Origin: an uncultured Planctomycetaceae bacterium | GTDB taxonomy: Bacteria > Planctomycetota > Planctomycetia > Planctomycetales > Planctomycetaceae | Assembly: GCA_963815195.1 (NCBI GenBank) | Contig: CAWFGE010000012.1 | Location: forward strand, 224,001 to 288,000 | DNA length: 64,000 nucleotides | Direction: 5' to 3' | Shown: piece after piece, positions 1 through 64,000 of the stretch | How positions within the stretch are numbered: the first letter of the stretch is position 1 | How the letters are laid out: every line of letters starts with the position of its first letter | Made by a program: the position numbers and the translations under genes | The notes under the pieces: model-generated | What the model saw: only the letters and a program-made list of their open reading frames with translations | Database searches by the model: none | What the model was told of the DNA's origin: nothing

Positions 1-916
1 TCGTTGCCTGCAATCGATTCCATGGCCCGCAACAAGTTGCGATTGATGTTTTCGCTGATAAAGATGACCCGTGCATCCCCCATCAGCGCGTGACAACCTC
101 CGACGTGGCGCTGCCCGCTCCCCAGGCATAGGGCCAAGGATTTCCGCCGTACCGTTCGTTAAGGCCGCGACTGTACGGCGTGATGAAATGCGTATGCGTG
201 TAGGCCTGGAGGAAAGGACCATAGGCCGAATTGTGCTTCTTTTGAGGCGTCTCGATCATCAAGAACGTGTTTGAGGAACCGTCCGTAATGTCCCGGATCG
301 AAGCCGACTGATTGATTCCAAAGGCCGAGCGGGCGCTCGAAGTGTTATTTCTCCAATGCCGGCCGGCCGACGTGGAGTATTCGGTCGTCTCATGCACAAA
401 GCCGTAATTCACCCGCGTGTAGTTTCTCGCGGTGTACATATTTTGCGATCCATAGGTATGCGGGTTGTTATAGAGTGGATCGCTGGGGCAATATTGAATT
501 GGAATGGAAACGTTATCCAACACGCTCTGATAGTTCCCCCCGCCCCGGTTTTGCCAGTCGGCCTTGCCCGTGGCCACGTTAAAGTTGATTTGCTTGTAGA
601 GCGGCGCCTGATCGACATAAGGGAGCAGAAATAAATACCCTGTGAAATTCCGGATCCCGCCCGTTGGCACAAAATTGGCGGATTGATTGGCGCCGGGATT
701 CAGGCAGGACGCGGGAAACTGATTGTAGGTGTCATGGTAGTTGAATAGGGCAACCCCCCATTGCTTGAGGTTGTTCTTACAAGAGGACCGCCGGGCCGCT
801 TCGCGGGCTTGCTGCACCGCCGGGAGCAACAGGGCAATTAAAATGGCGATAATCGCGATCACCACCAACAACTCGATCAACGTAAATCCGCGCTTGAACC
901 GTTGCTGCCTGTACAT
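1..916 (-). CDS. DUF1559 prepilin-type N-terminal cleavage/methylation domain protein (frameshift near 110; runs off window start)
   Basis: [53 protein letters not shown]-terminus and DITDGSSNT motif. The [11 protein letters not shown] (H-X9-DG-like) tail continues in another frame below ~110. Confidence 0.9.
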
Positions 917-1236
917 AACATCCTCCCAAAAAAGTGCCGAATGACGGGGAATCCCGTCACAGGAAATGAAAATCAATTGGGCATTTGCTGAGGAATTGAA
1001 GGGATCAACTCGGTGAAGATTTCAATGGGCCTCAAGAAGATGATGCAACAAGTATTCCAACGAAGTCTATCGGAAATGGAAATGAGCACTTGAAATGTGA
1101 AAGACTGACCAGAACGGGGAAGAAAAATCCCTGGAAGACAATCTGCTCCGGTCCATTGGAAACTTTTTCAGGTCAAAATGTCAAGGATGAACTGAAGATT
1201 TTTGAATTCCTTCCGTGCGCATGCCTAAACGTTCAT

Positions 1237-1284
1237 CAGCCTTGATGAGCAAATAGGCGGCAGCCTTGGTGAGCAAATAGGCGG
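1237..1284. repeat. Tandem direct repeat, 2 x 24 bp
   Basis: cagccttgatgagcaaataggcgg followed by cagccttggtgagcaaataggcgg (1 mismatch). Confidence 0.9.
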
Positions 1285-1344
1285 CGTTTGAGCGGTTGGA
1301 ATCGCGACGCGGGTGGTTCGCAGCACGAGAGTGCGGACTCCGTC

Positions 1345-1651
1345 GAAAATCGGCTTCGCCGGTGCCGCCGGGCGGAACGGTGAACGTCAGACTCGTTGTT
1401 TGGGGATCGCTGATTTCTGGCGGAAGAAGCGGTGCCTCTTCCAGATCTCCTTAGTCAGCGAGCCGCATCGAGCGAATCTGCTCTTCATCCATGCCTTCGA
1501 AGCCGAGATCGATTTCGTGGTCCTGTTCGTTCGGTCTAGGTTTTGTGATATAAACTCTGCAATCTCCCACGGGAGCGCCGCGCACCAGAGTGTAGCGGCC
1601 TTGGTCGTCCGTGCGGCCGTAGCCCTCAAACATCCCGGAGGTGAAGAACAA
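1345..1651 (-). pseudogene. Remnant of the small carboxypeptidase-regulatory-like partner gene that usually follows DUF1559 genes
   Basis: GYGRTDDQGRYTL...GAPVGDCRVYITK, then in-frame TAA at 1451-1453, then the same frame resumes with LLPPEISDPQTTSLTFTVPPGGTGEADF. No signal peptide or lipobox at the N-terminus. Confidence 0.65.
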
Positions 1652-1681
1652 ATGCGGCCCAAACCACCGCGACTTCTTCGT

Positions 1682-2621
1682 TTAGTATTGCCCCAGCGTT
1701 TCGTTGCCGGCAATCGAGGACAAGTAGCGGAGCATGTTGCGGTTGATATTCTCGCTGATAAAGATCACCCGCGCATCGCCCATCAGGGCATGACAGCCGC
1801 CCACATGATGACTTCCGGCTCCCCAGGCATAGGGCCAAGGATTTCCTTTATACATCTCATTGATCCGGCGGGCGTAGGGGACGATGAAATGCGTATGGGT
1901 GTAGGCCTGCAGGAAGGGACCGTAGAGCCGGCTGGCCTTTTTTTCAGGCGTTTCAATCATCAAAAACGTGTTCGACGGGCCGTCCGTGATGTCTCTGAGA
2001 GACGCCGACTTATTGAATCCGAAAGCCGACCGGTAGCTACGGAGGTTCTTGCTCCAAATCTGGCCCGCATAGTAATCGTACTCGGTGTTTTCATGGACGA
2101 AGCCATAATTCACTCGCGTGAAATACTTGCCCCGATACATTTTGGAACCGCCTGAGTAGCTATTCGGATTCGAGTATTGAGTGTCGCTCGGACAATATTG
2201 AATGGGAATGGAGATATTGTACAACACAGATTGATATCCGCCGCCGCCAAGCCCGCCGCCAGTCAGCGTTTCCCGTTGCGCGATTGAAGTTGATTTTCTT
2301 GTAAAGTGGGGCCTGATCCACATAGGGTAACAGATAAAGATAACCCGTGTGGTTCCGGATTTTCCCGCGAGGAACGAACGAGTTGGAACGATAGGATCCC
2401 GGATTGACTGCCGACGGTGGAAATTGCTTATAGGTGTCGTGATAGTTGTGAAGGGCCAGGCCCCATTGTTTGAGGTTGTTCTTGCAAGACGACCGCCGGG
2501 CGGCTTCCCGGGCTTGTTGGACCGCGGGGAGCAAGAGGGCGATTAAGATGGCGATAATGGCGATGACCACCAACAATTCGATCAACGTAAATCCGCGATA
2601 GCTGCGATGTTTGTGAAACAT
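1682..2621 (-). CDS. DUF1559 pilin-like protein, paralog of 1..916 (frameshift near 2255)
   Basis: ORF 2160..2633 (GFTLIELL...) joins ORF 1682..2323 ([22 protein letters not shown]) into one gene colinear with the neighbour. Confidence 0.9.
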
Positions 2622-2923
2622 CTGTGCCTCCACAATGGTTATAGAAAGGGCAGTGATATGCGGAGAAGTGGGTTATAAAGGGAGAAAAAACGGATCACCA
2701 TTTTTCCTGCACCTGAATCCAACATGCCTGGCGAGACGTCCAACACCGTCGGAGCAACCAAGCACATCGATAGTGAGCGCGAGGTTTTGGTACGAACCTA
2801 CCAAAACCAGAAATCGAATTGGAGAAAACGAATGAGATCGAATGATCGCTGAGATTCCTTCCAATGGATAAACATATTTTGGCAGGAATCCAATACCCGA
2901 TCGTACAACCGCTCCGCAAATCT

Positions 2924-3595
2924 TCAACCCTCTTTTTTTGCTTTTTTTAAAAATCCGCGAAACTTGGGATTTTCTCGGGGGTTGCAGATTTTCAGGTCTT
3001 TTGGGTCCGCATTGGAGAGAATTTGCGAAACACAGGTGTTCGCTGCGGGTTGCGGTTTCCGGGGCTTTCCCTCGGCCACCGTTTGAATCGAGCTCGATTG
3101 GACCCGCTCCACATACCACGCAAACAGCGTGCAAAAGGCGGGGGAGAACTCTTGGGGGCTTTGGTTTAGCATCGCGGCGATTTCGGCGAGCGGATAATAA
3201 TCGCCGCTTTCGATTTCTTCGGGATCGAAGGTTGGGGGGTCGTCGGTGACGGCATGATAGAGGACGGTGTGCTCGTAAGCCGTTTCGGGGCCGGCGGGGA
3301 ATTTGTGGAGGAAGGTCAGCGGGGCGGACAGGCCGATTTCTTCCCGCATCTCGCGCGGGGCACACTCGTCGTAGGTTTCGCCCGCGCTCAAATGGCCCGA
3401 GGCCGACGAGGTGTAGCATCGCGGGTATTCATCCTTCGCCGCGCTTCGGCGGTGGATCAAGAGTTCGCCCTTCGAGTTGAACACGAAGATGTGCACCGCG
3501 CGGTGCAGCAGCTTTTTCGCGTGGACTTCCGACCGCGGCGCCTGGCCGATGACTTGATCGTGCTCGTCGACGACATCGAAGATTTCTTGTGGCAT
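2924..3595 (-). CDS. NUDIX hydrolase (IPP isomerase/YfcD-like)
   Basis: LLHRAVHIFVFN and Nudix-box-like GHLSAGETYDECAPREMREEIG. Confidence 0.85.
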   Translation of the reverse strand: MPQEIFDVVDEHDQVIGQAPRSEVHAKKLLHRAVHIFVFNSKGELLIHRRSAAKDEYPRCYTSSASGHLSAGETYDECAPREMREEIGLSAPLTFLHKFPAGPETAYEHTVLYHAVTDDPPTFDPEEIESGDYYPLAEIAAMLNQSPQEFSPAFCTLFAWYVERVQSSSIQTVAEGKPRKPQPAANTCVSQILSNADPKDLKICNPRENPKFRGFLKKAKKEG

Positions 3596-3669
3596 CACAT
3601 TCACAAATTCGGAAAGGAAACGGTTTGGCCTTCGTCGAAGATCATGGGACTTACGCCCCACGCTCGCCT

Positions 3670-4386
3670 TTAGCCGCTGATGAGGGCTTTCATTTCGCTG
3701 ACGGCTTGCTCCATGCCGACCATCACGGCGCGGGCGACGATGCTGTGGCCGATGTTGAGTTCCATCACGTCGGGGATGTCGGCGATGGGCTGGACGTTTC
3801 TGTAAGTCAATCCGTGGCCCATGTGCAGGAGCAGGCCCTGCTCGAAGGCGATGCTGCCGGCTTCGGTGAGCCGTTCGTGTTCGTGTTCCTGCTCATCGTG
3901 GGACGAGGCGTCGGCGTAGTTGCCGGTGTGCAGTTCGACGGCGTCGGCTCCCAGGCGGGCGGCGGCTTCGATCTGGGCGCGGTCCGGGTCGATGAACAGG
4001 CTGACCTCGATGCCCGCCTCGCTCAAGCGGGCGATGCACTCGCGGACGCGGTCTTCGTGGGCCAGGAGATCGAGGCCGCCTTCGGTGGTCAGTTCCTCGC
4101 GTTTTTCGGGAACCAGGGTCGCCTGGTCGGGCCGGACGTCGAGGGCGATCTTGAGGATTTCTTCGGACGTGGCCATTTCCAGGTTGAGTTTGACGTGCAC
4201 GGTTTGCTTGAGGAGATACACATCGCGGTCCTGGATGTGCCGGCGGTCTTCGCGGAGGTGGATCGTGATGCCGTCCGCCCCGCCGAGCTCGGCCTGGACG
4301 GCGGCCCACACGGGGTCCGGCTCGTAAGTCCGCCGGGCTTGGCGGACGGTGGCCACGTGATCGATATTCACACCCAAGAGCGGCAT
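3670..4386 (-). CDS. pdxJ: Pyridoxine 5'-phosphate synthase
   Basis: [46 protein letters not shown] and ELNIGHSI motifs. Confidence 0.97.
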
Positions 4387-4482
4387 CGCGGGTTCTCCCT
4401 CAAAAATGTGCAGGATCTTTCGCCTGAGATTGCTTATAATTCTCCCAGAACCAGTGGGCAACGTGGCAGGGCAAAGTTCATT

Positions 4483-4557
4483 GAGCGGCCCGGCGCTAGC
4501 CGCCGGTCTTTGTTGTCGCGTTTCCATTGAAAAGACCGGGGGCTAGCGCCGTTCCGC
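4483..4557. repeat. REP-like family B palindromic doublet (GAGCGGCnGGGCGCTAGCCGCCGG)
   Basis: cggcgctagccgccggtcttt ... aaagaccgggggctagcgccg. Related copies at 7543-7566, 19224-19238 (partial), 21111-21191 and 62111-62188. Confidence 0.8.
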
Positions 4558-4571
4558 ACACAAGAGGCATC

Positions 4572-4796
4572 ATGCCACCTAAGGATCAGATTTTCATCGG
4601 GGCCGCGACGGCGGGATTGTGCCTGATTGGACTGGCCAAGAGCCGCTGGGTTCTCGACAATACCAAAAAAGGGGCCCGCCTGATCGGTTGGTTCGGGGCG
4701 AAGCGGGCGATTTGGGTGCTGCGGGGGTTGTTTTTGTTGGGGGCCGCGTTCGGGATTTTGTTGGCGGCGAACGTCATAAAACCGTTACAATGGTAG
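4572..4796 (+). CDS. Small two-TM membrane protein, hypothetical
   Basis: ATG after a gagg RBS-like motif; two hydrophobic segments separated by a basic loop. Confidence 0.65.
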   Translation: MPPKDQIFIGAATAGLCLIGLAKSRWVLDNTKKGARLIGWFGAKRAIWVLRGLFLLGAAFGILLAANVIKPLQW

Positions 4797-5117
4797 CGAT
4801 TGGCGGGACAGGCCGCCGCGACGGACCGATCCATATCGGAAATTCCGCCGGGGAGGACAGGCGAATTTCCGAAAAAACCGATTTTTTGCGAACGAGCCGG
4901 GCGAAAAAGTGATCTCAGAGAGGAACCACTCCATTTTGACGGGGGGAGTTTTCCGACTTTCCCCCCCGAAACCTTTCAGAGATCGTTTTGGGAACGTACG
5001 CTTTCCATGGGTACCCGCTCGGTTTTATTGAAACGTACGGTGGACTTCCCTTCCTCCGAAGGGGAAGGAGTCGAGCGTATCCCGTCGGTTCTCACTCCCA
5101 TCGATTGCCAAATCATT

Positions 5118-7461
5118 ATGAGCACGGTTCCCGATTCGCTGAGCCAACTTGTGGAAATGGGCCTCCTGACGGAAGACGACCTCAGCATCTGCGGCGAAGT
5201 CTCGAAGCCCGAAGACGCCTCGGTCGATCACCTGATCGATTTGCTTGTGGAGCGGCGGCGGCTGACGAAATACCAGGCCGACGTGATCTCGGGCCGGCGG
5301 CCGGGCATGCTGGTGATGGGCGAATACATCATCCTCGAACGCCTGGGGGCGGGGGGGATGGGCGTGGTGTATAAAGCCTACCACCGCCGGATGCACCGGG
5401 AAGTCGCGATCAAGGTGCTGTTGGAATCGGGGATTCAATCGGAAGACAAGATCGAGCGGTTCCGCCGGGAGGCGATCGCGGCCGCCCGGATGAATCACCC
5501 GAACATCGTCACGGCCTACGATGCCAACGAGCACGAAGGCATCCCGTACCTGGTGATGGAATATGTCAAGGGCCGCGACTTGGGGTCGCTGGTCAAAAAG
5601 GGCGACAAGCTGTCGGTGCCCGAAGCGGTGAACTACATGCTGCAAACCGCGCGGGGCATGGAGTATGCCCACAGCCGGCACATCATCCACCGCGACCTCA
5701 AGCCTTCGAACCTGCTATTGGCATCGCCGGACGATTCGGACATCCGGCCGGGACAATATTCCCGCGTGAAGATCCTGGACATGGGCCTCGCGAGGCTCAC
5801 ACAGCCGCAGGGCGACCTGGTTTCGCCCGCCTTGGAAGGCAGCGATCTGTCGGCGACGGGGATGCTCATGGGCACCGTGGACTACATGGCCCCCGAGCAG
5901 GCGATGGACACCAAGCGGGCGGACCACCGCTCGGACATCTACAGCCTGGGCTGCACGCTGTATTACCTGCTGACCAAAAAGCCCGTCTATACCGGGGCGA
6001 ACCTGCTCGAGCGGATCTCCGCCCATCTGAAAGCGCCGATCCCTTCACTCAAGGAAGCCCGCCCGGACGCCCCGGACGAACTCGACGAAGTCTTCCAGAA
6101 GATGGTCGCCAAGAAGCCCCGCGAGCGCTATCAATCGATGACGGAAGTCGCCGACGCCCTCCAAAAAGTCGACCGCCAACTCAGCGGACCCAACGCCAAC
6201 CAAGGCCTCTGGGACAGCGGCAGCTTTTCTGGGAGCGGCCAGATTCAACTGCCCGGCTCCTCTTACGGCGGATCGCAGCCCGGTTCGGATTCCCACGGCT
6301 CCGCTCCCACGATCGCTTCCGGTTCCGGCCCGTTCGCCGGGGCGCCGGGTTCCTCCTTCGGCAGCACCGCGTATGACGACGGGTTTTCCACCGGCACGGC
6401 GACGGGCAGCGTCCCCGCCACGGGCATGCCGCTCGTGCAGAAGCTGATCATGGTCGTGCTTATGGGGTTGATGGCCGGTGCCCTGGTGGCGATCGTCGCC
6501 AAACTCAAAAACCGCACCACCGAAGTGGTGGAGATGCCGCCCGCTAAGCCGCCGGCCCCCTATCTGCCGGCGAACTTTGTCACGTTGCCCGATTCCCAGA
6601 TCATCCAGGTGAAAGACCAGGGCAGTGTGCACCGGTATTACAGCGTGATCGCCTTGGACCTAAGGAAGTTATTGCAGGTCAAGGCCCTTCCGCCCCGCGC
6701 CGCGATCGCCCAGAACGCCAGCGGACCCGCGATCGCCGAGAAACTGTTGGCCGCCGATCCGTACGTGCGGTTCCGGCTGGTCGTTCCGGGCGAGGGGCAG
6801 CAACTCCGGCCGTTTTACATGATGGAAACCAAGGTCTGGAACGACCTGTTCCGCGTGTTCGCCCAGGCGCACCCCGAACGGCTTGATCCGGAAACCAGGT
6901 GGACGCAAACAGCCGACGGCCGGCTGCCGGTGTATTTTGTGAGCGTCAAAGAAGCGGACCGCTTCGCCCGCTGGATCGGCGGCCGTTTGCCTTCGGGCGA
7001 TCAATGGGACACCGCGGCGGGGTTCTATCTCGCCGAGGAAGACCGCGGCGAGGGACCGTTCGTCTCCCGGCAAAACGGCATGCCCAACGTCGCGGTTCAC
7101 GGCGGCCCCGTGCGCGGTGGATTTCCCCAGCGACGATGTCAGCCCGCTCGGGATCAAACACATGGCAGGCAACGGCCGCGAGTTCACGCGCAGCATGATC
7201 AAGGGCAGTGAACTTCAAGAGGACACGGAGTTCACGGCCATCGCCGACGGCGTCTTTTTACGAGGCTGGAGCTTTGAGGACCTTAATGAGCTCCCCTTGT
7301 CGTACGACGACATGCAAAGAAATGGCAAAAACGTCCATCCGGACGCGTGGGGGATCGATTTCAAATCCACGTCCGACACGTCGTTCCGCGTCGTGGTGGA
7401 GATCCCCCAAGCTTCCAAAACCAAAACCCAGACCAAAAAACCTCCGCAAGAGAAAAAGTGA
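5118..7461 (+). CDS. Membrane Ser/Thr protein kinase with C-terminal FGE-sulfatase (SUMF1)-like domain (frameshift near 7110)
   Basis: LGAGGMGVVYKA, VAIKVL, HRDLKPSN, DMGLAR, YMAPEQ; TM segment LIMVVLMGLMAGALVAIVA; FYMMETKVWN, GGRLPSGDQW. MAGNGREF and SFRVVVE lie in ORF 7117..7461. Confidence 0.9.
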
Positions 7462-7663
7462 TTCGGCTCGGCCGGTCGTTCGGCTGTTTGAGCCCCTCAC
7501 TTCTGCACTCTTCGATTTGACTTAGACATAAGCCTGAAAAATGAGCGGCTGGGCGCTAGCCGCCGGCCCGCGTAAGTGTGCGTGCTCTATCCTCGGCCGG
7601 CGGCTACGCGCCGTGCCGCTCACATCAATCCCACTTATGGGACAGTCTCTCAGGACCGTGACG

Positions 7664-10600
7664 ATGACCGCTCGACTCAGAATCACCATTGCCGCTTGGG
7701 TTGTTCTCACCGCTTCCGCCTTGCCCGCCCAGCCCAAACCGCCCGCGCAAGACAATAACCCGCAGCCCATTTTGCGGCTCGACGCCAAGGGGCCGGTGTC
7801 CGACGTGACGGCGCTCGCGTTCTCGCCCGACGGCAACACGCTCTACGGCGGGGGCTGGGACAAGGTGGTCTATGTCTGGAACAAGAACAAGGATGGCGGC
7901 TGGGACTTCGTCCGCGAACGGGCCCTGCGAATCCCGATCGGTCCCGGCACGTCGGGGGTCGTCAATGCGATGGCGGTGTCTTCGGACGGCCAGTACCTCG
8001 CGGTCGCCGGGAATGCCGTGGGTTCGCACATCGCCGGCTTTCGCGAAGGCGGCCTGGTCTGGCCGTCTTCGGCGCAATCGGTCGAGCAGCGGAAGCAACT
8101 CGGCACGATTTACGTGTTCCACCTCGAGAACGCCCAACAACCCAAAGTCATCCAGCTCAGCGGGCACATCGGCCCGGTTCTGGCGTTGTCGTTTGCCGAG
8201 TCCAAACCGGGCGTCGATCCGATGCTCGTCTCCGCCGGCGAGGATTACGACGACCAGACCACGAAACAGCGCGGGGCCGTGCGGGTGTGGAATCTCAATC
8301 AGCCTGCGGGCCCCATCGCGGAACGGCTGGACCTGCCCGCCCCCACGGAGATGAAAAATGTTCCCCGCACACTGGCGGCGATTCGCACGGGAAACGCTCC
8401 CCATTCGCTGCTGGTGGGCATCGCCTGGGGAGATGATGTGCTCCGCGTGTGGGACGTGGCTCAAAACGAATTGGCCAATCCCCCCAACGGCGGCTCGATG
8501 GCCTGCGCGACCGTCAACAATCAATTCCTGCTGGCCGGCGGCTGGCGCGCGGGCAACAACGGCCAGGGTGTTTGGCAGCTTGGCCTGTGGAGACCGCCCT
8601 TCACAAAAACCAGCACGCCCTTCAAAGCCCAAAGCCCCTTCACGGGCAACAACATGCCCTTCGGCCTCGCCGTCGCCGCGAAAGATCAAAGCAAAGCTCT
8701 CGCCATTTATATCGAACCCAACGGCGATGCGAAGCTTCAAAAAATCGGTTTCTTTCTTGCCGATGGCAATACCTTGAACCGCACCTCGCAGGATGTCCTC
8801 TTCGGCGGCGGCGGAAAATGGCCCGCGTATGCCATCAGCCCGCAGGCCGACTTTGTCGCGGTCGCGGGCAATCATCAGACCACCGGCATTCAGATCTACA
8901 AAACCAATCAGCTTCAACAAGCCAACCCCCCGGTCGCCCAACTCCTCAAAGGCTTCGGCGAAGAGCTTCCGCGGGTCCGGTTTTATCGCAAAGGCGAAGC
9001 CTTGGGTTTGGCCCTCAATCGCGATCTCGCGACCCCGAAAGATGGAAAACCCGATCTGATGTTCGACCTCGACAAAGCCGAAACCCTCGCCGATGTCACC
9101 GGCTGGCAGCCCGCGCCGGGTTCCGACAAGTCAAACTTCACGATCACTCCAGGCGAGGCGGGCGACCGGAAGACGGTGCAGATCAAATTCAACGACGGCA
9201 AAACCGCCCAGATCACCCTGCCCGAAAATCAAACGCCGAAGCGGTTTGCCCGCGGCCCGAAAACCGACAATCACCCGCCGCTGGTCGCGCTGATTATCGA
9301 AAGCAGCGCGTTCGCGGATCCGATGCTCAACATTTATAACGCCGAGACGGGCGACCGCCTCCGCTGGCTCGTCGGGCACACCGGTCAGATCACCGACATC
9401 GCGTTTTCCGACGACGGCAAACTGCTCGCCTCCGCCAGCCGGGACCGCACCGTGCGGGTGTGGTGGATGGAGGACCTGGGCAAAATCCTCGGCAAGCGCG
9501 GGCTTTTGAAGGAACTCAATCTTTCCGACAAAGGCGACAGGGCGGTCGTTCAGAAAATCGGCGGCCAGGCCCAAGCCGCGCTGAAGGCGAACCTCCAAGT
9601 CGGCGACGTGGTCCAAGGCGTCCTCAAGCAGAATGGCGAACTCGCCCCCACGCCCAAGGCCAAAGACTTTTACGCCTTCGTCTCCACCAAAAAACCGGAC
9701 AATAACATCACCCTGCAAATTCAGCGCGGGAACCAGACCCTCAAACCCGAGGTCAAGGTCGAGCAAGCCGTCGACGAGCGAAAGCCGCTGTTCACGCTGT
9801 TCTTCAATGAAGACAAACCGGCTCAAAAATGGTCGTGGCTCAGTTGGACGCCCACGGGACCTTTTGATTCCAGCGATCAAGAGGTCGAGCAATACGTGGG
9901 CTGGCACTTTAACACGAAGCAGGAAAACCAGCCGGCGACGTTCGCGGAGATCGGCCAATATCGCCAGCAAAACTGGGGCAAAGGGCTCCTGAAAACCCTG
10001 ATCGGAACCGGCGCGGTGCCGCTGGTCTGGCCCCCGATGCCGGAACCGCAAATGTCCTTGAAGTTCCGCGAAGGCGACGATCCGTTGCTGCGAGTCGACA
10101 CCGAACGCAACGTCCGCGTGCGGACCAAGGATGTCAAAGCCTATCTGGATCTGTCCAGCTTTCCATTGGATAAAATCGACCGCGAGAACCTGGTTTGGCA
10201 GGTGGACGGCGGCGAGGCGAAGCCTTTGGTTCCGCACGAATCGCTCCGGGGCACCTACGAGGCCCCCTTGTCGGACTTTGATTGGAAGCCCAAACCGCAA
10301 TTGACTCCCCACCGCATTACGGTGTCGCTGAAGACCAAGACCCCGGACGCGGAGCAGTTCGTCGTCGAGCAGAACGTCGTGTACGATCCGCAAGCGCCGC
10401 CTCCCCCACCACCGGGCGGCGCCTACGAAGAGCCGCTGCCCAAGAGCGAGCTGCCCGCCCCGGCGATCACGAGCCCCGCTTCGCGGACCGTGCTCTTTCA
10501 GGGCCCCCATCCCAAAGAAACCTCCATCGCGGTCGAACTCACGCCGAGCCAGGCCCGGACCCTCGCGGGGAAAATGACCTTCCAACTCAACGGCAATACG

Positions 10601-12460
10601 GTGCAAAAAGACGGAAAACCGTTGACCAAAACCTTCCAAGGCACGGCCCAACGCCTCGCAGAGACGCTGCCCTTGGAAAACGGCGAAAACCGGATCCGCG
10701 TGCGGCTGGAATCGGAAACCGGCAAAGAGGTGCTGTTCTCCGAGGCGATCGTCGTGTATTACCGCCGGCCGCCCGAAGTCAGCGAGCTGAAAGTCGAGGC
10801 CGACAAGAAAAACCCGACGGCCACGGTGTCCTGCATCGTCAAGACCCCGGAGGATTTGCCGCTGGGCGATTTGCGGTTCGCCGTCAACACCCGCGAGTAT
10901 TCGATCGATAAACTCCACCTCCAAGCGAAACGCCGGCCCGGGGACAAGACGCTCTGGGACGTGAGCGCGAATGGTGTGCTGCTGGACCAGGGCGAAAACC
11001 GGGTCCGCGTGATCGCCAAAAACGCCGATGCGGCCGCCATCAATCCGCCGGCAGTTACCGTCGATTGGCAGCCGCCGCCCATGCCGATCCCGCCCCGGCC
11101 CACGGTGGATTTTCTCAATGTCTCCAGCCAGGAGCCGATCACCACCTACCGCGAAGGGCAGGAGTTTCCCATCCGCTTCAAAGTGCAGGCCGAGGCCAAA
11201 CTGGCGCGGGTCGATGTCTACGTCAACGGCGACCGGCTGGACGCCCCCAAGATTCCCGAAGCCAAAAACGGGGTGACGTATCAATTCGATTTGCCGGCGA
11301 AGCTGACTTATTCGCGGAATGTACTGCGCGTGATCGCCATCGACGAGAACTTCCGCTTTGACGCCGCCGACGTGACGCTGAACGTGATCCAGCCGCCGGT
11401 GACGTTGGTCATCGACCGGCTCGAAGTGGTCAACCCCAAAGCGGGTTTTGCGAAATCGCTCCAACCCGTGTTGACGCGGAATCATACGGTGGAATTCGAC
11501 GCAGCCGCCGGCGGTGCCGACGTGATCCTTCGCGGCCGCATCGTGCTCTCGAACCCCGCCGTGACGGAGCCGCCTTACGTCAAATGCTGGGTCAACGGTT
11601 TCCTCCAGACCCAACGGCCGCGGCCGGTCAATGGCAATCCCCGCGAATGGAAATTCGCCACCCGGTTGGTGCTAAACCAAGAGAAGCACAACCGTCTGCT
11701 CCTGGAACTCGACGGCGCGGCCGAAAGCCAGATCAGCCAGACTCGCTGCCTCGTGGACTGCGACAATCCCGATCCCCAGCAAACCCTGCATTTGGTCGTC
11801 GTGGGCTACGATCCCAATAACCGCCGCGGCATCGACACGGATGTGCTCGCAAAACAGGCTGCCAAGGCCTTCGGCATCCAGAACAACAAGGCCCCGGCCT
11901 TCACCGCGGTCCGCATCTATCCAGTGGGCAATTCGGTGCGATTGGCGCAAATCAATCAATCGCTGGCGACTGTCAAACTGGCGAACGCCCGCCCGGAAAA
12001 AGGCGACCACCAGGTCGTCGCGTTCTATTACCAAGGCCAGGAAGTCCTCGACTCCAAGAACCAGGCCGGCCTGGCGACAAAGGACGACCCCATTGCGGGG
12101 AGGGACCTCTGCGACGTGCTGAGCAATATTCCCGGTGCGCATGTGATGTTTTTGGACGTGGCCCAGCCCCAACCGATCGACGAACATTGGGACGCCGGCC
12201 CCTATTTGGGCATGCTGAAAGCCACCCATCCCGGTTCCCTGCCTTCGGACCAATCCTTCCCACTGATGTCCGCCCTGGAAACCGCGTTCCCCAAAGTGCA
12301 GGCCCTGGACGAACTTCCGGGCGAAGTGCAAAAATCGCTCGCCACGCCCACGGTGGAACAATCTGTCCCCGAAGATTTGAAGCAGCTCATCATCGGCACC
12401 GCCACAAAAACCCGGCAAAGTCGCCGCCGCGCCGTGACGGTGAATCGAGATTTCGGATGA
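7664..12460 (+). CDS. Large exported WD40-repeat protein with PDZ-like, Ig-like and degenerate caspase-like regions
   Basis: Signal-peptide-like start; [13 protein letters not shown] and [30 protein letters not shown]; repeated GENRIRV beta-strand motifs; Pro-rich linkers. Confidence 0.85.
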   Translation: [1598 protein letters not shown]

Positions 12461-12777
12461 GTTTCACGAGCCGGAATCGCCCGTATTGAATCCGGTACTT
12501 CATCTTGCCCCAACGGGGCAAAACAAGTCAGCCTGGGGCGGAGCAATGCTGTGTGATTCGCCGGGCAACGTGCTTGGTCGACTTTCGGTTGTTGTCGCAC
12601 AAACTTCGCCGATTTTTCCCACACGCGCGATATTTTTTGGGTCTGGGGATTTGATCTTTCCCCAAGCCCCTCAGTACCTTAGAATAAACCGGACTCTTCG
12701 AGCGAGGGTCGAACAACGAATTATTCCGAGATTTTCTGGTTCGCTGTGGCTCGCGATTTGTTCCGCGAGGTCCCGCC

Positions 12778-13824
12778 ATGCCTCCGCAATCCCCGCCGAT
12801 GTTTTCCGTCAAGGAGACCTTTCTCCCCCTGCCGGAGAACCGTCTCGCTCAGACGGCGGTGTTGGAAATGGCCCAACCGGCCCCGCATCGCCAGGGTCGG
12901 CTCGTGTTTTTGAGCGGGCCGTCAGGCGTCGGTAAATCCCTGCTGGTGCTCGAGTTAACCCGCCTGCTCCACGGCAAACTCCGCAAAAACAAATCCGCCA
13001 GCCTCACCGCGAGCGCTTGGGCCGCGGAACTGGCCGAGCACTCCCAAAACCAGACGATCGCCGACTTCCAGGACAGATACCGCGAGCTGGAACTTCTGAT
13101 CTGCGAAGATATTACGGCTCTTTCCGGCCGCAAGGAATCCCAGCAGCAATTGTCCGTGGTGATCGATGAAATCCTCGCATCCGGCGGGAGAGTGCTCATC
13201 ACTTCGACGGTTCCCGCCGGCAGCCTCCGGCGGTTTTCCCGGCGGTTGACGAACCGTTTCCACGGCGGCGTGACGGCGAGCATTCCGCTCCCCGATTTTG
13301 ACAGCCGGGTCTTGCTCCTCAACCATTTCGCCGCGGCCCGGCAGATTGCCTTGCCTGTTTCGGCCGCCGACACGCTCGCCAACGGCCTCGCCGTTTCGCC
13401 CCGCGAACTGTTGGCGGCCCTCATCCAATTGGAAACCGTCGCCCGCCGGCAGAATCTGCCCCTGAGCTCCACCCTGGCCGAGCATTATTTGAACACCGAA
13501 TCCCCGCTGCAAACCGCGACCCTGTCGGAGGTTGCGAAAGCCGTCGCCCGGCAGTTCGGGGTGCCGTTGTCGGGGCTCCGCGGAAAAAAACGCGCCCACG
13601 GCGTCGTCTTGCCCAGGCAGTGCGCCATGTTTTTGGCCCGGGAACTCACCGACCATTCCCTGGCGTCGATCGCCCAGTTCTTTGGACGCCGGCATCACAG
13701 CACCGTCGTCCACGCGTGCAAACGATTGGAATCGGAGCTGGACTGCGAACCCGCCCTCCGGCAGCATCTGGCCCAAATCCGCGCGGTGTTGGGCGCTCAT
13801 CCCTCCGCCAGCTCTTGCGGATGA
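12778..13824 (+). CDS. dnaA: DnaA-family replication initiator lacking domains I/II
   Basis: Walker A GPSGVGKS, RLTNRFHGG (Arg finger), SPREL (sensor II) and domain IV PRQCAMFLARELT...GRRHHSTVVHA. Lies directly upstream of dnaN. Confidence 0.9.
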   Translation: MPPQSPPMFSVKETFLPLPENRLAQTAVLEMAQPAPHRQGRLVFLSGPSGVGKSLLVLELTRLLHGKLRKNKSASLTASAWAAELAEHSQNQTIADFQDRYRELELLICEDITALSGRKESQQQLSVVIDEILASGGRVLITSTVPAGSLRRFSRRLTNRFHGGVTASIPLPDFDSRVLLLNHFAAARQIALPVSAADTLANGLAVSPRELLAALIQLETVARRQNLPLSSTLAEHYLNTESPLQTATLSEVAKAVARQFGVPLSGLRGKKRAHGVVLPRQCAMFLARELTDHSLASIAQFFGRRHHSTVVHACKRLESELDCEPALRQHLAQIRAVLGAHPSASSCG

Positions 13825-14110
13825 ATGCGGAAAAATTGTGGCGCCGCCGGGCAGTTTCCGCGGGCAATTTTTCGTCAAATGGGGCCCGCCGGGCCGGGCC
13901 GGTGAATAACCCCCGCCCTGTTCTCAGCATCCCCACAGGCGCTCCACGTGTTTCCCACAATTTTTTCACACCGCGCCGCCCGGAAGCAGGAGTCATAAAT
14001 CACGTTCTATCTGCACGTTATGCATGGATCATTGATAACAATCCACAGCCAGGCCGCCCGCCAGATACTACTGCTGCTACATAATTCTTAGAAAAGAAAT
14101 CCATAGGCAT
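13825..14110. promoter_or_regulatory. Candidate oriC with DnaA boxes, GC tract, DnaA-trios and AT-rich tract
   Basis: TTTTTCACA 13962-13970 fits TTWTNCACA. Degenerate boxes tgcggaaaa 13826, ggtgaataa 13901, tttcccaca 13951, caatccaca 14039. Then gccaggccgcccgcc, TACTACTGCTGCTAC (14066-14080) and ataattcttagaaaagaaat. Confidence 0.75.
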
Positions 14111-14331
14111 CGCCGCCGGTGTTTTCGCGGAGATCGCTTCCGATCCCGGCCTCTTTTTCTTTGGAAAGATCCCAAAGTTTCCCGGGTTTGAAGCGGGAAG
14201 AATTCACTTGAATTTCGTATAATGACGAGGGATTTCCGCCCTCGATTCCGCGCGATGTTTTCGTTCCTTTTTTCCCGCTTTGCCGGCGCGATTCTCCGGC
14301 CCGGCAAACAGAGACTTACGGTCGTTTTCTC

Positions 14332-15441
14332 ATGAAATTACACTGTCATCGGGCCTCCCTGCAAACGGCTTTCCAGATTGTCTCCGGCGTTGTGCCCGCG
14401 CGGACTCCGAAGGAAATCCTCAAAAACGTGAAGCTGGAAGTCGCCGGCGGCGCGGCCACGTTGATCGGCACCGATCAGGAAGTCGGCATTCGTTACCAGA
14501 TCCCGGGCGTCGAGACCGATTCCGCCGGCGAGACGCTCCTGCCGACGAACCGCGTGATGTCGATCCTCCGCGAACTCACCGATGAGAGCGTGGATTTCGA
14601 AATCAGCGAAGACCGCGTCGACATCCGCTCGGGCCACAGCGAGTTCCAGCTCTCGGCCGAAGACCCCGCGGAGTTCCCCCCCGTCGCCGAATTCAACGAG
14701 AGCAATTACCACGTGGTCCCCGGCCATGTGTTTCGCGAAGCCATTCGCCGCACGATTTTCGCCACGGACCTGGAAAGCACCCGCTACGCGCTCGGCGGGA
14801 TTTTGTTGGAACTGGGCGAGGGCGGCGTCGCGCTCGTCGCCACCGACAGCCGCCGGCTCGCCCTCCAAAAAGCCCCCTGCAAGTCGGAAGGCACGCCCGA
14901 AGACGAGAACAGCACGCCCGTCGTCCCGCGCACCGCCATGAGCCTCATCGAAAAAAGCATCGATGACGACGGCGACGTTCTGGTCGCGGTGCATCAAAAC
15001 GATGTCGTCGTCAAAAGCGGGAACTCGACCATCTACAGCCGGCTTGTCGAAGGCCGCTTCCCCCGCTACGGCGATGTGATTCCCAGCGACTCCAACCATG
15101 TGATCGACCTGGTCGTGGGGCCGTTTTACTCGGCGGTCCGGCAGGCCCAGATTTTGACGAACGAAGACAGCCGCGGCGTCGATTTCCAGTTCGCCGACGG
15201 CACGCTCACCCTGAAAAGCGAAGCGTCGGATGTGGGCTCCTCCAAGATCGAACTGCCCATCGCCTACGACGGCGAGGCGATGACCATCAAGTTCGACCCC
15301 CGCTACATCGCCGAGTTTTTGAAAAACTTCGAGTCGGAAAAACAAGTCTCGCTGCACCTGATCGACTCCGAAAGCGCCGCCGTCTTCCGCACCGACGACA
15401 ACTACACCTACGTCATCATGCCCCTGTCCCGCGAACCCTAG
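14332..15441 (+). CDS. dnaN: DNA polymerase III beta sliding clamp
   Basis: 369 aa; GTDQEVGI, VATDSRRL, SRLVEGRFPRY, YVIMPL. Confidence 0.97.
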   Translation: MKLHCHRASLQTAFQIVSGVVPARTPKEILKNVKLEVAGGAATLIGTDQEVGIRYQIPGVETDSAGETLLPTNRVMSILRELTDESVDFEISEDRVDIRSGHSEFQLSAEDPAEFPPVAEFNESNYHVVPGHVFREAIRRTIFATDLESTRYALGGILLELGEGGVALVATDSRRLALQKAPCKSEGTPEDENSTPVVPRTAMSLIEKSIDDDGDVLVAVHQNDVVVKSGNSTIYSRLVEGRFPRYGDVIPSDSNHVIDLVVGPFYSAVRQAQILTNEDSRGVDFQFADGTLTLKSEASDVGSSKIELPIAYDGEAMTIKFDPRYIAEFLKNFESEKQVSLHLIDSESAAVFRTDDNYTYVIMPLSREP

Positions 15442-15450
15442 TTCAAATTG

Positions 15451-15830
15451 CTTGGTCATTGGTGCTTGGTCATTGGGATTTCCCTCCTTTATGTCTGGTC
15501 CCGAACATCTCTCGCAGGCCTTGTCCCGCTTGATCGCTCTCCGCGGACTCGCGCGGGTGCGGGGGGAATCGCAACTCCAGGACACGTGGAACAAAATCGC
15601 CGGCGAACGCATCGCAAATCACACCCGCGCCCTGGAAATCCGCCGCGGCGTCCTCTGCATCGGCGTGGGTAACGCCCCCATGCTTGGCGAACTGGCGGCC
15701 TTCCACAAACAAAACCTGTTAAAGAAACTCCAAGCCGACCACCCGGACTTAAAGATTCGCGACCTGAAGTTCAAACTCAGAACCGACATCAAGTCCAAAA
15801 AATCCCAAGCCCCCAATCCGAATGACCAAG
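15451..15830. repeat. Imperfect inverted TTGGTCA-type heptamer arrays flanking dciA (15451-15480 and 15801-15830)
   Basis: cttggtcattggtgcttggtcattgggatt versus aatcccaagcccccaatccgaatgaccaag. Confidence 0.7.
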
Positions 15831-15835
15831 AGTAA
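15491..15835 (+). CDS. dciA: DUF721 / DciA family helicase-loading protein
   Basis: LQDTWNKIAGERIANHTRALEIRRGVLCIGV pattern; canonical position between dnaN and gyrB. Confidence 0.8.
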   Translation: MSGPEHLSQALSRLIALRGLARVRGESQLQDTWNKIAGERIANHTRALEIRRGVLCIGVGNAPMLGELAAFHKQNLLKKLQADHPDLKIRDLKFKLRTDIKSKKSQAPNPNDQE

Positions 15836-15843
15836 AAAGGCCT

Positions 15844-15913
15844 GAGCCGCGCACGAAGTAAGCGGTTTTGTGTTGTCTGAATCCCTGAAAACCGCTTACT
15901 TCGTGCGCGGCTC
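15844..15913. repeat. REP-like family A inverted doublet
   Basis: Perfect 26-bp inverted repeat GAGCCGCGCACGAAGTAAGCGGTTTT (15844-15869) / 15888-15913. The same unit occurs at 62783-62858 and as a variant at 48593-48616. Confidence 0.9.
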
Positions 15914-16078
15914 TTGAAAGGGACGTTTCTGCGGGCTTATGCCCGCAGCTATATGCTGTCGCCGCTTCGCGGCTGTTCAATAACGGCAGGCCAATTCTTA
16001 GCAATACGTAGTTCAATAGGTTCGCCTACAATACGGAACCAATCAATTCGTCAAACGAATCTACACTTAAGGGAGTAA

Positions 16079-18673
<2,595 letters not shown>

Positions 18674-18683
18674 CTGATCTCGT

Positions 18684-19070
18684 TTAAGCGTCGGTGACGG
18701 AGTGGAGCGCCACGCGGTTGCCTTCGCTGTCGAGGAGCATCGCGCGGTATCCGTGCGGTCCGATGGAGTGCACATCCTCGACAACCTGGCCGCCCTTGTC
18801 TTTGGCCTTGGCGACGGCATCGCGGATGCGGCCGTTGACGTTGAGGTACAACAATATCCCGCGGTCTGCGGCGATTTCGTCCGGTTTGGGAACCAGGCAG
18901 CCGCCGTTGCCGTCCTGATGATCGAGCACCGAGAACTGAAACTCCCCGAAGCTCTGCTGGTCCACTTTGATCGCGAGAACCTCGGCATAAAACGCCGTCG
19001 CCCTCGTCAGGTCGGTGACGGGAATATCAAACCACACGGCCCGGTTGTGTTGAGAATTGAAGTCGCTCAT
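18684..19070 (-). CDS. VOC / glyoxalase family protein
   Basis: VWFDIPVTDLTRATAFY...DSEGNRVALHS. Confidence 0.9.
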   Translation of the reverse strand: MSDFNSQHNRAVWFDIPVTDLTRATAFYAEVLAIKVDQQSFGEFQFSVLDHQDGNGGCLVPKPDEIAADRGILLYLNVNGRIRDAVAKAKDKGGQVVEDVHSIGPHGYRAMLLDSEGNRVALHSVTDA

Positions 19071-19267
19071 CGTGGTGGCTTTCTGGGAAATGGAAAGAAT
19101 CGATAGGAGAAAAAAACTATACCCCGGCTTCCAGTGGTTGTCTATACATTTGCTGCAAACTCGGGTTGTCCCGCCCGACCAAACGGCTAAAATCCGCCGC
19201 TTCGATAAAAGCATTCGCCAGAGGGCGCTAGCCCCGGTTTCTGGCATTGACAGGTGCAGGAGGCAAC

Positions 19268-19984
19268 GTGCGGATTCGCAGTCGATGGCTCACAATCGCG
19301 GCGGCCCGGGTGATTATTGTTTTCATGCGGCTCGTGTTTTGGACCTGCCGCATAAAAGTCTACGCGGCGCTGCCCGGCACCAATGCTTATGAGGACGTCG
19401 GCGACGATCGGCATTTCTACAGCGTTTGGCACGATCAGATTGTGATGATCCTCTTCAGCGGCAAGCCGAAACGGGTTGCGGGTTTGGTCAGCAAGCATCA
19501 GGACGGATCCTACGTGGCCGACGTGATGCGGATGCTCGATGTCAAACCCGTCCGCGGCTCGACCAAGCGCGGCGGAGCGGAGGCCCTCAAGCAGTTGCTC
19601 GACGCGGCCGAGGATTATCACATCACGATCACGCCGGACGGGCCGCGCGGGCCGCGGCATCAGATCAAGCCGGGGATCGTGTTTCTCGCCTCGCACACCG
19701 GCCGCAAAATCGTGCCCACCGCGTTTGCCTGCCGGAGCGATTGGTCCATCCAAGGCAACTGGACCGACATGATGATCCCGAGGCCCTTCACCACGATCGT
19801 CGCGTTCGGCGGCCATCCGCTCGAAGTGCCGCCGAACTTGACCCGCGAAGGCATCGACGAATACGCGGCCAAGCTGGAAATCCTGATGAGTCAATGCGAA
19901 CAAAAAGCCCAGCGGCTGCTCAACGGCGAAACCTTGGAGCGAGTGCTCGCCGAGAAAGAAGCCCCGAACCGCATCGCCGCTTGA
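19268..19984 (+). CDS. DUF374 lysophospholipid acyltransferase family protein
   Basis: VWHDQI, LVSKHQDG, VRGSTKRGG, ITPDGPRGP. Confidence 0.9.
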   Translation: MRIRSRWLTIAAARVIIVFMRLVFWTCRIKVYAALPGTNAYEDVGDDRHFYSVWHDQIVMILFSGKPKRVAGLVSKHQDGSYVADVMRMLDVKPVRGSTKRGGAEALKQLLDAAEDYHITITPDGPRGPRHQIKPGIVFLASHTGRKIVPTAFACRSDWSIQGNWTDMMIPRPFTTIVAFGGHPLEVPPNLTREGIDEYAAKLEILMSQCEQKAQRLLNGETLERVLAEKEAPNRIAA

Positions 19985-19988
19985 TGTT

Positions 19989-20009
19989 GTAGGGTCCGCT
20001 GTGCGGACC
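19989..20009 (+). repeat. GTAG-type REP hairpin between convergent genes
   Basis: GTAG followed by ggtccgc-tgt-gcggacc. Other GTAG hairpins near 22238-22260 (minus), 47103-47121 (minus) and 62736. Confidence 0.6.
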
Positions 20010-20037
20010 GTTGAAGAAGTGACGCGGCCGGGGCGTG

Positions 20038-21027
20038 CTACTCTTCCTTTGCTTTTTGCCGTGGGGCGGGCTTGCCGCTTTGGCCGTATTGCGTGCCGTC
20101 GGAGGTCATCAGCCGGGCGTAGGCGAGGGGATCGATTTTCGCCGAGAGCGGGCCGCCGTGGCCGTCAGCGTACATGACATTCACGAAGTCGCCGTGCAGG
20201 GAACTCGGTCCCGGACACCGGCCCGGCAGCGAACCATGATTGCCGTTGACCGCAAACGGTCCCAAGTCCGCCCCGCCTAAGTGCAAAGGGCCCCGGCGAT
20301 CGGGTCCGTCGGCAAACGATAGCCGATCGCGGCCGATGACAAACGCCAGGTCCATCGTCTCTCGCGACAGCCAGTTCCCCGCGTTGAGGTTTTCCGTCAA
20401 GAGCAGCGTGTACTCCAACCCGTCGTGTTTGCCGATGAACGGCAGCGACATGCGAAACCCTTCGCCCGCCGGCCGCGGGTCCGGCCGCCAGATCACGCCG
20501 GTGGCATAATTGACGGCATATTCGCGTTCCGAGATTTCCCCGTCGCCGTCGAGGTCGATCGCCGCGGTGTGCGTGCCGGCTTCGCGGACCGCGTGGGTTT
20601 CCGCATCCACGGGAAACAGCCCGTAACCGCCATTGGTCACATAGGACAAAGCCCCCGTTTCTCCGCCCGCGCGGGGATCGTCCGGGCAGACAAACTGCGG
20701 CACGGCAAGAGTCTTGAGCTTTTCTTCCGGCACCAACCCTTTGCCCTCGACCGCTCCAGGAATATCCAGATAAGGGGCCAGTTCCACGGGCCAACCGTGC
20801 TCGTCCACCAGGTAGGGCAGATTGCCTTTGCGGTCGTCGGCATAGAGAATGACGGTTTCCGCGAGCTTCCGGCTGCGGGCCACGCACAACGTATCCCGCG
20901 AAACGCCCCGCACGGACAAAAGCCACGGAATCGCAATCAGCAGCAGCAGCAGCAAACACCCCACAGAGATCGTGACCTCCAAGGCACTCAGTCCCCGCCG
21001 GGGCGACGCGTGCGGATGGCGATTCAT
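20038..21027 (-). CDS. Divergent DUF1559-like pilin-type protein
   Basis: RRGLSALEVTISV N-terminus, FVCPDD, and PSSLHGDFVNVMYADG (H-X9-DG). Confidence 0.8.
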   Translation of the reverse strand: MNRHPHASPRRGLSALEVTISVGCLLLLLLIAIPWLLSVRGVSRDTLCVARSRKLAETVILYADDRKGNLPYLVDEHGWPVELAPYLDIPGAVEGKGLVPEEKLKTLAVPQFVCPDDPRAGGETGALSYVTNGGYGLFPVDAETHAVREAGTHTAAIDLDGDGEISEREYAVNYATGVIWRPDPRPAGEGFRMSLPFIGKHDGLEYTLLLTENLNAGNWLSRETMDLAFVIGRDRLSFADGPDRRGPLHLGGADLGPFAVNGNHGSLPGRCPGPSSLHGDFVNVMYADGHGGPLSAKIDPLAYARLMTSDGTQYGQSGKPAPRQKAKEE

Positions 21028-21110
21028 CGGCTGGCCTCCTCGTTCAGTCTCAACGAGTGCTGGAGTCGGTTTTGTTCCTTCGCTTCACACTCGTCATTCT
21101 ATCAAATCTT

Positions 21111-21191
21111 TGAGCGGCTGGGCCGTAGCCGCCGGTGTTTTTTGAGTTGTCTTGCGATTCCAACAACCGGCGGCTAGCGCCCAGCCGCTCA
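21111..21191. repeat. REP-like family B inverted doublet
   Basis: tgagcggctgggccgtagccgccgg ... ccggcggctagcgcccagccgctca. Confidence 0.85.
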
Positions 21192-21286
21192 AAAACCCTT
21201 CTTCGCGATCCGGACTCCCGCAGCGCGCACCGATCGCATAGAATGGCACGTGCGGGCGCTGGCGTTCGGATTGCCATTCTTGGGAG

Positions 21287-22229
21287 ATGCTTCCATGTCC
21301 TCACGGACCGCGCGGCGACAGCCGGGGCTTTACGCTGATCGAGTTGCTGGTGGTGATCGCGATCATTGCGATCCTCGTGGCGCTGTTGTTGCCTGCCGTG
21401 CAGCAAGCCCGGGGCAGCGCTCAACGGGTGCAATGCCGGAACAACCTCAAGCAGATCGGCCTCGCGCTTCACAACTATGCCGAGCAGCACGGCGTCCTGC
21501 CGCCCGGCAGCACCAGCGAAGTCGAGCGGGGCGTGTGGAAGGATCGGCCCTGGCGGTATCACCTGCATAGCTGGGCGAGTTTGATCCTCCCGCAGTTGGA
21601 TCAGGCCAACATCCAAAAGCGGATCGACTATAATGTCTCCGCCTTGGACCCGGCGAATCGGCAGGCGGCGAGTTTGATTGTTTCGACGTATCGCTGCGCA
21701 AGTTATTCCGGACCGGATTACAGCATCGATCCGCTCTACACCGCGATCTCGCCCACGCTGGCTCTCCGCAACTATGTGGCGATCGGGGCGACGGACATCG
21801 GCCGATTGTGGCAAAAGCCCGACGGCGTGTTTTATGCCCGCTCGAATACCCGCTTCCAAGACATCACCGACGGCGTGTCGAATACGCTGTTCATCGTCGA
21901 GACGCGCGATCAAGGGGCCGCGGTCTGGATCGACGGCGGAGCGGCGGCGGTCGCGGGCCGGCGGTACGACGCCTCCAATCCCCCCAGCTACGCCGGCCCC
22001 GAAAACTCCTTAAACTACACCCCCTACTACCAGGTCGAACGCGATCCCGATGGCAACAAACTCTACCCCTCGCTCGATTGCCTGTACGGCCCCTCGAGCT
22101 TCCACACCGGCGGCGCGCTTCCACCTGTTAGGCGACGGCAGCGTGCGATTGATCTCCGAATACACCAACGTCACCATCTATGATGCCCTCTGCTCCCGAG
22201 CCGGCGGCGAAGTGGCTACATTGGAGTAG
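21287..22229 (+). CDS. DUF1559 pilin-like protein (frameshift near 22115)
   Basis: [61 protein letters not shown]...RAGGEV continues in a shifted frame to TAG at 22229. Confidence 0.88.
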
Positions 22230-22297
22230 ATGTGTTAGGGTCAGCTTGAGCTTGACCTACCTGCCAAAGGTTTGATCGCGAACGTGGAGAGTTGATT

Positions 22298-23407
22298 ATG
22301 CAGATTCTTGCCACCAGAGTGGAGAAAGTTTTACTGGGCTTCGCATTCCTCTTCATCAATAACCTCGTCCTGGCCCAAGAATGGAGCATCGGGCTTCATG
22401 ATATCGCATTTGATGATCCTGTGCTGGATGCAATTCAAGCGGAAGCCGATGGAGTTTATGCCTGACGGAAAGACAGTAATCACGGCGGGATATTTCCATG
22501 ATGGCATGAAAAACACCGCCGTCGGCGAAGTTCGGCTGTGGAACGCGAAGGATGGTTCGCTTCGGAAGATTCTGCATGGCAAGGCCCGCACTTACGCCTA
22601 CCGCGCGGGCACTTTGGCGATTTCCCCGGACGGCAAGCGAATCGCCGCCGCTGGTCAAGATAAAAGTTCGTCAATATTTCATCGACGTTTTCGACGCCGC
22701 GACTGGAAAACTGCTGCACACGCTGAGTGGTGTTTGGTAAAGTGAATAGGTTCTCATCGGTTGCGTCGCATTCTCGCCCGATGGGAAGACATTAGCCGCC
22801 GCCCATCTCAAATGCCGACAGATTGAACTGTGGGATCCCGCGACCGGCAAACTGATAAAGCGTTTTAAAGCTCCGGCCATTTGGCCGATCGCTTACACTC
22901 CCGACGGCAAGATTTCTTGCGGTTGGAAACGGTGCGGGGTCCGTAGCGTTTCATCATGCGACGACCGGCGAGCCAATGGGAGAGATTGTCATAAAGCCCG
23001 ACCTCGGCTTGTCGGTGCGATCGCATTTTCTCCGGACGGAAAATGGATGGCGGTGGGCGGGTCTTCCGATTTCAATGGCAGTAGTCCCGTCTGCGTGTGT
23101 GAATGGAACCTTCAGCAAGGTGATTCCCCAAAGGTGACGGGCAAGGTCACGAAGCGATTTCACGGACATTCTGAGCATACCTATTCTGTGGCTTTCTCTC
23201 CTGATGGCAAATTCTTGGCGTCCGCAAATCAGGATCAGACCGCCCGTCATCTGGGATCTTCAGACGAACAATCATTTCCCGCCGATCACGACCGCCCAGG
23301 ATTTCGTTTATGACGTGGCCTTTTCGCCGGACGGCGATTCGTTGGCCGTCCTCAGCCGCGATCTGCTGATGCTTTGGAAAGTCAAGGCAGTTCGGAAAGC
23401 GAAGTAA
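22298..23407 (+). pseudogene. WD40-repeat protein broken by several frameshifts/stops
   Basis: Fragments LAISPDGKRIAA, VAFSPDGKTLA, GHSEHTYSVAFSPDGKFLAS and VAFSPDGDSLA lie in different frames. Confidence 0.8.
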
Positions 23408-23434
23408 TCAACCCGAACGGGTGTGGGTCTGGTG

Positions 23435-24316
23435 ATGACGCATGAGAAGGGAGCCGAACCTGCGAAGTTTCAGCCATGGCATTTGCTGATTGCTGTCGCG
23501 GTTGTGTCCCTGGGGCTCGGTTTTTGGATCGGCCGCAGCACGGCTCCGCAGGGTGTTCCGAAAACTCCGCCCGCGGCCGGTCCGCCCGCCCGCGAGATTC
23601 CGGGAATGGCCGGGCCCTTTGCGTATGCCGGGCTGCCCCAGAGCAAGCCGGCGGTCCAGGTGGATCTGCTCGACAACCTGGCTTATATCGAGGCATATTC
23701 CGACGAGAAGCGTTGCCCGCTGTGGGCGGCGTATCGGCTCTTCCGGATCAAAAAACCTTTTCGGACGCGGGTCCACGACCATATGCGGATCGATCCGCGG
23801 ACCAAGGCCCAGGTCAATTATGACGATTACACGGGCAGCGGTTACGATCGCGGCCACATGGCTCCGAACCACGCCCTTGCGATTCGCTTCGGCGAGAAGG
23901 CGGCTTATGAAACCTACGTCATGTCGAACATCTGCCCTCAAGTCCCGCACTTGAACCGCGTGATTTGGAAAAAGCTCGAACTGAAAATCAGCGACGAGTG
24001 GGCCAACCGCTTCGAACAGGTTTGGGTCGTCACCGGCCCGGTGTTTGTTGCGCCTGACAAAACCCTTCCCAGCGGGGTCCACATCCCGGCCGCGTTTTAC
24101 AAAATCGTCGTCGATGAAGACGCCCAAACCGGCCGGCCGCGGATGATCGCCTTCGTGGTCCCGCAATACGCAGAGTCCGAAGATTTTCGCAGCTACCTCT
24201 CGACTGTGGACCAGATCGAAGCGCAGACGGGCCTCGATTTTTTTACCCAGCTTGATGACCCGTTGGAAGAATCCCTCGAATCCGCCGGCCCGGATGAGGA
24301 TTGGGATCTGGATTGA
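23435..24316 (+). CDS. DNA/RNA non-specific endonuclease (NucA/EndoG family) with N-terminal membrane anchor
   Basis: SGYDRGHMAP, MSNICPQVPHLNRVIWKKLE, VVTGPVF, FYKIVV. Confidence 0.93.
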   Translation: MTHEKGAEPAKFQPWHLLIAVAVVSLGLGFWIGRSTAPQGVPKTPPAAGPPAREIPGMAGPFAYAGLPQSKPAVQVDLLDNLAYIEAYSDEKRCPLWAAYRLFRIKKPFRTRVHDHMRIDPRTKAQVNYDDYTGSGYDRGHMAPNHALAIRFGEKAAYETYVMSNICPQVPHLNRVIWKKLELKISDEWANRFEQVWVVTGPVFVAPDKTLPSGVHIPAAFYKIVVDEDAQTGRPRMIAFVVPQYAESEDFRSYLSTVDQIEAQTGLDFFTQLDDPLEESLESAGPDEDWDLD

Positions 24317-24505
24317 GGGAAGAAAGCGCTGGCGACTGGTTCGCTCAGAAAAACCGGGGCTAAATCACTGTGCGCAATTTTCCGCGTTTTCTGATGCAGA
24401 TTCGAAGCACGAAGTCCGCGTTTCAGCCGTTCCAGCTTTCGTGTAACAGTCGTGCTACCGTCGCCGGCTGCACGAGCAAACGAGAGGTCAAAAGCAGAAG
24501 GTTTT

Positions 24506-24737
24506 AGGGCCGAAGGCCCGGCCCGATGTCAGCCCAGGACAAGCGCAGCGCCGTCCTGGGTTACGGATGATAAATGAAACAAAAGCCCCACCGGGGCGGC
24601 CCTATTTGACACTTCAATCTCACGCAGCGACCTGCGCCTCTCCGCTTTAGGGCCGCCCCGGTGGGGCTTTTGAAATTTGTTATTTCAGTTTCCCAGGACT
24701 TCGTCCTGGGCTGACATAGGGCCGAACCTTCGGTCCT
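24506..24737. repeat. Nested palindromic REP-composite / MITE-like element (~230 bp)
   Basis: Perfect 24-bp IR 24581-24604/24648-24671, inside a perfect 15-bp IR 24526-24540/24703-24717, inside an imperfect IR 24506-24516/24727-24737. Confidence 0.85.
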
Positions 24738-24921
24738 TTTTCCGTCATTCGTTTGGAATCGCGCACACGGATTTCAGCCCTGCGGCTAATTTTTTCATTT
24801 GGGTTTGACGCAGCGCACCGAAGGCCGGATCTGTCGGCCGTTTTCCGTCTTCGATATAATAGGGATCCATCGAAAGCCGGAACGTCCGGCTGGAATTTGA
24901 CTTCCTCGGGAGACAACGGCG

Positions 24922-25437
24922 ATGAAACCGAATGGGAAACGTTGGGCGGGCGGTTTGGGTGCGGTCGTGTTGGCGGCGGTTCTGTTGGCGCTGCCCGCGG
25001 CGGGGGCCCAGGACAAGGGCGGCCCCGAGGATGTGAAAAAGATTCCCGCCAAGGTGATGAAGGCCCTGATGAAAAAATTCCCCAAGGCCAAGATCACGAA
25101 ATGGACCAAGGAGAAGGAAGACGGCAAGGTGTTTTACGACATCGAATTTCAGCAGGAGAACAAGGATTTCGAAGCCGACATCCAGGAAAACGGCTCGATC
25201 CACAACTGGGAGAAAGAAATCCCGGAGAAGAGCCTGCCCGCCGCGGTCAAGAAAACGCTGCAGAGGAAATATCCCAAAGCCGAAGTCAAGGAAGTCATGC
25301 AGGTGACGGCGGTCTTTGAGGGCAAAGATCTGCTCGTCGGCTACGAAATCTTCTTGAGCACCGCCGATAAGAAGTCCGTCGAAATCACCGTCGGTTCCGA
25401 CGGCAAGGTGATTGAGGAATCGGGAGCCAGCGAGTGA
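24922..25437 (+). CDS. Exported PepSY-like (BLIP-like) domain protein
   Basis: Signal peptide ending AGA; two repeats IPAKVMKALMKKFPKAKI...YDIE and LPAAVKKTLQRKYPKAEV...YEI. Confidence 0.82.
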   Translation: MKPNGKRWAGGLGAVVLAAVLLALPAAGAQDKGGPEDVKKIPAKVMKALMKKFPKAKITKWTKEKEDGKVFYDIEFQQENKDFEADIQENGSIHNWEKEIPEKSLPAAVKKTLQRKYPKAEVKEVMQVTAVFEGKDLLVGYEIFLSTADKKSVEITVGSDGKVIEESGASE

Positions 25438-26646
25438 TCATTCCGCCGGCAGACCCAAAGCGAACACCGCCAGGCACGCCAGCGATAACACCGCGAACTT
25501 GGCGAGACGAAACGTGCGGCGGGGAAGCTCATGTGACTCCCACGCCACAAGAAACGCGACCAGGCATTGCAGGGTGTAATACAGGGCAAACGCCCGCGAG
25601 GCGTAGGCGATGATTTGAGTCACGTCGGTCTCCCACGTCAAGACGATGCTGACGATCAGAATCAGCCAATACGCATGCTGGGGCGAGACCTTGCGGTGCG
25701 TGATGTCTTCGATCAAGCCGCCCGCGCCTTCGTTGTCGGCGACGGCCGCGCTGAACTGGCTGCCGATGGCCGTGATCGAGAGCAGCACCGGCAGCACCAG
25801 CGCGACCGGCTGGGTCATGGTGATAATCCCGGTGACATCCGCCCCGAGGTTTCCCGTAAACAGCACTGTGGACAAACACAGGAAGATCAAATAGATCACG
25901 CCGGAGACGATTTGGGCCAACCGCATGGTGGCGATCCGCACGTCGGCGGGATGCTCATCGCCCAGGTAGCGGGACGTTTCAAAACCTTGGACCACGATCA
26001 ATAAGCCCAACAGCACCCGCAGCGATTTGAAATCGACCCCGGTGGGAATTGCGGGGAGTTGCCACGATCCTTCCGTTCCCAAGCGGACGTTATAAATCAA
26101 CAGGGCCAGAAGCAGCGAGCCGATCATGCCCAGGTTCAAGGCGACGGTGTACTTTTCGAGGTTTTCGAGCGTTCCCAGGCCGCGCCAAATGCCGATGCCA
26201 TTGATGAGCAAGAGCAGCGCCGTAGTCACGGCATGGGCGGCGATGGGGTTTTGGTAATCGATCGCGTTCAAAACGAACGCCGCGAGCAGTTGCAGGTAAT
26301 AGGTCACCGAAATGAAGTAGGCCCCGGAGAGGACGATCTGCGAGAGAAAGGCGATCGATTGAGCGGCTCCCGGACCGGAGTGTTCGATCGGCTCGAAGTG
26401 GCGAATGTTAAACCGAATCGCATCGCCCACGCCATAAGCCAGCACCAACAAAATGCCCATGCAAACCGCGGCGAGGTTGCCGACCGTGCTGCCGAGCAAA
26501 GGGGCGCAGACCAGAAACCCGCTGCCCATGATGGACGCGAGGGGCGTGACCATCGCTTTCCAAGTGGAGGAATCCTCCAGCCGCCGCGAGAAAGCCAGGT
26601 AAGACGCGAACACAAGCGTGGCCAGGACGATGAACGCATTGAGCAT
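25438..26646 (-). CDS. Polytopic membrane protein, APC-like permease
   Basis: About 11-12 hydrophobic segments; TPLASIMGSGFL and VQGFETSRY motifs. Confidence 0.75.
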   Translation of the reverse strand: MLNAFIVLATLVFASYLAFSRRLEDSSTWKAMVTPLASIMGSGFLVCAPLLGSTVGNLAAVCMGILLVLAYGVGDAIRFNIRHFEPIEHSGPGAAQSIAFLSQIVLSGAYFISVTYYLQLLAAFVLNAIDYQNPIAAHAVTTALLLLINGIGIWRGLGTLENLEKYTVALNLGMIGSLLLALLIYNVRLGTEGSWQLPAIPTGVDFKSLRVLLGLLIVVQGFETSRYLGDEHPADVRIATMRLAQIVSGVIYLIFLCLSTVLFTGNLGADVTGIITMTQPVALVLPVLLSITAIGSQFSAAVADNEGAGGLIEDITHRKVSPQHAYWLILIVSIVLTWETDVTQIIAYASRAFALYYTLQCLVAFLVAWESHELPRRTFRLAKFAVLSLACLAVFALGLPAE

Positions 26647-26663
26647 GCCGCGGATCGTTCTCC

Positions 26664-27644
26664 CTACGAAACGTCTTGGATGAGTTTTTCCCGCTCGGCG
26701 AGTTTCAGGTCGTGGTCGGTCATTAAGCGGGCGAGTTCGCGGAAGCTGACTTTGGGGGTCCAGCCGAGTTTTGTTTGGGCTTTGCTCGCATCGCCTCGCA
26801 GGAGATCGACTTCCGTGGGGCGGAGCAAATTCTCATCGGTTTTGACGTAGTCTTCCCAATCCAGGTCGAGATAGCCGAAGACCTCTTCGAGAAACTCGCG
26901 GACCGAATGCGTCTCGCCGGTGGCGATCACGAAATCGTCCGGCTCGTCCTGTTGGAGCATCAGCCACATGGCTTCCACGTAATCGCCCGCGAAGCCCCAA
27001 TCGCGGCGGGCATCGAGGTTGCCCAGGTGCAGATCCGCTTGGAGGCCGAGCTTGATCCGCGCGGCGGCCCGCGTGATTTTGCGGGTGACGAAGGCTTCGC
27101 CCCGGCGGGGGGATTCGTGGTTGAACAGAATCCCGTTGGTCGCGAACATCCCGTAGGCTTCGCGGTAGTTCACCGTCTGCCAATAGGCATAGACCTTGGC
27201 GCACGCGTAGGGGCTGCGGGGATGGAAGGGGGTCTCTTCGGTTTGCGGGGTTTCCTTGACGCGGCCGAACATTTCGCTGGACGACGCTTGATAGAACTTC
27301 ACCTGCTGGCCGCTTCGGTCTTGGAATTCGCGGATCGCTTCGAGCACGCGGGTCGTGCCCACGCCGGTGACGTTCCCGGTGTGGACGGGCAAATCGAACG
27401 ACAGCCGCACGTGGCTTTGGGCGGCGAGGTGATACACCTCCGTGGGGCGAACGGCGGAAAGCACCCGGCCGAGGTTCGTGCCCTCGGCGAGATCGACGTA
27501 ATGCAGATTCGTGTCGGGATGGATAAACCCGTGCGAAGTCACGGCGGAAATCCCGTGGACTTCGTATCCCTTTTCGAGCAGCATCTCCGTGAGGTACGAC
27601 CCATCCTGCCCGGTAATGCCCGTAATGAGCGCCACTTCGGCCAC
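26664..27644 (-). CDS. gmd: GDP-mannose 4,6-dehydratase
   Basis: [57 protein letters not shown]. Confidence 0.95.
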
Positions 27645-27789
27645 GCTAACACCTCGTTTCGCGAGCGAGATTCAAAGTCATCATGTTTCAAGAAGAACGT
27701 CTTCGCTTTGCGATTTTGCGTTAAAAACCAAGTCCAGGGAAAGAATCGTAGCAGGTCAAGGTTGAGGCTGACATCCCCGCGGGCGGGGG

Positions 27790-28029
27790 CTATTTGAGAA
27801 ACCGCAGCAGAACCAGAAGCAGCACGGCTCCCACCGTCGCGGTGATCAGATCGGCAATCAGGCCGACGGACGCAAACCCCAGCATGCGGAACACGAAGCC
27901 CCCGATCAAAGCCCCGATAACGCCGACAATGAGATTGCCCAAAAGTCCGAAGCCGTGGCCTTTCAGGAACTTGCCCGCAAGCCAGCCCGCCGCCAAACCA
28001 ATCAGCAAAACGTAAAGCAGGTGCAGCAT
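27790..28029 (-). CDS. GlsB/YeaQ/YmgE family stress-response membrane protein
   Basis: IGLAAGWLAGKFLKGHGFGLLGNLIVGVIGALIGG...ATVGAVLLL. Confidence 0.9.
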   Translation of the reverse strand: MLHLLYVLLIGLAAGWLAGKFLKGHGFGLLGNLIVGVIGALIGGFVFRMLGFASVGLIADLITATVGAVLLLVLLRFLK

Positions 28030-28365
28030 GTCGTTTCTTTCCGATTCGGAACCGCCGGTCACAGGAATTGAGCTTGTGTTCCCCTGGATTATTCCATCAA
28101 AGTCCGCATCTGCCAAGGGGTTGTTTCAATTCGCCGCCCGCGAGTTTCCCAAGCGGGGAAGGTTTGCGGAGGGCGTCGGTTGCCGGGAACAGAGCGAGAA
28201 CCCGGCGGGACTTGGGCGAATTTGCCCCCGGAGATTGCTCTTGTGGGATTGCACTTGAGCCGGGTATTTTGCGCGGACGATTTCAGATGATGACCCGTTC
28301 CCTTCTTTTCATGTCGGCCTTCCGGGTCGGGCCGATGCGCGATCTCTTTCGGATGGGCAGGTCCC

Positions 28366-31300
28366 ATGACCGTACTTCCCCCTCATAAACCCGATCCCAA
28401 CGCGGATCCCGCTTCCACTTCCGAAACGTCCCGCAAACGCTTTCGCCGGCGGTTGGGAATGTTTTTGGGGCTGTTGTCACTCGGGGCCATTGTGTTTGCT
28501 CCGGTGTTCGTCGCGAAAACTTCGCTCAGACAGCGCATCTTGCCCATGTTGCTGCCGGAGTATCCCGCCCAAATCACCACGGGCCGGGCGTCGTTGTTAT
28601 GGTGGTCTTCCGTTGAGTTGGGCGATGTGCAGTTTCACGACACCGAAGGCAAGCCGTTTTTGCACATTGAGAAAATCACCAGCGAGAAATCCCTGATGGC
28701 CTTGTTGCTCGATCAGGTCCGCGTCGGCGGTTTTTATGTGGAACGGCCGGATTTAAAGATCCTCGTGCGGGATGATGGCAGCAACCTGGAAGATGCCATC
28801 GCCCCGCTGCTCGTGCCGACGGAAGATTCCCAGGGGCTCGATTGTGCGTTCCACGTCCGCGACGGAAAGATGGAAATCGTCGATGCCAAGACCCGGCGGA
28901 AGACCGAACTCGAAAACGTGCGGGCCGACGTGCGGCTGCCGCTCGATGCGGCGGAAGCGATCACCGTCCGCGGAGCGAGCGAGATTCTGAAAGCCGGCGC
29001 GGGCGGAAAAGCCGGCACGGTCGATTTCGATGTCTCCTATCGCCAATTCCCCCAAACCAGCACATCTCCCGCGGGCGAAGCGGGAACGCTGCGGCTGAAG
29101 ACCAGCGACCTCCGGCTCGCGGCTCTGTCGGCCTTGTTCGGCCGGCTGGGTCAGAACGTCGAAGTCACCGGCGTCGTCGTGTCGGATCTCTCGGCGGAGT
29201 TCAGCACCGGCGAAACGACCGCCTTCAAAATGAAAGGCGGCCTGAACGCCACGGGCTTCAGCCTCGCCGCTCCCCTTTGGTTGGGCGAGGACAAACTCAA
29301 GCTCGAATACCTCACCCATCAAGGCGAAATCGATTACCAGAACGGCGATGTCGATTTCAAAGACGCCAAAATCAAATCCGACGTGCTCACCTGTGAAGCC
29401 CACGGCATCTTGAAAGCCTCAGAGCTCATCCAGAAATGGCGGCAGGCGGCGGCGAAGATTCCGCTCGAGGAATTTCACCTCACCGGCGAAGTCAACGTCG
29501 CCCGCATCGCCAAAATGCTGCCCGAAACGCTTCGCCTGCGAAACGGCCTGGAACTGCAAACCGGCAAGCTGCTCATCGTCCTCGATGCGACGACCCAAAA
29601 CGCCGAGCACCAGCTCGCCGGTAAAATCAGCACCTCGCAAATCGCGGCGGTCGCGAACGGCCGGCCCATCGTCTGGGACCGCCCGCTGGAAGTCGATCTC
29701 AAACTCCGAAACACAAACACCGGTCCGGTGCTGGATGAACTCGCTTGCCGGTCGGACTTTCTTTCCCTCTGGGCGCAAGGGACGCCGGACAATGCGACCA
29801 TCAAGGCGGCGTGCAAACTCGATGTTTTGATGACCGAGCTCAACCGCTTCGCCGACCTGGAAGGCGTTCGCCTCGCCGGGCGGATTGATGCGGGGCTTAC
29901 GCTGCGCAGGCTCGGCCCGGAACTGGTTCGCGGAGCCGCGAGCGCGATCGTCAAAGATTTCCGCTTCAGCGTCGGCAGCGAACAACCTTGGGAAGAACCG
30001 CAGCTCATCCTGGCGGGCGGCGGCGATGTAATCTCTCCGCCGGATCAACCGCGAAGATTGCAAAACCTTTCCGTTCGCATCACCGCCGGCGATGATGAAT
30101 TAAAACTCACAGGGGCCGCACCCATTTCGTGGACCAAAGATTGGTCCGACCTGGCGGTCTCGGCGGAACTTCGCGGGAGCCTCGCCAACTGGCAAAATCG
30201 GCTCCGGCCTTTCGTTTCCACCTCCGGTTGGCGGGCGGGCGGAAACGTAATCGCGACCGCGAAGGCCAACATCTCCAAGCAGCAAATGACGCTCGACCAG
30301 TTCGCGGCGGATTTTCAAAACCTCGACGTGCAATCGTCGGCGGTGAATCTCAGCGAGTCGCGGGTGCATGTCGAAACCCAAGGCCAGTGGACCGCGGCGT
30401 CGCATACGCTCCGCCTGCCCAAAACGACCTGGGCCAGTCCATCGCTGTCGCTGCGGGCGGATGATCTGCAATTCATCGCCGCCCCCGAAGCCCCCGCGCG
30501 GACGACGGGCCGCGTCGTGTTTCGCGGCGGTGCGGGAGAGCTTTCGCGCTGGTTCGGTTTGGAAAAAGCGCTGCCGGCGGGCACGAATTTGAAAGGGATC
30601 GCTTCCGGGCAGATCGATTTGATCCTCGCCAACCAGGCCGCGGATGCCAACTGGAATTTACTGATCGAGAACGCAGCGCTCACGAAAGCGAACGCACCCG
30701 AGCCGCCGCCGGGCCTCGGTTTTCCGCCGGTCGGAAATCGCGGCATCCTTCAGCCGGAAATCGTGTGGGCCGAGGACCGTCTGGCGTTTCGCGGCGGCGG
30801 GATTTATGACTTCGCCAAGGGCCGCTTGGAACTCAGGCAATCGCAACTCGAAGCCCCGTGGCTGCGGATCGTGGCCGCGGGTAACATTGACGAACTCGCG
30901 ACAGAGGGCAACGCGAACCTCACCGGCAACTTGACGTGCAATCTCCCGCTGTTGGCGGAGCGGTTTCCCGATGCCCTCGGACCGAACGTGCAAATCGCGG
31001 GCAGCGACAGCCGGCCGTTTTCCCTTCGCGGGCCGCTGTGGAGCACCGCGGCCGATCAGCGAGTGCCGAACGACCTCGCCGCTTATGCCAGCCTGCCCTG
31101 GCAGCGGATTTCCTATTACGGACTCCAAATCGGCGCCTCGGAACTGCGGGCCGACTTGAACCTGGGCAGCGTGCAGTTGGGGCCTTTAGATGTTCCCGTC
31201 GGCAGCGGCCGATTGAAGCTCAAATCGCATCTGCCGCTGAACGCCCCGGCCCTGGCTTTGCAAATTGAAAAAGGGCCGCTTCTGGAAAACATCCATCTCT

Positions 31301-31935
31301 CGCCGGAACTCTGCCGGGGTTGGATCAAATACGCCGTCCCGGTCCTGGGCGACAGCACCCAAACCGAAGGCCGGTTCTCGGCGTCGCTCACCAACGAAGG
31401 TTTTATACCGCTGGCCAATCCCGCGGCCATGACCGCCGCCGGCCAGTTGGCGATTGAATCCGTCCAGATGAAGCCCGGCCGACTGGCGAATGCCTTCCTC
31501 GACGTGGTCAAGCAAATCAAAAGCCTTGTCCGGGGCGCTCCGGCGGGCGGCGTGCTGCCGGCCGAACAAACCCTGATCCGCTTGGACCGCCAGACGGTCA
31601 ACGTGCAATGCGCGAACGGCCGGGTCTATCACCAGAATCTGAAGATGGTCGTCACCGACATTCCGATCACCACGACGGGTTCGGTGGGCTTCGACGAGAC
31701 GCTGTCCCTCACCGCAGAGATCCCCATCGCCGACGATTGGGTCACACAAAATCGCATGCTCGCGGGACTCAAAGGGCAGACGCTCAAAATCCCCGTCAGC
31801 GGCACCCTAAGCCAACCGGTGTTAGACACAAGAGCGATCTTCGCCGCCCTCCGCCAAGCCGCCCAAAACGCCACCGGCCGGTTCATCGAAGATGAGCTAC
31901 AAAACCAATTCGAGCGGTTGTTCAAGAAGAAGTGA
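28366..31935 (+). CDS. AsmA/TamB-like large envelope protein
   Basis: 1189 aa; single N-terminal TM, beta-rich body, C-terminal GSVGFDETLSL...IPVSGTLSQPVLD typical of AsmA-like C-termini. Confidence 0.75.
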   Translation: MTVLPPHKPDPNADPASTSETSRKRFRRRLGMFLGLLSLGAIVFAPVFVAKTSLRQRILPMLLPEYPAQITTGRASLLWWSSVELGDVQFHDTEGKPFLHIEKITSEKSLMALLLDQVRVGGFYVERPDLKILVRDDGSNLEDAIAPLLVPTEDSQGLDCAFHVRDGKMEIVDAKTRRKTELENVRADVRLPLDAAEAITVRGASEILKAGAGGKAGTVDFDVSYRQFPQTSTSPAGEAGTLRLKTSDLRLAALSALFGRLGQNVEVTGVVVSDLSAEFSTGETTAFKMKGGLNATGFSLAAPLWLGEDKLKLEYLTHQGEIDYQNGDVDFKDAKIKSDVLTCEAHGILKASELIQKWRQAAAKIPLEEFHLTGEVNVARIAKMLPETLRLRNGLELQTGKLLIVLDATTQNAEHQLAGKISTSQIAAVANGRPIVWDRPLEVDLKLRNTNTGPVLDELACRSDFLSLWAQGTPDNATIKAACKLDVLMTELNRFADLEGVRLAGRIDAGLTLRRLGPELVRGAASAIVKDFRFSVGSEQPWEEPQLILAGGGDVISPPDQPRRLQNLSVRITAGDDELKLTGAAPISWTKDWSDLAVSAELRGSLANWQNRLRPFVSTSGWRAGGNVIATAKANISKQQMTLDQFAADFQNLDVQSSAVNLSESRVHVETQGQWTAASHTLRLPKTTWASPSLSLRADDLQFIAAPEAPARTTGRVVFRGGAGELSRWFGLEKALPAGTNLKGIASGQIDLILANQAADANWNLLIENAALTKANAPEPPPGLGFPPVGNRGILQPEIVWAEDRLAFRGGGIYDFAKGRLELRQSQLEAPWLRIVAAGNIDELATEGNANLTGNLTCNLPLLAERFPDALGPNVQIAGSDSRPFSLRGPLWSTAADQRVPNDLAAYASLPWQRISYYGLQIGASELRADLNLGSVQLGPLDVPVGSGRLKLKSHLPLNAPALALQIEKGPLLENIHLSPELCRGWIKYAVPVLGDSTQTEGRFSASLTNEGFIPLANPAAMTAAGQLAIESVQMKPGRLANAFLDVVKQIKSLVRGAPAGGVLPAEQTLIRLDRQTVNVQCANGRVYHQNLKMVVTDIPITTTGSVGFDETLSLTAEIPIADDWVTQNRMLAGLKGQTLKIPVSGTLSQPVLDTRAIFAALRQAAQNATGRFIEDELQNQFERLFKKK

Positions 31936-32024
31936 GGCCAAAAGAACGATTGCCAAAGAACGGAAAAAGGCAGGCGGGAGCTACAAAAACTTGGACAAGG
32001 ATTGGCCGCTCCCGCCGGAGGGTG

Positions 32025-32638
32025 AAATGTGCTTCATGAAACAGATTGCGAAAAACTTGACCGATTCGTTCGACGGATTTCTGCTCGACAAGAAATACGT
32101 GTTCATGGATCGCGATGCAAACTTTAGCGAAGCATTTCGCACGATCCTCGAAGAGGCGGGCGTGACGCCCGTCCGGTTGCCGCCCAAAAGCCCGAACTTG
32201 AACGCTCATTTGGAGAGGTTTTTCAGATCTCTCAAATCAGAAGCCCTCGATCGCATGATCTTCTTCGGGGAAAAATCGCTGCGGCGCGCCGTCGATTCGT
32301 TCGTGACCCATTATCACACCGAACGCAACCACCAAGGACTCGGCAACAAGATCATTGATCCCGACGAACAAGTCGGCGCGATCGCGGGCCAGATTGAATG
32401 CCGCGAACGTCTTGGCGGGATCTTAAAGTATTACCATCGCTCTGCGGCGTAGTCTCGACGCCCGCCTGCATCTCAAATTCGGCGATCGCGGTGCGCGCTG
32501 CCCTCGCGAAATCGCCATTTGGGAACGGAACTACGCGCACGGGGGGACGAAGTTCGGCCGACTTTCGCTGGCCGAATCGTCCCGAAAATCAAATTGCCAA
32601 AGAACTTTCGGGTCGTTCCAATATTTTGACCATACGGC
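32025..32638 (+). mobile_element. 3' remnant of an rve/integrase-core transposase IS with probable right end
   Basis: FMDRDANFS, PKSPNLNAHLERFFRSLKSE, YHTERNHQGLGN, RLGGILKYY. The N-terminal part is absent. Sequence switches to the IS1380 remnant just after ccaatattttgaccatacgg. Confidence 0.8.
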
Positions 32639-32903
32639 ATCGATCAGTCGATCGGCAAGGGATTCGGTGAGCGCGAGCCGATGATCGAAGTCCCGCAGCA
32701 GAACGGCGCCGGCGTGCGACGTGAGCCGCCCATCGACGGCCTTGACCTTGATGGAACGATTGAAATCGGGCTCGAAAATGTTAGGCTGAGCTTCACCCAT
32801 CGCGTGATTCCTCCGTTTGGTGTTGGGATTGCATATAACACTTAAACGCAGGGGGTCACGCGATGGTTCCTTCTTTTTCATCTTTTTTGGTGAATAATCC
32901 GGG
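32639..32903 (-). mobile_element. 5' remnant of an IS1380-family element
   Basis: MGEAQPNIFEPDFNRSIKVKAVDGRLTSHAGAVLLRDFDHRL (ATG 32800, ggagg RBS), truncated at ~32640. Candidate left end CCCGGATTATTCA at 32903-32891. Confidence 0.75.
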
Positions 32904-32924
32904 TCCAAGAGTGGCGAAACATCT

Positions 32925-33323
32925 TCATTCGTCAATTGACAAGTTGCGAATTTCCGATTCACGATCATCCGGTTGCGATTGAAGAAAGGCTATCCACTCC
33001 TGCAACACCCGTGAAAACCCCTCAAGACTCATCGTCTAGAAGTACTCCTCGTCATGCAACGAATAGATCTTCGCCTTGTTGTTCGTGAATTCAACGCCCC
33101 ACGTCTCACGGTCCCAATCGGAAGATTCCGATGCTCCCGCCGCCACCGATGTGATCCTCTTTATGCCCTCATTCGACCATGGCAGTGAATCCAAATAGGG
33201 CAGCCCACCGCTATCCATTAGGACGCAATCAAGCAGGCTGATGCCGTCTTGGTTGAGAAAATCGGATTTGCTTACGGGAGTATAACCCTCGAAATTTCGG
33301 CTCCATGTGAATGTGATGTTCAT
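32925..33323 (-). pseudogene. Putative immunity protein with in-frame TAG at 33036-33038
   Basis: ORF 33036..33323 continues past the TAG as TMSLEGFSRVLQEWIAFLQS...DE* to 32925. It starts 7 nt after the toxin stop and is AT-rich. Confidence 0.65.
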
Positions 33324-33330
33324 ATTGCTT

Positions 33331-34310
33331 CTAATAGATTGGATAAACAGTGGTCTTTGGCTGCAAGTATCCCTCTACTCTAACGCCACTCGGTGTTGTG
33401 CCTGACCACTTGTTACCATTCACAGTCTTGTTCTTGAAAGCTGCGTCAACTTCAATCTCAAACGGTCTGCACTCCACGAATCAGGGAACATCGATGACCA
33501 CCCACCATTATTTGTCTTTGGTAGGAACTGACCGGCGTTGTTAGGGTCTGCAACTTCGATCTTGGCTTTGTAAACCCCATTTGCATTGGGAGTCGATTGC
33601 CGTCCCTTGAATGACTTTCACCTGCCCGGTCGCAGTCGAGTGCCCACCGACCACTTTCCCATTTGCCTTTACTTCGGCATTCAAAATGTGGCCATCGAAA
33701 TCAATAGGTGCAGTGACCTTAGCGGCACTTGTTGGGGCGTCGGGTTTGTTCGGATGAACGTTGCCATCAAATTCGCCGCCTTGACTGAGATCCTCTTTTG
33801 GTCCCTTTGTTGGACGTTTTGGAGTGTTCTTTGGACAATTCGGGCCATCTGCACCTCGAAGTGCTCGGCTCGGAACGAGATCGCTGAAATCGCCTGCGAG
33901 GCCGCCGGTCCCACCTGCGATTCGTAATCCATTTTTCCAGTTGAGTCCATTTTTGCGAGCATCTTGAATCCCTTCCGCCGTGTCGACGACATTTCCTGCC
34001 GCATCGTATCGCGGATAGCATAGCTTCCAGCCCGTGCAACCTTGCCGCCTTTCGAGAGTGCCGAGGCCGTTCCCCCAGTGCCGACACCTATGAGAATCTC
34101 GCTACCAGCCTGGGCAAACCCCTCCGACAGCCCACCGCCTCCGCGAGTCCGTTCCCATTCGCTCATATGAAGGAGCCCATTACCATCGCGCTGTCCAAGC
34201 GTGACCGTTGAGACGCCGGCATTCCATGCGCCATTCACAATCCCCTTCGCACCAGTGACTATCCCACTCCCGAATCCCTTAATCACGTCCCAGGCCGGCG
34301 GGGTGGCATG
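33331..34310 (-). pseudogene. Polymorphic (Rhs-like) toxin C-terminal fragment with EndoU-like nuclease tip, frameshifted
   Basis: Manual translation across shifts near 34010, 33600 and 33450: IDFDGHILNAEVKANGKVVGGHS...PNANGVYKAKIEV...KTNNGGWSSMFPDSWS...WSGTTPSGVRVEGYLQPKTTVYPIY*. Confidence 0.75.
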
Positions 34311-34594
34311 CTCATGGCTTTGCATGAGCATGTCTTTGCCATCATAGGTTGATCGCGGGGTGGCCCAGGTTGCTTGCCAACCTGGGGGCGAAGCCCAAGA
34401 GGTTTGTGACAACTCGTAATCTCTCAGAAGTCTCTGACTCGACCCGCTCAATGGAAACCTCTTACGGTTCATTATACAGTCTTGGCGGATGACCAAAAAC
34501 CTCTTGTCGCTCTGCGACCCAGGTTGGCCAGCAACCTGGGCCACCCTGCGGCAACGGTAATTGCAGCCTGCCCCCAGCCATGCCGCCGCCGTTG

Positions 34595-34960
34595 TCATTT
34601 CTCAAGGGTCACGGTCAGGGTCGTGTAATCGATGATCAAACGATGACCGATCAGCAATCCAATGCCGAGTAAGGGGAACTCGCCATCGTTGGCGATGGTC
34701 TCAATACGATGATCTTCATCAAACCACTTCAGAACGCAGGTAAATGTTTCCAACATCACGCTACTGCCATCGGCGAGTTTCGCCTCGGTTCCCGCCGTCT
34801 GCTCCAGCTCGGCAGCTTCGATCATGCTCCTCGGCAACACCAGTTCGCCATTGAAAGCCGTGTCAATCCAAGCCATGATGTTTGTCGGTTCCGTCTCCTG
34901 ATTTGCGCGAAGGCTCAACGGAAGAAGTGCCCGGCCAAAATCATCCACGACGCCATTCAT
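34595..34960 (-). CDS. Clan AA aspartic protease-like protein
   Basis: WIDTAFNGELVLP (DTG-like), LADGS flap, PLLGIGLL. Confidence 0.82.
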   Translation of the reverse strand: MNGVVDDFGRALLPLSLRANQETEPTNIMAWIDTAFNGELVLPRSMIEAAELEQTAGTEAKLADGSSVMLETFTCVLKWFDEDHRIETIANDGEFPLLGIGLLIGHRLIIDYTTLTVTLEK

Positions 34961-35208
34961 GGATTCAAGGCTCCAATGGTTACGGCGGTCTCGTGGCCCA
35001 CGCGGATTGCGAACGCCAGGCGATCCGGGTGCGCGGCACGGGAGGCTTGAATGGCTTCGCTCAACGTGTTGCCCAAAAAATAGTCCCCGGAATCGGGCTC
35101 AATCGCGACAAAGGCATTCCGATGGGCCGCCTCCAACGGGGTTCTCATTTTCTCTTCATACAACTGCTTTGCGCGGCGGGCCACGTCGGCGGTGTGTTCT
35201 GAAACCAT
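34957..35208 (-). CDS. Small DUF5678-like protein overlapping the protease start
   Basis: FVAIEPDSGDYFLG...AIRVG; 4-nt ATGA overlap with the protease gene. Confidence 0.7.
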   Translation of the reverse strand: MVSEHTADVARRAKQLYEEKMRTPLEAAHRNAFVAIEPDSGDYFLGNTLSEAIQASRAAHPDRLAFAIRVGHETAVTIGALNP

Positions 35209-35305
35209 GATTTGCTCCTGCGAATGTCAGAGATCTCCAGTTTACTCGCTGGGATTCGATTGGGATACCCGTCTTCATTGACGGGTTCCAGTTTCGTGAC
35301 GAAAC

Positions 35306-38300
35306 TCACCCCGCGCGGTTCGCGAGGTTTAAGATCTCTTCCTCGGCGAGTTGGGCCGTCAGCAGCAGCGAGCGGTCGGCTTGGAAGGCGGTGGCGTCGC
35401 CGTCTCTTAGGAGGTGGAACTCGCCGGTCTTTTGGGCGGGGAGCCTCAGCGAGACATCGTCCTTGCATTCGCTGAGCATCGGCTTCATCTTGCGGATCGC
35501 GGTCGGCTCTTTGATCTTGCCCACGAGCCAGGTGCGGATGTTGTCCCGGCATTTGTAGTCGAAGTCGCCGGGGCTTTGCGTGGCTAGGAGCAAGCCGATG
35601 CCCGCCGATCTGCGCCCGCTTCAAGAGATCTTCCATCGGGCCTTTGGTCGAGGGCTTGCTTTGGGCCGGGAGATAGAGGTCCGCTTCATCGAACAAAAAC
35701 ACCGCCTGCAATTCCGGCGAGGGGTTGCCGTCGCCCCAGCGTTTGACCGCCATCAAAAACTGCGACATCCAGAACTCAATATCCAACCGGTCGCCTAAAA
35801 ACTTCGTGCTGATGATGGACAGTTGCGTCCGGCCCGGCTTCGCATGCGGCACCGGTGCCGAGGAGCGCATCGACATCGAGAGTTTCATCATCCGTTGGAG
35901 AGCGTTCGGGCTCGGCTGAGCTGGAGCGTGGAAAAATCCTGCACCAGCTTGTCGAAGGTTTTGGGATTCAATCGGCCGACGGCGTTGACGAGTTCGGGGT
36001 CGCCGCGGTGGACCATTTCGATAAGCCGGGCGAGCGTCAAGGTTTTGTCGGGCGTCCGCGTGGAGAGCAGTTGGATGGCGTGCGACAGGATGCCGATGGA
36101 GGCCACGTCCGATTGCTTGCGGGTGTAGCCCATCATGTTGCCCAGGGCCGAGGCCGAGTAGTTCGCGACCAGCTCGCGATCGAACGAGGAGAGTTCGCTT
36201 AAACCGTCGGGCACGAGCGGGATTGACAGGCCCCGCCCTTGCGGATTGCCCGGCGTGTAGACCGAGACGTTGATCTGTTCGCGGAGCTTTTCTTTGCGGT
36301 CGGCGGCGGCTTCGTTGGGGGCTTTTTGGTTCCAGAACTCGGCCTTGGCATAGCCGCACAAATCGCCCTTGCGATCGACGAGCACGGCGGGGATGCGTTC
36401 GAGCAACAACCGCTCGATGAGGTTCAAAGCCACCGTGGTTTTGCCGCTGCCCGAACTGCCCAACAAGGCCACGTGCTGCGTGAGTTCATTCGTCGTCACG
36501 CCCACCGGAGCGACCCGCCCGCGATGCGAGGTGCCGATGGGGATTTGATCCGCGGTCTCCCAATCGTTCGCGGGTTCTGCGGGGCTCGCCAGAGCGGCGG
36601 TTTGTTCTTGTTCCAGGCGGGATTGGCGATTGGCAGTCGCGGCCGAGGGCAGGACGGTCAGCGAATCCAAATCCAGCACTTCGCGGAGGGACTTGAGCTG
36701 CGCGAGCGGGCGTTCGGTTTTGAGCCAATCCGCGAAGCCCGGCTGTCCTTCGTACTCGACCAGGAATGTTTGCATGGCCCGCATCGCCCGCCAATCGGAA
36801 TCCTCCACAACCACCCGCCGGCCGCCGACCGCGACGATGCCTGCGATCTGCTGGGCGATCTTGGTTTTGGGGTTGTCGGGGAAATCCGTGGATCGCACCA
36901 AAACGGGAATGTCATCCCCGGCCCAGGTTTGAATCTGTTCGACCTGCCGGCTGAGCGCTCCGCCCAGAGGGCTGCGGTTGCTTACGCCAATCTTGAGCGT
37001 CTCCAAAACGCCGCCGTCGCCTTGGACCTGCGTTGTGAACTTGCCTTCCTCGTCGCTGGTCAGAAAGCGATGCCCGGTGTCCACCTCGCGCGAGACATGC
37101 GCGACCGCCCAGCCCAAGAGCGCCCCGAGCCGGTCGTCATCATCCGGCGGCGGCTGGCGATGGTCGGCCAGGCAATCGTTCCAAAGCTGCGTGAGATGAA
37201 TGATCTGCTCGTCGAGATCGCCAGAGAATGCCGCCGGCACCGGAGCCGCGCTCTCTCCACTGTCCGGCGCCGCCACGTCCAGGCCGTCGATCATGCGGTT
37301 GCGGTAAGTCCGGCACCAATCGAGCACGTCCCGCGTGCGGATGTTGGTAATCTGCTCCAACTGTTCTTTCGGGATGGGAAAGGTCGGGTCGTTCTCGTCG
37401 AAATCCACATCGGCCGATTCATACAAAAACCGCAGCCGCTGCCCGACGAGGCCCACGATCTCGTCCCAAGACCGGAGGCTATTGAGCTTGAGCGGTTCCG
37501 GGTCGCGTTCCAGGCGATCGATGAACGACCGCGTGAGGCTTCGTTTGAGGGCGGGTACAGGTCCTCCAAACAGGAGATGACCCACAGCGAGGAGGGCACG
37601 CGCTCGGCGAGTGCACACACCGTGCCCACGGCCCGGCGGAAGCGCTCGGCGTCGCGGTCGAGGTGGGCCATGTCTTCGAGCTGGTCCACGCACACCACCA
37701 GCGACACGCCCTGAAGGGCCCACATCAATTTGCCCAAGGTTTCGACCGTGCGTTCGGGATCGGTCCGCGGGACCATTCCGCCCAAAACTTGCCGATCCGC
37801 TTCGGAAGAATCCTCGCAGCGAAGGTAGCTCAGCACGCGGCTTTTGATTCGCGGCTCGTCCCGCTGCAAATACAGAAGCGCCTGGACCAGGTGCACGTCG
37901 CAGCCGGCGTAGCGTTCATCCTCGATGATCTGGTCGGCGATGTGGGCGATGAATTTCGCGAGTTGCCGATCGTCGAAACGGTCCTCGCGGAGCGATTCCC
38001 GCTCCTTCCTGAGGACCGACGAGGGGATTTCCACGAGCGCATCGGAGAGGCACATCAGCCCGCTGCCATCGGACGAGGGTTCGCAATACGGCTGGTCTAA
38101 GGAATCGATCAAATTGCTGAGCACATACCGCCCGTAGTCGTCGGTGGCGGAGGTCATCTGCAAATAGCCGCAATAACCGAGCCGGCGGGAATGGACGTGA
38201 TTGCGGAACACGCGCATCAGGTGCGTCTTGCCGGCCCCGGATTCGCCAAGGATGAGCAGCGTCCGCCCGGCGGGCAGTCCCGGCGGCGTGGTGGCCTGGT

Positions 38301-38547
38301 TGAGGAGCCTCGCGAACGCATCGCGGGCTTCCTCGTGGATGGTGGGCACATCAAACGGATCCTCCCGCCAGATTTCATGCCGATGGCAGACCGAGCGAAA
38401 CACCTCCGGCCCTTCGCCGGCGCAAAACACGCTGAGCCTGGGGTCCGCCCCATCCGTAAGCGACGGCCGATGAATCGCCGCATCTCCTGTTACAGTAGAA
38501 CCTTGCGCGCCGCCCGTCAACCCGTCCTTGCCGTGAGCCTTGCCCAT
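35306..38547 (-). CDS. Double P-loop ATPase: N-terminal AAA ATPase fused to C-terminal HerA/FtsK-like domain (frameshifts near 37555, 35910, 35610)
   Basis: GESGAGKT and VVCVDQLED; then GSSGSGKTT, VLVDRKGDL, FLFDEADLYLP and LATQSPGDFDY. Joined from ORFs 37291..38781, 35888..37723, 35145..36359 and 35306..35593. Confidence 0.8.
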
Positions 38548-38719
38548 ATGAGAATCCTTTCCGAAGGGCCTCTGTCTCCTGGAATTCGCATCGGCCGGGA
38601 TTGTACGCGGAACGGCCTCAGAGGGCAGCGCGAGTTTTTCGCGGAAAGTTTTTGGATCGGTGATCGGGTTTGGTTTTGACAAAACCGGTTTCAACGAAGG
38701 AAATCGTCGAAAGAGTTGA

Positions 38720-39067
38720 TCAGCAGCACGGATCGCAATTGCCATTAACTGATTTCTTAGTCGTTGATCCGCGTACCACATAAAAGAATTGAGCTTCGAT
38801 TGTGTAGGGATCTCCGCAATTTAGCAGTTCGTTGATCTCGTATGTTTCCGTGATAGTCCCAGCAGTGTTTTGTGCGTTGATCAAGTTCGCCCCTACTTCG
38901 CCGCCATTCACCCACACTTTCAGGCCTTCGCCACACGTCCCTCCATCGTATTCTTCAGCTTCAGTATGGACGACCTGAATTTCCGCACTTAGATTCCCCA
39001 TATTGTCGCAGGAATGGCTGACGATTGTCACGGTGGCGGGGCTATAAATTTTTTGTTCGTTGCTCAT
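38720..39067 (-). CDS. Small acidic Cys-rich hypothetical protein
   Basis: 115 aa, 6 Cys, ends NCDPCC; ATGA overlap with the kinase stop; AT-rich codons. Confidence 0.65.
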   Translation of the reverse strand: MSNEQKIYSPATVTIVSHSCDNMGNLSAEIQVVHTEAEEYDGGTCGEGLKVWVNGGEVGANLINAQNTAGTITETYEINELLNCGDPYTIEAQFFYVVRGSTTKKSVNGNCDPCC

Positions 39068-40956
39068 GGTGTCAATTCCTTACATTCAATGGTGTGAAAC
39101 ACGACGTGTCCCAATGCGACGATCCCGCAGCCTGACGCATGGGGGATATTCACTTTGTTCAGTTTTTGTGGCACTTCATGGAGGGATTCACCGTTGTATT
39201 TGAGGGAGACAATCTGCTCGGAATCCACTTCCATTTCCAAACGGATGCCGTCGTCCAGATCTTCGTCCAGTTTCGCACGCGCGAGTTCTTTCCGCTCGCG
39301 GAATGCGAAATGACGAAAGTTGTCGAGGCGAATCCTGCAATCCTCGATAATCAGAAGCATACCGGGATTGACAACGCCTCTCAGCACATACGCGACCTGG
39401 CAACGAAACTCTTTCGGTTCTGGCGAGGTTTGATGAATTCCAAACACGATGCCCGCTTGCGCATATTGATTCTCCAAATCCGCGGAGATGTGCATCCGAA
39501 AATGTCCGGACGGAGGTTGATGCGTTTGAAAGCAGGCCAAATCGGAACTGGATTTCACGACAACCCGGCCCCGGGGATCCAACACCCGGTAAAAGTCGTT
39601 GTTTTGAAGCGTTGCCCAGGCAATAGGGACGAGTTTCATTTCCACGGATGAGGCATCCGGTGGCGAGGCCGCGGTCGCCGGTTGCGCCTTCGGTTTTTGT
39701 TCCGAGCGAATGAAAGCCTCGCGTTCCTGCGCATGGGAATTCGCGTTTGCGTTCGGCCTTTCCTGATCAGGGGCTAGCGCATAGCCAAGGAGAGTTAAGA
39801 AGACCGCGGCCGCCCCAAGACCGAGCGTCGTTTTCCAGGGCGAAGAAAGGTAGGAGCGCAGGTCCGCCGCCAAGTGCGAAGCCGTTGCATATCGTTCCTC
39901 CACATTCTTCTTCAAACAGCGATCGCATATCCGCGCAAGTTTATGGGGAACTTCCGAATCGCAATAATGCAAAGGACGATGCGGTCGACGCGTAATCTCG
40001 TCTTTGAGTTGAGATCCCGAAGTACCTTGAAATGGTCGCTTCCGCGCAAGTAGTTCATAAAAGACAACCCCTAAACTCCAGATGTCCGAGCGACCATCGA
40101 GTTGGGCCGATTCGCCGGAGATTTGTTCGGGGGACATGTATGGGTAGGTTCCGGCCAATTCGTTTTGGTGGAGATACTGCTGGTCTTCGTGGATGGCAAG
40201 GCCGAAATCCGTGAGATACGGCGTTCCTGACTTGTCGATCAAGATATTGGCTGGTTTCACATCACGGTGCCAGATCCCGTGTTGGTGGGCGTAATGCAGC
40301 GCGTCGGCGACCATAGCAATCAATCTGGCCGAACGTCGAGGGCTGATTCGTTCGGACTTCATGATCTCGCGCAGGGACGCACCTTCGATGAACTTCATTA
40401 CGACGAAATAACGCCCATCCTCTAGTTCCCGGTAGTCGTAGAGGGGGGTAATGTTGGGATGGTCCAGTTGCGCGACGGTGCGCGCTTCCTTCAAAAAAGC
40501 ATCTCGACTTTGGCGAGAGATCAATCGATCTTGGCGGGGAATCTTTAAAGCGACAAGGCAGTTGCGATCAGGATCTTTTGCCAAATAGACCCGTCCAAAT
40601 CCACCAGTCCCAAGTTCGCGAATAATGAAATATCGATCGATCTTGGCGGGAAGAGTTTCCGACGGATCCGCCCCGCGCCGCGTGGTTGCTAGCGCTTCGC
40701 TTGTGTGGAGTCGGGAGAGAGTGGAATCGGGGAGAGCCTGACCCGCAACACGCGATGATGCCTGGCTGTCCCCTCCCGCCGGTTCGCGCGATTTCCCCTC
40801 AAGGCGCCGTAGACGTGATTCACAGGAGGTGCAGAATGCCACATGAGATGAAATCTCTTCAATTAACTTAAGATCATTTACGCTGCCTGAGTGATAATTC
40901 AGAAGGATTTGATCGCTATAACACTCGGCAGTGCCTGCCCCAGCGTCTGTATTCAT
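39064..40956 (-). CDS. Ser/Thr protein kinase with N-terminal ZAS-type zinc finger and TM helix
   Basis: HVAFCTSC (HxxxCxxC), LGTGGFGRVYLA, HRDVKPAN, DFGLA, YMSPEQ; TM LGLGAAAVFLTLLGYALA. Confidence 0.9.
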   Translation of the reverse strand: MNTDAGAGTAECYSDQILLNYHSGSVNDLKLIEEISSHVAFCTSCESRLRRLEGKSREPAGGDSQASSRVAGQALPDSTLSRLHTSEALATTRRGADPSETLPAKIDRYFIIRELGTGGFGRVYLAKDPDRNCLVALKIPRQDRLISRQSRDAFLKEARTVAQLDHPNITPLYDYRELEDGRYFVVMKFIEGASLREIMKSERISPRRSARLIAMVADALHYAHQHGIWHRDVKPANILIDKSGTPYLTDFGLAIHEDQQYLHQNELAGTYPYMSPEQISGESAQLDGRSDIWSLGVVFYELLARKRPFQGTSGSQLKDEITRRPHRPLHYCDSEVPHKLARICDRCLKKNVEERYATASHLAADLRSYLSSPWKTTLGLGAAAVFLTLLGYALAPDQERPNANANSHAQEREAFIRSEQKPKAQPATAASPPDASSVEMKLVPIAWATLQNNDFYRVLDPRGRVVVKSSSDLACFQTHQPPSGHFRMHISADLENQYAQAGIVFGIHQTSPEPKEFRCQVAYVLRGVVNPGMLLIIEDCRIRLDNFRHFAFRERKELARAKLDEDLDDGIRLEMEVDSEQIVSLKYNGESLHEVPQKLNKVNIPHASGCGIVALGHVVFHTIECKELTP

Positions 40957-41165
40957 CAGTACGCCTCGATCAATATCATATCTCGTTCTCGCTATACTTA
41001 TACATTGTTGTTCACGTGGGACCAAGCAAAAAAACGAGCATTTTTCCGAAATTTTCGCGGCGATGGATCCCGGTTAATAGCGGGTCGTCCGCCCACCAAC
41101 GAAACTGGGACGAGCTTTCGATTGGGTGCGTGATGCCCGACCGACGCGACCGGCGAGCCGCGGCG

Positions 41166-43124
41166 TTACATAAAGGAAGCGATTTCCATTGCGGAGAGGC
41201 TTGCCCGCTGCAGGGCGGACTCGGCGAGGTATTGGTCGAGCAGCAGTTCGGTGTCCTGGCGGCCTAAGACGCCGCAGCGGATCAGCGTTTGAGCCAACGA
41301 TTTCGGATCTTCATTTTGCCAGGCGAGGAGTTGCGCGAGCTGGCTTTCGGTCAACAGTCCCAGGCGGACCGCGGCTTCGCCGAAGCGTTCGTCCGTGGCC
41401 AGCTGCTCGTCGAGAATCCGCTGGACCGCCGCGGAGTCGAGGCACCCGTGCTGGCAGCCCAATTCGCCGACGGGCACCGGCTCGGTCCGGGAGTTCAAAA
41501 GCACGCGGGAGGCGGTCGGGATGTCCAGGATCTGGCGATTGACGAGCCAGCGCGAAAACCGCCGCTGCACGATTGACTGGACAAGCCGCCGCTCATCCTC
41601 TTGCATCAGGCAGCGGATCGTCACGCGATTGCGGCCGGCGCGTTTTGATTCGTACATGGCTTCGTCGGCCTCGGCCAACAGCCGCTCGGCCACGTCCTCG
41701 CTGTTGCGGCGGGGAATGATGAGCGCCGCTCCCACGCTGACCGTGATCGGCACGCGGTCGTCGCCGAAGCAAATCCCGTGGTTTTCGACGCGAAAGCGGA
41801 TCCGCTCGGTGACTTTCTCCAGGCCTTTTTCCGTGGGCTGGACGGCGAGGATCACGAACTCTTCCCCGCCGTATCGGGCCAGGACGTCGGCGTTTCGCAT
41901 TTCGTCCTGAAACACCTGCGCCATTTCCTCCAGCACAAAGTCGCCGAACGGATGGCCGTAGTTGTCGTTGATGCGTTTGAAATGATCGACGTCGCAGAAG
42001 ATCACGGCGATGGGGTCGGCCGATCGCCGGCACACGTGGACTTCCCGCGCCAGGGCCTCTTCAAAAAAGTTGCGGTTATAGAGTTTGGTCAAGGGGTCGT
42101 GGAGGACCTGCTTGTGGAGTTGCTTGTTTTCCTCGAGGAGGATCCGGTTTTGCTCCTCGGCGAGCGTTTGCTGATGCCTGGCGACCCGGCCGGCGACGTG
42201 CTCGCGGACGGCCAATTGCGAGAGATGCTCGTTGGCGAGGGCCATCAGCTCCACGGGATCTCCCAAGTCCTCGGCATTGACGGAGAACGCGCCCGCCGCC
42301 TCTTCCATGCGGGATTTCACGTAGTTCAAAAACTGTTCGAGCCGCGCTTCATCCATATCGAACCAGGTCGAAGTCAACAGCCGCATCCGCTCGAGCGCGG
42401 GTCCCTTGTTCGACGCGCAGAAATAATCGCTCACGGCCGAGGCCACGGCGACGACTTTGATCAACTCTTTGCATCCCGTTTCCGTTTGCTTTTGAAGCTC
42501 GTCCAAATTTTGCTCGCGGGCGGCGGCGGCTTGGATCAGCGGCGCCGGGAGCTTCCAGCGCTCCATGAGTTTCGTGCCGATTTCAATCGAATCGAACCCC
42601 AGCCGCTCGCGTTCGACTTCCCACAGGTTCCGCTGGTTGTCTTCGGCTTCGTCCAGAACGGGGGCGTACTCCCGGCCGACGGTTTTCAGCATCGCCAGCC
42701 GGCCCAAGTCGGCAAGCAGCCCCGCCAGAAAGAACTGGTCTTTGACCTGCGTTTGCTCTCCCAACATTTCGCCGGCGACCGCTTGCAGGACGGACTTCAT
42801 CCAGTAGCGTTTGTAATGTTCGGCGAGCGGTCCCGAGGTCATCGCGGCTTCCACGAGGGAAAAGCTCAAGGCGAGCGACGTCACCATCGTCGCCCCCAAC
42901 AAAGGCACCGCGCGGTCGATCGACGTCACCTCGTTCCGAAACGCAAAGTAGGACGAGTTGGTGGATTTCAAAATCTTCGCGCTGATGGCCGGATCGGTCT
43001 TGATCACCTGCGTGATTTTGTGGATCTCCGGGTGCGGCTCCTCAGAGAGTTCCAGCAACTGCACGGCCACGGCGGGAAGCGTCGGCAAATGCGACGAAGA
43101 CCAAATCGTTTTCGGATTGACCAT
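41166..43124 (-). CDS. HDOD-GGDEF diguanylate cyclase with C-terminal MshEN-like repeats
   Basis: HDOD: LPTLPAVA, DPAISAKILK, GLLADLGRL. GGDEF: DPLTKLYNR, DVDHFKRINDNYGH, RNAD...RYGGEEF. Confidence 0.92.
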   Translation of the reverse strand: MVNPKTIWSSSHLPTLPAVAVQLLELSEEPHPEIHKITQVIKTDPAISAKILKSTNSSYFAFRNEVTSIDRAVPLLGATMVTSLALSFSLVEAAMTSGPLAEHYKRYWMKSVLQAVAGEMLGEQTQVKDQFFLAGLLADLGRLAMLKTVGREYAPVLDEAEDNQRNLWEVERERLGFDSIEIGTKLMERWKLPAPLIQAAAAREQNLDELQKQTETGCKELIKVVAVASAVSDYFCASNKGPALERMRLLTSTWFDMDEARLEQFLNYVKSRMEEAAGAFSVNAEDLGDPVELMALANEHLSQLAVREHVAGRVARHQQTLAEEQNRILLEENKQLHKQVLHDPLTKLYNRNFFEEALAREVHVCRRSADPIAVIFCDVDHFKRINDNYGHPFGDFVLEEMAQVFQDEMRNADVLARYGGEEFVILAVQPTEKGLEKVTERIRFRVENHGICFGDDRVPITVSVGAALIIPRRNSEDVAERLLAEADEAMYESKRAGRNRVTIRCLMQEDERRLVQSIVQRRFSRWLVNRQILDIPTASRVLLNSRTEPVPVGELGCQHGCLDSAAVQRILDEQLATDERFGEAAVRLGLLTESQLAQLLAWQNEDPKSLAQTLIRCGVLGRQDTELLLDQYLAESALQRASLSAMEIASFM

Positions 43125-43371
43125 TAGGGGAACTTTCAGAGAGGGAGAGGCCGCGTACAGGATTCCCGAGGCGAGCGCGATCGCTGGAGGAATGTCGCCT
43201 GTGACAATATAGACCACGTTAAAGCCGGTCCGCGTGCGGATTTCCCGCGAGACGCGGCCCCATTCCGCCGTCAAGAAAACCGCGTGCGCTTTGGAAGGAA
43301 TCTGCGGGTTCTCCCGCTCCGGCGGCGCAATGCCGGCGGCGAATGAATCGCGGGTGGTGGGATCGGAGCGA

Positions 43372-44052
43372 CTAATCCGGCTCGGCGATTTGCCGCAAAT
43401 AGACGGCGAGCTGCATCTCAAGGTGCATCAACCGCTGCCAGGCGTCCCAGGACAACCGCGTGGGCATTTTTTCCGTGGGGCCGGTGGGGTAGTCTTGATC
43501 CTCGCAGGATTCCTGAATGACCTTGCGGATCTGCTCGTGCATAAAGGCCAGCACTTCGGAAACCTGAGCCTTTTGAACCGTCGGCAAATGCACGGGCAAG
43601 CTGGGCGGACCGTCGGGAAACAGATCGTCTTGGAGATCGGCGTGGGAATCGATGTCCGATTCCACGTAGCCCGACTTGCCGATGGTCTGGTCCTTGGCGT
43701 GCGTGGAGGACAACGTATTGCCCGTGCGGTGGTGCTGCCTGTAGGCGTCGGCGATTTGCTCCTGGCTGCCATAAATCAAAAGGCAGCGGCCGATGGTGAG
43801 CTGGTCGCCGTATTGCAGCACGCGCATCTGCACGGGGTGCCCGTTGACCCGCGTGCCGTTGGTGCTGTCCAGGTCGGTGAGGATGACGTGCCCGCCGTCG
43901 GCTTGGATTTTCGCGTGAAACCGGCTGACCCGCTCATCGTTCAGCCGTACGGAATTGTCGTCTTCCCGCCCGATGCTCACCGGCGTGGGCAGATTCTCGT
44001 AGACCTGGCCCCGCTCAAGTCCCTCGATGAGTTGAATGGTGACAGTGGTCAT
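43372..44052 (-). CDS. FHA domain protein
   Basis: SIGREDDN, VSRFHA, DLDSTNGTRVNG. Confidence 0.92.
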   Translation of the reverse strand: MTTVTIQLIEGLERGQVYENLPTPVSIGREDDNSVRLNDERVSRFHAKIQADGGHVILTDLDSTNGTRVNGHPVQMRVLQYGDQLTIGRCLLIYGSQEQIADAYRQHHRTGNTLSSTHAKDQTIGKSGYVESDIDSHADLQDDLFPDGPPSLPVHLPTVQKAQVSEVLAFMHEQIRKVIQESCEDQDYPTGPTEKMPTRLSWDAWQRLMHLEMQLAVYLRQIAEPD

Positions 44053-44213
44053 CGGCAGTCCAATGGGGGCGGAGATTGCGGCAAAGATTGGGAGAAAAAG
44101 GCGTGGCCCAGCTTTCTTTGTAGCATGCCGCGACCCTAATCGTCAAGAACTTGTTGATGGATGCGGAGTTGGGAACAGAAGGAAACGGAGGCGACAAAGG
44201 TTGTCCTTTAATG

Positions 44214-44582
44214 TTAACCGGCGCTCGGCAGCATGTCTTTCAGATTGTCCGGCCGGGGGAGTTCGAGTTCGAGAATCGCCAGACCCAGCGTTTTGCCTTG
44301 GCTGTCGATCCGGAGCGACCCGCTCGCACCGCCGGCGAGGACGTCGCGGAGCAAGAAGTTGTAGGCCCCAATGCCCGAAAGCGCAAACCGCTCCACCGAT
44401 TTCGGGCGCAAGGGCAGAAAGAACTCCGCCACGCGAACTTCCGTCAGCACCCGGCCGAGGTATTCAAACCCGGCCTCTGTGTAAGCGATCACGCCCACGT
44501 TGGCGTGGTTGCCTTTGTCGCCCGAACGGGCGTGGGCGATGTCTTTCAAGCGAATGCGGGCCGGGAATGTGGGATCGGTCAT
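44214..44582 (-). CDS. AtuA C-terminal-like small protein
   Basis: LKDIAHARSGDKGNHANVG...SLRIDSQGK; start overlaps the upstream stop. Confidence 0.85.
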   Translation of the reverse strand: MTDPTFPARIRLKDIAHARSGDKGNHANVGVIAYTEAGFEYLGRVLTEVRVAEFFLPLRPKSVERFALSGIGAYNFLLRDVLAGGASGSLRIDSQGKTLGLAILELELPRPDNLKDMLPSAG

Positions 44583-45961
44583 GCCTGCCACTCCTTTGCG
44601 GATTGCACTTGGACGGTCGGGGCGACGCGGTCGCGGGCGATGCTCGTCGGCCAGAACGCGAGCACCGGGAAAGGCTTCGCGCGGGGTCCGGTATAACCCG
44701 TGACGCCCGGCGGTCCCGAGGTGACCAGAGGCGCGATGTCCCGCACCATGCGATCCAATGTTTCCCGCTTCGGATCGCGCGGAAATCCGCAGCACGACTT
44801 CGCCGGGACCAAACGCGTCGTCGGTTGTTCGCGGCCAAATGCCGGGAAGCGAATCGCCCGCTCCGAGGACTTCGTATTGGAATTGTGCCGGCGAGCAACC
44901 GGCCGATTGCAGCCGATCGAAAATCATCTCGCCAGAGGCTCTGGCTTTTCGCTCCGCGTGTCGTCCGCAGATCACCAGCATTGCGGCGACCGCATAGCCG
45001 TCGCGATACGCCAGGGAAACTTTGAACCGCTCTGGGGCCGATCGGCCCTTGGCTCCTTCCACCGTCACGCGATCCTGCTCCGACGGCGTCAAGCGGACGT
45101 TGGAAAAATTCGCGTCCACGTCGGGCGTCAGATAATGCTCCGGATCGCCGATCTCGTAGATCAATTGTTCGGAAAGCGTGCGGGTGCTCACCTCGCCATC
45201 GCTGCCGGGCGGTTTGGTGATCGCTACCTCGCCGGCTTCGCTGAGTTCCGCGATCGGATAGCCCACATTGGCGAGCGGCAGGTTGTCCGACCAATCCGAA
45301 AACATCCCGCCCGTGGCTTGGGCGCCGCATTCGATCAAATGCCCCGCCACGGTCGCCGCCGCCAATCGGTCCCAATCGTCCCAGGCCCAACCGAACTCCG
45401 CGACGGCCGGCCCCACGGTCAGCGAAGCATCGGCACACCGGCCCGTGATGACGATGCGGGCGTCTTGATTTAAGGCCTCCACAATTCCCGCCGCCCCCAG
45501 GTAAGCGTTGACGCTGACCATCTTCTCCGCACGCACGCCCAACGCTTCGCCGGTTTCGATGTGGGCAAACTCTTCGCCCCCGGCGGTCAATTCGCCAAAC
45601 CGCGAGAGCAAATCATCTCCCGTGACCATGCCGATGCGGACATCCGGCAAGCCGTTTTCGCTCAGAATCCGCGCGGCTTCTTTCGCGCAACGGGGAATAT
45701 TCATCCCGCCGGCGTTGGTGACGATTTTGAGCCGGGGCTGCGCCAGAGCGCGGGCATCAAGCTTTCGAGCGCGACGGGAAAATCCGTCACGAACCCGGCC
45801 TTTGGATCGCGGGACCGCTGATGGGCCAGGACGGAAAGCGTCAATTCCGCGAGGTATTCGAGCGTGAGATAATCCACCTCCGCCGCTTCCACGGTCCGCC
45901 GCGGCGCTTCGAGCCAATCCCCCCAAAACCCGGCCCCGTTCGCAATTCGAATCGTTGGCAT
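44579..45961 (-). CDS. Acyclic terpene utilization AtuA (DUF1446) family protein (frameshifts near 45745 and 44765)
   Basis: IRIANGAGFWGD, EYLAELT, NAGGMN, NAYLGA, ITGRCAD, GHLIECG, EQLIYEI. Confidence 0.88.
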
Positions 45962-46233
45962 TTTGCTCTTTCCCAAAACCGAAGTCGCCCTTCTCTTCTC
46001 CGCCGCTGCCGTCTAAAGTACGATTTGCAGGACCGGCTGTCCATGAGTGTGCCACTGGCCTTCACCATTTCGTATCCGAAACCTGATCGATTTCTGGAGG
46101 CACTCGCCCGAAAGGCATTGTCACACTTTAAGCACTGGCAAAGCCAGTGGCACACCATGCGTTTCCTACTTTTTTGAAACACACCGCAACCGGTCCATAT
46201 CGCCCCCCCAACCCCTGGCCCCTGACCTGTTTT

Positions 46234-47091
46234 ATGACCTCCTCCCGGTTTTCCGCCGATTATTCTTCGTTGCCCTTCGAAGCGTCTTCCTCGATTGAAA
46301 TCCCCGACGGGTTTTCGATGGAAGAGGTCGAGCAGTTTTCGCGCGAAGGCTATGTGATCGCCCGGAATATCGCGGACGAAACCCTGCGGCTGGAAATGCA
46401 GCGGGTCACCCTCGAAGGCTTGGGCCGGGAGATCGGGCCGCTCGAATACGAAGCCGACTTGCATTACCCCGGGGCGCCGGAGTCCCGCGACATGCCCGGC
46501 GGCCGGACGGTTCGCCGGCTGAAAAACGCCCTCGGCCGGCATCCGGCGTTCTGTGAATGGCTCGCGCAGCCTTCGCTCGTCAATCGGCTCCGGCAGCTGT
46601 TGGGGCCGGAGTTGGTGATCCCGCTCGCCCATCACAACTGCATCATGACGAAACAGCCCGAGTTCAGCAGCGACACGGGCTGGCATCAGGACATCCGCTA
46701 CTGGTCCTTCACCCGGCCGGAGTTGGTCAGCGTCTGGCTGGCATTGGGGCCTGAAACGAAACAGAACGGCTGTTTGCGTCTCATCCCCGGCACCCATCGG
46801 ATGACCTTTGAACGCCATCGCTTTGACGACGATCTTTTTCTGCGGGAGGGCGTCGCGGAGAACGTTCCGCTGATCGAATCGCAAATCCCGGCGGAGTTGG
46901 AGCCGGGGGATGTGCTGTTCTTTCACTGCCGAACCTTCCACGCCGCCAGCCGGAACTACACGCCGGACCCCAAGTTTTCCGTCGTGTTCACGGTGCGGCC
47001 GGCGGACAATCCGCCCTTGCCGGGCACGCGGTCGGCGTCGATGCCGGAGTTATTGATCTCCTCCTTCACCGGCCGCGAAATTTCGCCGTGA
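46234..47091 (+). CDS. Phytanoyl-CoA dioxygenase (PhyH) family Fe/2OG enzyme
   Basis: WHQD, NGCLRLIPGTH, GDVLFFH...HA facial-triad motifs. Confidence 0.9.
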   Translation: MTSSRFSADYSSLPFEASSSIEIPDGFSMEEVEQFSREGYVIARNIADETLRLEMQRVTLEGLGREIGPLEYEADLHYPGAPESRDMPGGRTVRRLKNALGRHPAFCEWLAQPSLVNRLRQLLGPELVIPLAHHNCIMTKQPEFSSDTGWHQDIRYWSFTRPELVSVWLALGPETKQNGCLRLIPGTHRMTFERHRFDDDLFLREGVAENVPLIESQIPAELEPGDVLFFHCRTFHAASRNYTPDPKFSVVFTVRPADNPPLPGTRSASMPELLISSFTGREISP

Positions 47092-47132
47092 TCGCTCTCC
47101 AGGGCAAGATGCCGCCGCTACGAAAGACGCAG

Positions 47133-47745
47133 TCAGCGTTCGTAGGTGCCGACGAGTTCTCCCTCGGCGAGGATGTGGCCGTTCATGGCTGCGCGAAGCT
47201 GCTGTTTCGTGAGGCCAGGTTCGAGATCGAGCGCTTCGTTGAGCGCATAGATCTTGAAGTGGTAATGGTGGACCCCGTGCCCCTTGGGAGGCGCGGGGCC
47301 GCCGAAGCCCGTCTTTTTGAAATCGTTCACGCCCTGCACCGCGTGGATAGGTTCGGAAAGCGTCTTGGCGTGCGGGAGATCCTGCGGAAGACCCTCCAGC
47401 TCGCCGGGCAATCCATAGATCACCCAATGCACCCACGGCTCGTCGCGCGGGGCGTCGGGGTCGTCCACAATCAGCGCCAACTGTTTGGTTCCCTCGGGCA
47501 CGTTCGCCCAATGGAGCGGGGGCGAGATGTCGTCCCCGTCGGCGGTGAATTTTGGGGATTTTCTTCTGCGGCCCAAACGCGGGGCTTGTGACTTGGATGG
47601 TCATCGGAACCTCCTTTTGGCTCTCCTGGGTTGCGGGCGATTTGGTGTCCGCGGGATCGGAATTCCCGCAGCCCGCCGCACTGCAAAGGATCAACACGGC
47701 CAACCCCCACGCCGGCCGGCTTGAACGAATACCACGACTCTTCAT
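47133..47745 (-). CDS. YbhB/YbcL (PEBP/Raf kinase inhibitor-like) lipoprotein (frameshift in an A-run near 47550)
   Basis: Lipobox AAGC; DDPDAP...WVHW, GPAPPKGHGVHHYHF. Confidence 0.88.
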
Positions 47746-47854
47746 GCGATCGATCCTCCTGACGGAACGTCCCCGACGAATTGGCTGCCACGCTCCAAAG
47801 TTCAGCAAAGCGCGCACCACCCAAAACTTGCTTCGGAGACGCACCCGCGGGTGA

Positions 47855-48391
47855 TCAGAGGTTGGGCGCGGGCGGGAAGTCGAGTTTCGTACCGTTGACA
47901 TGGTTGAACAGATTGGAATAAGTCGCCAGACCGATATACGCGATGGCCTCGGCGATCTGGCCGTCGGTGTAGCCCGCATCGCGGACGGCGGCGATTTCGG
48001 AATCGTCCACGAATCCGTGCGTCTCGATCACGCGCGTCACGAATTTGAGCAAGGCCTGGTGCTTTTCGGACTGGGCTTCAAACCGGCGGATGCTCAAGAT
48101 TTCGTCATCGCTCAGCCCGGCTTTCTTGGCGAGCAGCGTGTGCGCCGAAACGCAGTATTGGCAGTTGTTCCCCTGGCTCACACCGAGGTAGACGACTTCG
48201 CGGTCTTGCGGCGAGAGCTCGCCGTGGCCGAGCGCTCCGGACATGGACAGATACGCTTTCAACGCCGCCGGGCTGTTTCCCATGCCCTGGAAGATGTTGA
48301 TCACCTTGCCCATCTTTTTCGTCAAGTCGTCGTAGATTTCCTTGACCTGTCCGGTGGCGTCTTCGGGTTTGACGACATTCAATCGGGGCAT
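47855..48391 (-). CDS. AhpD-like / carboxymuconolactone decarboxylase family peroxidase-related protein
   Basis: REVVYLGVSQGNNCQYCVSAH. Confidence 0.9.
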   Translation of the reverse strand: MPRLNVVKPEDATGQVKEIYDDLTKKMGKVINIFQGMGNSPAALKAYLSMSGALGHGELSPQDREVVYLGVSQGNNCQYCVSAHTLLAKKAGLSDDEILSIRRFEAQSEKHQALLKFVTRVIETHGFVDDSEIAAVRDAGYTDGQIAEAIAYIGLATYSNLFNHVNGTKLDFPPAPNL

Positions 48392-48501
48392 GTTCGGCTC
48401 CTCAGCGGTTTGAGAGTTCATGGGGACACAACAGCCCGTATCCTATCCCGACAAGACGCAAGAGTTCAATAAAGGCGCATTGCACAAACGCAGGTGGGAC
48501 T

Positions 48502-48540
48502 TGGGTGGCACGCCCTTCGTTCCTCAGGGCGTGCCACCCA
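48502..48540. repeat. Hairpin, possible terminator or REP, downstream of the REC-GDH gene
   Basis: tgggtggcacgccct-tcgttcctc-agggcgtgccaccca. A degenerate relative begins near 58881. Confidence 0.65.
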
Positions 48541-48616
48541 AGTCCGTACCGACTTCTGTGAAACACACACTCGTTGAGTTTGTGACCGACGTCCGCTGAC
48601 TTCGTGCGCGCGGCTC

Positions 48617-50272
48617 TCACGGGAACAGGCCGCGGGCGAGTTTGGCGGCGGCGACGCGTTCGATGCCTTCGATCATCGCGGCCGTGCGCATGTCGATCTT
48701 TTCCTCCTGGGCGCGGTTGAACGTGCGGTTGAACCCATCGGTAAGAATGTGCCGCAGCCGTTCGTTGACTTCGCTCAAGGTCCACATGTAGTTCTGGATG
48801 TCCTGGACCCATTCGAAATACGACACCGTCACCCCGCCCGCGTTGGCGAGGATGTCCGGCAGGATGAACACGCCTTTGCGGTTGAGCACTTCGTCGGCTT
48901 CCAGAGTCGTCGGGCCGTTGGCGCCTTCGGCGAGGATCTTGCAGTCGATGCGGTCCACGTTCTCCGCGGTGATCTGGCTTTGCAGGGCCGCGGGCACGAG
49001 CACATCGCAGGAGAGTTCCAGAAGCTCCGCGTTGGTGATCGCTTCGCCGTGGGGGCAGCCTTCGAGGAAGCGGTGCTCGCGGACATACTCCCGAAGCAGC
49101 GACACCGAAAGGCCCTTGGGGTTAAAGAGCCCGGTGGTCGCATCGCTGACGCCGATGATCCGCACGCCGTTTTCTTCAAGGAACTGGGCCACGTGGCTGC
49201 CGACGTTCCCGAAGCCTTGAATGACGGCCGTCGATTGGTTGAGGTTGATTTTCTCATGGCGGGCGGCTTCTTCGATGAGATACACCACGCCGCGCCCGGT
49301 GGCGGCTTCGCGGCCTTGGGCGCCGCCGAGGACCAAGGGTTTGCCCGTGACGACCGCCGGGACCGCGTAGCCGACCTGCTCGCTGTAGGTGTCCATGATC
49401 CAGGCCATCACGCGTTCGTTGGTGCCCATGTCCGGGGCGGGGATGTCTTTGTCCGGGCCGATCATCGTGCCGATCTCGGAAGCGAACCGGCGGGTGAGCC
49501 GCTGGAGTTCGTGGCTGGTGAGTCCGGTGGGATCGATCCGCACGCCGCCCTTCGCTCCGCCGAACGGGAGGTGCATCAGGGCGCACTTCCAGGTCATCCA
49601 CATGGCGAGCGCGGAGACTTCGCCCAGGCTCACGTCCTGGTGATAGCGGATCCCGCCTTTGGTCGGCCCCATCGTGAGCAGGTGCTGCACGCGGTAGCCG
49701 AAGACGGTCTCGACTTCCATGTATTTGTCCCGCCGGAAGGGAAACGCGGTGACCAGGGTCCGCTGCGGAAACAACAGCCGCTGGCGGATGTTGTCATCGA
49801 GTCCCATGAGCTGGGCCGCCTTGAGGAACTGCCGCTGCGCGAGGCGGAACATCGGCGAGTCCCACTCGGCGTCGCGGACGCGGGTGCGTTCCAAGGCGTA
49901 GCGGAGCGAACGGGCGAGCACCGAGGCGTTGAGCTGCGTCTTGACGAGGTAATCCTGGGCACCGGCTTCCACCGCCCGCGCGGCGAGCTTGATGTCATCG
50001 ACGCCGGTGACGATCACCACCGGCAAATGCGGCATATGGGCGCGGACGCGGATAAACGTTTCCAGGTCCTGGCTGTCGGGCAGCGTGAGATCCAAGAGCA
50101 CCAGCTCAATATCCCCCCGGTCCAGTCGCGAGAGGCCTTCGGACAACTGCCCGGCGGTTTGCAAATCAAACGCGGGCGCCCGCGAGCTGGCGAGCAGGTT
50201 GTCGATCAGCTTGACGTGGATGGGATTGTCTTCGATCAATAGCACGCGGATGTGCGTTGAGGCATCGTTCAT
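48617..50272 (-). CDS. Receiver (REC) domain - glutamate dehydrogenase fusion
   Basis: Start MNDASTHIRVLLIEDN. REC: LLDLTLPD, IVTG, AQDYLVK. GDH: TKGGIRY, MTWK, GGAKGG, PAPD, QGFGNVG, EGANGP, NAGGVTVSYFEW. Confidence 0.93.
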   Translation of the reverse strand: MNDASTHIRVLLIEDNPIHVKLIDNLLASSRAPAFDLQTAGQLSEGLSRLDRGDIELVLLDLTLPDSQDLETFIRVRAHMPHLPVVIVTGVDDIKLAARAVEAGAQDYLVKTQLNASVLARSLRYALERTRVRDAEWDSPMFRLAQRQFLKAAQLMGLDDNIRQRLLFPQRTLVTAFPFRRDKYMEVETVFGYRVQHLLTMGPTKGGIRYHQDVSLGEVSALAMWMTWKCALMHLPFGGAKGGVRIDPTGLTSHELQRLTRRFASEIGTMIGPDKDIPAPDMGTNERVMAWIMDTYSEQVGYAVPAVVTGKPLVLGGAQGREAATGRGVVYLIEEAARHEKINLNQSTAVIQGFGNVGSHVAQFLEENGVRIIGVSDATTGLFNPKGLSVSLLREYVREHRFLEGCPHGEAITNAELLELSCDVLVPAALQSQITAENVDRIDCKILAEGANGPTTLEADEVLNRKGVFILPDILANAGGVTVSYFEWVQDIQNYMWTLSEVNERLRHILTDGFNRTFNRAQEEKIDMRTAAMIEGIERVAAAKLARGLFP

Positions 50273-53200
50273 GAGGTTTCCTCCTGGAGGGCGTCGCTCT
50301 CGATCCGGCGGGTCAAAAGCGGGGTCAATCGGTCGAGTTCGGTTTCCAACTCTGTGCAGGCGGCCGGGGCCTCTTCGAGCCGGCCTTCCTTGGCGAGCGT
50401 CTCCAGATGGAGCGCCGCCGCGGTCGCTTTTTCGGCGGCGAAGATGGCGGCGGAGCCTTTGATGGTGTGGGCCGCCCGCCGCAAGGACTTTGCGTCCCCG
50501 GACGCGAGCGCGTCCTGGCATTCCTTGAGGAGCTTCGGCGTTTCCTCCAGGAACATCGCCGCCATGTCGCGAAGCGCATCGGAGGCGATCTCCGCTTGCC
50601 GAACGGCCTTGTCCCAATCCAAAACCTCGCGCGATTCCGCGGGCGGTTGCGGGGACGGCTTTTCGGCGTCTTGGGGTTTCTGTTTCGGTTCCATGGCGGG
50701 CAATTCCTCGAAAGGCGGGGCGGCGGGATGGGACAGGATTTCTTCGATGGAGGCGAACAACTCGCCGGCGCGGACGGGCTTGGAGACATAGCCGTCCATC
50801 CCGGCGTCGAGGCATTGCTCGCGGTCGCCTTTCATCGCGTGCGCGGTCATGGCGATGATGGGAATGTGATGCCCGCCGTCGTGCTCGTGCTCCCGGTGCC
50901 GGATGGTCTTGGTCGCCGAGAGCCCGTCCATTTCCGGCATTTGCACATCCATCAGAATCAAGTCGAAGGGATGCGATTCCCAAAGCCAAACGGCCTCCCG
51001 GCCGTTGTTCGCCACGGTGACGTGATGTCCGTGCGGCTCGAGCTGCGCGAGCGCGAGCTTTTGATTGACCAGGCTGTCCTCGGCGAGCAGGATTCTTAAA
51101 CGAGGCAGCCGGGCGGCGATTTCGTGGGCGGGGACATCGGACGCGGTCTCGCCCGTCGCGTCGGCCACGCCCAACGTCCTCGCGATGACGTTGAACAACT
51201 CCGATTGCTTGACTGGTTTCGTGAGATACGCCGCGATCCCCAAATCCTGGCAGCGGGAGAGTTCTTCCCGGCGGTCGTTGGAGGTGAGCATCATCGTGAT
51301 CGCGCTCCCTAATCCGGGATCGTGCTGGATGGCCTCGGCGACGCTGAAACCGTCAAGCCCCGGCATGTTCGCGTCGATCAGGATCAGATCGAACGCGTGG
51401 CCTTCATCCAGATGCTTGCGCATTTCGGGCAGGGCCTCTTCGCTGTGGGTAATTGCGACGGGACACATCCGCCAGTTGCGGAGCGTCTCTTCCAGGATGT
51501 CGCAGTTGGTGCGGTTGTCGTCGACGATCAGCACGCGCAAGCCTTCGAGCCGGCCGTCGGGACGGGGGCGTTTCTTCGGGAGTTGATCCGGAGCCGGGAC
51601 GCCGAACCGGACGGTGAAGTGGAACGTGCTGCCTTCGCCGACCTGGCTTTCGAGCCAGATGCGTCCGCCCATGAGTTCCACGAGGCGGGAGCAGATGGCG
51701 AGTCCCAGCCCCGTGCCGCCGTAGCGTCGGCTGATGGATTCGTCGGCCTGCTCGAAGGCTTGGAAGATTTGCTCTTGCTTGTTCTGAGGGATGCCGCAGC
51801 CGGTGTCGCGGACGGAAAAATGCAGCGTGATGTCTTTTTTCGAGCGGGCGTCCTGGACGGCTTCCAGCACGATCTCGCCGGTGTCGGTGAATTTGATCGC
51901 GTTGCCCACGAGGTTGACGAGAATCTGCCTTAAGCGAAAGCGGTCGCCGCCGACGAAATCGGGGACGTCCGATTCGACTTGCCAGGCGAGTTCGACACCT
52001 TTGCGGTGCGCCCGAAGCGCGAGGGACTTCATCGTGTCGCCGATGTTCTCCCGCAAATCGAAGGGGGCGTATTCCAGGTCGAACCGCCCCGCCTCGATTT
52101 TGGAGAAGTCGAGAATGTCGTTGATCACGTTGAGCAGCGAGTCGGCGGACTCCTGAACCATCGTCAGATGCTCGCGTTGGGTCGGGGTCAAATCGGTGTC
52201 CAAAACGAGTTCGGTCATGCCGATGACGGCGTTCATCGGCGTGCGGATTTCGTGGCTCATGTTGGCGAGGAAGCTGCTTTTCGCGCGGTTGGCGGCCTCG
52301 GCGGCTTCTTTGGCGGTTTCGAGTTCCTCTTTCGCGTGTTTTTCCTCGGTGATGTCATGCAGGAACGCGGCGAACAAAAATCCCGAAGCCTGCCGCACCG
52401 GCGAGATGGTGATTTCGATGGGAAACTCGCGCCCGTCGCGGTGCAGCGCGTTGAGTTCGAGCCGGCGGCTGAGCAGCGGCGCCTCGCCGCTCTCCAAAAA
52501 CCGCTCGATGCCGTGGCGGTGCGCATCGCGAAGCGCATGCGGAATGATCAATTCGGGCATGTCCCGCCCCACCGCTTCCGCCGCCGTCCAGCCGAACGTC
52601 GCCTCGGCCTGCCCGTTCCATTCCTGGATCGTGCTGGCTTCGTCGATGGCAATGAACGCCTCGTGCGCTGTCGCGAGGATCTCGCGGTTCTTTTCGTCGC
52701 GGGCCTTGATTTCCTCCTCGATCTTTTTGGCGGCCGTCACGTTCCGCAGCACGATCACGCCGCCGCGCAAATCGCCCCGGTCGTTTTTGAGCGGCGCTCC
52801 GGTAATGCTGATCCAAACATCGTCCGGCAGATTGGGATTGCGGAGGATGAGTTCCTGCCCGTAAATCGACTCGCCCCGCATGGCGCGGGCCAAAGGCAGA
52901 TTCTCCGGCGGATAAAGCGTCCCGCCGTCGGGCTCGTAGCAACCGTAAAACTGGGGCCAATCTTCGGGAGGCACATCCTCGGGCCCGATGCCCACGATCC
53001 CGCGGGCCGCGGGATTCCAGAGCAGAAACTTTCCGAATTGGTCCGCGACGATCACGCCGTCGTTCATGCTGTCCATGATGGATTGCAGAATGCGCGTCTG
53101 CCGACGGAGTTCTTTTTGGGCTTCGGTGAGTTGGGTGGTTCGCTGTTTGACGCGGTCCTCCAAGCGGTCGCGGGCCTCGGCGAGCTGCTCGGCCATGCGG

Positions 53201-54345
53201 TTGAACGCCGTCCCCAACAGGCCGATTTCATCCCGCGAGGTCACCGGCACGCGGGCATCCAGATCGCCTTGGGCAATGGTGGCGGCGGCTTCGGTCAGGC
53301 GGAAGATCGGCCGCGTCAACCGCCGGGCCAACACAAACGAAGCGATCGCCCCCAAAAGGACGAGGAGGCATTGCAGCCCGATCAGCGTGTTGCGGAGCCG
53401 GGTGACCGGGGCATAGGCTTCGTCCAAATCCATCTTGGCGACCAGGCCCCAGGGGGGATTCTTGTCCGGCTGATAGGAGACCGGCTGGTACGCGGCCAAC
53501 ACGTCGGTTCCATGATAATGCGTGACCTCGGCCCCTTGCTCGCCGTTCAAAGCCCGCGCCATTGGCGGAACATTCCACAGGGGCTCGCTCGAGCCCTTTT
53601 CCCCCGCGGACGAGAACAAAAAGTGGACCGCGTCGCCGCTCCGCCGGCCCACGCGGATCTCGCCGGTCTTCTCCAACCCCGTGCGGTCCTCGACTAAGCT
53701 CCAAAGCCGGGTCGCGTTGTGCTGGACCATCACCACGCCGAGCAAATGATTTTGCTCGCTGCGGATCGGCACCGCGGCATAGGCCAGCCAATTTCCGTCG
53801 ACTTTCTGCGGCACCCCGAGGTGCGGCCGGGTTCGTCCCGCGAGAAAATCCGGATCGTCGGCAAACGACCAGTCCAGATGCGCCGGCTCGGAGGCGGCGA
53901 TCACGTTGCCTTGCGGATTGGTCACCCAGATTTCGTGAATGTTGAGCGTGTTTTCTTGCGCATCCCGCAGAATCTGATCCGCGTTCTTGCGAAACTCCGT
54001 CGGCGTGCTCTTGCCGGTCGCATAATCCTGCAGGAGTTCCACCAGCCGGGTCCGCCCCGCGACCAAGGCCGCCCGTTCGAGTTGCTGATGGGCGTAGGAT
54101 TCCAATCGGGCCGAGCGTTCCGAAGCAATCAACTTCAGCCGATTGTGGATGTTGTCGTGGAGGATGTTTCGCGCGGTGACATACGCCAGGTGCCCCAGGA
54201 GGCCGGCCGTCAGAATCACCACCGTCGCCACGAACAACGTATTTCGCACCAACAGGGAGTGCGGCAGGCGAATGCGGTGTTGGGGCGCCGGGAATTCCGC
54301 GGAATTTGTCTCTGGTTCGTCTCGATCATGCGAGCTCGTCTGCAT
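50269..54345 (-). CDS. Hybrid sensor histidine kinase (TM-Cache-like-TM-HAMP-PAS-PAS-HisKA-HATPase-REC-REC-Hpt)
   Basis: ANMSHEIRTPMN, NLVGNAIKFT, DTGCGI, GGTGLGL, LIDANMP, LMDVQMP, AAHTIKGSA. Confidence 0.95.
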   Translation of the reverse strand: MQTSSHDRDEPETNSAEFPAPQHRIRLPHSLLVRNTLFVATVVILTAGLLGHLAYVTARNILHDNIHNRLKLIASERSARLESYAHQQLERAALVAGRTRLVELLQDYATGKSTPTEFRKNADQILRDAQENTLNIHEIWVTNPQGNVIAASEPAHLDWSFADDPDFLAGRTRPHLGVPQKVDGNWLAYAAVPIRSEQNHLLGVVMVQHNATRLWSLVEDRTGLEKTGEIRVGRRSGDAVHFLFSSAGEKGSSEPLWNVPPMARALNGEQGAEVTHYHGTDVLAAYQPVSYQPDKNPPWGLVAKMDLDEAYAPVTRLRNTLIGLQCLLVLLGAIASFVLARRLTRPIFRLTEAAATIAQGDLDARVPVTSRDEIGLLGTAFNRMAEQLAEARDRLEDRVKQRTTQLTEAQKELRRQTRILQSIMDSMNDGVIVADQFGKFLLWNPAARGIVGIGPEDVPPEDWPQFYGCYEPDGGTLYPPENLPLARAMRGESIYGQELILRNPNLPDDVWISITGAPLKNDRGDLRGGVIVLRNVTAAKKIEEEIKARDEKNREILATAHEAFIAIDEASTIQEWNGQAEATFGWTAAEAVGRDMPELIIPHALRDAHRHGIERFLESGEAPLLSRRLELNALHRDGREFPIEITISPVRQASGFLFAAFLHDITEEKHAKEELETAKEAAEAANRAKSSFLANMSHEIRTPMNAVIGMTELVLDTDLTPTQREHLTMVQESADSLLNVINDILDFSKIEAGRFDLEYAPFDLRENIGDTMKSLALRAHRKGVELAWQVESDVPDFVGGDRFRLRQILVNLVGNAIKFTDTGEIVLEAVQDARSKKDITLHFSVRDTGCGIPQNKQEQIFQAFEQADESISRRYGGTGLGLAICSRLVELMGGRIWLESQVGEGSTFHFTVRFGVPAPDQLPKKRPRPDGRLEGLRVLIVDDNRTNCDILEETLRNWRMCPVAITHSEEALPEMRKHLDEGHAFDLILIDANMPGLDGFSVAEAIQHDPGLGSAITMMLTSNDRREELSRCQDLGIAAYLTKPVKQSELFNVIARTLGVADATGETASDVPAHEIAARLPRLRILLAEDSLVNQKLALAQLEPHGHHVTVANNGREAVWLWESHPFDLILMDVQMPEMDGLSATKTIRHREHEHDGGHHIPIIAMTAHAMKGDREQCLDAGMDGYVSKPVRAGELFASIEEILSHPAAPPFEELPAMEPKQKPQDAEKPSPQPPAESREVLDWDKAVRQAEIASDALRDMAAMFLEETPKLLKECQDALASGDAKSLRRAAHTIKGSAAIFAAEKATAAALHLETLAKEGRLEEAPAACTELETELDRLTPLLTRRIESDALQEETS

Positions 54346-54505
54346 GGCGTCCCCTTAGGAGAAAGAACCGCCCTGAGTTTGAATTTTAGGACCCGCCGCC
54401 CCGGCCGGCAAGACCCTAACGAAAGTTCTCCAGGAGGCGGAAGTCCCGACCAGGGAAGGATTTCAGCTCAGCCGCCCGCGGCCGGAACCAGCGGGACTCA
54501 GGCGG

Positions 54506-56296
54506 TCACTGCTCGGAGCGACGTTCGGACGGGCCGTGCTTCACCGAGAGATTCCGGGCCGTGTTGATTAAGGCCACGTGGGAAAACGCCTGGGGAAAAT
54601 TTCCGAGGAAACACTGCGTCTCCGGGTCGTATTCTTCCGACAAGAGGCCAACATCGTTCCGCAACGAGAGCAACCGCTCGAATAGTTCCCGGGCTTCGTC
54701 CCGCCGGCCCTGCATGGCGAGCGCGTCGGCGAGCCAGAACGTGCACATCAGAAACGTCCCCTCGCTGCCCGCGAGCCCGTCCACGCCCGACTCCGCATTG
54801 TAGCGAAGCACGAATCCGTCCCGCTTCAAATCCTCCTGAATCGCTTCGACCGTGCCTTGAATCCGCGGATCTTCCGGCGGCAGAAAGCCGACCATCGGCA
54901 ACACAAGCAGGCTCGCATCCAGATTGTGCGAGCCGTAAGACTGCGTGAAGGAATTCCTCGCCTTATTGAAGCCGTGCGCGCACACATCGTCGTGAATCTC
55001 CTTTCGCACCGTCCGCCATTTCTCCGCCGGGCCGTCCAGATGGAATTGCTCGACGCCTTTGATGGCCCGATCGAAGGCCACCCACGCCATGACTTTGGAA
55101 TAGGTAAACTGCCTCCGTTCCGAGCGGATTTCCCAGATGCCTTCGTCGGGCTCTTTCCAGACGGTCTCCAGGTGGTTCATCAGGACGCGCTGCATGTTCC
55201 AGACGTGCTCTTGGGGGGGCAGCCCGCGCTTCTGCGCCAGATGCAGCGTGTCCATCAATTCGCCGAACACGTCCAACTGGAGCTGCGAATGGGCCTGATT
55301 GCCAACGCGCACCGGCTTGGAATTTCCGTAACCGGAAAGCCAGGGGACTTGGAACTCCGGCAGCCAGCGCTCGCCCGCGACGCCGTACAACGGTTGAATC
55401 CGCGACGGCCGCCCGGCGACGGCCCGCATCAGCCAATCCCGCCAGGCCACTGCTTCCTCCGTGAACCCGGAGTCGAGCAAGGCATATAACGTCAAGGTGG
55501 CGTCCCGCAGCCAGCAGAAGCGGTAGTCCCAATTTCGTTCGCCGCCCAAATTCTCGGGGAGCGACGTGGTCAGGGCCGCGATCATTCCGCCCGTCGGCTG
55601 GTAAATCAAGGCTTTGAGCGTGATGAGCGAACGGACCACGGCATCCCGCCACGGGCCTTTGTAGTTGCATTGGCTGGCCCAGTCCTTCCACCAGTCTTCG
55701 GTGCTCCTGAGCAGTTTCAGCGGATCGGTCTTCTCCGGGGCCGGCGTATGGGATGGATACCACGTGAGGCTGAAAGATTTCCGCTCCCCCGCGCGAATTT
55801 CAAAATCGGCCCGCGTCCGGAAATCTTCGCCCCGCATCTCGACGTCTGAGTGGATGAGCATGGCATCGGGCCCGGCAATGGCAATCAGGCTGTCGTCAAT
55901 CCGCCGCACCCAAGGCGTCACCGTGCCGTAGTCCAGCCGGATGACAAGTTCCATCTCCAAGGGCACCGTGCCCTCGCGGCCTTCGATGATCCGCACCACG
56001 TCGGCGACTTCGACCTCGAGCGACATAAAATCGATGATGGCCACCGTCCCGCTGTCCGTTTCGAACTCGGTTTCCAGAACCAGCGTGTCGCCACGGTATT
56101 TGCGTTTCTGATTTCGGACCTTGCCTTTGGGGCGAATCCGCCAGCGGCCGTTCTCGGCGTCGCCCAACAGCGCCGCGAAGCACGCCCCGGAATCAAACCG
56201 GGGCAGACACAACCAGTCGATGGATCCGTCCCGCGAAACGAGCCCTCCGGTTTGCCCGTCTCCAATGATCGCATAGTCTTCGATGCGCGATTTCAT
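54506..56296 (-). CDS. Glycoside hydrolase family 15 (glucoamylase/trehalase-like)
   Basis: IEDYAIIGD, RNWDYRFCWLRD, GIWEIR, GLLSEE...LGNFPQAFSH. Confidence 0.95.
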   Translation of the reverse strand: MKSRIEDYAIIGDGQTGGLVSRDGSIDWLCLPRFDSGACFAALLGDAENGRWRIRPKGKVRNQKRKYRGDTLVLETEFETDSGTVAIIDFMSLEVEVADVVRIIEGREGTVPLEMELVIRLDYGTVTPWVRRIDDSLIAIAGPDAMLIHSDVEMRGEDFRTRADFEIRAGERKSFSLTWYPSHTPAPEKTDPLKLLRSTEDWWKDWASQCNYKGPWRDAVVRSLITLKALIYQPTGGMIAALTTSLPENLGGERNWDYRFCWLRDATLTLYALLDSGFTEEAVAWRDWLMRAVAGRPSRIQPLYGVAGERWLPEFQVPWLSGYGNSKPVRVGNQAHSQLQLDVFGELMDTLHLAQKRGLPPQEHVWNMQRVLMNHLETVWKEPDEGIWEIRSERRQFTYSKVMAWVAFDRAIKGVEQFHLDGPAEKWRTVRKEIHDDVCAHGFNKARNSFTQSYGSHNLDASLLVLPMVGFLPPEDPRIQGTVEAIQEDLKRDGFVLRYNAESGVDGLAGSEGTFLMCTFWLADALAMQGRRDEARELFERLLSLRNDVGLLSEEYDPETQCFLGNFPQAFSHVALINTARNLSVKHGPSERRSEQ

Positions 56297-56690
56297 AAGG
56301 TTCGGCTATTAACCTGGGGAACGATGGGTTTCGGGCGCCTAAGTCTTGGTGAAACCAAACCGCCGCTCCGATGACAAAACATGATTTTGTGCCCCATGAT
56401 TCTGTGATCTTAACATCGTGTGCTCGGCGGTGCCAAGAACTGGCTGCGGCCGGCTTTCGGCGACACCGCCCGTGCCGCGAGGCATTCTGCATTTGCAGCA
56501 TACCCGGAACGGAAAGGCGGGCGTAGGGGAGGTTTCCCGTGCGGTTTGCCGAGACGTTCCCGACTCTTTCCTGGGAGTTCCTTCCAGGCGTGATCGCCTT
56601 CCCCGCCCGATAGCCCGCCGCCAGCCGCGCGGGACAATACATCTATCCCGATTTGCCCATTGGCTGACACAGCGCGAAAAGGAACCCTCA

Positions 56691-57068
56691 ATGACGCCCA
56701 TCGGACATAAACGCTGGACCATCGCGGAGGGCTACATCCCGGGCTGGAGCCACGGCCCGGAACCGCAAATGACCAGCCACGAAACGGCGTGCATCTTGAA
56801 TGCGGGCGATGAAGACGCCGAGGTGCGAATGTTCGTGTTCTTCAGCGACCGCGATCCCGCCGGGCCGTACAAGTTCACGGTGCCGGCTCAGCGGACGAAG
56901 CACGTTCGGTTCAACGAACTCAAGGACCCCGAACCGATCCCCAAGGACACCGACTACGCGAGCGTGATCGAGTCGAACGTGCCGATCGTGGTGCAGCATT
57001 CGCGGCTCGATTCGCGCCAGGCGGAGAACGCCCTCGTCAGCACGATCGCCTTCGCCGAGCGGGATTGA
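56691..57068 (+). CDS. Sensory rhodopsin transducer (ASRT/DUF1362) family protein
   Basis: IGHKRWTIAEGYIP, SHETACILN, RTKHVRFN, VVQHSRLDSRQAENAL. Confidence 0.9.
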   Translation: MTPIGHKRWTIAEGYIPGWSHGPEPQMTSHETACILNAGDEDAEVRMFVFFSDRDPAGPYKFTVPAQRTKHVRFNELKDPEPIPKDTDYASVIESNVPIVVQHSRLDSRQAENALVSTIAFAERD

Positions 57069-57114
57069 AGCCCCATTCACACACAAACCTGAAAACGAAC
57101 GGAGTGAAACTCTC

Positions 57115-57574
57115 ATGGAAACCACCTACCAAATGCCCCCCACCACAAGGCGGGTTGAAGAACATACCTCGGACGAAATCAACGAGCGGATTCGGCGGGA
57201 CACCGATGAACGGATTGCGGTGTACTTCGCGGCGGGCCGCGCGGCGATCGAACGCGCGGCTCGAGCAGCTCGACCACGAATGGGACATCGAGCGGGTCTT
57301 GGAAGCGAACGCCGCGTCGGTCTCGCTGGCGGGGTTCGTCTTGGGAGCGACGTTGAGCCGCAAATTTCTCGCGCTGCCTGCCGTGGTGTCGGGTTTTCTC
57401 TTGCAGCATGCGATCCAAGGCTGGTGCCCGCCGGTGCCGTTCTTCCGCCGCCGGGGCTTTCGCACCGCGCGGGAAATCGAGGAAGAACGCATCGCGCTCA
57501 AGGCGTTGCGCGAGGACTTCGACGGCATTTCCCAAAAAAGCGTGCCGGAGATTATGGAGGCGGTCCGCCGGTAA
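57115..57574 (+). CDS. DUF2892/YgaP-like membrane protein (frameshift near 57255)
   Basis: TTRRVEEHTSDEINERI (frame of 57115) joins EWDIERVLEANA...LLQHAIQGWCPP...GFRTAREIEEER (frame of 57065). Confidence 0.82.
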
Positions 57575-57747
57575 GAGCCCGCGGGAATGAATTTCGGCGA
57601 ACAACTCGGTCCTGGAAAAACCGGGAGTGCGACGCCCTCAGTCACACTCAGGCTCGTGCCATCCATGACGAGACGGGCGGGATCTGTTTGCGAACGCCGG
57701 CAGTTCACCGGGGGGGACCGTTGAGGCCGGACCAGAGAGCAAGCCCC

Positions 57748-58857
57748 ATGTTGCACACAAACATCGACAAACTCGAAGTCACCGCCTACCAGGTGCCCAC
57801 CGATCAACCGGAATCGGATGGAACCTTGAAGTGGGATTCCACGACGATGGTCCTGGTGACGGTGTCCGCGGGCGGCGAGCGCGGGTTGGGTTATACCTAC
57901 TCGCAGACCGCGGCCGCCCGGCTGATCGCCGACAAGTTCCGCGATCAAATCGTCGGCGAGGACCCGCTGGAAGTCACACGGCTTAGCGAAAACTGTTATC
58001 GGACAGCCCGCAACCTGGGCCGGCCGGGGATCGTGGCCAGCGCCATCTCGGCGGTCGATGCGGCTTTGTGGGACCTCAAAGCCCGGCTGCTGGACTTGCC
58101 CTTGGTCCGCCTGCTCGGCCAGGTGCGGGATGAAATCGACATCTACGGCAGCGGCGGCTTTACGTCGTACTCCATCGAGCAGTTCCGGGAGCAATTGGGC
58201 GGCTGGGTGGAACAGGGAATCCCCCGCGTCAAAATGAAGATCGGCCGCGATCCCCAACACGACGTGCACCGCGTCTCCGAAGCCCGCAAAGCAATCGGCG
58301 CGAAGGCCGAACTCTTTGTGGATGCCAATGGAGCCTACGATCGCAAGCAGGCTTTGGCCAAGGCGGAAGACTTTGCGGGATTTGGGGTCAGTTGGTTCGA
58401 GGAGCCGGTGAGTTCGGACGACCTCGCGGGGCTGCGCTTGCTGCGGGACCGCGCACCGGCGGGCATGGACATCACGTCGGGCGAGTACGGCGACGACCGG
58501 TTTTATTTCAAACGGATGCTGGACGCCGGAGCCGTCGATGTGCTCCAGCCGGACGCCACGCGGTGCGGCGGCGTGACGGGGTTCCTCGCCGCGGCGGAAT
58601 TGTGCCGAGCCCAGCCGCTGCCGCTCTCGGCCCACACCGCGCCGTCGCTGCATCGGCATCTGTGCTGCGCGGCGATGCCCGCCCGGCATATCGAGTATTT
58701 CCACGATCACGTCCGCATCGAGCAGATGTTCTTCGACGGAGCAGCCAAGCAAGTCGGCGGCAAGCTGGGTCCCGATCCGTCAAGACCGGGTTGGGGACTG
58801 GAACTCAAACAACCCGACGCGGACAAGTACGCCGTCTGGCGAAACACCGGAGAATGA
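57748..58857 (+). CDS. Mandelate racemase/muconate lactonizing enzyme (enolase superfamily) protein
   Basis: ALWDLKAR, KMK, VDANG, FEEP, GEY, QPD, SAH. Confidence 0.92.
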   Translation: MLHTNIDKLEVTAYQVPTDQPESDGTLKWDSTTMVLVTVSAGGERGLGYTYSQTAAARLIADKFRDQIVGEDPLEVTRLSENCYRTARNLGRPGIVASAISAVDAALWDLKARLLDLPLVRLLGQVRDEIDIYGSGGFTSYSIEQFREQLGGWVEQGIPRVKMKIGRDPQHDVHRVSEARKAIGAKAELFVDANGAYDRKQALAKAEDFAGFGVSWFEEPVSSDDLAGLRLLRDRAPAGMDITSGEYGDDRFYFKRMLDAGAVDVLQPDATRCGGVTGFLAAAELCRAQPLPLSAHTAPSLHRHLCCAAMPARHIEYFHDHVRIEQMFFDGAAKQVGGKLGPDPSRPGWGLELKQPDADKYAVWRNTGE

Positions 58858-58992
58858 TGAAGCGAAGGAAAACCGGAGTTTGGGTGGCCCGTCCCTGAGC
58901 GTAGCGATCGCAGAGACCACACCCACCAGAAAATAAAACGCCGGGCGAGTTGAATCGCCTGGCGCGAATGTCAGCACAACCAAGGAGAACCC

Positions 58993-61900
58993 ATGCCAAT
59001 CAGCGAAGCGCCCGCTCGACAAATCCGCGAAGCTCAGAAGGGCCGTTCCATCCGCCAGGTCGGGTTTCCGCACCGGGAAGCCCGCGGGTTGGCGGAGCGG
59101 CTCGAAAGAGCCGTCGACGGCGAAGTCCGCTTCGACGCCGGCAGCCGGGCCCTGTATTCCCGCGACGGCTCCAACTACCGCCAGATCCCGATCGGCGTGG
59201 TCGTGCCCCGGAATGCGGACGATGTGCTCGCGACCGTCGCGCTCTGCCGGGAGTTTGGCGCTCCGATCCTCGCCCGGGGCGGCGGCACGAGTCTGGCGGG
59301 GCAATGCTGCAACGTCGCGGTCGTGCTCGATTTCTCGAAATACATGAACCGCATCCTCGAAATCAACGCGGAAGAAAAATGGGCGCGGGTCGAGCCGGGA
59401 TTGATCCTCGATCATCTCAACGAGCGGACCGTGCCCTTGAACCTGGCCTGGGGGCCGGACCCTTCCACGCACAACCACTGCACCTTCGGCGGGATGCTGG
59501 GGAACAACTCCTGCGGCGTGCATTCCGTGATGGCCGGCCGCAGCGTCGATAACCTCCACGAAATGGACATCGTGACCTATGAAGGCCGGCGGATGCACCT
59601 CGCCCAGACCTCCGATGAAGATTACGAACGCATCGTCAAGGCGGGCGGGCCGGAGGCGGAGATCTATCAAAGGCTCCGCCGACTCCGGGACCGATATGCC
59701 GACGTGATCCGCGAGCGGTTTCCCGACATTCCCCGCCGGGTCTCCGGTTATTGTCTCGACGAGTTGCTTCCCGAAAACGGCTTTCACGTCGCCCGCTCGC
59801 TGGTCGGAACCGAATGCACCTGCGCCCTCCTGCTCGAAGCCAAGGTGCGGCTCATTCATCATCCGCCCAAGCGGTCGCTGCTGGTCCTTTGTTATTCCGA
59901 CGTTTACAAAGCCGGCGACGCCATCCCCGAGGTCATGGCCCAAAACCCGATCGGCCTGGAAGGCATCGACGATCGGCTGATCGGCTACATGCATAAAAAA
60001 GGCATGCACCCGGACGATCTGGCTCTCTTTCCCCAAGGCTGGGGCGGCTGGCTGCTTGTCGAGTTCGGGGCCGACACCCAGGAAGAGGCCAACCACCTCG
60101 CCGAGAACGCGGCGTCGGCTCTCAAGAAGTACTGCGAGGATTACGAGATTTACGAAGACCCGGCCAAGCAGGAAAAAATCTGGGAGATTCGCGAATCGGG
60201 ACTGGGGGCGACGGCCTTCGTGCCGGGACATCACGACACCTGGCCCGGTTGGGAAGACTCCGCCGTGCCGCCCGAGCGGTTGGGCGAATATCTCCGCGAC
60301 ATCCGCCAACTGATGGAAGACCACGGCTACGATTGCTCCTACTACGGCCACTTCGGCCAAGGGCTTCTGCATACGCGGATCGACTTCGATCTCAAAACGC
60401 AGAAGGGTCTCGCGACCTATCGATCCTTCATCGAACAGGCCGCGGACTTGTGCCACGCCTACGGCGGCTCGTTCTCCGGCGAGCACGGCGACGGCCAAGC
60501 CCGCGGCGAACTCTTGGGAAAAATGTACGGCGAGGAACTGCTCCAGGCGTTCCGCGAGTTCAAATCCATCTGGGACCCGCAGTGGAAAATGAACCCCGGC
60601 AAGGTCGTCGACGCCGACCCGCTGGACACCAACCTCGTCTTCGGCACCGACTACAGTCCGCCCACCGTCAAGACGCATTTCCATTATCCCGAAGACGGCG
60701 GGGACTTCGCGCACGCGGCCAACCGCTGCGTCGGCGTCGGAAAGTGCCGGCGCTGGGACGGCGGCACGATGTGCCCCAGCTATATGGTCACCCACGAAGA
60801 AAAACACACCACCCGCGGCCGGGCGCGGATGCTCTATGAAATGATGCAAGGCGACGTCGTCACCGACGGCTGGCAAAGCGAGGAAGTCAAAGAGGCCTTG
60901 GACCTCTGCCTCGCCTGCAAAGGCTGCAAAGGCGACTGCCCCGTCGATGTGGACATGGCGACTTACAAGGCCGAGTTTCTTTCGCATTACTATGAGGGAC
61001 ATTTTCGTCCGCGCTCCGCCTGGGCGATGGGCTTGATCGATGTTTGGGCGAGGCTCGCCTCCAAGATGCCCCGCGTGGTCAACTACTTCGCGTCGGCTCC
61101 GGGCTTCAGTCCGATCGTCAAATGGATGGGCGGCGTCGCCCAGGAACGCAAAATGCCCGCCTTCGCCGCCGAGCCCTTCACGCGCTGGTTCCGTCATCGG
61201 CAAGATCGCAGAACTTCCGGCCCGCCCGTGCTCTTGTGGCCGGATACCTTCAACAATTTCCTGCATCCGGAAACCGCTCGCTCCGCAACCCGCGTCCTGG
61301 AACGGGCCGGCTTTCAAGTCGCGATTCCCGAAACCCATCTGTGCTGCGGCCGGCCGCTTTATGACTACGGCCTGCTCGACCGGGCCAAGATGTATCTGCG
61401 GCGAATCCTCGATCAACTCCGCCCGCAAATCCAAGCGGGCGTGCCGATCGTCGTCTTGGAGCCGAGCTGCCTCGCCGTCTTTCAGGATGAATTGTTGAAC
61501 CTGTTCCCCAATGATATGGATGCCAAACGGCTCAAGCAGCAGTCGTTCACGTTGGCGCAGTTTCTGGAGAAGTACGCCGAAGACAGCAAACTCCCCAAGC
61601 TCGACCGCAAAGCATTGCTCCACGGCCATTGCCATCATAAGTCGATCATGGGGATGAACAGCGAACAGAAACTGCTCGAAAAGCTCGGCGTCGACTTCGA
61701 GGCTCCTGAAACAGGCTGCTGCGGGATGGCCGGTTCGTTCGGCTTCGAGTCCGATCATTATGACATTTCCATGGCCTGCGGCGAACGGGTGCTCTTGCCC
61801 GCCGTGCGTAAAGCCGCGGTCGACGAGCTGGTCATCGCCGACGGCTTCAGTTGCCAGGAGCAAATCGAGCAGCAGTCCGGCCGCCGGGCGATGCATATCG

Positions 61901-62082
61901 CCCAAGTCCTCGACATGGCCTACGAGGAAGGGGCCCGCGGCCGAATCACAACGAGCTACCCCGAACGCTGCTTCCGCGAGGATCACTCCAAGGAACGCAT
62001 CAGCGGCAAGAAACTTTTGGCGGGCACCGCGGGCGTGCTCGCGGGAATTGTTCTGGCGAAAGTTTTATTGAATCGGCGGTAG
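58993..62082 (+). CDS. FAD-binding and (Fe-S)-binding oxidoreductase (YdiJ / GlcD-GlcF fusion type)
   Basis: RGGGTSLAGQ, SGEHGDG, CVGVGKC, CLACKGCKGDCP, CCGR and CCGMAG. Confidence 0.93.
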   Translation: MPISEAPARQIREAQKGRSIRQVGFPHREARGLAERLERAVDGEVRFDAGSRALYSRDGSNYRQIPIGVVVPRNADDVLATVALCREFGAPILARGGGTSLAGQCCNVAVVLDFSKYMNRILEINAEEKWARVEPGLILDHLNERTVPLNLAWGPDPSTHNHCTFGGMLGNNSCGVHSVMAGRSVDNLHEMDIVTYEGRRMHLAQTSDEDYERIVKAGGPEAEIYQRLRRLRDRYADVIRERFPDIPRRVSGYCLDELLPENGFHVARSLVGTECTCALLLEAKVRLIHHPPKRSLLVLCYSDVYKAGDAIPEVMAQNPIGLEGIDDRLIGYMHKKGMHPDDLALFPQGWGGWLLVEFGADTQEEANHLAENAASALKKYCEDYEIYEDPAKQEKIWEIRESGLGATAFVPGHHDTWPGWEDSAVPPERLGEYLRDIRQLMEDHGYDCSYYGHFGQGLLHTRIDFDLKTQKGLATYRSFIEQAADLCHAYGGSFSGEHGDGQARGELLGKMYGEELLQAFREFKSIWDPQWKMNPGKVVDADPLDTNLVFGTDYSPPTVKTHFHYPEDGGDFAHAANRCVGVGKCRRWDGGTMCPSYMVTHEEKHTTRGRARMLYEMMQGDVVTDGWQSEEVKEALDLCLACKGCKGDCPVDVDMATYKAEFLSHYYEGHFRPRSAWAMGLIDVWARLASKMPRVVNYFASAPGFSPIVKWMGGVAQERKMPAFAAEPFTRWFRHRQDRRTSGPPVLLWPDTFNNFLHPETARSATRVLERAGFQVAIPETHLCCGRPLYDYGLLDRAKMYLRRILDQLRPQIQAGVPIVVLEPSCLAVFQDELLNLFPNDMDAKRLKQQSFTLAQFLEKYAEDSKLPKLDRKALLHGHCHHKSIMGMNSEQKLLEKLGVDFEAPETGCCGMAGSFGFESDHYDISMACGERVLLPAVRKAAVDELVIADGFSCQEQIEQQSGRRAMHIAQVLDMAYEEGARGRITTSYPERCFREDHSKERISGKKLLAGTAGVLAGIVLAKVLLNRR

Positions 62083-62110
62083 TGCCGTCTTGGAAAATGT
62101 TTGAAAACGT

Positions 62111-62188
62111 GAGCGGTAGGCGCTAGCCTCCGGTTTCGATGCAGCGATGCTTCCAACGGCGAGACCGGCGCCGACGCCCAGCCGCTCA
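62111..62188. repeat. REP-like family B degenerate inverted doublet
   Basis: gagcggtaggcgctagcctccgg ... ccggcgccgacgcccagccgctc. Confidence 0.7.
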
Positions 62189-62233
62189 CGTTTTCTGGAT
62201 TGAAATTTCGACTCGATATTCTGGAGAAACCCC

Positions 62234-62725
62234 ATGCAATCCAAATTGCTCAATTCCGACAAGGAACAGACCTATGCCGTCATCTTTGATGAAGGCGACG
62301 AGTTCTCCGAAGGCATGCTCGCCTTCGCCAAGGAGCACAATCTGACGGCGGCGCACTTCACCGCCATCGGAGCCTTCAAAGATGCCAGGCTCGGCTGGTT
62401 CAATCCGGGGACGAACGAGTACGAAGAAAATCCCATCGACGAGCAGGTGGAGGTGTTGTCGCTCGTCGGCAACGTCGCCGAGCACGAAGGCCGGCCGAAG
62501 ATTCACGCCCACGTCGTCTTGGGCAAACGGGACGCCTCGGCCTGCGGCGGGCATCTTCTCGAAGCCCACGTCCGCCCCACGCTCGAAGTCACCGTAATGG
62601 AATCCCCCACGCATCTGCACCGCATCCATGACGAGAAAACCGGTCTGGCTTTGATCCGCCCCAACGAACCCGGCCTGCCCCCGCGCCCCGGTCGCCCCAT
62701 CAACGCCGGCGTCGAAGCGGAATAG
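62234..62725 (+). CDS. PPC domain (DUF296) protein
   Basis: FTAIGA, EVLSLVGN, IHAHVVLG, GGHL, RPTLEV. Confidence 0.92.
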   Translation: MQSKLLNSDKEQTYAVIFDEGDEFSEGMLAFAKEHNLTAAHFTAIGAFKDARLGWFNPGTNEYEENPIDEQVEVLSLVGNVAEHEGRPKIHAHVVLGKRDASACGGHLLEAHVRPTLEVTVMESPTHLHRIHDEKTGLALIRPNEPGLPPRPGRPINAGVEAE

Positions 62726-62760
62726 GCCCATTTTCGTAGCGGCGGCTTCGCATCGATCTG

Positions 62761-62858
62761 AAGAGCCGCGCACGCGTAATGAAGAGCCGCGCACGAAGTA
62801 AGCGGATCAGTTTCTCTTAATTTCGCTTCCGCTCACCGCTTACTTCGTGCGCGGCTCT
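62761..62858. repeat. REP-like family A inverted doublet plus a partial tandem copy
   Basis: 23-bp IR 62783-62805/62836-62858; partial copy aagagccgcgcacg at 62761. Confidence 0.9.
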
Positions 62859-64000
62859 CTTCTTAAGAGTTGCGGCGGGTTTCCGTTTGAATAATTGTCC
62901 TCGAACACGCCCGCGCTCTCATCGACCTCCGCCGGGTTGCCCAGGAGATTATCGACGATCATATTGCCTCGGCACTTGATTACTCTTAAAGAAACGCCCG
63001 TGTCGTTGCCTTGATTGTTCTGAATCAAACAATCGGACACCCGGCTGTCGCTGACATCTTCCATCAACAAACCGCAGCGGCCGAAGTTCAGAATCGTGCA
63101 GCCGGTGAGGTTCATCCGCCGGCAGCCTTTGAGCGCCAGCGCTGCCGCGACATCCCCCACGCCCTGGATGTGATTCGCGGAAATCGTGCAGCCGTCGCAA
63201 TCGCGGAAGATCAATCCCAAGTTCGCGTCGGAGCCGTCGCCGTAGTGGTAGCGCGGATTGCGATCGAACACATTGTTCGCCACGACAATGTTGTCGCAGC
63301 CTTCGACCAACAGGTTATGGGCATAGCCTTTCCAGATCGTGTTCCCGGTGATGGTGACGCCTCGGCTGTTTTTGATCTCGATATTCACCTGCACGTCGGA
63401 GAGCACGTTGTCGGCGATGGTGATGTTGCCGTGGCGAAGCTCCTCGGTGAAGGGCCGCTTCGAGGAGTTGCTGTCGATGCGGATGTTCGCGGAGTTCGGC
63501 GATTCGTGGGCGTGCTGGATCGTGCAGCCCACGATCGCGACCTCGGCGACGGAATTTCCCGTGGAATCCAAGAGCACGTTGGCGGTCGGCTCCGAGCCTT
63601 CGCCGCCCATGTTGCCTTCAATGTCGCAGGTGCCGATCTGCAGGTTGCGGACTTCGCTCTGCCGGACGACCACGCCGCCGCCGTGGTTATAGCTGATGTG
63701 GCAGTTGGCGATATTGATCTGATGCAGGTTCAACTGGTCGAGAAAAACGCCGATGCCTTTGTTGTTATAGATGTGGCATTCCGAGAGGGTCACGTTGCGG
63801 TTCCGCTGGACGAGATGTACGCCGTGAAGCGCCTCGCGGACGGCCACGCGGGTCAACGTGAGCTGCATGGTTCCGCTGGCTTCGATGCCGGAGGCTTCCG
63901 GGTGTCCGCCGACGATTTCGAGGCCGTCCACGGAAGGCGTCCGCTGTTTGTCCCAAACGTTTTGCTGGACGGTGCTCGGGGCGGCGGTGCCGGCGTGCGT
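62840..64000 (-). CDS. Right-handed parallel beta-helix repeat protein (5' end beyond the window)
   Basis: Repeated NxxIxxCxIxxN motifs; the frame appears to stay open toward the window edge. Confidence 0.85.
   Translation of the reverse strand, partial: THAGTAAPSTVQQNVWDKQRTPSVDGLEIVGGHPEASGIEASGTMQLTLTRVAVREALHGVHLVQRNRNVTLSECHIYNNKGIGVFLDQLNLHQINIANCHISYNHGGGVVVRQSEVRNLQIGTCDIEGNMGGEGSEPTANVLLDSTGNSVAEVAIVGCTIQHAHESPNSANIRIDSNSSKRPFTEELRHGNITIADNVLSDVQVNIEIKNSRGVTITGNTIWKGYAHNLLVEGCDNIVVANNVFDRNPRYHYGDGSDANLGLIFRDCDGCTISANHIQGVGDVAAALALKGCRRMNLTGCTILNFGRCGLLMEDVSDSRVSDCLIQNNQGNDTGVSLRVIKCRGNMIVDNLLGNPAEVDESAGVFEDNYSNGNPPQLLRREPRTK

Follow-up and report, generated by a model that had tools for sequence, protein, structure and literature searches.

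Glutamate dehydrogenase (GDH) stands at the meeting point of carbon and nitrogen metabolism. A catabolic GDH must be shut off fast, or else freshly made glutamate is burnt, and the known fast controls employ separate inhibitors, regulatory subunits or complexes with a counter-enzyme. Response regulators can also have enzymatic outputs, as CheB and PleD do. Receiver (REC) domains fused to metabolic enzymes, namely thioredoxin reductase, PPDK and a glycosyltransferase, have been described (Galperin et al. 2018, PMC5847659, section vii), and in Table 1 of P2CS (2009) the GDH EC 1.4.1.3 appears among TCS enzymes, marked 'probable' (PMC2716373). In actinobacteria, the GlnH-GlnX-PknG-OdhI/GarA system conveys an outside signal to the 2-oxoglutarate/glutamate node by phosphorylation and without transcription (PMC9769921). 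Thermus thermophilus GdhA is an inactive regulatory GDH subunit (PMC9570180). The initial annotation of the locus presented here knew of no characterised example of a REC-GDH fusion. This stands insofar as no experimental study was found in the literature, but the class of fusion is known and GDH appears in the P2CS list.

The window, a stretch of 64,000 nucleotides from an uncultured Planctomycetaceae bacterium, carries such a fusion next to a hybrid histidine kinase. The features of the locus are as follows.

48497..48545, no strand: perfect 20-bp inverted repeat, REP-like, 72 nt beyond the fusion stop
48617..50272, minus: REC-glutamate dehydrogenase fusion gene, P0001, 551 aa (Pfam and relatives)
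48620..49855, minus: small GDH of group II type, complete (residues 140-551), carrying K205, K229, K241, D281, R321, S484 and a GxGxxG/SDAT cofactor loop
49856..49876, minus: linker DAEWDSP of fixed length, between helix 5 of REC and the first helix of GDH (alignment, model)
49877..50251, minus: receiver domain of P0001, residues 8-132 (E14, D15, D61, T89, Y108, K111), with a predicted long helix 116-135
50269..50286, minus: ATGA stop/start overlap and AGGAGG ribosome-binding site, spanned by a public contig with no differences
50269..54345, minus: unorthodox hybrid histidine kinase, P0002, 1358 aa, TM-dCache-TM-HAMP-PAS-PAS-HisKA-HATPase-REC-REC-Hpt
50311..50616, minus: C-terminal Hpt domain with H1293 in AAHTIKG, the presumed phosphodonor (Pfam, residues)
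50746..51537, minus: two internal receiver domains, D991 and D1133 (Pfam, residues)
51604..52284, minus: HisKA and HATPase_c core with phospho-His H698 (Pfam, residues)
53437..54165, minus: extracytoplasmic dCache-like sensor flanked by two TM helices (Pfam below cut-off; no YxxxxRxWY motif)

The fusion frame runs from the ATG at 50272 to the stop at 48617 on the minus strand without an internal stop. In agreement with the initial annotation, it joins an intact receiver to a full GDH, and all Pfam domains of the product score above cut-off (Response_reg 10-113, ELFV_dehydrog_N 169-297, ELFV_dehydrog 316-548). The receiver has the acidic pair E14/D15, the phospho-acceptor D61, T89 and K111, the set that characterises a response-regulator receiver. 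The Lys of KGGIRY and the Ser of GGVTVS, earlier read as glutamate-specificity positions that set GDHs apart from Leu/Phe dehydrogenases, are K205 and S484; together with K229, K241 and D281 they match T. maritima GDH in the alignment. The ORF coordinates also confirm that the stop of the kinase (TGA) and the start of the fusion (ATG) overlap as ATGA at 50269-50272. The AGGAGG lies 7 nt 5' of this ATG, within the final kinase codons, and from the sequence we infer that the kinase and REC-GDH are translationally coupled. A public DNA-run contig, which is possibly the window's own source, covers the kinase-REC junction (49947-50406) with zero differences; the REC-GDH linker is spanned by none of the public DNA pieces listed. 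An assembly artefact as the origin of the fusion is nevertheless rejected, because 120/120 matches listed share the fusion and 116 aligned fusions are conserved. The 14-bp core of the downstream inverted repeat has 57 exact copies in the genome, and the repeat is a possible transcript end. Promoter and terminator scans gave 1 and 6 sites versus 0.9 and 6.9 expected by chance, and there is no RNA dataset among the listed holders of the sequence.

The architecture search that had been proposed found PF00072 and PF02812 together in 120/120 matches listed (query included), cultured strains (Gimesia, Roseiconus, Halomonas, Lujinxingia) being among those named. The fusions form one GDH clade spanning several phyla in a tree where the genome's own GdhA, a very long branch, supports no conclusion. 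Uniqueness to this assembly, once named as a ground for refutation, therefore does not apply. Receiver residues E14, D15, K111 and T/S89 are present in 116/116 aligned fusions and D61 in 115/116. GDH residues K205, K229, K241, D281 and R321 occur in all 116, and the spacing from K111 to P140 is 29 aa in every one. G770 and G855 have frameshifts near receiver residue 104, each a one-base shift in a G run. These are likely assembly errors, and the two, one with a partner and the other without, were excluded from the intact/degenerate count. The receiver is of a widespread type found also on HK, GGDEF, HD and PAS proteins, which makes the conserved face on helix 4 non-specific. A search for single-chain kinase-GDH fusions among 2392 longer candidates, a weak test, gave 6 matches, none of them with HisKA or Hpt. 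A class-wide search around Halomonas recovered 1/300, the centre genome only.

With both Pfam domains above cut-off and a GDH fold, the enzyme half groups with the small hexameric GDHs of the ELFV family; its scores stay below the NCBIfam equivalog cut-offs (GdhB_Halo 470 against 620, GdhA_Arch 469 against 750). The best solved relative is T. maritima GDH, PDB entry 1b26 (E 2.5e-136 across residues 140-551), with which the model shares 52% identity at a TM of 0.92 and an rmsd of 2.5 Å. The three Lys, the Asp of APD and the Ser of GGVTVS, which we take to be the glutamate-binding and catalytic residues, are identical to those of 1b26 and are invariant or nearly so in the 116 fusions. The cofactor loop, SDAT, is closer to SDAN/SDAY/SDIT (3k92, 3k8z, 6yeh) than to the SDSR of T. 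maritima; 3k92 and 3k8z are labelled NAD-specific. The fusion GDH is likely to be NAD-linked and catabolic. The remaining GDH of the genome, an NADP GdhA, scores above the NCBIfam cut-off, a glutamate synthase domain is present, and no large NAD-GDH was found in the genome, which is 94.6% complete. At one related locus (L113) the fusion is divergent from an operon of the arginine succinyltransferase pathway, the end product of which is glutamate.

The structure model (pLDDT 90.7, pTM 0.78) supersedes an earlier one from alignment A1, in which domain I had a pLDDT below 50. It has a helix at 116-135 followed by a helix at 140-156. Fifteen of the 24 clade-specific GDH residues fall within 137-201, and these residues cluster in the N-terminal helices and hairpin. 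Their role as a receiver-docking patch is unsupported, since receiver-less members retain most of them. Among 60 listed solved relatives, none has its best stretch extending to the receiver.

In the kinase, Pfam identifies HAMP, two PAS, HisKA, HATPase_c, two REC and Hpt domains, as well as a dCache_1 match at 61-303 that is below cut-off (33.6 bits, cut-off 45). Two hydrophobic helices are present, at 36-54 and 321-339. The relay residues H698, D991/D1133 and H1293 occur in one chain, which makes P0002 an unorthodox (tripartite) hybrid kinase. The best NCBIfam match is BarA (NF008318), at 576 bits against a cut-off of 890. Given this score and a neighbour that is REC-GDH, with no DNA-binding partner, P0002 does not qualify as a BarA/GacS orthologue. 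The amino-acid-binding dCache motif (dCache_1AA), YxxxxRxWY...Y...D (PMC8915833), is absent in 9/9 aligned sensors, that of P0002 included, and an amino-acid-sensing dCache is rejected because this motif is missing. An extracellular signal, as initially suggested, fits this locus, where the dCache lies between TM helices, but not the family, in which the inputs of the partner kinases are dCache, CHASE, GAF-PAS, PAS only, V4R or REC-REC and some are cytoplasmic.

The constant partner is the Hpt, and the sensors vary. A kinase or Hpt adjoins 54 of the 61 scorable intact-receiver loci compared to none of the 6 in which the receiver is lost or degenerate, these six being few and related (three are one clade). 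The adjacent Hpt kinase is thus conserved, which had been posed as a question, and the response regulator is linked to its cognate kinase or phosphotransferase by gene context. The partner is kept when gene order changes, upstream or downstream of the fusion, when the sensor changes and when the kinase splits, leaving a stand-alone Hpt (L114), a REC-Hpt gene (L115) or an Hpt remnant (L118). At L177 the partner has apparently been replaced and adjacency kept. On a poorly resolved tree, the Hpt domains beside the fusions do not group as a single clade (10 changes). No private signature was found in them, and a dedicated Hpt clade or signature is not supported. The genome has seven further Hpt-bearing ORFs, so the adjacent Hpt need not be the exclusive donor.

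It could be argued that the fusion and its neighbourhood are inherited baggage, the receiver being served by various kinases or nearly without effect and the adjacent kinase having other targets. The spread is indeed patchy: the fusion occurs in 6/401 genomes of the phylum and in 16/201 of the family (several without a receiver). Furthermore, either half has been lost repeatedly, there is no Hpt signature, and seven intact-receiver loci are partnerless despite flanks of 1.5 kb or more on each side. However, the dN/dS of the receiver is 0.03-0.22, its phospho-site is invariant, the Hpt remains adjacent through rearrangements, and receiver decay is found only where the partner is missing. This explanation is very unlikely.

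The reading that we favour, with a probability of roughly 55%, is that phosphorylation tunes the likely NAD-linked, catabolic GDH. It starts from what was observed: the domains and residues, the coupled genes, and both conservation and co-occurrence across the family. With the adjacent kinase's Hpt as the putative phosphodonor, phosphate would pass from H698 to D1133 or D991, then to H1293 and finally to D61 of REC-GDH, where it would likely tune GDH activity with no transcription factor involved. In the model, receiver helix 5 is continuous, via a 4-residue turn, with the first GDH helix. Phosphorylation may move helix 5, and as the junction adjoins the helices and hairpin rich in clade-specific residues, oligomer state or domain closure could be affected. 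The fusion GDH would work alongside the assimilatory NADP-GdhA and glutamate synthase. Receiver-less and non-phosphorylatable members retain the full active site, which favours a default-on enzyme; the active form is probably the unphosphorylated one, by about 60:40. The main effect of the relay would be to hold back glutamate breakdown and thereby limit futile cycling.

At eight loci the receiver and partner are kept and GDH catalytic positions are altered. Several positions are changed in L226-L228, L244, L256 and L260, and D281G is the sole catalytic change in L258 and L259. The altered forms occur in three separate starred clades of the receiver tree (a quick tree), each of which has active forms too, and in the planctomycete-like P0129. 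GDH catalytic residues have thus been lost beside an intact receiver and kinase in at least three lineages, a finding that is new here. This counts against the favoured reading, as relay selection at these loci needs no catalysis. The GDH fold may be a ligand-sensing or scaffold module that sets how the receiver takes up or holds phosphate, with information reversed or two-way and catalysis dispensable; it could be a metabolite-gated sink tuning the kinase and its other targets. The altered GDH half has a dN/dS of 0.14-0.18 (three Halomonadaceae genomes, one lineage), within the 0.03-0.22 of active pairs, although folding need alone possibly accounts for such low values. L226 keeps 26/26 invariant receiver, 19/21 linker/N-helix and 34/40 NAD-domain positions, but only 52/73 of the domain I core and 13/28 C-terminal positions. 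GDH is also known as a moonlighting regulator (GltC; PMC6978683). Against this explanation, the catalytic residues are invariant in 116/116 close members and intact in 44/52 of the loci that combine an intact receiver, a partner and a complete GDH, no further response regulator is constantly nearby, and the altered forms are derived and hence no necessary guide to ancestral function. We regard it as possible but doubtful, well behind control of GDH activity by phosphorylation.

The same variants could be regulatory subunits, if phosphorylation governed the binding of GDH to a partner (an enzyme, as when GudB and glutamate synthase form their counter-enzyme complex; another GDH subunit, as for the inactive Thermus GdhA; a regulator; or a protease) and not its own catalysis. 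The linker, N-terminal helices and hairpin are what the altered forms keep best in L226 (linker/N-helix as above, helices/hairpin 14/16) and L260 (20/21 and 16/16), but much of the N-terminal helices and of the hairpin is missing from L244 and L256. Other ELFV-family genes are present in 5/5 tested genomes with altered forms, and an active fusion exists as well in G1260; in the three Halomonadaceae genomes, however, no fusion copy besides the altered one was found. Precedents are the inactive regulatory GdhA (PMC9570180) and, by its title, PDB entry 7mfm. No conserved partner gene lies nearby, and binding control of this kind is improbable.

A broader proposal, offered tentatively, would make the GDH hexamer a two-way hub, both the terminal target of the relay and a phosphate sink or scaffold, gated by glutamate/NAD(H), through which metabolic state is returned to the relay. 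The receiver-pseudoGDHs, with at least three origins beside intact kinases, would then be dedicated signalling proteins. If a His-Asp relay does end on GDH itself, it represents another solution to fast control. The receiver-less, non-phosphorylatable and catalytically altered versions provide natural controls, and the altered ones open the question of how a metabolic enzyme becomes a signalling pseudoenzyme.

Like other response regulators with enzymatic outputs, P0001 couples a complete enzyme to an N-terminal receiver whose phosphorylation site is full; unlike them, its output is a central C/N enzyme and an Hpt-type donor is conserved across phyla. The cited archaeal REC-enzyme fusions are narrowly distributed, whereas REC-GDH spans phyla and has recurrent catalytically altered variants. 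The substrate and catalytic residues are identical to those of small hexameric GDHs (1b26; RocG/GudB, 3k92 and 3k8z; T. thermophilus GdhB, 3aog), to which the fusion adds a receiver and clade-specific N-terminal helices and hairpin. P0002 shares the HisKA-HATPase-REC-Hpt relay with BarA/GacS, TorS and ArcB, but has two internal receivers and a dCache-HAMP-PAS-PAS input, and the neighbouring terminal receiver bears an enzyme instead of a DNA-binding domain. Within the GlnH-GlnX-PknG-OdhI/GarA system a Ser/Thr kinase acts on a Thr of a separate FHA inhibitor, whereas here a His-Asp relay would act on the enzyme's own domain. Thermus GdhA, a GDH fold retained for regulation and devoid of catalysis, resembles the relatives' altered fusions, which by alignment have a GDH fold without catalytic residues; the window protein does not belong to this type. 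Thermus GdhA, however, has no receiver and forms a heterohexamer with GdhB, whereas the altered fusions adjoin a kinase and not an active GDH.

The kinase gene and the gene for the receiver-glutamate dehydrogenase (REC-GDH) fusion form an overlapping pair:

54345-50269, reverse strand, kinase ORF of 1358 aa
50272-48617, reverse strand, REC-GDH ORF of 551 aa
upstream of the pair, GH15 hydrolase (Pfam)
downstream of the pair, CMD protein (Pfam)

The kinase stop and the fusion start share the sequence ATGA, and AGGAGG lies just 5' of it. The Pfam domain order of the kinase is TM-dCache-TM-HAMP-PAS-PAS-HisKA-HATPase-REC-REC-Hpt, with the dCache match scoring under the Pfam cut-off, and the phosphorelay residues H698, D991, D1133 and H1293 are all present. 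The fusion contains Response_reg and both GDH domains in a single frame (Pfam). The GDH half matches T. maritima GDH along its entire length (E 2.5e-136), and the predicted structure of the fusion (pLDDT 90.7, pTM 0.78) has a TM score of 0.92 to that enzyme. The anatomy described in the initial annotation, overlapping genes and an intact receiver with a full GDH in one frame, is borne out by the ORF and Pfam evidence. The GH15 and CMD genes do not recur beside the fusion among the annotated neighbors of its relatives. Farther out, an ASRT-family gene, a mandelate racemase-like enzyme and an FAD/4Fe-4S oxidoreductase cluster adjoin the trehalase-like GH15 gene (56418-62082; Pfam). About 5-9 kb downstream, on the fusion's strand (39064-44052), are a Ser/Thr kinase-like ORF, an HDOD-GGDEF gene and an FHA-domain gene, none of which was seen near the fusion in the annotated relatives. 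A perfect 20-bp inverted repeat 3' of the fusion gene (48497-48545) is a REP-like element; its 14-bp core has 57 exact copies in the genome and 99 with one mismatch.

The fusion is real and conserved. It is not confined to this assembly: all 120 matches listed, query included, combine a receiver with GDH, the others at 70-97% identity. The best named matches are Planctomycetaceae, and named carriers among the matches listed include Gimesia, Roseiconus, Pirellulales, Amphritea, Pontibacterium, Gemmatimonadota and Latescibacteria. When four partial sequences are left out, the receiver residues E14, D15, T/S89 and K111 and the GDH residues K205, K229, K241, D281 and R321 do not vary in the remaining 116 fusions, the spacing from K111 to P140 is always 29 residues, and D61 differs once. 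In a GDH tree of 119 rows, a single branch (SH-aLRT 99) unites the 25 fusions with one Burkholderiales gene that lacks the receiver. The distribution is patchy: 6 of 401 genomes in the window's phylum, 16 of 201 in its family (the receiver being short or missing in several), 19 of 331 in the Halomonas stenophila family and 18 of 48 in the Lujinxingia order, while in the class around Halomonas the genome on which the search was centered is the sole carrier among 300. This distribution is most simply read as one origin with later transfer and loss. Two receiver-less clade members (L185, L186) start just before the linker and have EFDDP or EWDDP there, compared to EWDSP in the fusions. Two genomes of the window's genus carry a one-base frameshift, both at the same run of G close to residue 104 of the receiver (L176:6950-6980 and L184:8430-8460); these are likely assembly errors, but slippage may also be responsible. 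A single 1028-aa protein on one contig, P0124, in which GDH is followed by partial GGDEF and HD_5 matches, may be an assembly chimera.

Partner genes were scored at 76 loci, window included and near-duplicates L120, L124, L125 and L130 left out, a partner being defined as an Hpt no more than 4.5 kb away or a kinase core no more than 3 kb away. The two frameshifted genes were kept out of the receiver classes. Of 66 loci with an intact receiver, 54 have a partner and 7 lack one, the other 5 being too short for scoring, which puts a neighboring kinase or Hpt at 54 of 61 scorable loci. In contrast, a partner is present at none of the six scorable loci whose receiver is absent or degenerate (the ED pair changed to EG or ES, the T to I); one further such locus is too short and one is truncated by a contig end. 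Since these loci are related, the association should be taken as a pattern, not as a statistical result. It indicates that the proposed wiring from kinase to REC-GDH is probably right. The kinase lies 5' of the fusion in most planctomycetes and 3' of it in Halomonadaceae, Gemmatimonadota and the Lujinxingia order.

The constant element of the partners is the Hpt. The fusion is accompanied by a stand-alone Hpt gene in L114 and at several Lujinxingia-order loci; L115 has a REC-Hpt gene instead, and L118 an Hpt remnant. The sensor inputs are dCache, CHASE, GAF-PAS, PAS only, V4R, or REC-REC beside cheA/cheB-like genes. The extracellular signal initially proposed is therefore too narrow for the family, although the window kinase itself is TM-dCache-TM; the amino-acid-binding motif defined in PMC8915833 was not found in its dCache domain. 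At L002:1573-9644 the sensor is replaced by two N-terminal receivers, and the kinase comes after genes like cheA and cheB, which ties that fusion to a chemosensory cluster. Exclusive pairing of Hpt and fusion is counted against by the 10 changes that fusion-adjacent Hpts need on a weakly supported tree, by the lack of private residues in these Hpts, and by seven Hpt ORFs in the window genome besides that of the partner kinase. In G759, whose fusion has no neighboring kinase, the Hpt of an unlinked hybrid kinase (L281, contig C2) groups with fusion-adjacent planctomycete Hpts; this kinase is possibly a displaced partner. A partnerless intact fusion (L113:10129-16613, genome G334) is divergent from an operon of M20 peptidase, aminotransferase III, astA, aldehyde dehydrogenase and astB, which encodes arginine breakdown to glutamate. 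In L006:13617-16130, GCS2-like and AstE/AspA-like genes and then SelO lie 3' of the Halomonas stenophila kinase on the same strand.

When 50%-identity representatives were searched with the receiver plus its linker, receivers of the fusion clade turned up on degenerate GDH halves:

Altered GDH residues in relatives of the fusion
L226-L228: K205L, K229Q, D281G, V481A, S484A
L260: K205L, D281G, R321F
L244, L256: more eroded GDH, residue mapping less sure
L258, L259: D281G only

All eight loci keep the receiver residues E/D/D/T/Y/K and an adjacent kinase. The internal receiver motif is found in all eight kinases and the H-box in four, the other four not matching the strict pattern used. One altered protein, P0131, is the representative of a 15-member cluster in which some records bear the name Halomonas (Bisbaumannia) pacifica, which rules out an assembly error. 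In the receiver tree the altered forms fall in three separate branches (support 95-98), each shared with active forms; protein P0129 sits among planctomycete-type rows. Decay is greatest in the glutamate-binding domain and C-terminal helices and least in the receiver. By simple Nei-Gojobori counts on high-GC, non-independent pairs, dN/dS in L226-L228 is 0.14-0.18 for the altered GDH half and 0.04-0.09 for the receiver, compared to 0.03-0.22 in active pairs. The altered form is the only fusion copy found in three Halomonadaceae genomes; G1260 has both forms. The unexpected finding is that a receiver-pseudoGDH has appeared more than once next to intact kinases, and this offers a clean experimental set-up.

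Phosphate would pass from the kinase or Hpt to the fusion receiver, a step that gene context makes highly probable. Control of catalysis by the receiver is made less certain by the altered variants, whose intact receivers and kinases would suit a GDH fold that serves as a sensor or sink. That role is an unlikely one. Phosphorylation might instead control the binding of partners by GDH, but this is more doubtful still. Control of GDH catalysis by receiver phosphorylation, and with it of the glutamate/2-oxoglutarate node as initially proposed, is preferred with a probability of about 0.55 for the whole reading. In the model, receiver helix 5 (116-135) is followed by a four-residue turn and GDH helix 140-156. 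The N-terminal region of small GDHs, here residues 137-201, builds subunit contacts, and 15 of the 24 clade-specific GDH residues lie within it. The joint, fixed in length and rigid in appearance, would suit mechanical coupling.

The window protein is taken to be active because all its catalytic residues are present. Its cofactor loop resembles those of NAD-specific entries; the genome also encodes an NADP GdhA, carries a glutamate synthase domain and yielded no large NAD-GDH. Judged from these sequences, the fusion probably serves as the catabolic GDH of the cell. The open frame that holds the central domain of glutamate synthase spans just 431 aa (C11:70660-71499 of the window's genome), short for a large subunit, and may be split or frameshifted. 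Since receiver-less and non-phosphorylatable clade members retain their active sites, there is a faint suggestion that the enzyme is active without phosphorylation, the relay mainly serving to lower its activity.

REC-GDH belongs among the response regulators with enzymatic output, a known kind. The surveys of Galperin from 2006 and 2010 reportedly list such receiver-enzyme fusions, GDH perhaps among them, and the receiver-GDH architecture may have been listed there. P2CS (PMC2716373) gives EC 1.4.1.3 as probably present in two-component proteins, naming no protein, and PMC5847659 states that receivers on standard metabolic enzymes have been seen many times in bacteria. The literature searched, mostly non-subscription papers and in part, yielded no study of a receiver-GDH protein. 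The closest analogs are PknG-OdhI/GarA (PMC9769921), GDH-GltC (PMC6978683) and the inactive Thermus GdhA (PMC9570180).
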